Shown here: positions 1-50,993 of the stretch, piece by piece
Position numbering within the stretch: position 1 is the first letter of the stretch
Layout: each line of letters opens with the position of its first letter
DNA from: Nemertoderma westbladi
Lineage: Eukaryota; Animalia; Xenacoelomorpha
DNA: 50,993 nucleotides
Assembly: GCA_032718475.1 (NCBI GenBank)
Contig: JAUCBJ010002889.1
Location: 1 to 50,993 of the forward strand
Direction of reading: 5' to 3'
Made by a program: the position numbers and the translations under genes
Notes under the pieces: model-generated
Databases searched by the model: none
Told to the model about the DNA's origin: nothing
Seen by the model: only the letters and a program-made list of their open reading frames with translations

Positions 1-869
1 ATAATACAGATAAATATACTGAATGCAATACATTTACGGCTGACTATTCGGATCACGAATTTATAGTATTGAAATCCAAACACGAAACCAGTATATTCTA
101 CAGTTAAATTCCGCGATCTATCACATTTCAATGTATCTGATTTTCTATATTTCCATTTTCTATTTCTATTTTCTGGTATTGCTAAAGAAATTTATTGTTT
201 TTGGTTGGAAAAGTTATCCTCTGTGACAGTCCCAAATAACCAAAAACCAAAAGAACTTTTCGATTACTCAAAAAATTCATTTGGTTATTTTCAAATTTAG
301 ACGCCCTTCCAAGCCGCGGCCCTTAAGATTTACAGTAATAATCCTATTGGTATACGTAAAGGCGGCCCTGAAACGCTGTAAGGTTGTAAAGCTGATAGGC
401 AGCCTACATTACGTACAACTGTAGTTATTGGTGGCATTCCACTAAACTTTGTGTTTGATTTTTTCTAAGTCACTCAGCAAATAACTTAGAGTAGAATGTC
501 AGTATTCCATCAGTCGGTTAGGTAATTCGTAGGATAGATTCAAACACAAGTGACAGAAAATCTGCGCAGAAGAACCTTCCAGCAGATTTCGAGGTAAAAT
601 CTAATGTTCATTACAAATTTAGATACTTTTGGGTGTTTTGGGGTTCTTTTGGGAGTTTAGTAGTACCCCATGAGGTTGCATGCTAAAATTTATGGTCCAA
701 TACTAACTTATTTTTCAATATTTTTGATTTAATCACAATAAAAATAATATAGTTTATCCAGCGTTAGTTTCCCCTTTGCAGCACGGGGAGCTCCTGGATA
801 GTGGCAAGGGATGTTGGCCCTTAAAAAGACCATTTTGGTTTGAGTTCAGTTTGATTATGTCACAGAATT

Positions 870-2690
870 AAAAATCTGTGATTCCTTCATTTGCATTGCG
901 AACAGCAGGAGCAGACACTCGTCTGGGAAAAGTTGATAGAAGTTTATAAAATAAATCTCTGTCATCTAATCAGCCATACTTTCCAGCACAGAATAGGGTT
1001 GGTGCGCAAAAAAATTGTTGGACTAGCTAGAAACAATTGAATAAGAGGTAAGAAGGTGCCCTGAATCGAGTGGCGGGGTGTGTTTTTTGTAAAAACACGA
1101 GGAAACAGTCGAAATGGAGGGTATAAGCAAGCGCGGGAGGCCAATTTTGAAAATCGGCTGTGATTGGCTGCTACATATTTGACGTCATTACGCACTAGGC
1201 AGTGCAGTGATAATTTTTTATCTTGGTTTCTATGGAGAGAGATTTTCGATCGATTCAAATACACATTAACCGTACATTAACAATACACAACCGGGTGTAC
1301 CGGTCACCGGTAAACCCTACTACCCTCCTACTCTTAATGAAGTAAAGCTGCAATACTCAGATACTGCAATAGGTGGGCTTACATACCGGTCGGGTAATCT
1401 GCAGAGTTTGTAATTGTAAACAGCATCTTATGAATCGTCCCCCTTTATAAATTTAATTAATTGTAGCATTAAAAGACGCGCAAGACTCTCCGCTTTCAAT
1501 TGATATAAGCCACGTGTGAAATGATTGAGATTTAATGTGTATTTGAATCGATCTAAAATCTCTCTCCATAGAAACCAAGATAAAAAAATTATCAGTTCAC
1601 TGCGCAATGAAGTCAAATATGTAGCAGCCAATCACAGCCGATTTTCAAAGTTGGCTTCCCGCGCTTACTTATACCTGCCATTTCGACTGTTTCCACGTGT
1701 TTTTACAAAAAACACACCCCGCCTCTTGATTCAGGCACCTTCTTACCCCTTATTCATTTGTTTCTAGCCCAACAATTTTTTCGCGCACCAACCCTATTCA
1801 GGAATTGTTTGAGTACAACTTTGGAGTATTGCATATCGGATTGTTCCATCATCATTAAGTCTTCAACGAGTTGCTTGACTATAGCCCATAAATCCTCTAC
1901 TGGGATTAGGTCAGGGGAATTTCCCGGACACTCAATGTTTCCAAAGAAGTCAACACCAGACGCCAGAGAAACCTGATACTGAACTATTACAAAATTAACA
2001 TTCCATTACCTGACTAGATGAGATGAGACACACATCGCTCGTTCTCTTAGAGCCTTTGAATCGCATTCCGTATTGTGCAATTGCTATGATTATTAATTAT
2101 ATCGGGCTACCACGACCACGACGCAGTGCAGGCAGATGACGGCTCTCCGTTTAAGTTATGGAAGCACTGCCGTCATTCGTATTCAACACTCTGACATTGG
2201 CCAGAGTAGTATAGTAGTCCTTGATATTGGTGCATCTCTTAAACTTATCGATCTATCTCGTTTTTATTTATATAATGCTTTATGCAGTAACTGTTTTTAC
2301 TCATTGTCACCATGTGTGAATTAAACATTAAACAAATAAACAAACTATAGGTTTCATACAGGGCGCACGGTCATGAAGAAAGGTCACCTCATTGGGGTCT
2401 ATCACGTTATCAGGGTTGTCTAAGAAGGGCAGAACATTCTTAGAGAGAATAACTTGCCTAAAGTATTCACCATCCCACGACTGTCCCTGATCTTTGATGA
2501 CAAACATCATCCTACGAGCTGTGAACATTATAAAAAACCCAACACACTCTGGATGGTTAGGCATCTGACGAATGCGGAACTCATCATCAATATCCTCCAA
2601 TCGCAGCCGCAGGGACCAAATTCTGTTATTCTGATGGTTTGGTTTACGCACTGTCCAAACAAAGTACTCATCACTGCACGCAACATGCAT
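870..2690 (-). pseudogene. Fragmented Tc1/mariner-superfamily transposase
   Basis: ACSDE...FLHDRAPC (2346-2690), then PGNSPDLIPVEDLWAIVK (1800-1975, SPDLNPIENLW-like), then C-terminal LLSTFPRRVSA...GITDF* (870-990). It is split by insertions. Confidence 0.8.
991..1799. mobile_element. Foldback/MITE-like element with ~280-bp inverted arms, nested in the Tc1 remnant
   Basis: GAATAGGGTTGGTGCGC...(991-1270) is the reverse complement of ~1530-1799. Possible 3-bp TSD CAG. Confidence 0.8.
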
Positions 2691-2694
2691 AAAC

Positions 2695-3266
2695 TCATCT
2701 CATCCTACAGACCAACAACCACGTTACAAAATGTAAGCCGATCCTGTTCTGTACCACATTTGAGCATAGTTCATCAACTGAAATAACAAGATCCTCACCA
2801 CAAATTGGGCCCCAGAATAAATTAGGTGCCTGTGATGGAATATAATCAGGAAGATCAGGTTCAACTCCATTTACTACTGAGTCTACCGAGGGTGGTTGCA
2901 CACTTATCTTGATGGTGCTTGAACCTTCTGCTATTGATAGGGTATCCCCCACTCTAGATGTACTTGATGGATGTTGATATTTAGATATGCAAGGAAAGGA
3001 GCTATAGATGGGAAATTATAAAACCAGATCCTATACAGGATGCTCCCTTAAAATTATTATGCTTCCACAACTTAGGATTGGCTGTAATCATTTCTTTTGG
3101 CAAGAAGGGCATACATTTTTGCTAGTTTGTGCAGTTTAGGAGGCTGATTAAATGAACCTTGCTGAATTGGTGAAGGTTGAGGGGTTTGAGGTGAAACTGG
3201 CTGGGTGGAAGTGGGTTGTGAGGGGACCGAGTCTGCAGCTTTCACTAGAACTGATTTTGATGACAC
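2695..3266 (-). pseudogene. Decayed fragment resembling the pre-RT region of a CRE/R2-type non-LTR retrotransposon
   Basis: FWGPICGEDLVISVDELCSNVVQ resembles the WG..G..F...I...Y..VV motif as I recall it. Upstream is an S/P/Q-rich linker. Confidence 0.35.
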
Positions 3267-3319
3267 CTAGGAGTGAAGATATACACGAAAGGACTGAATA
3301 GAGATATCGTTAACTGTAA

Positions 3320-3756
3320 TCACATTAATTAATATTAATTAATCACAATAATTAATATTAATTAATCACAATAAATAATATTAATTAATCACAATAAATA
3401 ATATTAATTAATCACATTAATTAATCACAATAATTAATATTAATTAATCACAATAAATAATATTAATTAATCACAATAAATAATATTAATTAATCACATT
3501 AATTAATATTAATTAAACATAATAATTAATATTAATTATACACAATAATTAACATTAATTAAACACAATAATTAATATTAATTAAACATAATCATTAATA
3601 GTAATTAAACACAATAATTAATATTAATTAAATACAATAATTAATATTAATTAAAATTAAACACAATAATTAACATTAATTAAACACAATAATTAACAAT
3701 AATTAAACACAATAATTAACATTAATTAAACACAATAATTAACAATAATTAAACAC
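3320..3756. repeat. AT-rich minisatellite
   Basis: ~21-bp degenerate unit ATTAATTAA(T/A)CACAATAATTAAT, abutting an exon donor site. Confidence 0.92.
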
Positions 3757-3760
3757 TTAC

Positions 3761-4384
3761 TTGTTTCAATAGTTACATTGGAATTCGGTTCGCCCGACAC
3801 TAGCGGTGGGTCCCCCAGTGTTGAAACGGTAACTATAGTGATAGTGTAACTCGTGCCAGAGACAGGTAAATGTAGATAAATAGTTTCGTTCGGCGTCTCT
3901 TTGTTAAATGGTTCACCACCATTGTAAGTAGCAGTAATTTTATATATGACATCTTCACCAACCTCACCCCACGTTAACACGGCGCTATCGTTGTCTTTAT
4001 CGTTGACTATAATACTATCATTATTGACGGATAGCGGTCTGGTGTAAGCTTCCTTATATTCAACTGAACCACTCTGCTCCCCATGTATTACTGTAACACC
4101 AATAGTGTACTCAGTGTTCGGAGACAGACCATCACAAATGAACGGTGGTCCAGTTGATGGTGACATTGCATTACAACTGCCTACATTAGAGTTATATGAA
4201 ACCTCGAACGTATATCCATTACCACTACTGGGTGAATCCCATGTGATTGTTATCGAATCGGTTGTTTGAGCGGTAACGTTAATCCCAGAAACCGTGGGTA
4301 CAGATTTGGTGGTGATATTGATAGAACCAGATGGATAATTGGTTTTTCTGATGGTTGAAATCAGGGAAACATTATATTCCGTCT
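3761..4384 (-). CDS. FN3 host gene exon (end of one FN3 plus 2 FN3)
   Basis: 624 nt, ctgtag|...A|gtaagt. Reads ETEYNVSL...ITITWDSP...LSPNTEYTIGV...VLTWG...SGTSYTITI. Same layout as exon 36564-37169. Confidence 0.88.
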
Positions 4385-5099
4385 CTACAGGAATAAATTA
4401 AAACGAGGGGATGTAGATTAAAGTTTAAGTAAACTTAATTTAATGAATGTTTTTAAAGTAAAAAAAATAAAAAAACGTATATATTATGTTCTTCGATAAT
4501 AGAAAAGTATCTGAATAAGTTTAAGCACTGTTTGTAAATAACTTTAATTGACTGAAATTCGATTATTTTCTCTGAGTGTGAGTGTATTGAGTTTTGCACG
4601 AATAGGCAGGTTTTAAAATGTCATCCGGGTATTCGAGTGCAAAACTCAATACACGAGGGCACAGGGCAAATCTGAACTGAAATGAGTGACAAGGAGGTCT
4701 TTCCGGCACGTTTTTTTTTTTTTATGAAAATGTTTTTTTCTACAAAATTTAACGAGTTACAGGTAGGAGGACCCTACTGATTTTATAATTAAATTGCATT
4801 AGGTAGGCGCTATGCCTGCTAACTACTTTCAGTTGGCAAGGCACACAACCGTTACCGTTGAATAAAATAATCTCGATATGTTGAATATATTATTACCAAT
4901 TATCATTTTTATTCATTTACAAATGATTATGTTGGAAATAATAACGGAATAGTGAATTATTGCGTTCAACCGATAAAAACAGCAATATAACATATTCATA
5001 TTGTTCTTTTGGTACGAAATGCGTCTATCAACAAATCTTTCAACAATAATCCGATATCTGTGATTATAATATCATATCAAAAATTTTAAAGGATAAAAG

Positions 5100-5170
5100 A
5101 TGCTGCTGTGGTCGGGTCTCAAACCCAATAAACAACATCACAGCCCCTGCGCTCTGCCGACTGAGCTAAA
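5100..5170 (-). repeat. tRNA-derived (SINE-like) remnant
   Basis: Minus strand reads TAGCTCAGTCGGCAGAGCG...GGGTTTGAGACCC (A box and B box). The stems are incomplete. Confidence 0.55.
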
Positions 5171-5407
5171 GTTTCGATCTTTCTCTAAAATAATGAAAGA
5201 AATAATTTCTGTCAATAATTTAGTGAGAGAAAGTAACAATATCGAGATCCCAAGTACTTGCTTGCATTATGACTTGTGTTCAACAAATTTTAGTAGATTT
5301 TTCGGATAAAAATCTGTCTAAAATAAGAATTTGAACTATAGTCCATTCCATTCCTATAACTTTTCTATATTATATTAACGAAAACTAATCGATGGATTTA
5401 ACGTTAC

Positions 5408-5596
5408 CTTGCGTAAGATTTTCACAAGTCCCAGAAGAATCGTTTACAGTCCTTATAACTGTATCGGAATCATCAGCTTTACAAGTAACAGTGTAGCCAC
5501 TAATTAATTTATCTACTTTCGTGTCAACGTCCCAGGAAATTGTAACTGAATTTATCGTAGAGGATGAATCATTGTTATTGATGATATTAGTATCAC
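5408..5596 (-). CDS. FN3 host gene exon (first half of an FN3)
   Basis: 189 nt, tatag|...G|gtaacg. Reads SVTISWD...ISGYTVTC...CENLTQ and splices in frame to the next exon (ETEYNVSL). Confidence 0.85.
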
Positions 5597-6548
5597 CTAT
5601 AAATATGTTCAAAGAGATTTATTCAAATAATTAAGTATAACACAAAATAATATCAAATAAGTTAATTTAGTGGCGATAGAACGTTTTTATATAAAACGTA
5701 AACTAGATTACACAACCAGTGCTACATTAAAATTTTGGATTTCAGTACCACACCTAATATTAGTACTAACATTAAGACCGTAAGGTGTAAGTATTTCAAA
5801 TCTGCAAAATATTCTGACAAGAAAATACCGTAGCAAAATCAATAGTGATAAATTCAATCGTTATCTTTCTTATAGAATATGTCCGTAATTTTGAATGTTT
5901 AAATCTCTAAAATTCTGGAATATAGAAACTACCTTTCTAAACTCATAAAGTTAGACCACCCTCACCCCAAGATCGCATTCGATTTGAAATAGAAAGTGTC
6001 TCCCTTGATATTGAACCAGTTGTTACAACTAAGTTATTCTTCTACTTTATAGTGATTTGTTGGTACTGATGGAAAGCTGACAATACAAGAATGAAAAATA
6101 GCTGTTACAAAAGCGTTCAAACGTTGCATAGTTTTCCATCCACTGAAGTCCAATTATAGTTATCTTTTAAAAGTAGCTGGACAACAACAATGTAATACCT
6201 ATCAATTACTATTACTAGCTTTTCATACAGTGTAAATGTTCTGGTGTATTTTATTTAAAAAATAGCCAATAATATAAAATAAAATAGCCTCAAGCAGAAG
6301 CAAAACCACGCAACTTTCGAACGCCCAAATCTCAGCTATCTCGCAACGAAAATTTAGATTTGATTACATTAGGAATCCCTGCAACGTTAACTTTCCAACG
6401 GCACCAACGAATCACTCACTATAAGGTTGAGGAATCACTGCAGTGTACTGGCACTGCGTCAAGAATAAAAATATTCACCTAACATATAAAACTCAATACA
6501 ATATTTACTTAATTATTCAAGCACGTTATCGTTATGTAAAAAAGCCTT

Positions 6549-6641
6549 ACCGGTAGGTATGTACGGACCGGTAGGTATGTACGGACCGGTAGGTATGTAC
6601 GGACCGGTAGGTATGTACGGACCGGTAGGTATGTACGGACC
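6549..6641. repeat. 18-bp tandem repeat x5
   Basis: ACCGGTAGGTATGTACGG repeated. Confidence 0.95.
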
Positions 6642-6837
6642 AAACTATGTAAAACACTAAAACACAACTGTGTATAGGCACAGCTGTGTTTTATGCATGC
6701 ACGTTGCAAGAAATCATCAGATCGGTAGGTTTCGATTCCCAGCTTAAGAAATTTTCAAGGGCCAACAAAGTCCGGAAAATGTGTTGGTTGGAGAGAAATG
6801 CCAAGGGGAAGAAGAACGACCGTGAAATGAAGAGAGA

Positions 6838-7790
6838 CGCCACATTGGATAACTGCTTATCAGGAGAAAGTACAGTGAAAAATATTTTCTCGAAAGTTAA
6901 CAGTAGGCTTAGGTTTCTATACAGAAATAAAAATAGTTTGAACACCGACTCCCGCAAGTTACTTTGCTCTTCTTTAATACAGTGTCACATGGACTATGCA
7001 TGCTCTTCTTGGTATGAAGGCCTAACCAAACAGCTTAAATGTAAATTACAAGTAGCTCAGAATAAAGTAGTACGATTTATTAAAGACTACAAACCTAGGC
7101 ACCACCTAACTCCAGATGACTTTTCTGAATCTGGACTACTTAACTTAGATAGTAGAGTTAAGCAGCTACGCCTTAACCATGTGCATAAAGTGTATAATGG
7201 TAAATGTCCCAATTACCTAAAACAAAAATTCAACAGAGTACGCGATACACACTCTTACAGTACCAGAGCTAGTGCTTCAAACTTCTACCTCCCGAATTGT
7301 AAATCCTTTGAATCTGATACTTTCTTTTTTAACGGCATAAAAAATTGGAACGCTCTGCCTAATGAAATTAAAAACCTAAATAATCAACATTCTTTTAAAT
7401 CTGCAGTTAAATCTCACCTCCGTGTGCAATGTAAAAATAGGTACAATAGTCCTACAGTAAGTTATTAGTTTATTAATTATTTACTATTTATACTGTAATT
7501 ACGTTTTATAATAAATTGTTCTGTACATTACATCTTTATCGTTGAGTCGGACATTGTCACGCTCTCGGTAAAGTTGTACATGTACATAGTGTAATTACGT
7601 TTTATATTGGTTTTAGGTTAGCGTAGTGTAATATTGTATTTGTAACCAAGTAACATAAAGGACCCCCTTGGAAATAAGCTGCAAAGCTTTAGGGGTAATC
7701 CTATATGTTATGTTGGACAATACCTTTATACCGGTACATTGTTTGGTGTATTTGTTATTGTTTTTACATAATGTATAAATAGATCTATCT
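6838..7790 (+). mobile_element. 5'-truncated LINE (CR1/L2/Crack group): C-terminus of ORF2 plus 3' UTR
   Basis: TLDNCLS...SRLRFLYR...DYACSSW...LQVAQNKVVRFI...HSYSTR...WNALPNEIK...FKSAVKSHL, with stop at 7468. The 3' UTR contains GGACCCCCTTGGAAATAAG. Confidence 0.85.
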
Positions 7791-8009
7791 ATGACGCATA
7801 CTGTACAGTAACTATATAACCACTAAACTGTGGGGGGGGGGGGGGGGGGGTGGGGCATTCACGTGTCTGCTTGTTGGTGATTGGTTTACAAGTGCTTATA
7901 TAAAATATCTCAAGCTTTTGCAAAACAGGCGGTATATTATAGTGGGTATCGTACAATTACTTTGAAAATGTTTTCAAACAGTTCACGCCAGTCAGTCAAT
8001 CAAAGTGAA

Positions 8010-8068
8010 TTGGACTCACCGAGGTGGGTATTGGACTCACCGAGGTGGGTATTGGACTCACCGAGGTG
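8010..8068. repeat. 21-bp tandem repeat x3
   Basis: TTGGACTCACCGAGGTGGGTA repeated. Confidence 0.9.
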
Positions 8069-8598
8069 TATATATAAGTAGTTTTTGGTCCACCAAAAAG
8101 TCGACCTTATGGTCGACCAAAAATACTTGTCATAAAAGTACGTGTCCAAACAAGTGTTGGATAGGGTATCCTACATATATTCAGTTACAAAAGGTTCATG
8201 ATAATGTATAATCAACCTTCGGTTGTCACTAAAACTTACAGAAAATGGGTCTCGAATCTTCCGCAGCTACCTACGCCTACTGGTACCATCACATCAGTTA
8301 CACTGGCTAATGCCAAGAATCTTCTTAGCAACAACAGAAGCGACTTGGAGTTGGGAAACATCCCCCATCCTTACTCAATTAATGTTATTTGGCCAATGAG
8401 TAAATTATTTGGTGCAGAAAGTATGTGTTTTGCTAATTTTTTAATGTTTTTTTGGGTAAACTTTAATTGGTTATAGAATTATATTCCCTAAATGCCGTGG
8501 ATTTTCAAAATTTTATTTTATTCGAATTAACTTTGTAAAAGATTGCTTTGAGTCCTCATTTGTATTTGTTATATCTATTGTACGCCTATTGGTCAAGT

Positions 8599-8685
8599 GG
8601 TTCAGTAGCTCAGTCGGTAGAGCGTTGGAAATTATATGTGTAGTAGGTATTGAGTTCGAATCCTAGTAAGTGCGAATTATTTTTT
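8599..8685 (+). promoter_or_regulatory. tRNA-derived Pol III cassette in LTR U3 (second copy 23158-23244)
   Basis: A box TAGCTCAGTCGG (8606-8617) with an intact D-stem GCTC/GAGC, B box GAGTTCGAATCC (8652-8663), and a T6 run (8680-8685). The acceptor and anticodon stems do not pair, so it is not a functional tRNA. Confidence 0.75.
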
Positions 8686-8753
8686 GTGCAGAATTTCAAC
8701 TCATTTAAATTGACCGCTACAAATTAAAGTGCATTTGTTTGTACCTAGATTAA

Positions 8754-8900
8754 CCAATGACACTGTAGTTATTTGATCGTAACCAATGTCGTACAAGTTA
8801 TATATTAGCTGGACCAATAGCTATCTTTAAAAACCTGTTAGAACCTATAGAACAATCGAGAATTTTCTCGATTGATTGCAGCACAAATTTGCTATATAAA
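8754..8900 (+). promoter_or_regulatory. Pol II promoter of the LTR: three CCAAT boxes plus TATA box
   Basis: CCAAT at 8754, 8783 and 8814 (~30-bp spacing), TATATAAA at 8893-8900. Candidate AATAAA signals lie at 9008-9013 and 9591-9596. Confidence 0.7.
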
Positions 8901-10371
8901 GGTGCGATTTGTTCATTAGTTATACTTCTCAGATTATCTTATCTTATCAATATTCTGTCGTGCTTAGTTTATTTCAGATTACATTGTATTATAATTATAT
9001 CTTCTGTAATAAAGTCAGAATTATCGCTAATCTGCCTTTTCTATCTGTTTTACCATGATTCACCACGGTGAACCCAACTAAGGGACAGGATGGCCAGCTA
9101 GAGATCGGGCCGCAGCAATGAACGGGAACATCACGGGAATGTAGACAAGAGACAACCCGCAATACCATCTTGAGTTATTCGCCCATCGCCTGAAAGGTTA
9201 GACAGCGTTCGACGCCTCGCTACCTAAGCGTAAGACCAAAGATCAAAAGGTAGAAGTAGTGACACGCTGTGAGCCTAAAATTACATCTTAGGGACTGTAC
9301 TGTCTTGATTCAGGAAAAAACCACAGTAGACCTTCACATTCCTACGGGGGGAGAACGCAGGCAGATACTAGTACGCAGATAGGACGTAGGCACACCGGTA
9401 CGAAGCATACACATTGGTAGGGTGCAGCAAACTGTACGCCTAACTCTTGCTAAGTGCAGGTGCGTGTGCGACTATTTGTAGTACAACGGTGTCCATTGCA
9501 TTAGAACTTGTAGGCTAGAGGGGTTGCTGTGTTTTCACCTGAATTAGGATTGTACCGTTCAGGCGGTAGGGCAGTTTACAACTAGGCGCAAATAAATTGA
9601 GGCTATTAGGGATATACTAACATCTACCGTGTCCCCGCCAACGCCCTAATAGGAAGTTACCCAGCCTACCTAGGTGACTAAAATTCTAGATAAGAGCCAG
9701 GATAGCTATTAGTAACTGTACGCCTACAGTAGTAAACTAACACATCTCTTCTTAGTATCAGGGACCTGGTACCTAAAATTGCCGAATTCTGGGCGTAGCA
9801 TTAACCTTATGCCTGAATTTGAGTCCTGGAAATACGCAAGAGGGGAAGGAACCTTATCATTCGTGAGTATTGGACCTACAAGTTACAAAATTAGAATATT
9901 CGTAAAATGCACACCGTACCCAGTAATTATATATGTGAAGGAGCAAAACTGCTTTTGACTGTTTAGAATTAACACACACGCGCGTTAGAAATTATTTACA
10001 CCTCAAAATATATAAAATTAACTTTTGTCCGTACTGTGCTTTGCCCGCTAGTTAGACATCTCCAAATCTCTGCCTCTGTACCTAGCTAGCGTCCCTTTGC
10101 CCAACCATATAAATCACACCGCAGCAAAGTATACGAGCCCCTTAGTCCGTCAGTGAGTCAGCCTGATTTTAGGATTCGCTGCGCGGGATTTTGTTTTATC
10201 GAAGTTTGTCTGCTCGTAGACTGTTTTCTGCCTCACCGGTTATAAGAGATCGATACTGCAATATATTCGCTTACTTAGAGTTTATTGTTTTGGTGAGAAG
10301 GTCGGATTTATGATTTGATTCACAAACTTTACAGTAGGATATTGCAGGTATTGTTACTGTCTCTTCGAATA

Positions 10372-10390
10372 GTAGGAATGTGTTTTACTG
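10372..10390 (+). promoter_or_regulatory. Putative non-tRNA primer-binding site
   Basis: Directly follows the 5' LTR and lacks TGG. GTAGGAATGTG is the exact reverse complement of LTR-internal CACATTCCTAC (9335-9345). Confidence 0.65.
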
Positions 10391-10707
10391 AACTACGGTT
10401 CGGTAGGACTAAAGTTATTTGAAAATTTTGTATTTTGAGGTAAAAATGTATATTTGATTAGCTAAGTGCTAATTTTTTGAAATAAAATTTGATTTGAACC
10501 GCGTGTAAAATATTTTTGGAATTGAATACCGGTGTTTAAAAAGGGTTTAAATACCATATTGTACCGGTACAAAATTTTCGTAAAGTAAAACCTAACTCTT
10601 TTGTTTTTTCAGGATTCAGAACTCATTTCTAGACTGTAACGGGAGCAAGACCGTGTTTAGCAAGTTTGGGAGATAGATAACTCAACAACTTTGGTTGGGA
10701 AAATCGT

Positions 10708-10998
10708 GTTTCGTCCGCAACGCTGGAAACGGAAAGGTTCACGTTCGGTTTGTATCTGGGAATCTGTTTTTTCTGGAGAATTATTGGAGTGGGTGAGTTC
10801 GAAAAGTTGCATAAATAAGTTAGGCATTACCGTATTAGTTAAAATTATTGTGGTTTCGTCCGCAACGCTGGAAACGGAAAGGTTCACGTTCGGTTTGTAT
10901 CTGGGAATCTGTTTTTTCTGGAGAATTATTGGAGTGGGTGAGTTCGAAAAGTTGCATAAATAAGTTAGGCATTACCGTATTAGTTAAAATTATTGTGG
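10708..10998 (+). repeat. 145-bp tandem duplication in the element's 5' leader
   Basis: GTTTCGTCCGCAACGCTGG...AAAATTATTGTGG occurs twice, with starts at 10708 and 10853. Each copy contains a GG|GTGAGT splice-donor consensus. Confidence 0.92.
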
Positions 10999-11326
10999 GT
11001 TCCACTGTCTCAAGTATTTATGCATTCCGTATGATTTCTTTGTTCATTGCTGAATTAGTCCGTATTATTGTATTTAATTTACCTTTTGATAACGCAAATC
11101 GTTATCCGATTTATTTGTTATAAAATTGGCCGCTAGGCTAATTTTATTATATACTTATTCCGTGACATTTATTTGCTGTAAAATTGGCCGTTTAGGCTAA
11201 TTTTATCCATCTGCTATAAAATCGGCCGGTAGGCTAATTTTATATGACTGTAATTAGTACCGTTTAGATAAAAAACGGTAAGTTTGATACTTTGACACTC
11301 ACTTTACTTGACTTACAACTACCGAA

Positions 11327-13270
11327 ATGAGTGACAAACAAGACTATACGAAGAATACACAAACCGACTATGACTCATGTGACGGAGATAAGTCAGCAGC
11401 GGAAGAACAACAGGGGAAGACTCGCGAGCCTACCGAACCTACACCGTGTGCGTCACCAGTACATCCAACGGGAGTACCGGATGCCGTAGTACGAGGCGAC
11501 GGCAGGACCGAGGACTTTCTAACTGTTCCGCAACCTAGATACAGGGAAACGGACATGGTAAGTTCAGCAGGAAGCCAGGAGAGTGTGGTTAGAAGCGTCG
11601 GAGGTTACATGGCGCATATAACCAGGAGTATTGGAGAAGGCCAACGCATATTAAACGAGTTGACCGCTCCGATGTCTCGATTCGAGTTCTACACCCTCCA
11701 GGTTAGAGTACAAAGTAGAGTACACAAGTCCGTAGATAACCTAATTGGTCTACAAGATCTAGCTAGACAGAGACAGGACATGGATACTCAACTTAGAATC
11801 CTCGAGAAACTAATGATCGCTAGAGAGAAACTGATTCAGTTTAAGTCGACGATTAGGCAGGTACAACAGGAACAAGCGGACCAGTTGTTAGGTGAGTCAG
11901 TTTCGGACGAATTATTACAACCCGAGGAAGAACAGGAACTGTATAGGCTAGATGGACAATTGAAACACCTGACAGATCACTTACGCATGTGCGGCGAGGA
12001 CGTCGGAGATTGGGAAACCGTGCCGGAGGCTACGAGGGAAACTTCGCTCGCACAAATCGAACTGGCACCGGGAACACTAAATCAATCACTGGTGAGTATT
12101 CGCAGCGAAATTGGCGAGGTGAGTATGGCTACGTCAGAAATTGCTCGACAACAGCAGCTCTACAGACAACAACGAGAAATCGAGGAACAAACTCAGTTAT
12201 TGACGTTACAAGCAGCTGTAGAGGAAGATAAACTACGTGTCGCAAATGTTGCGAGAATTTCTCATCTGCAAGAACAAGCTGAGTTGGAAGCAGCCGAAGT
12301 GGAAAGGTTAGAGTTGGACATTGCACAACAAGCGGCAGCGGCCGAGTTAGCGCAACAAACAGCTGCGGCCGAGTTAGAGCGACAAAGGTTAGCTTCAGAA
12401 GCGAGAACCGAAATGAAAACACGGCAAATAAAGGCTCAGTCAGCTATACGACAAGCAGAGTTCGAGGCGCAACAACAACAAACGGAACAACGCGAGAAAG
12501 AAGTTAAACTTCGTTTCGAACTCGAGAAGAAGGCGAGAGAATTAGCCAACACCAACGAAGATCTGGATCTACAAGCCCGCGATCGATCGATGAGATCTCG
12601 AGACGGACATGATTTGGACCAGTTAGAGGTAAGACATCGCCAAATTCAGGAACGAAAGAAGGAAGGAAGCGTAGGAGCACCCGGATGGGAACGACAATTA
12701 GTAAAAGACTTGTGTCAACGATTCCCACAAGTAACTCCTATGTTTGCACCGGTTACGACTAAGGAACCTGTTTCGATTGCTGGTAGTAGTAATATTTCTC
12801 CTATCCATGGTGCGACGGAACACAGGTTTGTTATTCCGGACAAGTTTACACCGCCAAGAGCAACGTCATTGCCTATTCCAAAAGTCAAGGTAAGTAACCC
12901 ACCGATTACAGATCGTAGTAGTTTATTAGTCGGACCTGCACTACTGACGACTAAACAGGTGAGTCCACCTTTGACGCCAAAACCTGTTACACACTACGCT
13001 TACCCAATGACGTTTAGGCCAACAAGGCCTTTGGATTCAAACGCTGTCGTCCGACCACCGGTCCAGTTTACATCGCAATCTACGACTTCGAGGAAGACTT
13101 GTGAGCCTACCGAACAACGGAGATCAGTGGATACGCGACCGTTCAACCAGTGTACATCGCAATCTACGACTTCGAGGAAGACTTGTGAGCCTACCGAACA
13201 ACGGAGAACAGTGGATACGCGACCGTTCAACCAATTTACATCGCAATCAGACTTCGAGGAAGACTTGTGA
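11327..13270 (+). CDS. gag: N-terminal part of the BEL/Pao Gag (coiled-coil, Q/E/A-rich), frameshifted from the rest of the polyprotein
   Basis: ATG-initiated 647-aa ORF inside the element. Its TSRKTCEPTEQ repeat continues in the next ORF's frame after a net 2-nt loss near 13249. Confidence 0.8.
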   Translation: MSDKQDYTKNTQTDYDSCDGDKSAAEEQQGKTREPTEPTPCASPVHPTGVPDAVVRGDGRTEDFLTVPQPRYRETDMVSSAGSQESVVRSVGGYMAHITRSIGEGQRILNELTAPMSRFEFYTLQVRVQSRVHKSVDNLIGLQDLARQRQDMDTQLRILEKLMIAREKLIQFKSTIRQVQQEQADQLLGESVSDELLQPEEEQELYRLDGQLKHLTDHLRMCGEDVGDWETVPEATRETSLAQIELAPGTLNQSLVSIRSEIGEVSMATSEIARQQQLYRQQREIEEQTQLLTLQAAVEEDKLRVANVARISHLQEQAELEAAEVERLELDIAQQAAAAELAQQTAAAELERQRLASEARTEMKTRQIKAQSAIRQAEFEAQQQQTEQREKEVKLRFELEKKARELANTNEDLDLQARDRSMRSRDGHDLDQLEVRHRQIQERKKEGSVGAPGWERQLVKDLCQRFPQVTPMFAPVTTKEPVSIAGSSNISPIHGATEHRFVIPDKFTPPRATSLPIPKVKVSNPPITDRSSLLVGPALLTTKQVSPPLTPKPVTHYAYPMTFRPTRPLDSNAVVRPPVQFTSQSTTSRKTCEPTEQRRSVDTRPFNQCTSQSTTSRKTCEPTEQRRTVDTRPFNQFTSQSDFEEDL

Positions 13271-13297
13271 GCCTACCGAACAACGGAGATCAGTGGA
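13062..13297 (+). repeat. 84-bp tandem repeat (about 3 copies) within gag
   Basis: TACATCGCAATCTACGACTTCGAGGAAGACTTGTGAGCCTACCGAACAACGGAG recurs at 84-bp and then 82-bp spacing. Confidence 0.93.
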
Positions 13298-16200
13298 CGA
13301 TGTTCCGAAACGAAACGTTAGAATTCGTACGACGCAACGGACGCGAGCACGTCGACCACCATATCCAGATGATAGTAGTACTTCGAGCGAATCGGATTAC
13401 CCGAAACGCGAGGTATTTAGAACAGGGGCGGCCGATGAATATAAACGCGAGCGTTCAGACAACTCCTTTGTAGACAATCCTCCACAGAATACACCAACAC
13501 AGAAGGCGTTACAACCAACGGACGCAATCAGTACTCAACAGTTCGCCGACATCCTGCGACCAGTTGTTAACAAGTTGGCTCAGATCGAGGAACGTCTGGA
13601 GGAAGTTCAAACCGATAGTTCGAGGAACACTGAATTCGAACACAATAGACACCCGAAGGAACCACAAAGACCGGTACCTTCAAAACACCCATCGTATCAG
13701 GGAAAAGCGCCAAGAAGGGAGAATATCCGCCAGACTACCAACCAAGGACGCGAAACTCTGAACGTTGCCGAGGAGATAGCGAAATTCGCAGCCAGACAGG
13801 GATTGCCGGTGCAACAACCACCGAAGTTTTCCGGTAGCTCAAAACACTGGCACACTTTCGTAGACTATATCGAATCCCAGATCGCCGTGTGCGCCTTTAC
13901 ATCACGGGAGAAGTTTAATTACCTGCTCCAAACGTTGTCAGGAGAACCTAAACGTTTGGCAGAGACCTTCGTTGGTGTACCGGACGCCTTCGAACTAGCG
14001 TATGATCGTTTAACTTCGATATACGGAGGTACAGTCAGTATGGCCAGGTCAGTGATAGAAGAACTCTGTAAGGGAGGGGCTATCACTAAACCCGTCGACT
14101 TATTAAAACTGGCCGACGAGATAAAGAACGCTATCACTACTTTAAGATCCATTGGACAACTTGACTACGGGAATACCCCTACAGTCCTATTAAAGATCAT
14201 AGGACGACTCCACCATCGACTTCGTCGGGAGTGGAGAAAGATCGAAAACCAGCGAGAAGAGCGGGGTGGATTCTTAAAACTGGAGGATGTGTACCTTTTA
14301 ATATCCAGGGAGGCAGTAGTAGAAACTCGATCCAACTACACTGACCAGCACATCGTGGCAGAAGGAATCACATTGCCATCCTCCAACCGACAAAAACCCC
14401 AGACAACATCCACCAAGACGGCCACATACGCCACATCGACGGAAACCCGACAATTCTCGGACGGAAGTAGGGTATCTGCGCCCATTGGGACGAAACAGAC
14501 GAGACAGCAACTCAGTACCGACTTCAGCGGCTGCCAATACTGCGAGCATTTAGGCAAGCGGTATATCGGTCACAAGTTACGAAGTTGTCGACAGTTTCGC
14601 GAGTTGAACTCGGAAGAACGACGGCTGCAGATACGGCCATTGGACTCTTGTTGGCGGTGTACGCGACACGGACACGTCCGTAAAGATTGCCCAAATACCG
14701 ACACTTGTCCATTCTGTGGACGCAACCACGACGGTCTGCTCCACACAGACAGCCACACACCGACAAAACGCTTCGCCAGGGAACACCCGGAAGCAGCAGC
14801 GAGATGTGATGCGGCCTACAGAAAACGAGAATCGAAAACGACTCCAACCTTCGTGACCCATATTGAGGATTGCTTCTCAGAACAATCCGGATCGTCGGAC
14901 GAAGAGTCAGAAGACGACGACGTATATTCGGATGGAGATGAACACCCATCGATCGCGCTTCTGACTACTGACCAACTGAAGGGATTCAGTGTAATTCCGA
15001 TTAAGATTACTGGCACAAAGGGGAGTAAGAGAATCTACGCTATTCTAGATTCAGCCTCATCTCACAGCTACGTGGACGAGCAGATAGCTGACGTCGTGAC
15101 GGATCTCAGACAAGGTAAGCGCGTCAGTTATACCGTAAGTAGTATGCACGGACAGCGTGCAATACCAGTGACACGAGTTAAGTTGGACTTAGACACTCTT
15201 CTTCCAAAATCGCAACACAGCGAGAGGGAGAGGTCTTTGTTACCCTTCAAGGATCTGACTTTTGCGGCCACCAAAGACTTTAGTAACCTACTAGGTCCGG
15301 TCCCAGAACAATCCTTGGAGGACCGTAAGTATTTCAGACACCTTGGTGTACCTGAATGTCCTGTCAATTATAGATCGGTAGCCATGCTGATCGGGACGGA
15401 CCAATTCAACCTACATCAGGTGTGGGAAACCAGACCATCGGCAGTCGTAGCGGGAAACGCATACGCCTGTAGAACGCCGATAGGGTGGTATACTCGAGCG
15501 CCTGTGCGCACACTGGACATAAGTGACGAGGAAGACGATGTACAAAGTACATGTAGTTTATTAACTACAAATTCAATTCATTCCTTTTCACACGACGTGG
15601 ACCATACTACCTTACATACCAGACATGACAGACGTGTAACTAGTATGATAAGTCACAAGGAGCAGCTAACCCACCAGGTGAGTTTAGAACTTGGGGAGAA
15701 GACGAGTCAGTCAGAGATTCCATCGACGACAGATAATAACGCCGGAAGGCTTGCGAGTCTACCTACCCCAACGACCTCAACAATGCCCGTCGATATCGAT
15801 GATGACGCGTTGAAAATTCACCAATTGGAACAAGCTGTATTGGACAAAGAATTAACGGAGAAGACTATCAGGTGGTTAGAACAAGATACAGCTGAACCTG
15901 GTAGCTATGAACCATGTATGTCGGAACAGGAGAAACAATCTTTGAGGATCATGGAAGATACTATCCGCCAGACGAAAGACGGACATTATGAGGTGGGGAT
16001 GTTATGGCGTAGCCAAAGTCCTAAACTTATAAATAACTACCCACTAGCTCTAAGACGTCTACACTCAATACGGCAACGTCTATTAAAGGACGAGAAAGCC
16101 CATCTGCAGTATAACACTCAGATGGAGACGTATTTGACAAAGGGATACGCTATCCGAATGACTAACCCGGAGCGAGTGACTGACCAGACGTACTACTTGC

Positions 16201-19200
16201 CACATCACTACGTAAGACACCCCGACAAACCAGACAAAGTACGAGTAGTCAATGACTGTGCGGCTCTGTTTGAGGGAATGTCCCTCAATAGCGAGTTGAT
16301 GGATGGACCAAACATGAATAATTATCTTATGGGGGTGATTATGCGCTTCCGTCAGCGTCAAGTAGCTTTTACTTGCGACGTTGAAGCGATGTTTCACCAA
16401 GTGAGAGCGTTAGAGCGAGACAGAGACAGTTTGAGGTTCCTCTGGTATCCGGAAGGAGACTTAAGTCTACCACCGGCGACTTACCAAATGCAAGTTCGCG
16501 TTTTCGGTGCCAGGGACAGCCCAAACTGCACGATGTACGCCCTAAAACAAGCCGCTAGGGATCAGAAACACCTGTATGACCCAGAGATAATTAGGATTGT
16601 GGAACGTGACTTCTACGTCGACGACGGATTACAGAGTTGCGATACAGTAGAACGTGCTACAACAGTAGCACATCAATTACGGGACTGCTTAGCGGGCGGA
16701 GGTTTTAACCTCACCAAATTCGCCTCAAACAGTGCCGAATTAGTAGACTCATTCGGAACGACTGAGCGTGGAGGTGGTGACATAGACCTAGAGTTCGAAC
16801 CACTACCGACGACCAAGGTGATGGGGCTCTTTTGGGACCCAAACACGGACAACTTTCGAGTGAAAGTGAGACTGGACAGTCAAGAAAACACACTGACAAA
16901 GAGATCATGCTTGTCAAAATTGAGCCGATTGTTCGATCCATTAGGATTCATCAGTCCAGTAATACTGCAAGCTCGCATTTATATGCGCAGTATTTGGAAG
17001 GATGGACTGACATGGGACGAGCCGATCTCATCAGACCAAGTGGACTTATGGAAGACCTGGGAAGCGGAATTATCTTCGCTAGAGGATTATTCCATACCCA
17101 GAGTTTACTTTCCATTACAAACAACATTTCCTGACAACTTGGAATTACACTGTTTTTCTGACGCCAGTGACAACGGCTTTGGTGTGGCAGCGTACTTGCG
17201 CAGACAAGTAGACTCAGAAGCATTCGATGTTTCGCTCATTACTTCTAAGGCAAAAACAATGCCTACTAAGTATATGACGACACCACGAGCTGAGCTACAA
17301 GCCGCAACCCTGTCAACCACCATCGTGAACCTTATACAGACAGAACTACAGTCAAGTTTACAGATATTTTATTGGACTGACGCGACGTTGGTTTTATTTT
17401 ACATAAACAATGACACACTTGAATTCAAGACATTCGTAGCTAACCGTCGCGCAGAAATTCTAGACCGTTCAATAAAAGAGGATTGGCGAAATTGTCCCGG
17501 ACCACAAAACCCAGCTGATATTGCGTCGCGAGGAATGATGCCTGAGGAATTCTGTAAACCGGAGAACAAAGAATTTTGGCAACACGGACCCCAATTCTTG
17601 CAGAAATCGATGCAAGATTGGCCACCGTTATATGACAACAAGTCTAACACCATCCCTAAGGACGCCGAAATCAAGAAACCAAAAAAGGGGAAGGCAAAGA
17701 AAAAGACAACGGTGGCAAAACTCAAGAAAAAACCGAAGGCGAAATGGAAAGCGATAACTTCAAAGGTCAAGAGAGGAAGACTTGCGAGCCTTTCTACACC
17801 AGACATATCGCCAGACGGTCAAACAGACACGTTACTAGACAGCCAACCAGACATTTTGCCAGACATATCACAAAATGTTCTACCAGACACTAGTGACATA
17901 TTGACAAATAGTAAAGCCGCAGTTTCTCTATTGGAGCGGCCTTCTATTGACAAACAACCAGATACGTTACCAGACGTATCGCCAGACACGTTACTAGACG
18001 GTCAACCAGACGTTTTGCCAGACACGTCACTAGATATTTCGCCGGATGTTCCGCGAAACATTTTACCAGACATGTCACAAAATGATATACCAGACACTAG
18101 TAACATATTGATAAACAATAAAGCCGCAGTTTCCCTATTGGAGCGGCCTTGTATTGACAAACTACCAAATTTGACACACTTGAGCAACCATAAGCACGGT
18201 GAAACCTCATGTATTACAGATGTGGGTAGTACCTACGCTAATGTAAATACAGGTGTTACTCTGCGCTCAAGAGACATACCGAACTTACAACCTATGGTGA
18301 AACCTGGGATTAATATCGGCAGAAAAATAAGCTTACCGAAACCCACTGACCCCATAGAGTTCAAACCACCATTAACGATCGACTTACAAGGTACTGACAA
18401 TCAAGGTAAGAAGACGAAGAAGGACAAATTACTTGTAGACCCGGACGGATCAACAGTCAACAAGGGAATACTTACCGGCGGACCCGTGGGCCCTTCTAGT
18501 AAATCAAAACCTTCCAAAATCTCCATTGACTTACCTGATGACGTCACAAATACTCACGTCGACCGTATTGTAAACCTAACAGACTCTTGGACGAACGCTT
18601 GCCGAAAATTAGCGTGGATTGTACGTTTTGTACAATACGTTAAAGGCAAACGCGACTTTACACGTCGACTTACATTGGCTGAGATTGACAGGTGTGAAAT
18701 TAAATTAATTCGCCATTACCAACTGCGATATTTCGCACGCGAATTCACATCTATAAATCAAGGCCTACCAATCAAGTCGTCACCAATACTGAGTTGGAGT
18801 CCGATAATTTATAATGGCTTACTTTGTCATAAATCTCGGCTTCAAAACATTGACCTTAACACAAACTTTAGATACCCTATAATAATACCACAACATCACG
18901 AACTACAACGTGCAATGATACTGGACGCACATTTGCATCTGAAACACGCTGGAAGACACCACTGTCTTTCCTACTTACGTACAAGATTTGTATTAATTAG
19001 ACCCAGTAAAGCGTTAAGTTCAGTGACACGTACGTGTATTATTTGTAAAAAGGTACATTCTAGAATAGGTACCCAAGAAATGAGTGAACTTCCACAAGCA
19101 CGACTTCAAGCATTCAGACCACCTTTTACAGAGACTGGAATTGATTGCTTTGGTCCCATACATACGAAACGTGGACGTATACTAGTAAAACGCTGGGGAC

Positions 19201-20066
19201 TGATTTTCACATGTATGTCCAGTAGGGCAGTTCATATTGAACGTGTGATGGATCTTTCCACCAACGCGTTTATACTAGCATTGCGGCGATTTATCGCTAG
19301 ACGCGGACTAGTGAAATGCTTGTACTCAGACCAAGGGACAAACTTTGTTGGTGCTCGAAATGAGATTACTAGAGCCTTTAAGAAATTAGATCATGATCAA
19401 ATCTCGAACGAACTACAACCTCACAAGATTGTTTGGAAGTTTAATCCTCCAGATAGTCCATGGAGAGGCGGAGTCTGGGAGAGATTGATTAGATCTATAA
19501 AGACAGCCATGGCAAAGGTCATTCCAGTAAACCACATACTGACAGACGACCAACTGACAACATTGTTTGTTGAAATCGAGGCAATACTAAATACTAGACC
19601 AATAGTATTAGTACCCGATGACAAACAATCTCAGTTCGCTTTGACACCGGCACACCTGCTTATGCAGGCACCGACAACTTTGACGCCTATTTCTATTCCA
19701 ATAGAAAGCGATAGCTACGGTAGAAAAGCGTGGAAAATCACGCAACTACTAGCTAACAAATTCTGGGAAATATGGCAAAACCATTATTTGCCCTCTATTT
19801 CTGCCAGAACAACTTGGTACAATAACACCCGCGCATTAAAGCCGGGAGATCACGTGCTGTTAGCGGAAGTGTATCTAAAAAGACGCTTCTGGATAACAGG
19901 TGTAATTTTAGCCACACATCCATCTATGGATGGAGTGACAAGAACTGTGACAGTACGGACAATTGACGGTCGTACAGTTGACAGACCGACTCAACGTCTC
20001 GTACTTCTTGAAGAGACTCGTAACGAGTCTGGAGACTACAAATCTCCACCTAATACTAGTAAATAA
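13101..20066 (+). CDS. pol: BEL/Pao Gag-Pol polyprotein (capsid, 3 Zn knuckles, protease, RT, RNase H, integrase)
   Basis: Knuckles CQYC..H..C, CWRC..H..C, CPFC..H..LLH. Protease ILDSAS. RT YLPHH, RVVNDC, DVEAMFHQ, FGARDSP, FYVDD. RNase H HCFSDAS, PRAELQAA, YWTD, NPADIASRG. Integrase HHCC, GIDCFGP, SDQGTNF, GGVWERLIRSIK. Confidence 0.96.
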   Translation: MSLPNNGDQWIRDRSTSVHRNLRLRGRLVSLPNNGEQWIRDRSTNLHRNQTSRKTCEPTEQRRSVDDVPKRNVRIRTTQRTRARRPPYPDDSSTSSESDYPKREVFRTGAADEYKRERSDNSFVDNPPQNTPTQKALQPTDAISTQQFADILRPVVNKLAQIEERLEEVQTDSSRNTEFEHNRHPKEPQRPVPSKHPSYQGKAPRRENIRQTTNQGRETLNVAEEIAKFAARQGLPVQQPPKFSGSSKHWHTFVDYIESQIAVCAFTSREKFNYLLQTLSGEPKRLAETFVGVPDAFELAYDRLTSIYGGTVSMARSVIEELCKGGAITKPVDLLKLADEIKNAITTLRSIGQLDYGNTPTVLLKIIGRLHHRLRREWRKIENQREERGGFLKLEDVYLLISREAVVETRSNYTDQHIVAEGITLPSSNRQKPQTTSTKTATYATSTETRQFSDGSRVSAPIGTKQTRQQLSTDFSGCQYCEHLGKRYIGHKLRSCRQFRELNSEERRLQIRPLDSCWRCTRHGHVRKDCPNTDTCPFCGRNHDGLLHTDSHTPTKRFAREHPEAAARCDAAYRKRESKTTPTFVTHIEDCFSEQSGSSDEESEDDDVYSDGDEHPSIALLTTDQLKGFSVIPIKITGTKGSKRIYAILDSASSHSYVDEQIADVVTDLRQGKRVSYTVSSMHGQRAIPVTRVKLDLDTLLPKSQHSERERSLLPFKDLTFAATKDFSNLLGPVPEQSLEDRKYFRHLGVPECPVNYRSVAMLIGTDQFNLHQVWETRPSAVVAGNAYACRTPIGWYTRAPVRTLDISDEEDDVQSTCSLLTTNSIHSFSHDVDHTTLHTRHDRRVTSMISHKEQLTHQVSLELGEKTSQSEIPSTTDNNAGRLASLPTPTTSTMPVDIDDDALKIHQLEQAVLDKELTEKTIRWLEQDTAEPGSYEPCMSEQEKQSLRIMEDTIRQTKDGHYEVGMLWRSQSPKLINNYPLALRRLHSIRQRLLKDEKAHLQYNTQMETYLTKGYAIRMTNPERVTDQTYYLPHHYVRHPDKPDKVRVVNDCAALFEGMSLNSELMDGPNMNNYLMGVIMRFRQRQVAFTCDVEAMFHQVRALERDRDSLRFLWYPEGDLSLPPATYQMQVRVFGARDSPNCTMYALKQAARDQKHLYDPEIIRIVERDFYVDDGLQSCDTVERATTVAHQLRDCLAGGGFNLTKFASNSAELVDSFGTTERGGGDIDLEFEPLPTTKVMGLFWDPNTDNFRVKVRLDSQENTLTKRSCLSKLSRLFDPLGFISPVILQARIYMRSIWKDGLTWDEPISSDQVDLWKTWEAELSSLEDYSIPRVYFPLQTTFPDNLELHCFSDASDNGFGVAAYLRRQVDSEAFDVSLITSKAKTMPTKYMTTPRAELQAATLSTTIVNLIQTELQSSLQIFYWTDATLVLFYINNDTLEFKTFVANRRAEILDRSIKEDWRNCPGPQNPADIASRGMMPEEFCKPENKEFWQHGPQFLQKSMQDWPPLYDNKSNTIPKDAEIKKPKKGKAKKKTTVAKLKKKPKAKWKAITSKVKRGRLASLSTPDISPDGQTDTLLDSQPDILPDISQNVLPDTSDILTNSKAAVSLLERPSIDKQPDTLPDVSPDTLLDGQPDVLPDTSLDISPDVPRNILPDMSQNDIPDTSNILINNKAAVSLLERPCIDKLPNLTHLSNHKHGETSCITDVGSTYANVNTGVTLRSRDIPNLQPMVKPGINIGRKISLPKPTDPIEFKPPLTIDLQGTDNQGKKTKKDKLLVDPDGSTVNKGILTGGPVGPSSKSKPSKISIDLPDDVTNTHVDRIVNLTDSWTNACRKLAWIVRFVQYVKGKRDFTRRLTLAEIDRCEIKLIRHYQLRYFAREFTSINQGLPIKSSPILSWSPIIYNGLLCHKSRLQNIDLNTNFRYPIIIPQHHELQRAMILDAHLHLKHAGRHHCLSYLRTRFVLIRPSKALSSVTRTCIICKKVHSRIGTQEMSELPQARLQAFRPPFTETGIDCFGPIHTKRGRILVKRWGLIFTCMSSRAVHIERVMDLSTNAFILALRRFIARRGLVKCLYSDQGTNFVGARNEITRAFKKLDHDQISNELQPHKIVWKFNPPDSPWRGGVWERLIRSIKTAMAKVIPVNHILTDDQLTTLFVEIEAILNTRPIVLVPDDKQSQFALTPAHLLMQAPTTLTPISIPIESDSYGRKAWKITQLLANKFWEIWQNHYLPSISARTTWYNNTRALKPGDHVLLAEVYLKRRFWITGVILATHPSMDGVTRTVTVRTIDGRTVDRPTQRLVLLEETRNESGDYKSPPNTSK

Positions 20067-20726
20067 TTAGGAGTTTACAAATAGATTTCCACGTACCTGT
20101 ACACCGTAGTAAGGACAGCGGTAGAATTCCATTGTCTTTATATGTGAACATTGAGGGTGGTACCCTTATGTGTCACATAGGAGCGGGATTTGTAGGTATA
20201 AGAAATGGAATTCTACTTGGAACTCACAATATTGAGACATTTTCGAAATTTTAGACAATCCATTTGGATTTGAAAAATTTTTAAAAATTTTCTCCAGTGA
20301 ATAGATTTCAGGGTACAGTCGGGTGGAACTTAAAATTAGAGAAACAAGAGAGGAAGACTTGCGAGCCTTTCTTAAAATTTTAATTAAAATTTTACACGGT
20401 CTTGTTTCAATAAGTTACGTCAAAATAGACTCCCCTATATTTATTACTAATTCTTGACTGCTTATTTTCTGATAATAGTTTGGGATCAAAAAGTGAGTAT
20501 TTTAGACTCACAGCCAGTTTAGCCCAAATTCGTTTTTATTTCGGCAAAAATTTTAGATAAGAAGCAGCGTGTCATTAAAGAAACCCTAGATCTTAGGCTA
20601 TGGGTAGGAGGTTAGAGCGTTGTCGAGCCCAAAGGGCAGACGAAACTCTCACGTCTCCTCACAACTAACTACAAACTCTGTTGTATTCCCTCTAGTAGTA
20701 ATGATTATGTAACTACACCCCTAATT

Positions 20727-21560
20727 ATGGAGAAAGGGATACAAGGAGAGCCGAGATGGGGATATGATATCCAAGAGGAGGCAGCAGCGCCATTCGAAAG
20801 ATTTGGAGCCAAGGATTATACTATATTCGGTATAAAAGAATTATCGGAAAGTACAGCGAAACTCGCGAGAACTAAATATGACTCAAATGTATTAAAGAGA
20901 AGGCAAAACGCATTAAACGAAAGAATCGAAAGTTTGCGCCAAACCTTCAACGAACTTTACCCGTACGACGCTTTGTGTGATACGGGAGACATTAGCGAAG
21001 ACCCCGATACTGAAATTAGTCGTTTGTATCATACCATGCAATACCTAAAGGCGCACGAACCTATGCCCGCGGTAAGAGATGAATTTGATGGAATGCATCT
21101 TTACAGACGAACTCGAGGGGACGATAGAGAAACAAAGGAAGCATTTTCAGTTTATAAACTTTATTATCAATGCGGTTCTTGTATGCGTGAACAACGAAAT
21201 GCGATTCCGATGCGTTTGAATAAGGAAAATCCCGAACCGATATTGGCGAGGTGTTCGAACCATCAACAACTACGCTACCAGGAAGGAGGGTATCCTTTAT
21301 CAAATCCATATCATTCGTTTGCTATGACCGGACCAAAGGCGGGAGAAACTGTCGTTTACCCACCTAAGGTTGTTGAACCCGATGCATTTGAACTTACGCT
21401 GGACGAGGCGAATCAGTCAACCCGCAAAAGAAAGAAGCTCTTAGCCTATACAGAGCCTACAAGGCTTTCGAGAAAGGTGAGATGGAAGAATGGGGCAGAA
21501 GACTCGCGAGCCTACCTTACCATTGGACGTCACACGATCAAACGCCAGCTAAGGAGATGA
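20727..21560 (+). CDS. Accessory ORF3 of the retrotransposon (277 aa, unknown function, CxxC...CxxH motif)
   Basis: ATG-initiated sense ORF between pol and the 3' LTR. Contains YYQCGSC...ARCSNH and basic TRKRKK. No signal peptide or TM segment is visible, so it is not a typical env. Confidence 0.7.
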   Translation: MEKGIQGEPRWGYDIQEEAAAPFERFGAKDYTIFGIKELSESTAKLARTKYDSNVLKRRQNALNERIESLRQTFNELYPYDALCDTGDISEDPDTEISRLYHTMQYLKAHEPMPAVRDEFDGMHLYRRTRGDDRETKEAFSVYKLYYQCGSCMREQRNAIPMRLNKENPEPILARCSNHQQLRYQEGGYPLSNPYHSFAMTGPKAGETVVYPPKVVEPDAFELTLDEANQSTRKRKKLLAYTEPTRLSRKVRWKNGAEDSRAYLTIGRHTIKRQLRR

Positions 21561-21596
21561 CACCCGAAATTTTCGAAAGTATAAATTTTGCCCAAA

Positions 21597-22064
21597 ATGT
21601 TCAATCGTATCACATATGGTGAATTTGATCGGTTTCGAACGGAAAAGCGAAACAAGGGAGCTTGGTTAACCGTCGCATGGGCGTACCGAGCCGCATTCTA
21701 CCATAAACGTATACGAGCGAGCGTATTCGAGGAAGAGGAGGTCCTAGAGGCGACGAATATACCAGCCACCCCGGTTGCGCCGTCTGCACGTCACCCTCGG
21801 GAGGACGGACAGGGTAGGATCATACGGGTCCAGAAAGTGGGCCAACAATTAAAGAAAATTATTAATATAGAAGAACGCAAGGGAGTTGAGCCGACCATTC
21901 GAATTACTCGGGATACGGTATCGCTTCCTAGAGAACCAATAGGAGGATCGGGACATACACCAGCTGATCAACAGGGGGCGCAAGCTACTCTTGGGTCTGC
22001 GTCGTCCGCTTCTCGCGCGTTCCCAGACGTTCTACCAACTGTAGTGACAACTGATCGGTCATGA
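21597..22064 (+). CDS. Accessory ORF4 (basic, unknown function); frame stays open to 22238 after one TGA
   Basis: Same frame as ORF3, ATG at 21597. After TGA 22062-22064 the frame continues for 57 codons, ending FRGRGRARSTKR* (22238). Confidence 0.5.
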   Translation: MFNRITYGEFDRFRTEKRNKGAWLTVAWAYRAAFYHKRIRASVFEEEEVLEATNIPATPVAPSARHPREDGQGRIIRVQKVGQQLKKIINIEERKGVEPTIRITRDTVSLPREPIGGSGHTPADQQGAQATLGSASSASRAFPDVLPTVVTTDRS

Positions 22065-22299
22065 GGAATTGGTCGAGGTTTTGGGATGCCAAATAGACGA
22101 ATTTGCGAGGAAATAGTCGCACCGTCTCTCAACGTCCAAACGAAACCAGTGACTCGCCCCACGAGTCCCATATCGCGAGCAAAGTCACCTGTGCGCAGTT
22201 TTCGAGGACGCGGCAGGGCTCGATCCACTAAGCGATAAAAGGGAGGGCAAGGGTGGACGGAAGACTCGTGAGCCTTTCTTATGATTTTGTGATTTATTT

Positions 22300-22800
22300 G
22301 AATTTATATTTATATTTGTGTTTATTCCGAACTTATGCAATTTGTATTGTTCCGAATTTATGAAATTTAGAAATAAGAACTTATATTTAGTAAAACTTAT
22401 ATTTAGTAAAACTTATATTTAGTAAAACTTATATTTAGTAAGACTTATATTTGTAAGAATTTATATTTTATATTTGTAATTATTCCGAACTTATGCAATT
22501 TATATTATTCCGAACTTATGCAATTTATATTGTTCCGAATACTATGCAATTTATATCTTGTAAGCAGTATTTGTATTTACAGTGAAATAGAAAGTAAGAG
22601 TAGATGGAAGACTCGTGGGCCTTTCTTATAGTTTCATTTGTAAAGTGTTATATTTTGTATTTAGAAAGTTTTATAGTTAGAAAGTTTTGTGCTTAGAAAG
22701 ACTCATATTTGTAATTATTCCGAACTTATGCAATCTACATTTAGGCACGAAAGTATTTGTAATTATTTGAATTTATGCAATATTTGAGATGCAATAGATT
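22300..22800 (+). repeat. AT-rich short tandem repeats in the element's 3' non-coding region
   Basis: AAACTTATATTTAGTA (16 bp) about 4 times and TTCCGAACTTATGCAATTTATAT about 6 times. Confidence 0.85.
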
Positions 22801-23030
22801 TATATTGGTGAATTTAATTTAGATTTATATTGTACTTACTTAGTAAAGCCCTAAATACGTAAAGTTTGAATTTGTAATTAATTTTGTATCGAATCATTAC
22901 GTAGAAAGGAAGTATTGTTTGAAATTTAATTGTAAATATGTAAGTACGCCCTAAGTATTCTATAGTTTGATTGATTATTGGTGAAAACCGTATATTTTAT
23001 GCACGATAATATCCTGTTTTCATGGAGCGG

Positions 23031-24937
23031 TATAGAATTATATTCCCTAAATGCCGTGGATTTTCAAAATTTTATTTTATTCGAATTAACTTTGTAAAAG
23101 ATTGCTTTGAGTCCTCATTTGTATTTGTTATATCTATTGTACGCCTATTGGTCAAGTGGTTCAGTAGCTCAGTCGGTAGAGCGTTGGAAATTATATGTGT
23201 AGTAGGTATTGAGTTCGAATCCTAGTAAGTGCGAATTATTTTTTGTGCAGAATTTCAACTCATTTAAATTGACCGCTACAAATTAAAGTGCATTTGTTTG
23301 TACCTAGATTAACCAATGACACTGTAGTTATTTGATCGTAACCAATGTCGTACAAGTTATATATTAGCTGGACCAATAGCTATCTTTAAAAACCTGTTAG
23401 AACCTATAGAACAATCGAGAATTTTCTCGATTGATTGCAGCACAAATTTGCTATATAAAGGTGCGATTTGTTCATTAGTTATACTTCTCAGATTATCTTA
23501 TCTTATCAATATTCTGTCGTGCTTAGTTTATTTCAGATTACATTGTATTATAATTATATCTTCTGTAATAAAGTCAGAATTATCGCTAATCTGCCTTTTC
23601 TATCTGTTTTACCATGATTCACCACGGTGAACCCAACTAAGGGACAGGATGGCCAGCTAGAGATCGGGCCGCAGCAATGAACGGGAACATCACGGGAATG
23701 TAGACAAGAGACAACCCGCAATACCATCTTGAGTTATTCGCCCATCGCCTGAAAGGTTAGACAGCGTTCGACGCCTCGCTACCTAAGCGTAAGACCAAAG
23801 ATCAAAAGGTAGAAGTAGTGACACGCTGTGAGCCTAAAATTACATCTTAGGGACTGTACTGTCTTGATTCAGGAAAAAACCACAGTAGACCTTCACATTC
23901 CTACGGGGGGAGAACGCAGGCAGATACTAGTACGCAGATAGGACGTAGGCACACCGGTACGAAGCATACACATTGGTAGGGTGCAGCAAACTGTACGCCT
24001 AAGGCCTAACTCTTGCTAAGTGCAGGTGCGTGTGCGACTATTTGTAGTACAACGGTGTCCATTGCATTAGAACTTGTAGGCTAGAGGGGTTGCTGTGTTT
24101 TCACCTGAATTAGGATTGTACCGTTCAGGCGGTAGGGCAGTTTACAACTAGGCGCAAATAAATTGAGGCTATTAGGGATATACTAACATCTACCGTGTCC
24201 CCGCCAACGCCCTAATAGGAAGTTACCCAGCCTACCTAGGTGACTAAAATTCTAGATAAGAGCCAGGATAGCTATTAGTAACTGTACGCCTACAGTAGTA
24301 AACTAACACATCTCTTCTTAGTATCAGGGACCTGGTACCTAAAATTGCCGAATTCTGGGCGTAGCATTAACCTTATGCCTGAATTTGAGTCCTGGAAATA
24401 CGCAAGAGGGGAAGGAACCTTATCATTCGTGAGTATTGGACCTACAAGTTACAAAATTAGAATATTCGTAAAATGCACACCGTACCCAGTAATTATATAT
24501 GTGAAGGAGCAAAACTGCTTTTGACTGTTTAGAATTAACACACACGCGCGTTAGAAATTATTTACACCTCAAAATATATAAAATTAACTTTTGTCCGTAC
24601 TGTGCTTTGCCCGCTAGTTAGACATCTCCAAATCTCTGCCTCTGTACCTAGCTAGCGTCCCTTTGCCCAACCATATAAATCACACCGCGGCAAAGTATAC
24701 GAGCCCCTTAGTCCGTCAGTGAGTCAGCCTGATTTTAGGATTCGCTGCGCGGGATTTTGTTTTATCGAAGTTTGTCTGCTCGTAGACTGTTTTCTGCCTC
24801 ACCGGTTATAAGAGATCGATACTGCAATATATTCGCTTACTTAGAGTTTATTGTTTTGGTGAGAAGGTCGGATTTATGATTTGATTCACAAACTTTACAG
24901 TAGGATATTGCAGGTATTGTTACTGTCTCTTCGAATA
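23031..24937 (+). repeat. 3' LTR (1907 bp)
   Basis: Direct repeat of the 5' LTR, with an extra 7 bp near 24001 (GCCTAAGGCCTAAC). Preceded by a short purine-rich GGAGCGG (putative PPT) and followed by TTGGT. Confidence 0.95.
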
Positions 24938-25687
24938 TTGGTAGCTCTTTCTTCATTACCAACTCAGGCCGGTTTTGCAAAGGCTGGAAATATTTTATAT
25001 ATGTCACGCAAGCCAGTCGTCAAAAAGCAGAGACGTGATTGGTGCAAGTATGTTGTTCAGCTTCCCAGTGGATGGTTACAAATTTTGGGATTTCTGTCCA
25101 ATGGAATTTCATTGCTTGGCCTGTTGAGAAAGCCCTCATAGATGCGGGGCGAAAACTACCGATCATCTCACTGCCGTCAGCTGATCGTCAGCTGATCACT
25201 AATGCAACTCTATAATAAATATTATATTGATTATTGTTCCCTCAAGCTTTATTTACTTCAAAAAGATATAACTGTTGTAAACGTTGATAAGGAATGATAT
25301 TGATGTAACATTATTTTGCAGTTACAATAACAACTGTACGGTGATACAGGCTTATACTTTGCGTATGGCAACGGCTATCATTCAAGCATTCACAAATAAT
25401 AATTGGTAAATGTTGTTTCTAAGTTGTTTTTACTTTTCTGCGTTTCGAACTAAAGGCGCTAACGCTGCAAAGTATTACTTTTCAACGTTGCGAGTATTTC
25501 TCCAGAGCTCTGAGAAGTTGGCAAAATGTAACAATAACTATTTACATCATTGTGTGCAAAGTAGCCCTTTGCAGCGTTATGACCCGAGTTTATTTATGTA
25601 CGGAGCGAGCGCAGCGAGGGAGGTTTTCATAAATAAACAAGGGTCTTTCACGGTGAAAAGTGACCTTTGCAAGCAATGGTGTATGTA

Positions 25688-26262
25688 ATTTTGTTACATT
25701 ATGTCAACTTATCTGCGTTCGGTATGTGAAGAAAGGATTTTATGGATGCTCATTTATACATTTTAATCATGTACTATTTCGAATATAAGTTAAATTTATT
25801 AACAGGTACACAGTATTAATTATACATTTATATCCAATTAAAGTTTATTGTTATGTGATAAATCTTTGATCCATCGTGACCTTGGTCGACTGAAGCAATA
25901 ATCTGAGTCATCGTCTGTGTCCGTTCAGTTTTACTGAACACTGTCGCCATTTTCTTTGCTCATTTTCTCTTAAAATATCTTAATAGGTTTCGCCATAGTG
26001 GATTACAGTACACGTTAAACAAATATTATTTACATACAGTATAGCTATAGTCCCTTCATTGTAAACTCGATAATAGAGTAGCACGCACTACTATAAATGT
26101 AAATAATACATTCTGGAATACGGCAATTGAAGTTGTTACCATGTCATTGATTACTTTGCAGCGTTCCGTCCTACAGCCCGCAACGCTGCAAAGAAAGTGG
26201 TACTTTGCAGCGTTACGAGTAATTCATCAGAACGCTGCTAAGTTGACATAATGTAACAAAAT
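25688..26262. mobile_element. Non-autonomous DNA transposon (MITE) with ~33-bp TIRs
   Basis: ATTTTGTTACATTATGTCAACTTATCTGCGTTC pairs with GAACGCTGCTAAGTTGACATAATGTAACAAAAT (2 mismatches). Confidence 0.75.
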
Positions 26263-26305
26263 AAATGATATTAAATCAGCATAAAAATAATGAATATTAA
26301 CTTAC

Positions 26306-26572
26306 CGGGTTTTTCTGTTACTGTTACTCCAGCACTATGTACTCCATTGGCTATAGAATAGACGTCAACAGATACGTTAGCTTCCCACGTACCATCCGCT
26401 ATACAATATCCGCTTTTGTTGGTTGTTACATTATCACAATTAAAGTCTGTAGTACCAGAGGTTGGTGACACTTTGTACGAATCCACACTCCCATTAGTTG
26501 GTTCATCCCAGGATAGATACATAAACGCTGGGGGTATGAACTCAAGCGTTACGTCTTGAGGATCATCGGGAA
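26306..26572 (-). CDS. FN3 host gene exon (1 FN3)
   Basis: 267 nt, catag|...G|gtaagt. Reads VPDDPQDVTL...YLSWDEP...VDSYKV...VYSIANGVHS. Confidence 0.85.
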
Positions 26573-27639
26573 CTATGAAAAATAAATAAAAAAAAGTGTC
26601 ATTCATAAATAATGTTGTTTCAGTTATGACGTGTGACTTGTATGAGGCAAAGTATGTAATGTATCTGCATCTGCAATGTATTACCCGAAGGGTGAATAAA
26701 CTGCTGCGAACTGTTTCACACGACATTGATTATACAATTTTAATTAATATACAAATATATTTTGAGAAATCCTCTACAAGTGAAAAAGACAAAAATAACA
26801 GCTGATCACCACCAAATATATAACTGTATCCTGTCATTGACATGCATTTATTGTTTTGGTTATTACTAGCATATGCTGCTGCTCCATTCCCTTAATTAAA
26901 AATTAGCATTATTACCACCCCCCCCCCCCCCCCCCCCCTCTCGCTGTCTGAACAGGCTATACCTCAGATCGGTCTCAACAGTAATTCAGCAATATCTCAT
27001 AAATTTAACAAAGATGTAATAATTTGTATTGTGGGCCATCTTTAAATTACGCAACGCAATGAATAGGGGGCGGGGGAGGGGGGGGGGGGGGGGGGGGGGG
27101 GTGGGCTATATATCACAACATAATGTGATATAGAGAGAAATGGGTACGGAAAAACTTACACACCAATATTGTATCGTAAATTCAAGTCAAATAAATTCCA
27201 ATCAAGTAGATTACCCATACCCAATTCAAAAACTTTCAATTTGGTGCCCAGCCTGTCAGCCTATAGTCTGACTTACCACATTATTGTCAAATATAGGCAA
27301 CGGTAAGTAGAGTACTGTAGGCCAGTAGAACAAAGATTTAATGTTTAAAGCCTACATAGAGGATCTCCAAATAGCAAAAAAGAAGTGAAGCCTGCATATG
27401 GAGGTGGAGAGGCAGTAGCAATGCCAGTCATTAGCATAACTGACCAATTGAGCTGCAGATGGGAATAAACTATATGGCCTATAGCCAAAACAGACCTCAT
27501 TTTGTCCTAATATACAAGCCTTAATATATATTAAAATTAAAATATTATTAACAATTATTTTGGTATTCAATCGTTTTATTAGCTCGCTCACTGGGATTCT
27601 TAGTCATTATAAAAGTGTAAACAGATAGGCCCATTAAGC

Positions 27640-27717
27640 CATGGACTTCTAGAATATAAATTTATACCAATATGTATAAATATGTGCAATGAATAAATAC
27701 CATTCTAGAAGTCCATG
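27640..27717. mobile_element. 78-bp mini-MITE with 16-bp TIRs and 7-bp TSD
   Basis: CATGGACTTCTAGAAT...ATTCTAGAAGTCCATG, flanked on both sides by ATTAAGC. Confidence 0.8.
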
Positions 27718-27797
27718 ATTAAGCTTATCCAGTAATCACTGTGATTAATGTAATGTTCTTAAACTTGGAACATTTTGCATGACACGACATATGGGAT

Positions 27798-27842
<45 letters not shown>
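27798..27842 (+). repeat. Poly-G tract (others at ~7832-7855, ~26918-26938 as poly-C, ~27066-27101)
   Basis: Homopolymer runs visible directly. Confidence 0.95.
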
Positions 27843-27844
<2 letters not shown>

Positions 27845-27846
27845 CG

Positions 27847-28070
27847 CCCATGTGAAGAATAGCAGGTTTTAATTTCAGTCGAAATTTTATTTAAATCTCA
27901 AATGAAGTATTTGTATTTTTTTTGAATTTACCCTTTAAGTGTTTTAAAGCGGTTTAGTTATATCTTATAACCTGTTTGATACTACTTCGTTTACTGTTTT
28001 GGCTTGAGTCAGCCATTCTGTAACCTGGGTTTTTTTTAGTGAAAACCTTATCTTATATTCTTCACATGGG
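27847..28070. mobile_element. Possible MITE with 15-bp inverted repeats
   Basis: CCCATGTGAAGAATA ... TATTCTTCACATGGG; no clear TSD. Confidence 0.5.
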
Positions 28071-28415
28071 AATAATGGCAAAGTGAAATATAACAGCAGA
28101 AAGTCTGGTGTAGTTCACAGGGGCCTCAAAAATCGTCCAAAAAGCGTTTACGTAGCTTATGTTCGATCGGTTAGATCGGCTTAAAAACCAGAAACAAAGT
28201 TATTGAGTTAATGTGAAATTACAAATCGATAGTAATATGCAATCTATGGCCGACCATCACCCCAGGAGTGTATAACAAACAATATGATGATTTGATTGTC
28301 ATTCGTGTGATGAGATATAAACGATGGAAATTATAATAGACATTCAATGACTGCATGTATCAATAATGTATTCATTATATATGTATTTCAGTCAAAGCGA
28401 TGTCTGTTTATAAAC

Positions 28416-28697
28416 CTGTGGCTATTGAACCATCAATGAATTCAGTAGAGTGATTGGTACCAAAAATCCAGTTATATAGAACCCCAGAGTATAATGTATG
28501 GAAAGTGTAATTGTAATCATCAAAAGGAACTGAGACTTCCTCGGAGTACTCAAGGTTAGTTGATACAGACTCCAAGCTGATGTTTATATTCGAATACGGG
28601 GTGCTGGTATTGTGGGTGGCATTGGAGAGAGGAGACCATGAGAAGGTTACAGTGGTTGTGGTAGACGTTACAACTGGAATCGGGACTTCTAAAGGCT
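28416..28697 (-). CDS. FN3 host gene exon (1 FN3; not in the ORF track)
   Basis: ttttttag|AG CCT...ACA G|gttt, 282 nt. Reads PLEVPIPVVTSTTTTVTFSWSP...YTFHTLYSGVLYNWIF. Confidence 0.8.
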
Positions 28698-29413
28698 CTA
28701 AAAAATGCCAATGGATGTTAGGAATATTCAGTAATTGTAGACTTTGATAGTTCCTTTATTATTAATTATGAAACATGTTGAATGTAATTTGTTTTGTTAG
28801 GAAAGAGAATAGGCACAGGCAGACAAATAAATCGTACATATACATAGTACCGGTATTTAAATGAAAAATATACCTGAAATTAAAAAGTACAAAGGTGAAA
28901 AAATACATCCAAATTGGTGTAAATGTTGCCAAAATTAATGCTGATAGAATATTACATTATAAAGGTGAGTTGGTAAGTTTATACACCTCGACCCAGAGTA
29001 ATACAGTGAGTCCAATAGGTTCCCTTTGTGTGATGGAAAATCAGTAATTAATCTAACTATCAGTTAATTATTAGTTTCTCTGAAAACATTCAATATGTAT
29101 TCCAAATAAATATCAATGGTGCAAATTCCATTTGCACCTCATTCATGTGTCTGTATGATGTTGTGTGTGCATGTGAATGTGCACTATAATCAGTGATCTC
29201 ACAAGCAAGCGGTGCCAACAGACAAGACAGATGCCATCGTAAAAGCTATAAATATTGTCATGAGTATATAGATATGATCCAAGGTGTACTTAAATCACAT
29301 AAAAATAACAAATTATGGTGCCCCAATGAGGTAAGGTGGTTTAAAATAACCAGTGTTTCATTTGTGCCACATAAACTAAAAACAACAGCAAGACACACCC
29401 ACGTTTAACCTAC

Positions 29414-30259
29414 GAGTTGTAAAGTTGTCCATGGCAACAGCAGCTTCAAACCCATCAGCCACAGTTGCTATAGAAACATTGTAAACAGAACCGGGTTGGA
29501 GATTATCAATAGAGATGTTGCTGAACTTGGTAAAGGTTTTATTGGGAAGGTTGCTGCCTCTTATAGAATAATGGACTGAGTAACCAGATATGGTGCAGCT
29601 ACAACTAGGTTGCACCCAGGACACCAACAAGTGGTGTTCACTGGAATCGAGCAGTACAAGGTCACTAGGTGGCGCTATAGTTGTAGGGAACGAATACCAA
29701 GTATCCTGCGAGGGGGCGCTGGGTATACCGTTACTCCAGGCCCCTACCGAGATTTCATAGACAGTCCCAGGGTCCAATCCGTCTAGAACCACTTCCATAG
29801 AGTCAATAGGAGACTCGACAGCAAAGTCAACGGAGTCTACGATACTGGGGGTCCAACCCGGGACGTTTCGACTACGATAGTAAACAGTAAACCGATCCAC
29901 CAAACCTGGACCCACAGACCAACCAATGTGGAGAGAGTCGATAGAGGAGTCCAGACTATACAGGTCGCTAGGCAATGTGGGTAACGTAGCCAATCGGGAG
30001 AGAGCTGGATGACTGGGTTTATCGTTGTAAACAGCAGTAACATTTATATCATAAACCATCCCGGAGATTAAATCAAACGCTTCGGCCTTGTTTACTACAC
30101 TTGTTACCATGGCCACTGTATCCTTATAAGGAGGTAGAAGCGCGGTAAAGGAAACATTGTAATAATCTATAGAAACACCTTCTAGAACATTGTCCCAAGC
30201 AACGATCATTGATTGGTTGTCATGGGATACAAGATAGAGACCGGTTGGACTTTCTGGAG
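29414..30259 (-). CDS. FN3 host gene exon B copy 1
   Basis: 846 nt, ag/gt boundaries, phase 1-1. Confidence 0.9.
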
Positions 30260-30487
30260 CTACATAAAGAAAAATGTGAAAATATTAAGTCGGGCACAAA
30301 TATTTGGTTTAAAAGTTGCATCAAATTTCGATAAAGAGAACAAAATGAAGAAACACAAAAACATGTCATTATTTTTATTTTAAGAAAATATATTCGAATT
30401 ATCTTCCTAGAACAACAAAAAGGAAATACTGAGGAGGATAGACCAACAAAAATGAAACTAATTAATTAAGAAGATAATAAAACTCAC

Positions 30488-31303
30488 GTGTAGAGAATTC
30501 TAGAATCCCGGATTCTCCACGTGCCGCTGTTAGTTGGGGAGTAACTGATACAATATAAGTCGTAGCGGATTGTAGGTCTGCTAGTCTAACTTCGGGTACT
30601 AATGAACCAATCACAACGCTTTCTGTAGAACTATCATTGAATGAGTATACAATACGGTAACCAGTGATTGGTTCTCTGGTGGGCGGGGCCACCCACGATA
30701 TAACTGCGGAATCTGCGCTCGACCAATCAGCAACCAGCTCTATAGGAACGCCCACATTAGTAACAAATGTTCTAGAACTCCCCTTTGTACTTTCCTCTCC
30801 ATTACTCCAGGAACTAACAGTAATAGAATACCTCCATCCGGGGTTCAACCCAGATATATTTACATTCTGGTCGGAAACCGGAACCTCGAATGTTTCTGTA
30901 CCATCGGTAAAATAGTCCGGTAGATAGTAGACAGTGTAACTATCTACTCTACTGTTATTGGGCTCTATCCAACTCACAGTCACTGTACCGGTACTCAAAT
31001 GCTCTATATATAGGCCATGTGGAGGGGCTGGTAAAGTTGACATGGAATATGTAAGTTCTTCACTAACTTCCTTCTCAAACTCAGCCACAACAGTAACAGA
31101 GTAAATAGTACCTCCTATCAGATCAGTTAGTTCTATTTCAGTGCCTCTTGTAGTAAACGATTCTAATTGGTTGAATAATCCTTGGGTGGGAGTGTAGCTC
31201 ACTCTGTATTGGTCAGTGTTATTACTGGCAGAGGGAGTCCAGCCAATCAGCAATGAGGAATTGGTTTTGGATATTACTGTAATGTTAGTAGGTGGGGGAG
31301 GTG
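30488..31303 (-). CDS. FN3 host gene exon A copy 1
   Basis: 816 nt, near-identical to copy 2, splice sites conserved. Confidence 0.9.
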
Positions 31304-31789
31304 CTAATGGGAAAATAAAATAATACAATTATATATTTTTTATATAATATTACATCTGGTGATTTTCAATAAACATAAACAATTCGCAAAAAAACACCCA
31401 GCGCTTCTGAAAATTAACATCGATATACTTATTCCGCTTTTCAGTTTTTTTTTGTTGTAAACAAACAGGAAAATATAAAGAAGAAACGTTTTCAACTGAA
31501 AAATTTCACCAAACCAAATAATTAATCTTTGGTATTTTCCGAAAATTATCACAGTCCTACGAAACCAAAAGGTCAAAATATATAAGGTCTTAGGATAAAC
31601 TCGAAAGTCAAATAAGATCTAAAGGAATAATATGAGTGGAGGAGAATAAAGGTGAATGATAGATGATTATTATCATATTGTAAACACTGAATATTACACT
31701 CTTGTATTGCAAGGTACCTGCATAATAGTGACCGGTGCACATTATATCAAACAGTGTACACATATGTGTGTGGAAAGATGAAATGAGTG

Positions 31790-31970
31790 TACATAATCTA
31801 TACCAACTGTGCACACAAAAGGTTGTAGATGGAAGAAATGGTACATAATCTATACCAACTGTGCACACAAAAGGCTGTGGATGGAAGAAATGGTACACAA
31901 TCTATATTAACTGTGAACACAAAAGGTTGTAGATGGAAGAAATGGTACACAATCTATATTAACTGTGTAC
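31790..31970. repeat. 52-bp intronic tandem repeat (3-4 copies)
   Basis: TACATAATCTATACCAACTGTGCACACAAAAGGTTGTAGATGGAAGAAATGG repeats here. It accounts for most of the length difference between the duplication periods. Confidence 0.88.
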
Positions 31971-32042
31971 ACGAATAGTGAACAATTTGTGTGTATAAAT
32001 CGAACCAAAAACAATCACAAGGTACAGTTACGTGTAACCTAC

Positions 32043-32888
32043 GGGTTGTAAAGTTGTCCATGGCAACAGCAGCTTCAAACCCATCAGCCACAGTTGCTAT
32101 AGAAACATTGTAAACAGAACCGGGTTGGAGATTATCAATAGAGATGTTGCTGAACTTGGTAAAGGTTTTATTGGGAAGGTTGCTGCCTCTTATAGAATAA
32201 TGGACTGAGTAACCAGATATGGTGCAGCTACAACTAGGTTGCACCCAGGACACCATCAAGTGGTGTTCACTGGAATCGAGTAGTACAAGGTCACTAGGTG
32301 GCGCTATAGTTGTAGGGAACGAATACCAAGTATCCTGAAAGGGGGCGCTGGGGATATCGTTACTCCAGGCCCCTACCGAGACCTCATAGACAGTGCCAGG
32401 GTCCAATCCGTCTAGAACCACTTCCATAGAGTCAATAGGAGACTCGACAGCAAAGTCAACGGAGTCTACGATACTGGGGGTCGAACCCGGGACGTTTCGA
32501 CTACGAGAGTAAACAGTAAACCGATCCACCAAACCTGGACCCACAGACCAACCAATGTGGAGAGAGTCGATAGAGGAGTCCAGTCTATACAGGTCGCTAG
32601 GCAATGTGGGTAACGTAGCCAATCGGGATATAGCTGGATGACTGGGTTTATCGTTGTAAACAGCAGTAACATTTATATCATAAACCATCCCGGAGATTAA
32701 ATCAAACGCTTCGGCCTTGTTTACTACACTTGTTACCATGGCCACTGTATCCTTATAAGGAGGTAGAAGCGCGGTAAAGGAAACATTGTAATAATCTATA
32801 GAAACACCTTCTAGAACATTGTCCCAAGCAACGATCATTGATTGGTTGTCATGGGATACAAGATAGAGACCGGTTGGACTTTCTGGAG
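32043..32888 (-). CDS. FN3 host gene exon B copy 2
   Basis: 846 nt, near-identical to the other B copies, splice sites conserved. Confidence 0.9.
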
Positions 32889-33115
32889 CTACATAAAGAA
32901 AAATGTGAAAATATTAAGTCGGGCACAAATATTTGGTTTAAAAGTTGCATCAAATTTCGATAAAGAGAACAAATGAAGAAACACAAAAACATGTCATTAT
33001 TTTTATTTTAAGAAAATATATTCGAATTATCTTCCTAGAACAACAAAAAGGAAATACTGAGGAGGATTGACCAACAAAAATGAAACTAATTAATTAAGAC
33101 GATAATAAAACTCAC

Positions 33116-33931
33116 GTGTAGAGAATTCTAGAATCCCGGATTCTCCACGTGCCTCTGTTAGTTGGGGAGTAACTGATACAATATAAGTCGTAGCGGATTG
33201 TAGGTCTGCTAGTCTAACTTCGGGTACTAATGAACCAATCACAACGCTTTCTGTAGAACTATCACTGGGTGAGTATACAATACGGTAACCAGTGATTGGT
33301 TCTCTGGTGGGCGGGGCCACCCACGATATAACTGCGGAATCTGCGCTCGACCAATCAGCAACCAGCTCTATAGGAACGCCCACATTAGTAACAAATGTTC
33401 TAGAACTCCCCTTTGTACTTTCCTCTCCATTACTCCAGGAACTAACAGTAATAGAATACCTCCATCCGGGGTTCAACCCAGATATATTTACATTCTGGTC
33501 GGAAACCGGAACCTCGAATGTTTCTGTACCATCGGTAAAATAGTCCGGTAGATAGTAGACAGTGTAACTATCTACTCTACTGTTATTGGGCTCTATCCAA
33601 CTCACAGTCACTGTACCGGTACTCAACTGCTCTATATATAGGCCATGTGGAGGGGCTGGTAAAGTTGACATGGAATATGTAAGTTCTTCACTAACTTCCT
33701 TCTCAAACTCAGCCACAACAGTAACAGAGTAAATAGTACCTCCTATCAGATCAGTTAGTTCTATTACAGTGCCTCTTGTAGTAAACGATTCCAATTGGTT
33801 GAATAATCCTTGGGTGGGAGTGTAGCTCACTTTGTATTGGTCAGTGTTATTACTGGCAGAGGGAATCCAGCCAATCAGCAATGAGGAATTGGTTTTGGAT
33901 ATTACTGTAATGTTAGTAGGTGGAAGAGGTG
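33116..33931 (-). CDS. FN3 host gene exon A copy 2 (3 FN3 domains)
   Basis: 816 nt, cccattag|...C|gtgagt. Motifs LLIGW, LIGGTIYSVTV, LNPGWRYSITV, LQSATTYIVSV. Confidence 0.9.
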
Positions 33932-34512
33932 CTAATGGGAAAATAAAATAATACAATTATATATTTTTTATATAATATTACATCTGGTGATTTTCAATAA
34001 ACATAAACAATTCGCAAAAAAATCACCCAGCGCTTCTGAAAATTAACATCGATATACTTATTCCGCTTTTCAGTTTTTTTTTGTTGTAAACAAACAGGAA
34101 AATATAAAGAAGAAACGTTTCCAACTGACAAGATACATCAAACCAAATAATTAATCTTTGGTATTTTCCGAAAATTATCACAGTCCTACGAAACCAAAAG
34201 GTCAAAATATATAAGGTCTTAGGATAAACTCGAAAGTCAAATAAGATCTAAAGGAATAATATGAGTGGAGGAGAATAAAGGTGAATGATAGATGATTATT
34301 ATCATATTGTAAACACTGAATATTACACTCTTGTATTGCAAGGTACCTGCATAATAGTGTCCGGTGCACATTATATCTAACAGTGTACACAAATGTTTGT
34401 GGATGCAGGAAATTGTACACAATCTATATTAACTATGCACACGAATAGTGAACAATTTGTGTGTATAAATCGAACCTAAAACAATCACAAGGTACAGTTA
34501 CGTGTAACCTAC

Positions 34513-35358
34513 GAGTTGTAAAGTTGTCCATGGCAACAGCAGCTTCAAACCTATCAGCCACAGTTGCTATAGAAACATTGTAAACAGAACCGGGTTGGAG
34601 ATTATCAATAGAGATGTTACTGAACTTGGTAAAGGTTTTATTGGGAAGGTTGCTGCCTCTTATAGAATAATGGACTGAGTAACCAGATATGGTGCAGCTA
34701 CAACTAGGTTGCACCCAGGACACCAACAAGTGGTGTTCACTGGAATCGAGTAGTACAAGGTCACTAGGTGGCGCTATAGTTGTAGGGAACGAATACCAAG
34801 TATCCTGCGAGGGGGCGCTGGGTATATCGTTACTCCAGGCCCCTACCGAGACCTCATAGACAGTGCCAGGTTCCAATCCGTGTAGAACCACTTCCATAGA
34901 GTCAATAGGAGACTCTACAACAAAGTCAACGGCGTCTACGATACTGGGGGTCGAACCCGGGACGTTTCGACAACGAGAGTAAACAGTAAACCGATCCACC
35001 AAACCTGGACCCACAGACCAACCAATGCGGAGAGAGTCGATAGAGGAGTCCAGTCTATACAGGTCGCTAGGCAATGTGGGTAACGTAGCCAATCGGGATA
35101 GAGCTGGATGACTGGGTTTATCGTTGTAAACGGCAATAACATTTATATCATAAACCATCCCGGAGATTAAATCAAACGCTTCGGCCTTGTTTACTACACT
35201 TGTTACCATGGCCACTGTATCCTTATAAGGAGGTAGAAGCGCGGTAAAGGAAACATTGTAATACTCTATAAAAACACCTTCTAGAACATTGTCCCAAGCA
35301 ACGATCATTGATTGGTTGTCATGGGATACAAGATAGAGACCGGTTGGACTTAGTGGAG
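34513..35358 (-). CDS. FN3 host gene exon B copy 3 (3 FN3 domains)
   Basis: 846 nt, ag/gt boundaries, phase 1-1. Motifs IVAWD, LISGMVYDINV, LEPGTVYEVSV, LQPGSVYNVSI. Confidence 0.9.
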
Positions 35359-36563
35359 CTGCATAAAGAAAAATGTGAAAATAAGTCGGGCAAAATATTT
35401 GGTTTAAAAGTTGCGTAAAATTTCGATAAAGAGAACAAATGAAGAAACATACAAACATGCCATTATTTAAATTTTAGGAAAATATATTCGAATTATCTTC
35501 CTAGAACAACAAAAAGGAAATACTGAGGAAGATTGACCAACAAAAATGAAACTAATTAATTAAGAAGATAATAAAACTCACGTGTAGAGAATTCTAGAAT
35601 CCCGGATTCTCCACGCGCCTCTGTTAGTTTAATGGTTTGGACGTTGTCTTTATTATGATGAAAATATTATAGTTTTAGTTCTGCTTTTTAATGTCTATAT
35701 TTTCAACTTATTATTTACGGTCTCCAAATATAACTTTACCGGTAATTAAATCTATTCTATTTCCCTTTCTCTCTCTCTCCCTAATGAAAGTTACATGCAG
35801 TATTTAAGCAAGCGAGTGTTAGCGGTTTCTTGCAGCAGACATGTGATATGTCACTAAGTATCTGTTTAATTGACATCTACTGTATAAGGGTTATTTATTA
35901 TTGAGACTACATCACTGTTTTGCACATGAAATCAACATGCTGTATCTTAAGTAAATAAATAAGGTGTTTTGCTTTGTAGAAAGATAGGTAAAATGTATTA
36001 AATAACAGTTTTATGAAAATACTAAATTTGATTTTGTGATTAAATTATTTCTAAGTTTCCTTGACTATTCGGCATGCACTACAAGTTCACAAAGTCAAAG
36101 CTGCAGGTAATAGTATCGTAGTACGTTGCATTAATTATTGGTAACATTTACATCCGCTAGCTGGTTCAGCGCAATGGTTGCCATTAGTAACCCTAATAAT
36201 GGGTCCACTAGTAACAACAGTAATAATTAGTGTCCTTTGTAACCATAGCCCATTGTAATAGGGGTTCCGTTAGTAACCATATTAATGGATGTAATTCAGT
36301 AATTAGTATCATAGTTTTATGTCGATGTATTGGAGTTCGGCAGATATCCGGCGATATGCTGGCAAAATACTGGTCCCTTAACTTCCTACGGTTGCTATGG
36401 TAGTGGTAGTTTGGATCCTTCGCATTTTGTCAACTTCTCACAAATGGGTTGGATACGTTGGATATTATTACAATAAATTAAACTCAATACTCTAGGTAAT
36501 TAAGTAGCCTGTACCGTAGTCGGGTACCTGATAAACAAATATTAATGTTTACTCTCCACTTAC

Positions 36564-37169
36564 CTGTAGTAAACGTTTTTATAGTATGTGAATCGTCAGT
36601 AAGTTGAGAGAGAGTTGACTTCGTCCACAAAGTCACATCATACTCGGTACCAGGAGTTAGTTGTGTAAGTTTTACTTCCGTGGTGTCAGACTGTTCAAGT
36701 ACTCCATTATTTACGGATATAATATAGTCCACATTCTCTCCAACACTGTTCCAACTTACTGTTGCGCTGTTTGTTGTAACCGCAGAAACCGTCACACTAT
36801 TAATATCAACGGATTTCGGTCTGGTGTATCCGGTAGTAGTCGCAGGTGGACCAATCTCAGGGACACCATTATTGTTATAAACAACTTCAACCGCTATAGT
36901 GTACTCCGTGTTCGATTCGAGTCCACTACAGGTGGCTGTTAAACCAGTAACGATACATTCCGAAGGCGAGGTAACTGAAGACGTGTAACTAGAACTACCG
37001 GTAGAAGGCTCTGCAACCTTATTCCAACCGAATGTAATGGAAACTTCTGTCTGTGACGTAATAGTTAATCCCGTTACCATGGGTATGGCGTCGGTACTTA
37101 TCGCCGTTGTCCCCGTCGTATAATTATCTCCGGATAAGTTGGTGATTAACGTAACGTTGTAAAAAACAT
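36564..37169 (-). CDS. FN3-repeat host gene, exon (end of one FN3 plus 2 FN3)
   Basis: tttacag|ATG...ACAG|gtaagt, 606 nt, phase 1-1. Reads DVFYNVTL...ITFGW...LESNTEYTIAV...VSW...LTPGTEYDVTL. Confidence 0.88.
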
Positions 37170-37571
37170 CTGTAAATAATTAGGTTTAAATATTATTACG
37201 TATAGGTTTGATTGTTGATTTTGTTGTTTAATGAAAATCATCAAGCACCGGTAGGTTATAGCTGCAAGCACGATATACCGGCTGCCGAACACACTAGAGA
37301 GAGGGGTGGTCCACACGACAATACGGCAGTCGGCGCAGATCGAGAGATGTCAGTAACGGTGCGGCGTTATATACTGGCGCACAGATGCTCTGTTATCCGC
37401 GATCTCTTTAGAAGTTAAAAGTAAAGTAAAGGTAAAAGCACTGCACATCTTAAATTGAATGTTTCATTATTAGCGGTTGCTATTTACATATGTTCCATTA
37501 TATGAGCGGTTGCGTTAATCACGAAATACTACAACAGGTTACTAATATGGCGGCAGGGTAGCACACTTGGT

Positions 37572-38163
37572 TGATAGGTGCGCGAAAAAATTATTGGGTT
37601 AGAAACAATCGAATAAGGTGTAACAATGTGCCCTGAATTTTCTTATATTGGTTTCTATGGTTAGAGATTTTGAATCCATTCAAATACACATTTAATCTCA
37701 ATCACTTCACACGTGGCTTATATCAATTGAAAGCGGAAAGTCTGGCGCGTCTTTTAACACTAAAATTAATTAAATGATGAGAAAGATTGATAAAATCTGT
37801 TCGCATTTGCAAACTCGGAAGATAGCCTGACTGGTATGCAAGCAACAGCCTCAGCCTAATTGCAGTATCTAGGTATTGCAGCTTTACTTCATTAAGTAGG
37901 ATGTGTATTTGAATCGATCAACAATTACTATCCATAGAAACCTATATAAGAAATTATCAGAGCACTGCGTAATGACGTCAAATATGTAGCAGCCAATCAC
38001 AGCCGATTTTAAGAATTGGCTTCCCGCGCTTTCTTACCCGCCATTTCGACCGTTTCCTCGTGTTATTTACAACAAACACACCCCGCCACTCGATTCAGGG
38101 CACATTGTTACCCCTTATTCAATTATTTCAACCTAAACAATTTTTTCGCGAACCATCCCTATT
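37572..38163. mobile_element. Second, diverged copy of the same MITE family, opposite orientation
   Basis: Shares AAATATGTAGCAGCCAATCACAGCCGATTTT and the reverse complement of TTAATGAAGTAAAGCTGCAATAC and of AAGCCACGTGTGAA with 991-1799. Confidence 0.8.
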
Positions 38164-38656
38164 GCATTAACGACTACGAGCACGGTAATGAGTGGTGTAA
38201 ACCGCCAATAGGGATTCTGTGTTTAGAATTGTATGTCCAATGAGTTATGGGTAAATCATTATATTATACCAGCGCACACCAAAAGTAATCTAATATTCTC
38301 AATCCCTTTTTAAGAGATGCTGATTTCACTTAGGTCACTAAACTCTCAGAATCGCGAATCAGATAGAGTTGAACGTAACGTAATAAAATGATAGGGTCAC
38401 TAAATTATAATAACTAATTAATATCGGCCGACGACCAACTTACTTTGATTAAGTCCGTCACAAGTGCCCGTAGTTATTCCTTTATCAATCATAGTTTCAT
38501 GGACTTGGATATCACCGGTTCCCGGATTATCACATTTCACAACATAATTGTTTATAAATTCGTTTATAGGATCGTCTATTTCCCAATTGATAGTGATGGA
38601 GTGATGTGTGGCAGAATATCCCTCAGTTAAAACCTGTTCCCGAGCTAAAATAAAGG

Positions 38657-41600
38657 AAAGGTGTCCCTGTTAGATATAAAGGTAAACAATGTCACAATAA
38701 AGTTGTGTCTGTTAGATATAAAGGTAAACAACGTCACAATAAAGGTGTGTCTGTTAGATATGAAGGTAAACAACGTCACAATAAAGGTGTCTGTTAGATA
38801 TAAAGGTAAACAATGTCACAATAAAGGTGTGTCTGTTAGATATGAAGGTAAACAATGTCACAATAAAGGTGTGTCTGTTAGATATAAAGGTAAACAATGT
38901 CACAATAAAGGTGTGTCTGTTAGATATAAAGGTAAACAATGTCACAATAAAGGTGTGTCTGTTAGATATAAAGGTAAACAATGTCACAATAAAGGTGTGT
39001 CTGTTAGATATAAAGGTAAACAACGTCACAATAAAGGTGTGTCTGTTAGATATGAAGGTAAACAACGTCACAATAAAGGTGTGTCTGTTAGATATGAAGG
39101 TAAACAACGTCACAATAAAGGTGTGTCTGTTAGATATAAAGGTAAACAATGTCACAATAAAGGTGTGTCTGTTAGATATAAAGGTAAACAATGTCACAAT
39201 AAAGGTGTGTCTGTTAGATATAAAGGTAAACAACGTCACAATAAAGGTGTGTCTGTTAGATATGAAGGTAAACAACGTCACAATAAAGGTGTGTCTGTTA
39301 GATATAAAGGTAAACAACGTCACAATAAAGGTGTGTCTGTTAGATATGAAGGTAAACAATGTCACAATAAAGGTGTGTCTGTTAGATATAAAGGTAAACA
39401 ACGTCACAATAAAGGTGTGTCTGTTAGATATGAAGGTAAACAATGTCACAATAAAGGTGTGTCTGTTAGATATGAAGGTAAACAACGTCACAATAAAGGT
39501 GTGTCTGTTAGATATAAAGGTAAACAATGTCACAATAAAGGTGTGTCTGTTAGATATAAAGGTAAACAATGTCACAATAAAGGTGTGTCTGTTAGATATA
39601 AAGGTAAACAACGTCACAATAAAGGTATCTGTTAGATATAAAGGTAAACAATGTCACAATAAAGGTGTGTCTGTTAGATATAAAGGTAAACAATGTCACA
39701 ATAAAGGTGTGTCTGTTAGATATGAAGGTAAACAACGTCACAATAAAGGTGTGTCTGTTAGATATAAAGGTAAACAACGTCACAATAAAGGTGTGTCTGT
39801 TAGATATAAAGGTAAACAATGTCACAATAAAGGTGTGTCTGTTAGATATGAAGGTAAACAACGTCACAATAAAGGTGTGTCTGTTAGATATAAAAGTAAA
39901 CAACGTCACAATAAAGGTGTGTCTGTTAGATATAAAGGTAAGCAATGTCACAATAAAGGTGTGTCTGTTAGATATAAAGGTAAACAATGTCACAATAAAG
40001 GTGTGTCTGTTAGATATAAAGGTAAACAATGTCACAATAAAGGTGTGTCTGTTAGATATAAAGGTAAACAACGTCACAATAAAGGTATCTGTTAGATATA
40101 AAGGTAAACAATGTCACAATAAAGGTGTGTCTGTTAGATATGAAGGTAAACAATGTCACAATAAAGGTGTGTCTGTTAGATATAAAGGTAAACAACGTCA
40201 CAATAAAGGTGTGTCTGTTAGATATAAAGGTAAGCAACGTCACAATAAAGGTGTGTCTGTTAGATATAAAGGTAAACAATGTCACAATAAAGGTGTGTCT
40301 GTTAGATATGAAGGTAAACAATGTCACAATAAAGGTGTGTCTGTTAGATATAAAGGTAAACAACGTCACAATAAAGGTATCTGTTAGATATAAAGGTAAA
40401 CAATGTCACAATAAAGGTGTGTCTGTTAGATATGAAGGTAAACAATGTCACAATAAAGGTGTGTCTGTTAGATATAAAGGTAAACAACGTCACAATAAAG
40501 GTGTGTCTGTTAGATATAAAGGTAAACAACGTCACAATAAAGGTATCTGTTAGATATAAAGGTAAACAATGTCACAATAAAGGTGTGTCTGTTAGATATG
40601 AAGGTAAACAATGTCACAATAAAGGTGTGTCTGTTAGATATAAAGGTAAACAACGTCACAATAAAGGTGTGTCTGTTAGATATAAAGGTAAACAATGTCA
40701 CAATAAAGGTGTGTCTGTTAGATATAAAGGTAAACAATGTCACAATAAAGGTGTGTCTGTTAGATATAAAGGTAAACAATGTCACAATAAAGGTGTGTCT
40801 GTTAGATATAAAGGTAAACAACGTCACAATAAAGGTGTGTCTGTTAGATATAAAGGTAAACAACGTCACAATAAAGGTATCTGTTAGATATAAAGGTAAA
40901 CAATGTCACAATAAAGGTGTGTCTGTTAGATATGAAGGTAAACAATGTCACAATAAAGGTGTGTCTGTTAGATATAAAGGTAAACAACGTCACAATAAAG
41001 GTGTGTCTGTTAGATATAAAGGTAAACAATGTCACAATAAAGGTGTGTCTGTTAGATATGAAGGTAAACAATGTCACAATAAAGGTGTGTCTGTTAGATA
41101 TAAAGGTAAACAACGTCACAATAAAGGTGTGTCTGTTAGATATAAAGGTAAGCAATGTCACAATAAAGGTGTGTCTGTTAGATATAAAGGTAAACAATGT
41201 CACAATAAAGGTGTGTCTGTTAGATATGAAGGTAAACAATGTCACAATAAAGGTGTGTCTGTTAGATATAAAGGTAAACAATGTCACAATAAAGGTGTGT
41301 CTGTTAGATATGAAGGTAAACAATGTCACAATAAAGGTGTGTCTGTTAGATATAAAGGTAAACAACGTCACAATAAAGGTGTGTCTGTTAGATATGAAGG
41401 TAAACAATGTCACAATAAAGGTGTGTCTGTTAGATATGAAGGTAAACAACGTCACAATAAAGGTGTGTCTGTTAGATATAAAGGTAAACAATGTCACAAT
41501 AAAGGTGTGTCTGTTAGATATGAAGGTAAACAACGTCACAATAAAGGTGTGTCTGTTAGATATAAAGGTAAACAACGTCACAATAAAGGTGTGTCTGTTA

Positions 41601-44600
41601 GATATAAAGGTAAACAATGTCACAATAAAGGTGTGTCTGTTAGATATGAAGGTAAACAACGTCACAATAAAGGTGTGTCTGTTAGATATAAAAGTAAACA
41701 ACGTCACAATAAAGGTGTGTCTGTTAGATATGAAGGTAAACAACGTCACAATAAAGGTGTGTCTGTTAGATATAAAGGTAAACAATGTCACAATAAAGGT
41801 GTGTCTGTTAGATATAAAAGTAAACAACGTCACAATAAAGGTGTGTCTGTTAGATATGAAGGTAAACAACGTCACAATAAAGGTGTGTCTGTTAGATATA
41901 AAGGTAAACAATGTCACAATAAAGGTGTGTCTGTTAGATATAAAGGTAAACAACGTCACAATAAAGGTGTGTCTGTTAGATATAAAAGTAAACAACGTCA
42001 CAATAAAGGTGTGTCTGTTAGATATAAAAGTAAACAACGTCACAATAAAGGTGTGTCTGTTAGATATAAAAGTAAACAACGTCACAATAAAGGTGTCTGT
42101 TAGATATGAAGGTAAACAACGTCACAATAAAGGTGTCTGTTAGATATGAAGGTAAACAACGTCACAATAAAGGTGTCTGTTAGATATGAAGGTAAACAAT
42201 GTCACAATAAAGGTGTGTCTGTTAGATATAAAGGTAAACAATGTCACAATAAAGGTGTGTCTGTTAGATATAAAGGTAAACAATGTCATAATAAAGGTGT
42301 CTCTGTTAGATATAAAGGTAAACAACGTCACAATAAAGGTGTGTCTGTTAGATATAAAGGTAAACAATGTCATAATAAAGGTGTCTCTGTTAGATATAAA
42401 GGTAAACAACGTCACAATAAAGGTGTGTCTGTTAGATATAAAGCTAAACAACGTCACAATAAAGGTGTGTCTGTTAGATATAAAGGTAAACAATGTCACA
42501 ATAAAGGTGTGTCTGTTAGATATAAAGGTAAACAACGTCACAATAAAGGTGTGTCTGTTAGATATAAAGGTAAACAACGTCACAATAAAGGTGTGTCTGT
42601 TAGATATAAAGGTAAACAACCTCACAATAAAGGTGTGTCTGTTAGATATAAAGGTAAACAACGTCACAATAAAGGTGTGTCTGTCAGATATAAAGCTAAA
42701 CAACGTCACAATAAAGGTGTGTCTGTTAGATATAAAGGTAAACAATGTCACAATAAAGGTGTGTCTGTTAGATATAAAGGTAAACAATGTCACAATAAAG
42801 GTGTGTCTGTTAGATATAAAGGTAAACAATGTCACAATAAAGGTGTGTCTGTTAGATATAAAGGTAAACAACGTCACAATAAAGGTGTGTCTGTTAGATA
42901 TAAAGGTAAACAATGTCACAATAAAGGTGTGTCTGTTAGATATAAAGGTAAACAACGTCACAATAAAGGTGTGTCTGTTAGATATAAAGGTAAACAACGT
43001 CACAATAAAGGTGTGTCTGTTAGATATAAAGGTAAACAATGTCACAATAAAGGTGTGTCTGTTAGATATAAAGGTAAACAATGTCACAATAAAGGTGTGT
43101 CTGTTAGATATAAAGGTAAACAACGTCACAATAAAGGTGTGTCTGTTAGATATAAAGGTAAACAATGTCACAATAAAGGTGTGTCTGTTAGATATAAAGG
43201 TAAACAACGTCACAATAAAGGTGTGTCTGTTAGATATAAAGGTAAACAACGTCACAATAAAGGTGTGTCTGTTAGATATGAAGGTAAACAACGTCACAAT
43301 AAAGGTGTGTCTGTTAGATATAAAGGTAAACAATGTCACAATAAAGGTGTGTCTGTTAGATATAAAGGTAAACAATGTCACAATAAAGGTGTGTCTGTTA
43401 GATATAAAGGTAAACAATGTCACAATAAAGGTGTGTCTGTTAGATATAAAGGTAAACAACGTCACAATAAAGGTGTGTCTGTTAGATATAAAGGTAAACA
43501 ATGTCACAATAAAGGTGTGTCTGTTAGATATAAAGGTAAACAACGTCACAATAAAGGTGTGTCTGTTAGATATAAAGGTAAACAACGTCACAATAAAGGT
43601 GTGTCTGTTAGATATGAAGGTAAACAACGTCACAATAAAGGTGTGTCTGTTAGATATAAAGGTAAACAATGTCACAATAAAGGTGTGTCTGTTAGATATA
43701 AAGGTAAACAATGTCACAATAAAGGTGTGTCTGTTAGATATAAAGGTAAACAATGTCACAATAAAGGTGTGTCTGTTAGATATAAAGGTAAACAATGTCA
43801 CAATAAAGGTGTGTCTGTTAGATATGAAGGTAAACAATGTCACAATAACGGTGTGTCTGTTAGATATAAAGGTAAACAATGTCACAATAAAGGTGTGTCT
43901 GTTAGATATGAAGGTAAACAACGTCACAATAAAGGTGTGTCTGTTAGATATAAAGGTAAACAACGTCACAATAAAGGTGTGTCTGTTAGATATGAAGGTA
44001 AACAACGTCACAATAAAGGTGTGTCTGTTAGATATAAAGGTAAACAACGTCACAATAAAGGTGTGTCTGTTAGATATAAAGGTAAACAACGTCACAATAA
44101 AGGTGTGTCTGTTAGATATAAAGCTAAACAACGTCACAATAAAGGTGTGTCTGTTAGATATAAAGGTAAACAACGTCACAATAAAGGTGTTTCTGTTAGA
44201 TATAAAGGTAAACAATGTCACAATAAAGGTGTGTCTGTTAGATATAAAGGTAAACAATGTCACAATAAAGGTGTGTCTGTTAGATATAAAGGTAAACAAC
44301 GTCACAATAAAGGTGTGTCTGTTAGATATAAAGGTAAACAATGTCACAATAAAGGTGTGTCTGTTAGATATAAAGGTAAACAATGTCACAATAAAGGTGT
44401 GTCTGTTAGATATAAAGGTAAACAACGTCACAATAAAGGTGTCTGTTAGATATAAAGGTAAACAATGTCACAATAAAGGTGTGTCTGTTAGATATAAAGG
44501 TAAACAATGTCACAATAAAGGTGTGTCTGTTAGATATAAAGGTAAACAACGTCACAATAAAGGTGTGTCTGTTAGATATAAAGGTAAACAATGTCACAAT

Positions 44601-47600
44601 AAAGGTGTGTCTGTTAGATATAAAGGTAAACAACGTCACAATAAAGGTGTCTGTTAGATATAAAGGTAAACAATGTCACAATAAAGGTGTGTCTGTTAGA
44701 TATAAAGGTAAACAATGTCACAATAAAGGTGTGTCTGTTAGATATGAAGGTAAACAATGTCACAATAAAGGTGTGTCTGTTAGATATGAAGGTAAACAAC
44801 GTCACAATAAAGGTGTGTCTGTTAGATATAAAGGTAAACAACGTCACAATAAAGGTGTGTCTGTTAGATATAAAGGTAAACAACGTCACAATAAAGGTGT
44901 GTCTGTTAGATATAAAGCTAAACAACGTCACAATAAAGGTGTGTCTGTTAGATATAAAGGTAAACAATGTCACAATAAAGGTGTGTCTGTTAGATATAAA
45001 GGTAAACAATGTCACAATAAAGCTGTGTCTGTTAGATATAAAGGTAAACAACGTCACAATAAAGGTGTGTCTGTTAGATATAAAGGTAAACAATGTCACA
45101 ATAAAGGTGTGTCTGTTAGATATAAAGGTAAACAATGTCACAATAAAGGTGTGTCTGTTAGATATAAAGGTAAACAATGTCACAATAAAGGTGTGTCTGT
45201 TAGATATAAAGGTAAACAACGTCACAATAAAGGTGTGTCTGTTAGATATAAAGGTAAACAATGTCACAATAAAGGTGTGTCTGTTAGATATAAAGGTAAA
45301 CAATGTCACAATAAAGGTGTGTCTGTTAGATATAAAGGTAAACAATGTCACAATAAAGGTGTGTCTGTTAGATATAAAGGTAAACAACGTCACAATAAAG
45401 GTGTGTCTGTTAGATATAAAGGTAAACAATGTCACAATAAAGGTGTGTCTGTTAGATATAAAGGTAAACAACGTCACAATAAAGGTGTGTCTGTTAGATA
45501 TAAAGGTAAACAACGTCACAATAAAGGTGTGTCTGTTAGATATAAAGGTAAACAACGTCACAATAAAGGTGTGTCTGTTAGATATAAAGCTAAACAACGT
45601 CACAATAAAGGTGTGTCTGTTAGATATAAAGGTAAACAATGTCACAATAAAGGTGTGTCTGTTAGATATAAAGGTAAACAATGTCACAATAAAGGTGTGT
45701 CTGTTAGATATGAAGGTAAACAATGTCACAATAAAGGTGTGTCTGTTAGATATAAAGGTAAACAATGTCACAATAAAGGTGTGTCTGTTAGATATAAAGG
45801 TAAACAACGTCACAATAAAGGTGTGTCTGTTAGATATAAAGGTAAACAACGTCACAATAAAGGTGTGTCTGTTAGATATAAAGGTAAACAATGTCACAAT
45901 AAAGGTGTGTCTGTTAGATATAAAGGTAAACAATGTCACAATAAAGGTGTGTCTGTTAGATATGAAGGTAAACAATGTCACAATAAAGGTGTGTCTGTTA
46001 GATATAAAGGTAAACAATGTCACAATAAAGGTGTGTCTGTTAGATATAAAGGTAAACAACGTCACAATAAAGGTGTGTCTGTTAGATATAAAGGTAAACA
46101 ATGTCACAATAAAGGTGTGTCTGTTAGATATAAAGGTAAACAATGTCACAATAAAGGTGTGTCTGTTAGATATAAAGGTAAACAATGTCACAATAAAGGT
46201 GTGTCTGTTAGATATGAAGGTAAACAATGTCACAATAAAGGTGTGTCTGTTAGATATAAAGGTAAACAATGTCACAATAAAGGTGTGTCTGTTAGATATA
46301 AAGGTAAACAACGTCACAATAAAGGTGTGTCTGTTAGATATGAAGGTAAACAATGTCACAATAAAGGTGTGTCTGTTAGATATAAAGGTAAACAATGTCA
46401 CAATAAAGGTGTGTCTGTTAGATATAAAGGTAAACAACGTCACAATAAAGGTGTGTCTGTTAGATATAAAGGTAAACAATGTCACAATAAAGGTGTGTCT
46501 GTTAGATATAAAGATAAACAACGTCACAATAAAGGTGTGTCTGTTAGATATAAAGGTAAACAATGTCACAATAAAGGTGTGTCTGTTAGATATGAAGGTA
46601 AACAATGTCACAATAAAGGTGTGTCTGTTAGATATAAAGGTAAACAATGTCACAATAAAGGTGTGTCTGTTAGATATAAAGGTAAACAACGTCACAATAA
46701 AGGTGTGTCTGTTAGATATGAAGGTAAACAATGTCACAATAAAGGTGTGTCTGTTAGATATAAAGGTAAACAATGTCACAATAAAGGTGTTTCTGTTAGA
46801 TATAAAGGTAAACAACGTCACAATAAAGGTGTGTCTGTTAGATATAAAGGTAAACAATGTCACAATAAAGGTGTGTCTGTTAGATATAAAGGTAAACAAC
46901 GTCACAATAAAGGTGTGTCTGTTAGATATGAAGCTAAACAATGTCACAATAAAGGTGTGTCTGTTAGATATAAAGGTAAACAACGTCACAATAAAGGTGT
47001 GTCTGTTAGATATGAAGGTAAACAATGTCACAATAAAGGTGTGTCTGTTAGATATAAAGGTAAACAACGTCACAATAAAGGTGTGTCTGTTAGATATGAA
47101 GGTAAACAATGTCACAATAAAGGTGTGTCTGTTAGATATAAAGGTAAACAACGTCACAATAAAGGTGTGTCTGTTAGATATGAAGGTAAACAATGTCACA
47201 ATAAAGGTGTGTCTGTTAGATATAAAGGTAAACAACGTCACAATAAAGGTGTGTCTGTTAGATATAAAGGTAAACAATGTCACAATAAAGGTGTGTCTGT
47301 TAGATATAAAGGTAAACAATGTCACAATAAAGGTGTGTCTGTTAGATATAAAGGTAAACAATGTCACAATAAAGGTGTGTCTGTTAGATATAAAGGTAAA
47401 CAATGTCACAATAAAGGTGTGTCTGTTAGATATAAAGGTAAACAACGTCACAATAAAGGTGTGTCTGTTAGATATAAAGGTAAACAATGTCACAATAAAG
47501 GTGTGTCTGTTAGATATAAAGGTAAACAACGTCACAATAAAGGTGTGTCTGTTAGATATAAAGGTAAACAACGACACAATAAAGGTGTGTCTGTTAGATA

Positions 47601-49467
47601 TAAAGGTAAACAACGTCACAATAAAGGTGTGTCTGTTAGATATAAAGCTAAACAACGTCACAATAAAGGTGTGTCTGTTAGATATAAAGGTAAACAATGT
47701 CACAATAAAGGTGTGTCTGTTAGATATAAAGGTAAACAATGTCACAATAAAGGTGTGTCTGTTAGATATGAAGGTAAACAATGTCACAATAAAGGTGTGT
47801 CTGTTAGATATAAAGGTAAACAATGTCACAATAAAGGTGTGTCTGTTAGATATAAAGGTAAACAACGTCACAATAAAGGTGTGTCTGTTAGATATAAAGG
47901 TAAACAACGTCACAATAAAGGTGTGTCTGTTAGATATAAAGGTAAACAATGTCACAATAAAGGTGTGTCTGTTAGATATAAAGGTAAACAATGTCACAAT
48001 AAAGGTGTGTCTGTTAGATATGAAGGTAAACAATGTCACAATAAAGGTGTGTCTGTTAGATATAAAGGTAAACAATGTCACAATAAAGGTGTGTCTGTTA
48101 GATATAAAGGTAAACAACGTCACAATAAAGGTGTGTCTGTTAGATATAAAGGTAAACAATGTCACAATAAAGGTGTGTCTGTTAGATATAAAGGTAAACA
48201 ATGTCACAATAAAGGTGTGTCTGTTAGATATAAAGGTAAACAATGTCACAATAAAGGTGTGTCTGTTAGATATGAAGGTAAACAATGTCACAATAAAGGT
48301 GTGTCTGTTAGATATAAAGGTAAACAATGTCACAATAAAGGTGTGTCTGTTAGATATAAAGGTAAACAACGTCACAATAAAGGTGTGTCTGTTAGATATG
48401 AAGGTAAACAATGTCACAATAAAGGTGTGTCTGTTAGATATAAAGGTAAACAATGTCACAATAAAGGTGTGTCTGTTAGATATAAAGGTAAACAACGTCA
48501 CAATAAAGGTGTGTCTGTTAGATATAAAGGTAAACAATGTCACAATAAAGGTGTGTCTGTTAGATATAAAGATAAACAACGTCACAATAAAGGTGTGTCT
48601 GTTAGATATAAAGGTAAACAATGTCACAATAAAGGTGTGTCTGTTAGATATGAAGGTAAACAATGTCACAATAAAGGTGTGTCTGTTAGATATAAAGGTA
48701 AACAATGTCACAATAAAGGTGTGTCTGTTAGATATAAAGGTAAACAACGTCACAATAAAGGTGTGTCTGTTAGATATGAAGGTAAACAATGTCACAATAA
48801 AGGTGTGTCTGTTAGATATAAAGGTAAACAATGTCACAATAAAGGTGTTTCTGTTAGATATAAAGGTAAACAACGTCACAATAAAGGTGTGTCTGTTAGA
48901 TATAAAGGTAAACAATGTCACAATAAAGGTGTGTCTGTTAGATATAAAGGTAAACAACGTCACAATAAAGGTGTGTCTGTTAGATATGAAGCTAAACAAT
49001 GTCACAATAAAGGTGTGTCTGTTAGATATAAAGGTAAACAACGTCACAATAAAGGTGTGTCTGTTAGATATGAAGGTAAACAATGTCACAATAAAGGTGT
49101 GTCTGTTAGATATAAAGGTAAACAACGTCACAATAAAGGTGTGTCTGTTAGATATGAAGGTAAACAATGTCACAATAAAGGTGTGTCTGTTAGATATAAA
49201 GGTAAACAACGTCACAATAAAGGTGTGTCTGTTAGATATGAAGGTAAACAATGTCACAATAAAGGTGTGTCTGTTAGATATAAAGGTAAACAACGTCACA
49301 ATAAAGGTGTGTCTGTTAGATATGAAGGTAAACAATGTCACAATAAAGGTGTGTCTGTTAGATATAAAGGTAAACAACGTCACAATAAAGGTGTGTCTGT
49401 TAGATATAAAGGTAAACAATGTCACAATAAAGGTGTGTCTGTTAGATATAAAGGTAAACAACGTCAC
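38657..49467. repeat. 42-bp satellite array, ~10.8 kb, ~257 units
   Basis: Unit GGTGTGTCTGTTAGATAT(A/G)AAGGTAAACAA(T/C)GTCACAATAAA, with occasional 40-bp units. No unique spacers. Confidence 0.99.
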
Positions 49468-49907
49468 GGCCACAATTTGGAGAATATGTAAATATGAATG
49501 ACATCCATCCTCCCATTGCTATAGCAACGGAAACTTTACGGTACTTTTACATAGTAACTGTGAATAAATTATATTAAAAAAATTCATTAACGGTGATAAT
49601 TCAACAGATTTGAGGAATGTATAATCCCAGTTATCGATTGACTTAATGTTACAAGTTACAGTAACAAACCGCCGCAAATTGATAGAGAAGGGGTGAGGCA
49701 GATGACTGGTGCTTAGATGGTAGATTTTCCAGTTAGTAGCCTACCAATATCACATTTTGTAGAAAACAAGTGATGTGGTTGGAGAAACCTGTCACTTGGC
49801 AGCAACCAATCACGTTATTCCTGTTAATTTTATTTAAGTCACCGAGGATGGAATATTAGTAACAACTGAAAAAGTTGATGTTACCTGTATTCCATTTTTG
49901 TATTCAC

Positions 49908-50300
49908 TATTATCACCCTCGCCTTTCAGTCTGTTTCATTATTGGTTCACGGTCCTTGACATAGGTGACCATTATTACCGTAATGTGTGTGTGTGTGTGT
50001 GTTAGTGTGTGTGTGTGTGTGTGTGTGTGTCCAGAGCGATATCTCAGTTATTTATTAATCAATCGAAACAAAATTTGGACAAAAGTTAGATATAGGGATG
50101 GCGAAGGCTCATACAAAAAATTGGGTGTCGAGATGGTATTTGTGCGATGTGAGCGCTATATTTGCGTGTTTTCGCATGGTTTAGGAAAAAGCTATCTTGT
50201 CATAGGGAACGCAATGAATGATTCTGATATTTGGCATGGAGGTACCTGAATTATTTGTAAATCGATTAACGGAGGCCGATTTTTAAATTTGGACCTACAT
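49908..50300 (+). mobile_element. Microsatellite-containing interspersed repeat, possibly Helentron-associated (HINE/DINE-like)
   Basis: TTATCACCCTCGCC... followed by (GT)n at 49985-50030 and CCAGAGCGATATCTC...ATCGAAACAAAATTTGG. The family assignment is from recalled layout only. Confidence 0.4.
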
Positions 50301-50993
50301 TATGACCTAATTGAAGATTTAATTAAGGTAATTAATTAGCACTGCTAGTACTGTCTGATTGTCTGCCTGTAGTAGGCATACCGGACCGGTACTACCTGAC
50401 CACTGTAGGCCTATCTGCCTATCTTCATACTGTCATAGGTCAGTACAGCAGTAGGTCCTAGCCTAGCCCTAGCAGTAAATATAATATTTCGCCATGTTCG
50501 CAGGCGACTTCGCACTGACTACCAGTAGGCCTATGCAGCTATGCTATGAGATTAACCGTCCAGTCGTTCAGATGCATATGGTACCGGTACTGGAACGGGT
50601 TACGGTTTAATCCTGCATTTGTCAATTACGACAATACCGGTACGACTTTGAGTACCGCTGTACCGGTACGCGGTAGCCTACCGTTACCGGTTGACCGGTA
50701 GGCGTAGGCGGTAGACCTACGGTGCGATGGTAGCCAGCCGGTAGGTGGTAGGCTTACCGTACCGGTATAAATGTTGGCGGATGGCGGGATGACGTCGTGT
50801 GGCGCGTAATTACTTACCGGTTGCCGGTAGACGCCTACCCAACTCGTAACTGGTGGTCGTGGTCGTGGTGGGATGAGCACAGGAGCATGAGGTCGCCTAC
50901 GACTGTACGATGGGAACAAGTGAAAAGGAAACATAGGCCTACCCGAACGAAAACGTATTATTATTGTACTGATTAAGTAGGAGGACCGTGAAC

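Follow-up and report, generated by a model that had tools for sequence, protein, structure and literature searches.

A candidate self-primed BEL/Pao retrotransposon in Nemertoderma westbladi with a primer-binding site complementary to its own LTR

The element and its primer-binding site

What primes reverse transcription in a BEL/Pao retrotransposon whose primer-binding site (PBS) carries no TGG? The question is raised by a 16.5-kb element in Nemertoderma westbladi, located in the window analyzed here (the whole 50,993-nucleotide stretch of contig JAUCBJ010002889.1, assembly GCA_032718475.1; features lie on the forward strand unless stated otherwise). The ICTV description of Belpaoviridae gives an 18-nt PBS for the 3′ end of tRNA-Arg or tRNA-Gly, LTRs of 0.2 to 1.2 kb, and genomes of 4.2 to 10 kb, and calls replication in the family poorly understood (PMC8742986). 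The window element has no such 18-nt PBS, which is a descriptive trait of the family and not its phylogenetic definition. Its PBS, GTAGGAATGTG (10372-10382), begins at offset 0 from the LTR end, and no TGG occurs at offsets 0 to 5.

Self-comparison of the window delimits a 5′ LTR of 1,900 bp (8472-10371) and a 3′ LTR of 1,907 bp (23031-24937), both with TA..TA ends. A 5-bp target-site duplication, TTGGT, is present on the left (8467-8471) and on the right (24938-24942) and fixes the LTR limits despite termini of TA..TA rather than TG..CA. Breakpoints (loose ends) at 8472 are also found in two other sequencing runs, among the ends listed. Two relatives described below (L046 and L023) likewise show a TA end on one LTR side. 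The insertion is recent, since the two LTRs differ by only 1 substitution and one 7-nt indel.

The 3′ LTR is preceded by a short purine-rich tract (23024-23030). ORF1 (11312-13270) spans 652 codons from stop to stop, with a first ATG at 11327 and no Pfam family, and ORF2 (13011-20066) encodes, in order, DUF1759 (PF03564), the RT region, the Pao Peptidase_A17 (PF05380), an integrase zinc domain (PF17921, below cut-off), and DUF5641 (PF18701), with the integrase after RT/RNase H. The two ORFs overlap in different frames (13011-13297) inside a tandem repeat of ∼84 bp. The RT/RNase H part of ORF2 is 37 to 43% identical to the best 120 of 1,298 BEL/Pao-type proteins; every homolog among these 120 contains PF05380, and the named ones come from marine invertebrates and a fish. 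Pao-type Gag/Pol domains and LTRs that flank gag-pol within a target duplication place the element in BEL/Pao (Belpaoviridae).

Several other features were observed within the element and around it. Extra ORFs without Pfam matches lie between the integrase and the 3′ LTR (20616-21560 and 21585-22064), and an Atlas search with the ORF at 20730-21557 returned no match above 0.76. Direct repeats include a 145-bp unit in the leader (10708-11002) and a repeat spaced by 207 bp between RNase H and integrase (17851-18167). A tRNA-like relic with A box and B box is present in U3 (8598-8670, limits approximate; 3′ LTR copy, 23157-23229), at which ARAGORN called no tRNA gene; a related copy lies in the flank (5150-5168, minus strand), and the relic is likely a SINE head or a polymerase III promoter that the LTR has acquired. 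The element is flanked by an oppositely oriented host gene with numerous FN3 domains (3726-4397 and 29376-37179, minus strand), which contains near-identical 2.4-kb tandem duplications. Further out are a 42-bp satellite array (38537-49500) of at least 257 in-register copies and two copies of a MITE-like element with long terminal inverted repeats (991-1799 and 37577-38163).

The first-pass annotation of this DNA had noted an exact reverse-complement match between the first 11 bases past the LTR and a stretch of the LTR itself. A search of the whole window bears this out, as the reverse complement of the PBS, CACATTCCTAC, occurs only at 9335 (9335-9345) and at its 3′ LTR copy (23894-23904). A shifted LTR boundary that would supply a TGG is excluded by the TTGGT duplication. 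A published rule for self-primers asks for at least 10 complementary bases 0 to 5 bp past the LTR (PMC6317226), and the window element shows 11 nt at offset 0. No splice-built primer was accepted for this element, for which the best strict match across a junction is 8 nt versus the 11 contiguous nt. Complements in the LTR are rare for internal 11-mers in general (12 of 12,649). Among the variants listed, none falls within 9321-9351 or 10372-10382; the list is partial and is no test of the primer or the PBS.

The match could also be fortuitous or act only as a structural switch, with a tRNA half or another small host RNA as the primer. Priming by tRNA-Arg or tRNA-Gly is the ICTV account of the family, and half-tRNA primers lack TGG (PMC6317226). 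However, chance alone accounts poorly for the complementarity, as only 2 of 5,000 dinucleotide shuffles of the LTR contain the 11-mer, and any match at offsets 0 to 4 arises in 11 of 5,000.

Self-complementarity among BEL/Pao relatives

Relatives of the window element were collected from an RT/RNase H alignment, which gave 79 metagenome loci and 24 loci in prokaryote bins (103 in total). The latter (L080 to L103) carry animal-type BEL/Pao elements and are most likely host DNA that was binned by mistake. No relative was found in viral contigs. A usable LTR end was available in 18 of the 103 loci, of which 14 were firm (a 5′ LTR end and a whole LTR copy) and 4 uncertain; the second LTR pair of L094 was excluded, as the RT of this locus lies outside it. 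Scoring, under a strict and a loose rule, covered both contiguous matches and those that span a GT..AG intron of the LTR.

Under the strict rule, self-complementarity of at least 10 nt is present in 12 of the 14 firm-end relatives, in addition to the window element. The same threshold is reached by only 4 of 210 swapped PBS/LTR pairs, three of which join sister families, and by 1 of 300 downstream 30-mers. The loose rule gives 13 of 14 relatives versus 13 of 210 swapped pairs. Both strict misses have 8 nt: L087 shows 10 of 11 by eye across a canonical intron, and L089 reaches 11 under the loose rule. L089 is also the only one of the 14 relatives with a TGG near the LTR end, and this TGG site is also complementary to the element's own LTR junction when the loose rule is applied. 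The four uncertain-end relatives, in which the end was chosen among several candidates, give 12, 11, and 9 nt and one unscorable case.

Clade-wide covariation between PBS and LTR is visible within sister families. Pairing is kept between L081 and L084 with letters changed on both sides at two first-exon positions, and between L051 and L071 with letters changed on both sides at one position, which are the compensatory changes that the first-pass annotation had proposed to look for. Its central claim, tRNA-independent self-priming in BEL/Pao, is well supported by these relatives, and we consider self-priming of some kind very probable for the window element. A fixed host RNA cannot explain a PBS that varies by family and tracks its own LTR, and we regard priming by a host RNA as improbable. 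The 103 relative loci contain no tRNAs.

The 16 matched primers all end in AC (11), AT (2), or AACT (3). The window 11-mer, which ends in AC, bears, as judged from its letters, the primer-end signature of the clade. In 12 of 15 relatives the primer end is followed by a poly(A) hexamer at a distance of 0 to 97 nt, and in none is it preceded by one. This position fits a cut in cis with an R region that extends past the cut, and at the level of the clade it agrees with the earlier prediction of such an R.

Priming in trans, in which the RNA 3′ end of a second molecule at 23904 (or 9345) would prime on an uncut template, has in its favor that L081 and L084 carry AATAAA immediately after the primer end. 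Hexamers downstream of the primer, as in the relatives, are nonetheless on the wrong side for making that end, and no hexamer occurs within 338 nt upstream of the window primer end. This end is followed by GGG and not by a splice donor, which makes spliceosomal cleavage an unfit source. We judge priming in trans to be very improbable. The first-pass annotation had offered an internal cut at 9345/9346, an RNA 3′ end at 23904, and a second start at TCACATT as three alternative routes. They do not hold as alternatives, as a start at the initiator still needs the cut at 9345/9346 and an end at 23904 would lack a near poly(A) signal.

Most relatives have a primer whose two parts lie on either side of an LTR intron. 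Contiguous and splice-built primers do not cluster on a quick tree (4 changes, shuffled mean 3.7), and scattered contiguous primers would be expected if the LTR intron is occasionally lost. The relatives share 34 to 42% RT/RNase H identity with the window element, which sits on a long branch of the quick tree (1.68). Because of this distance and the long branch, they support the mechanism of the clade and not the details of the window family.

Folding, promoters, and splicing of the LTR transcript

RNA folding predicts an unbranched rod at 9292-9560, with the primer in its 5′ arm and the partner strand at 9507-9532. The sense strand folds at −114.7 kcal/mol (z = −7.84; 0 of 200 shuffles), a z value somewhat flattered by rod limits picked after viewing the fold, and a fixed-step scan gives −4.6 for 9272-9541; the antisense strand has a z of −0.39. 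G.U pairs make up 18 of the 99 pairs of the rod. In these fold models, sense-only folding together with the G.U pairs points to selection on the sense RNA. A DNA inverted repeat was rejected as the sole origin of the rod, as the sense strand alone folds well. The six substitutions listed in the rod (three unpaired, two pair-keeping, and one pair-breaking) and the three indel sites listed (two unpaired and one paired) are too few to count. The rod ends 30 nt ahead of AATAAA at 9591-9596. Rfam searches of 8400-11400 and 9200-9700 returned nothing notable. A second strong sense-strand fold was observed right before the ORF1 start codon (11072-11341; z about −8 against 8 shuffles).

The predicted pairing of primer and PBS depends on where the RNA starts. 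Its probability is 0.99 for a start at 9335, 0.96 at 9320, and 0.89 at 9314, and 0.00 for starts at 9300, 9250, 9197, and 9100. Forcing the helix costs at most 0.9 kcal/mol for starts at 9312-9335 and 6 to 24 kcal/mol for earlier starts, in folds that are unreliable over 1 kb and ignore chaperoning by Gag. On these figures, the rod would keep the primer from the PBS in every RNA except those that start at 9312-9335.

At 10382-10409, just past the PBS on its 3′ side, folding predicts a 12-bp hairpin whose loop is C(UACG)G (z = −4.2; 0 of 200 shuffles). G10382 is drawn into this hairpin, and the stable primer helix would therefore be 9336-9345, starting at A9336. The second, 7-bp helix of CAGTAGA with TTTACTG that had been proposed earlier has real complementarity and forms in short two-strand folds, but none of the five full-leader folds with both strands gives it a probability above 0.00, because 10382-10409 folds into the UACG hairpin instead. 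A Tf1-type R-U5 duplex likewise forms in short two-strand folds and has a probability of 0.04 in full folds. The hairpin was rejected as a trait of the clade (z of −5.5 in the window versus −1.6 to 1.5 in 13 relatives).

Two of the signals named by the first-pass annotation, a TATA box and AATAAA at 9591, are present in the LTR. The TATA box of the upstream promoter lies at 8893-8899, with an initiator-like A at 8922 as the probable start. AATAAA at 9591 (3′ LTR copy, 24157) follows the primer and the rod and is a candidate for the end of R; an additional AATAAA precedes the primer at 9008 (3′ LTR copy, 23567). Initiators loosely follow the motif YYANWYY, and 20 initiator-like sites occur in the LTR. 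Only one of them, A9336 in the TCACATT that overlaps the primer, has RGWYV at +28 (AGATA, 9363-9367; background 2.2%), which is the consensus of the DPE (PMC1538597). The site agrees with Drosophila TCAKTY at 4 of 6 letters only. The initiator-like and DPE-like motifs, together with the modeled folding, favor a start at 9336.

Seven sequencing runs are on record, none of them as RNA, and four were compared over 8350-11400. One run, X4, shows 78 A>G against 19 T>C substitutions, while the two counts are 27:24 in X1 and 28:27 in X3. From the A>G excess and a splice joint we infer that X4 is RNA, although it is listed as "DNA?". The joint connects 9194 to 10611 and, with the cut moved by +2, reads as a GT..AG intron at 9197-10612. 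Among the joints listed it is found in X4 alone and is absent from X1, X3, and X5; it is carried by one contig of depth 249.8, with a short side of 23 nt at 80% likeness. For this joint to form, transcription must begin upstream of 9194, most simply at the TATA box; since the joint reads as an intron, it also implies an mRNA that contains neither primer nor PBS. The depth of X4 contigs is ∼800 to 900 over 9277-9462 and 9520-9932, below 100 over 10390-10593, and far higher before ∼9060, although contig depth is a poor measure of abundance and contigs cannot show RNA starts. Coverage past the primer hints weakly at RNAs that run beyond it, and the fall after ∼9060 hints, as weakly, at transcripts that often terminate at the first AATAAA (9008/23567).

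The upstream promoter implied by the X4 joint also suits a scheme in which one long RNA primes itself. An unspliced TATA transcript (∼8922) would be refolded, either through Gag or through loss of a small intron upstream of the primer, and cut at 9345/9346 into a capped fragment of ∼425 nt whose last 11 bases pair with the PBS. Relatives lend this scheme some support, as their splice-built primers often lie far from the TATA box, which would make long 5′ fragments the rule of the clade, and their primer starts have no initiator (initiator plus DPE, 0 of 15). Four relatives bear a TATA box; the primer is well downstream of it in three (133 nt, 215 to 235 nt, and 49 to 240 nt), and the fourth, L017, fits a start near the primer at 31 nt. 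In L017 (6627-6745), the TATA box precedes a 5-nt primer exon by 31 nt and a 77-nt intron follows; if real, this is an extremely short first exon. With no initiator plus DPE in the relatives and TATA boxes mostly far upstream, the clade may have no need for the primer at the cap. In the window element, however, the helix has to be forced at a cost of 24 kcal/mol in RNA that begins at 8922, and the cost is still 15 kcal/mol after splicing of 9197-9313. The primer does become free (0.76) when 9460-9757 is taken out, yet both LTRs keep that stretch; its splicing is unlikely, since a single round would be enough to erase from the LTR any intron that lies past the cut. We see the scheme of a single long RNA as the strongest alternative, though a rather unlikely one for this element.

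Proposed route of priming and comparison with known systems

We hypothesize that the window element separates its two RNAs by promoter choice. Transcripts from the upstream TATA start would have the primer folded into the rod and would be spliced (9197-10612) to an mRNA that lacks both primer and PBS. A second start at ∼9336, which lies within the rod and past the 9197 donor, is predicted to yield the genomic RNA, whose first 10 to 11 bases would pair with the PBS. A cut at 9345/9346 would then release the primer 3′-OH, as in Tf1, and by the same analogy the nuclease would be the RNase H of the RT. The rod would also mask the copy of the primer at the RNA 3′ end. R would extend from ∼9336 to just past AATAAA at 9591/24157, which would permit strand transfer. 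For the exact two-promoter route, with a second start near 9335-9336 and a cut at 9345/9346, we see an even chance. The broader picture is offered more tentatively, namely that a large marine-invertebrate branch of BEL/Pao is self-primed, with this family controlling priming by promoter choice and an RNA switch and its relatives by primers built at splice junctions.

No report of BEL/Pao self-priming was found among the titles and opening abstract lines listed by literature searches. A term look-up in the Sinbad paper and a BEL/Pao survey met no mention of PBS or tRNA (PMC554778, PMC3118150), and the parts consulted of two further papers contain no BEL self-priming (PMC3601003, PMC3286476). 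If the proposal is true, none of the three LTR superfamilies lacks self-priming, which would be the common state in the sampled BEL/Pao branch, and annotation tools that demand a tRNA PBS would misjudge such elements. The element offers exact testable coordinates for the separation of mRNA and genomic RNA by one LTR (9336, 9345/9346, 9197-10612, and after 9591).

The window element shares with Belpaoviridae (BEL/Pao, Semotivirus) the Pao Peptidase_A17, DUF1759, DUF5641, an integrase after RT, LTRs, an animal host, and a 5-bp target duplication. It departs from the ICTV description in its lack of a tRNA-type PBS, its 1.9-kb TA..TA LTRs, and its length of 16.5 kb. Self-priming has also been proposed for the TAR lineage of Ty1/copia (Houba and Osr-1) and for Tcn1 chromoviruses (PMC6317226). 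These are plant elements of other superfamilies, and the sections of that paper drawn on here mention neither a masking rod nor a splice-built primer.

The closest parallel is the Tf1/sushi group. In Tf1, Tf2, and Tj1, the PBS right after the 5′ LTR is complementary to a stretch of the LTR and the primer is released by a cut, and in Tf2 the choice of start site decides whether the RNA can be reverse-transcribed, according to the portions of these papers used here (PMC4600332, PMC10085805, PMC5341516). The window element shares with Tf1 and Tf2 of Schizosaccharomyces pombe, with Tj1, and with the group the complementarity of the PBS to its own LTR and, as proposed, the cut. It is not a member, as the group has a Ty3/gypsy chromovirus Pol, whereas the window element has Pao-type domains and no chromodomain. 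The three-duplex "pretzel" of Tf1 is not predicted here; the UACG hairpin after the PBS and the 270-nt rod are predicted instead. The 1.9-kb LTR with two candidate promoters is a further difference. The unproductive start of Tf2, as described in those portions, lies downstream of the LTR, while that of the window element would lie upstream and would be coupled to the splicing out of primer and PBS. Relative to these systems, the new features are the predicted rod, which would mask the primer, and a splice by which the RNA loses primer and PBS alike.

Follow-up and report, generated by a model that had tools for sequence, protein, structure and literature searches.

A dispersed 20-nt near-palindrome in a young BEL/Pao retrotransposon of Nemertoderma westbladi, a probable cis-element and a possible RNA site for an orphan, putatively zinc-binding protein

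Why should a retrotransposon carry one and the same short near-palindrome over and over along its body, in coding and non-coding DNA alike? The question is raised by a contig of Nemertoderma westbladi (GenBank assembly GCA_032718475.1, contig JAUCBJ010002889.1, positions 1 to 50,993 of the forward strand; these 50,993 nucleotides, the whole stretch that was analysed, are called the window), which holds on its + strand a BEL/Pao retrotransposon of about 16.5 kb, recognizable by its two LTRs, its target-site duplication and its gag-pol domains. The 5' LTR (8472..10371, 1,900 nt) and the 3' LTR (23031..24937) are one substitution and one 7-nt indel apart, with a 5-bp duplication on either side (left 8467..8471, right 24938-24942); the insertion is therefore young. 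Like usual BEL/Pao elements (Belpaoviridae), it combines LTRs and a 5-bp target duplication with DUF1759 (PF03564), Peptidase_A17 (PF05380), integrase (Integrase_H2C2, PF17921, below its cut-off) and DUF5641 (PF18701), all within the gag-pol frame ORF2 (13011..20066, +) and in the normal Pao-type order gag, PR, RT, RNase H, IN. It differs from them in its size (~16.5 kb), its TA..TA termini, two extra orphan ORFs, large insertions in Pol and the motif array itself. LTR retrotransposons usually have TG..CA termini and a primer site that starts with TGG; here the LTRs end in TA..TA and not TG..CA, and the sequence that follows the 5' LTR does not begin with TGG. ORF1 (11327..13270, +), read in another frame than ORF2, encodes 647 Glu/Gln-rich residues without a Pfam match. 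ARAGORN predicted no tRNA, and the Rfam covariance models returned only RydC (E 0.71, under its gathering score), off any copy of the motif. While Pol has 761 relatives at E<=1e-30, the best of them are only 44% identical in the RT-RNase H region; diverged copies of the family itself are plentiful in public DNA runs (16,857 contigs in run X1).

The motif is a 20-nt near-palindrome present in eleven copies, all on the + strand and all between the LTRs. A first-pass annotation, made from the letters of the window, had described a unit of about 19 nt repeated ten times; the repetition is confirmed, while the conserved unit turned out to be 20 nt and an eleventh copy had been missed. The ten pattern matches start at 11415, 13092, 13176, 13258, 15744, 17775, 20352, 21497, 22259 and 22606 and are exact in nine cases, the exception being 21497, which begins with A and had been placed one base late, at 21498. 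As had also been claimed, no copy is found outside the internal region, LTRs and flanks being motif-free, and the first one lies 1,043 nt beyond the 5' LTR, within ORF1. The single orientation reported for the array holds for the ten + strand matches, with the reservation that 15744 scores nearly equally when reversed (29.2 vs 24.7). By comparison, 100 dinucleotide shuffles gave on average 0.02 pattern matches and at most 1, and a consensus-free test of the internal region found 8 dispersed 20-mer clusters, as against three or fewer in 60/60 shuffles. The eleventh copy, at 18477, was recovered by a structure-only descriptor and is identical to 22606 at 16/20 positions; sites that combine at least 14 identities with the structure occurred in 0/300 shuffles, and a covariance model derived from 8 copies places 18477 next after the ten (E 0.007). 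A perfect hairpin at 18951, which has its outer stem in common with the motif but lies within the conserved integrase zinc motif (E 0.26), was excluded from the count.

Eight of the eleven copies fall within ORFs of the + strand and three outside them. The first (11415..11434) has a CGCG centre and reads KTREP; copies 2-4 (13092, 13176 and 13258, spanning 13092..13277), with a TGTG centre, form a tandem array at the overlap of ORF1 and ORF2. Copy 5 (15744..15763), a G6/T15 variant with a TGCG centre, sits in a lineage-specific insertion immediately upstream of RT, and copy 6 (17775..17794) in another between RNase H and integrase. Copy 7 (18477..18496) is diverged, with two compensatory pairs, and has retained the A6/C15 mismatch and the YGYG centre. 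Copy 8 (20352..20371) is non-coding, between pol and ORF3, copy 9 (21497..21516, A at position 1) reads EDSRAY towards the end of ORF3, and copies 10 (22259..22278) and 11 (22606..22625, a G13 variant) belong to the 3' untranslated region. The observation that the motif takes three different codon phases (GRLASL in phase 0, KT[RC]EP in phase 1, EDSRAY in phase 2) and occurs in non-coding DNA as well is thus upheld, as is the placing of the pol copies in inter-domain linkers: 15744, 17775 and 18477 occupy alignment columns that are filled by 0/24 relatives, the alignment comprising 24 of the 120 listed relatives of Pol. The linker region before RT, used as a query, retrieved no shorter relatives. 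A protease-cleavage peptide, which GRLASL at two Pol junctions could bring to mind, was rejected in view of the other frames and the non-coding copies, 18477 moreover reading GGPVGP; among the 120 listed Pol relatives, this peptide reading gave a single match, at chance level. The first-pass annotation had proposed selection at the nucleotide level, and the three frames, the non-coding copies, the lineage-specific insertions and the retention of the motif beside diverged flanks in the family all agree with it. Maintenance of the motif as nucleotide sequence is well supported; the motif is real, lineage-specific and probably selected, and we regard it as very likely that it is a selected cis-element of some kind.

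How the copies multiplied can be read in part from their surroundings. Copies 13092, 13176 and 13258 are one tandem array of 84/84/82 nt, 22259 and 22606 belong to duplicates of one 50-nt unit (78%), and the 28-nt identity noticed earlier between pol and the non-coding copy was retrieved at 17768-17795 and 20345-20372 (copies 6 and 8), so that some six independent origins may account for the ten copies. Of all eleven copies, seven lie within visible duplicated units, and the Pol copies lie within lineage-specific insertions, as one would expect if a hairpin-prone sequence had multiplied neutrally by tandem duplication and template switching, the copies being made uniform in reverse transcription and surviving only in places that tolerate insertions. 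In line with this, at site 22259 the positions that vary at 1% or more number 0/20 in the motif and 6/61 in the upstream flank, which is not a significant difference (Fisher p 0.33). Such neutrality nevertheless appears improbable to us: the sequence shared by distant copies breaks off at the edge of the motif (0-4 flanking letters in most pairs), the length of the motif is constant in 11/11 copies, the copies span three codon phases, and contigs of runs X3 and X4 have kept the motif next to a diverged upstream flank (in X4, about 5/17 letters alike, the loose end showing only the first 9 letters of the motif). Other family members carry a further copy near 22797. Beyond the family, the motif was found in 0/80 distant BEL/Pao loci (best E 0.38), and ORF3 (by tblastn) and ORF4 are likewise absent from these 80 loci. 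A de novo search of the same loci for dispersed 20-mers (L060 by its first 15 kb) gave none with at least 5 clusters, 2 with 4 and 10 with 3, a test of limited power in that the gag-pol span of the present element alone yields 3 and most loci measure 3-11 kb. A scan of viral contigs with the motif gave 0 matches, and literature searches, whose coverage leaves out most subscription journals, yielded no paper on an array of this sort in a BEL/Pao element.

A candidate partner of the motif is encoded downstream of pol. ORF3 (20727..21560, +) specifies a 277-aa orphan protein with a Cys3His motif (C149-x2-C152-x23-C176-x2-H179) and an RKRKK stretch at 233; no homolog was found in the databases searched, apart from one spurious match to a designed protein, and its structure models are poor (pLDDT 37.5 and 48.2). 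It is followed by ORF4 (21597..22064, +), a basic orphan of 155 aa with neither a Pfam nor an Atlas match. A predicted 9.9-kb GT..AG intron (10793..20695, +) spans gag-pol, and its removal would fuse the leader to ORF3. The acceptor, which like its branch point conforms to the consensus, lies 31 nt upstream of the ORF3 start in one of the two strong acceptor regions of the element, and a contig of run X4 displays the joint 10791>20695 at GT..AG with a consensus donor; this joint is one DNA contig with a short side of 24 letters and 80% likeness, of a class that the tool rates unreliable. Taken together, these features suggest that ORF3 is expressed from a spliced RNA, which would later have been reverse-transcribed. 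The predicted intron contains 8/11 copies, which is no enrichment, the intron making up 78% of the internal region; a role of the motif purely in marking the intron is disfavoured accordingly.

Does the motif act as DNA or as RNA? The first-pass annotation had offered both an RNA hairpin and a DNA operator; the pattern of variation leans weakly towards the sense RNA, and both alternatives remain. Operators are typically palindromes of fixed length and conserved sequence with a variable centre, and a fixed-length, 85%-conserved palindrome whose centre varies has just this anatomy. The motif could then be a double-stranded DNA site for a dimeric ORF3 protein, either a transactivator or an anti-silencing factor comparable to VANC, in which case sites at intervals of 0.3-2.5 kb would hold the whole body of the element open. 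The nuclear signal and Cys3His motif of ORF3 would suit such a protein, and the weakness of the RNA hairpin speaks for a DNA site. According to the portions of PMC5735166 that bear on it, the Arabidopsis VANDAL/VANC system likewise has family-specific motif copies in arrays of a single orientation, expanding through tandem repeats, and an element-encoded accessory gene. However, the same portions describe VANDAL as a plant DNA transposon with motifs of 8-9 nt that are mostly non-coding (PMC5735166), whereas the present near-palindrome measures 20 nt, belongs to an animal LTR element and lies for the most part in coding linkers. The CpG o/e of the element, 1.16 vs 0.78-0.84 in the flanks, was reached in 0/80 distant BEL/Pao loci (median 0.81; these come from other hosts and are a loose control), and suits the anti-methylation reading, but also an unmethylated invertebrate transposon. 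No CpG hypermutability is apparent in the family: 8/29 of the top transitions lie in a CpG-type context (~23% expected), 4:4 between the strands, and CpG decay was accordingly discarded as the source of the variants. The LTR and the 5' leader are devoid of copies, with an estimated chance of ~0.13-0.28; the mirror-image centre (CRCR type), which a symmetric dimer would permit, occurs in 0/8 distinct copies, and in 18477 both half-sites are altered at the same two positions. The parallel with VANC drawn at first thus stands for orientation, tandem growth and CpG content and is weakened by the motif-free LTRs, the motif length, the coding location and the lack of CpG hypermutability. We hold the ORF3-bound DNA site to be rather unlikely, though nearly as probable as the explanation preferred below, and action at the DNA level in general to be doubtful, if slightly less so.

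The variants themselves are somewhat easier to reconcile with RNA. G10 and G12 do not vary among the 8 distinct copies, while positions 9 and 11 alternate between C and T. In the 8 usually paired columns, 63/64 cells are paired in the sense strand vs 52/64 in the antisense, a count that omits columns 3-18 and 6-15, both excluded post hoc after the data had been seen; over all ten columns the proportions are 84% and 78%. Changes on both sides of a pair are confined to pairs 4-17 and 8-13 of 18477, and the covariation score was matched by 18/500 shuffles for the sense strand vs 318/500 for the antisense. Tests of direction fall short of significance (p 0.23 for columns, 5:2; p 0.09 for events, 7:2; p 0.06-0.125 for the centre alone), under random decay all 8 pairs survive in 8-15% of trials and the Watson-Crick count of 18477 is obtained in 4-6%, and in 21497 the terminal sense pair is broken. 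The free hairpin is marginal, with 0 to -2 kcal/mol for 7/8 distinct copies folded as 20-mers, and with 170 nt of context, folding predicts it for 1/9 of the copies tested in sense vs 4/9 in antisense. The first-pass annotation had seen the motif as an approximate dyad; most variants do keep the sense-RNA pairing, although none of the tests is strong (p 0.04-0.2) and the hairpin itself is of marginal stability. On balance, we put action at the RNA level at slightly better than even.

The copies may also be dimerisation and packaging signals, in which self-complementary sites would join two genomic RNAs like a zipper with the assistance of Gag zinc knuckles. The direction of change at the centre (C>U opposite G) follows from duplex pairing alone, and this reading predicts it best; mirror centres pair less well (-3.8 to -10.3 vs -8.2 to -20.5 kcal/mol), and 18477 has kept its self-duplex (-19.0) while its cross-pairing is mostly weaker. 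The spliced copy present as DNA also fits, since an RNA that had kept none but the 3' copies was apparently reverse-transcribed. As far as the relevant portions of the cited papers go, there are precedents in Ty1 PAL1/PAL2 (PMC6844567, PMC4974528) and in the HIV DIS pseudopalindrome and the MoMuLV DIS (PMC7599994), which share with our motif a self-complementary RNA that can fold into a weak hairpin or form a duplex between two molecules, and in dispersed packaging signals (PMC6281560), those of MS2 and HBV likewise being multiple sites with a common recognition motif. Known retroelement palindromes, however, gather in the 5' leader, whereas the copies described here avoid the leader and are near-identical throughout the body. 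The mean duplex energy is moreover alike on both strands (-18.6 vs -18.1), and the predicted duplexes (-8 to -31 kcal/mol vs a background of -5.4 +/- 2.8) are those expected of any palindrome, which will always self-pair. The TGTG copies pair weakly (-8.2), self-pairing alone would neither keep the copies alike nor preserve the A6/C15 mismatch, and the distant BEL/Pao loci do without the motif. We therefore see dimerisation or packaging as an unlikely function, although a good deal less so than neutrality.

The explanation that we prefer, with a probability of roughly 0.3, is that the motif serves in the sense RNA as a site for the ORF3 protein and thereby aids the export of unspliced genomic RNA. 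If ORF3 is made from a spliced RNA, the genomic RNA must retain the 9.9-kb intron; since splicing would remove gag-pol, it needs a route of its own out of the nucleus. The site would be a weak RNA stem, with its A6/C15 mismatch and YGYG centre, that becomes stable on binding a protein, and ORF3 may be this protein; we propose the link because two novelties, an orphan protein of nuclear type that is probably spliced and a conspicuous repeated site, co-occur in the lineage. ORF3 would then coat the unspliced genomic RNA and assist its nuclear exit, while tandem duplication and template switching would have multiplied the copies, to be retained where the proteins tolerate them. Such a function has a counterpart in the CERV protein of Cer1, which is spliced and nuclear, possesses a KRKK signal and a Cys loop and is required for genomic RNA export, as reported in the portion of PMC10309623 that deals with it. 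CERV and the HIV Rev-RRE system have in common with our case a KRKK nuclear signal and a motif rich in Cys and, if the predicted splicing of ORF3 is real, also an accessory protein of spliced origin and an intron that the genomic RNA has to keep (PMC10309623, same portion). The likeness has its limits: Cer1 is a Gypsy-type retrotransposon of C. elegans whereas the present host element is BEL/Pao, and ORF3 lacks a detectable homolog. In the text available of PMC10309623, the terms 'response element', 'cis-acting' and 'stem-loop' give 0 matches and no cis-element is named for CERV, and Rev binds one structured region rather than 11 short dispersed copies. Leaving aside the nucleic acid concerned, we give even odds to a private protein-plus-site system, i.e., a spliced orphan zinc-binding protein together with a 20-nt site copied into tolerant gaps. 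Its mode of action would resemble that of known element-encoded systems of this kind, membership in any of them being putative.

In this array, a cis-signal has overridden coding sequence by entering Pol linkers and different reading frames. If the proposed system is real, the whole RNA would be marked for export or the whole DNA protected from silencing, and the element would provide either a BEL/Pao counterpart of Rev and CERV whose response element is visible and scattered along the sequence, or a counterpart of VANC in an animal retrotransposon. How LTR retrotransposons of invertebrates bring intron-containing genomic RNA out of the nucleus, choose the RNA to be packaged and escape silencing is a largely open field, to which this lineage contributes one young and abundant family that has both a candidate site, short and exact, and a candidate for its binder.

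Among the motif copies of the BEL/Pao element, the one at 15744-15763 carries a reversed 6/15 asymmetry and, as a result, is predicted to pair with most of the other copies at -26 to -31 kcal/mol (-20 kcal/mol with the copy at 18477), much more strongly than those copies are predicted to pair among themselves. A perfect 8-bp hairpin, whose outer stem is that of the motif but whose loop reads CCAC, is also found at 18951-18970, inside the integrase zinc motif (E 0.26).

Upstream of the coding region, the leader contains a perfect duplication of 145 nt (10708-10997), so that the donor of the predicted intron joining the leader to ORF3 is present twice, at 10793 and 10938; another strong acceptor site is found at position 10612. 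At the outer ends of the element (8467-8480 and 24925-24942 of the window), the LTRs begin with TAT and end with ATA instead of the TG..CA termini, and are bordered by a target duplication of 5 bp. The sequence directly 3' of the 5' LTR is devoid of a TGG start. A stretch inside U3 (8591-8680, with its counterpart in the 3' LTR) looks tRNA-like by eye, with A-box- and B-box-like words; neither ARAGORN nor Rfam returned a call for 8591-8680.

The retrotransposon is bracketed by 34-nt inverted arms (7897-7930 and 24968-25001) that are 88% complementary, as if a small inverted-repeat element had been the target of its insertion. On a larger scale, minus-strand ORFs flank the element at 26271-35473 and 3726-4397 and resemble, by eye, fibronectin type III repeats; an exon block recurs within 29376-35473. 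The retrotransposon seems to sit antisense inside an intron. The window also harbors a satellite of 11 kb built from a 42-nt unit (38537-49518) and two MITE-like elements, related to each other, with long inverted arms (991-1799 and 37577-38154).

In the gag-pol region, the overlap of ORF1 and ORF2 and the accompanying change of frame (13011-13312) fall within the tandem array with units of 84, 84 and 82 nt, and may reflect either programmed frameshifting or a lesion in this particular copy. Further downstream, the Pro/Asp-rich segment inserted between RNase H and integrase is encoded by a repeat array of 12-nt period (17798-18170). Two of the public DNA runs with contigs from other copies of the family (X1 and X2) contain a joint that omits reverse transcriptase and RNase H (15795-17718), with 23 other nucleotides in between, which suggests a non-autonomous derivative.
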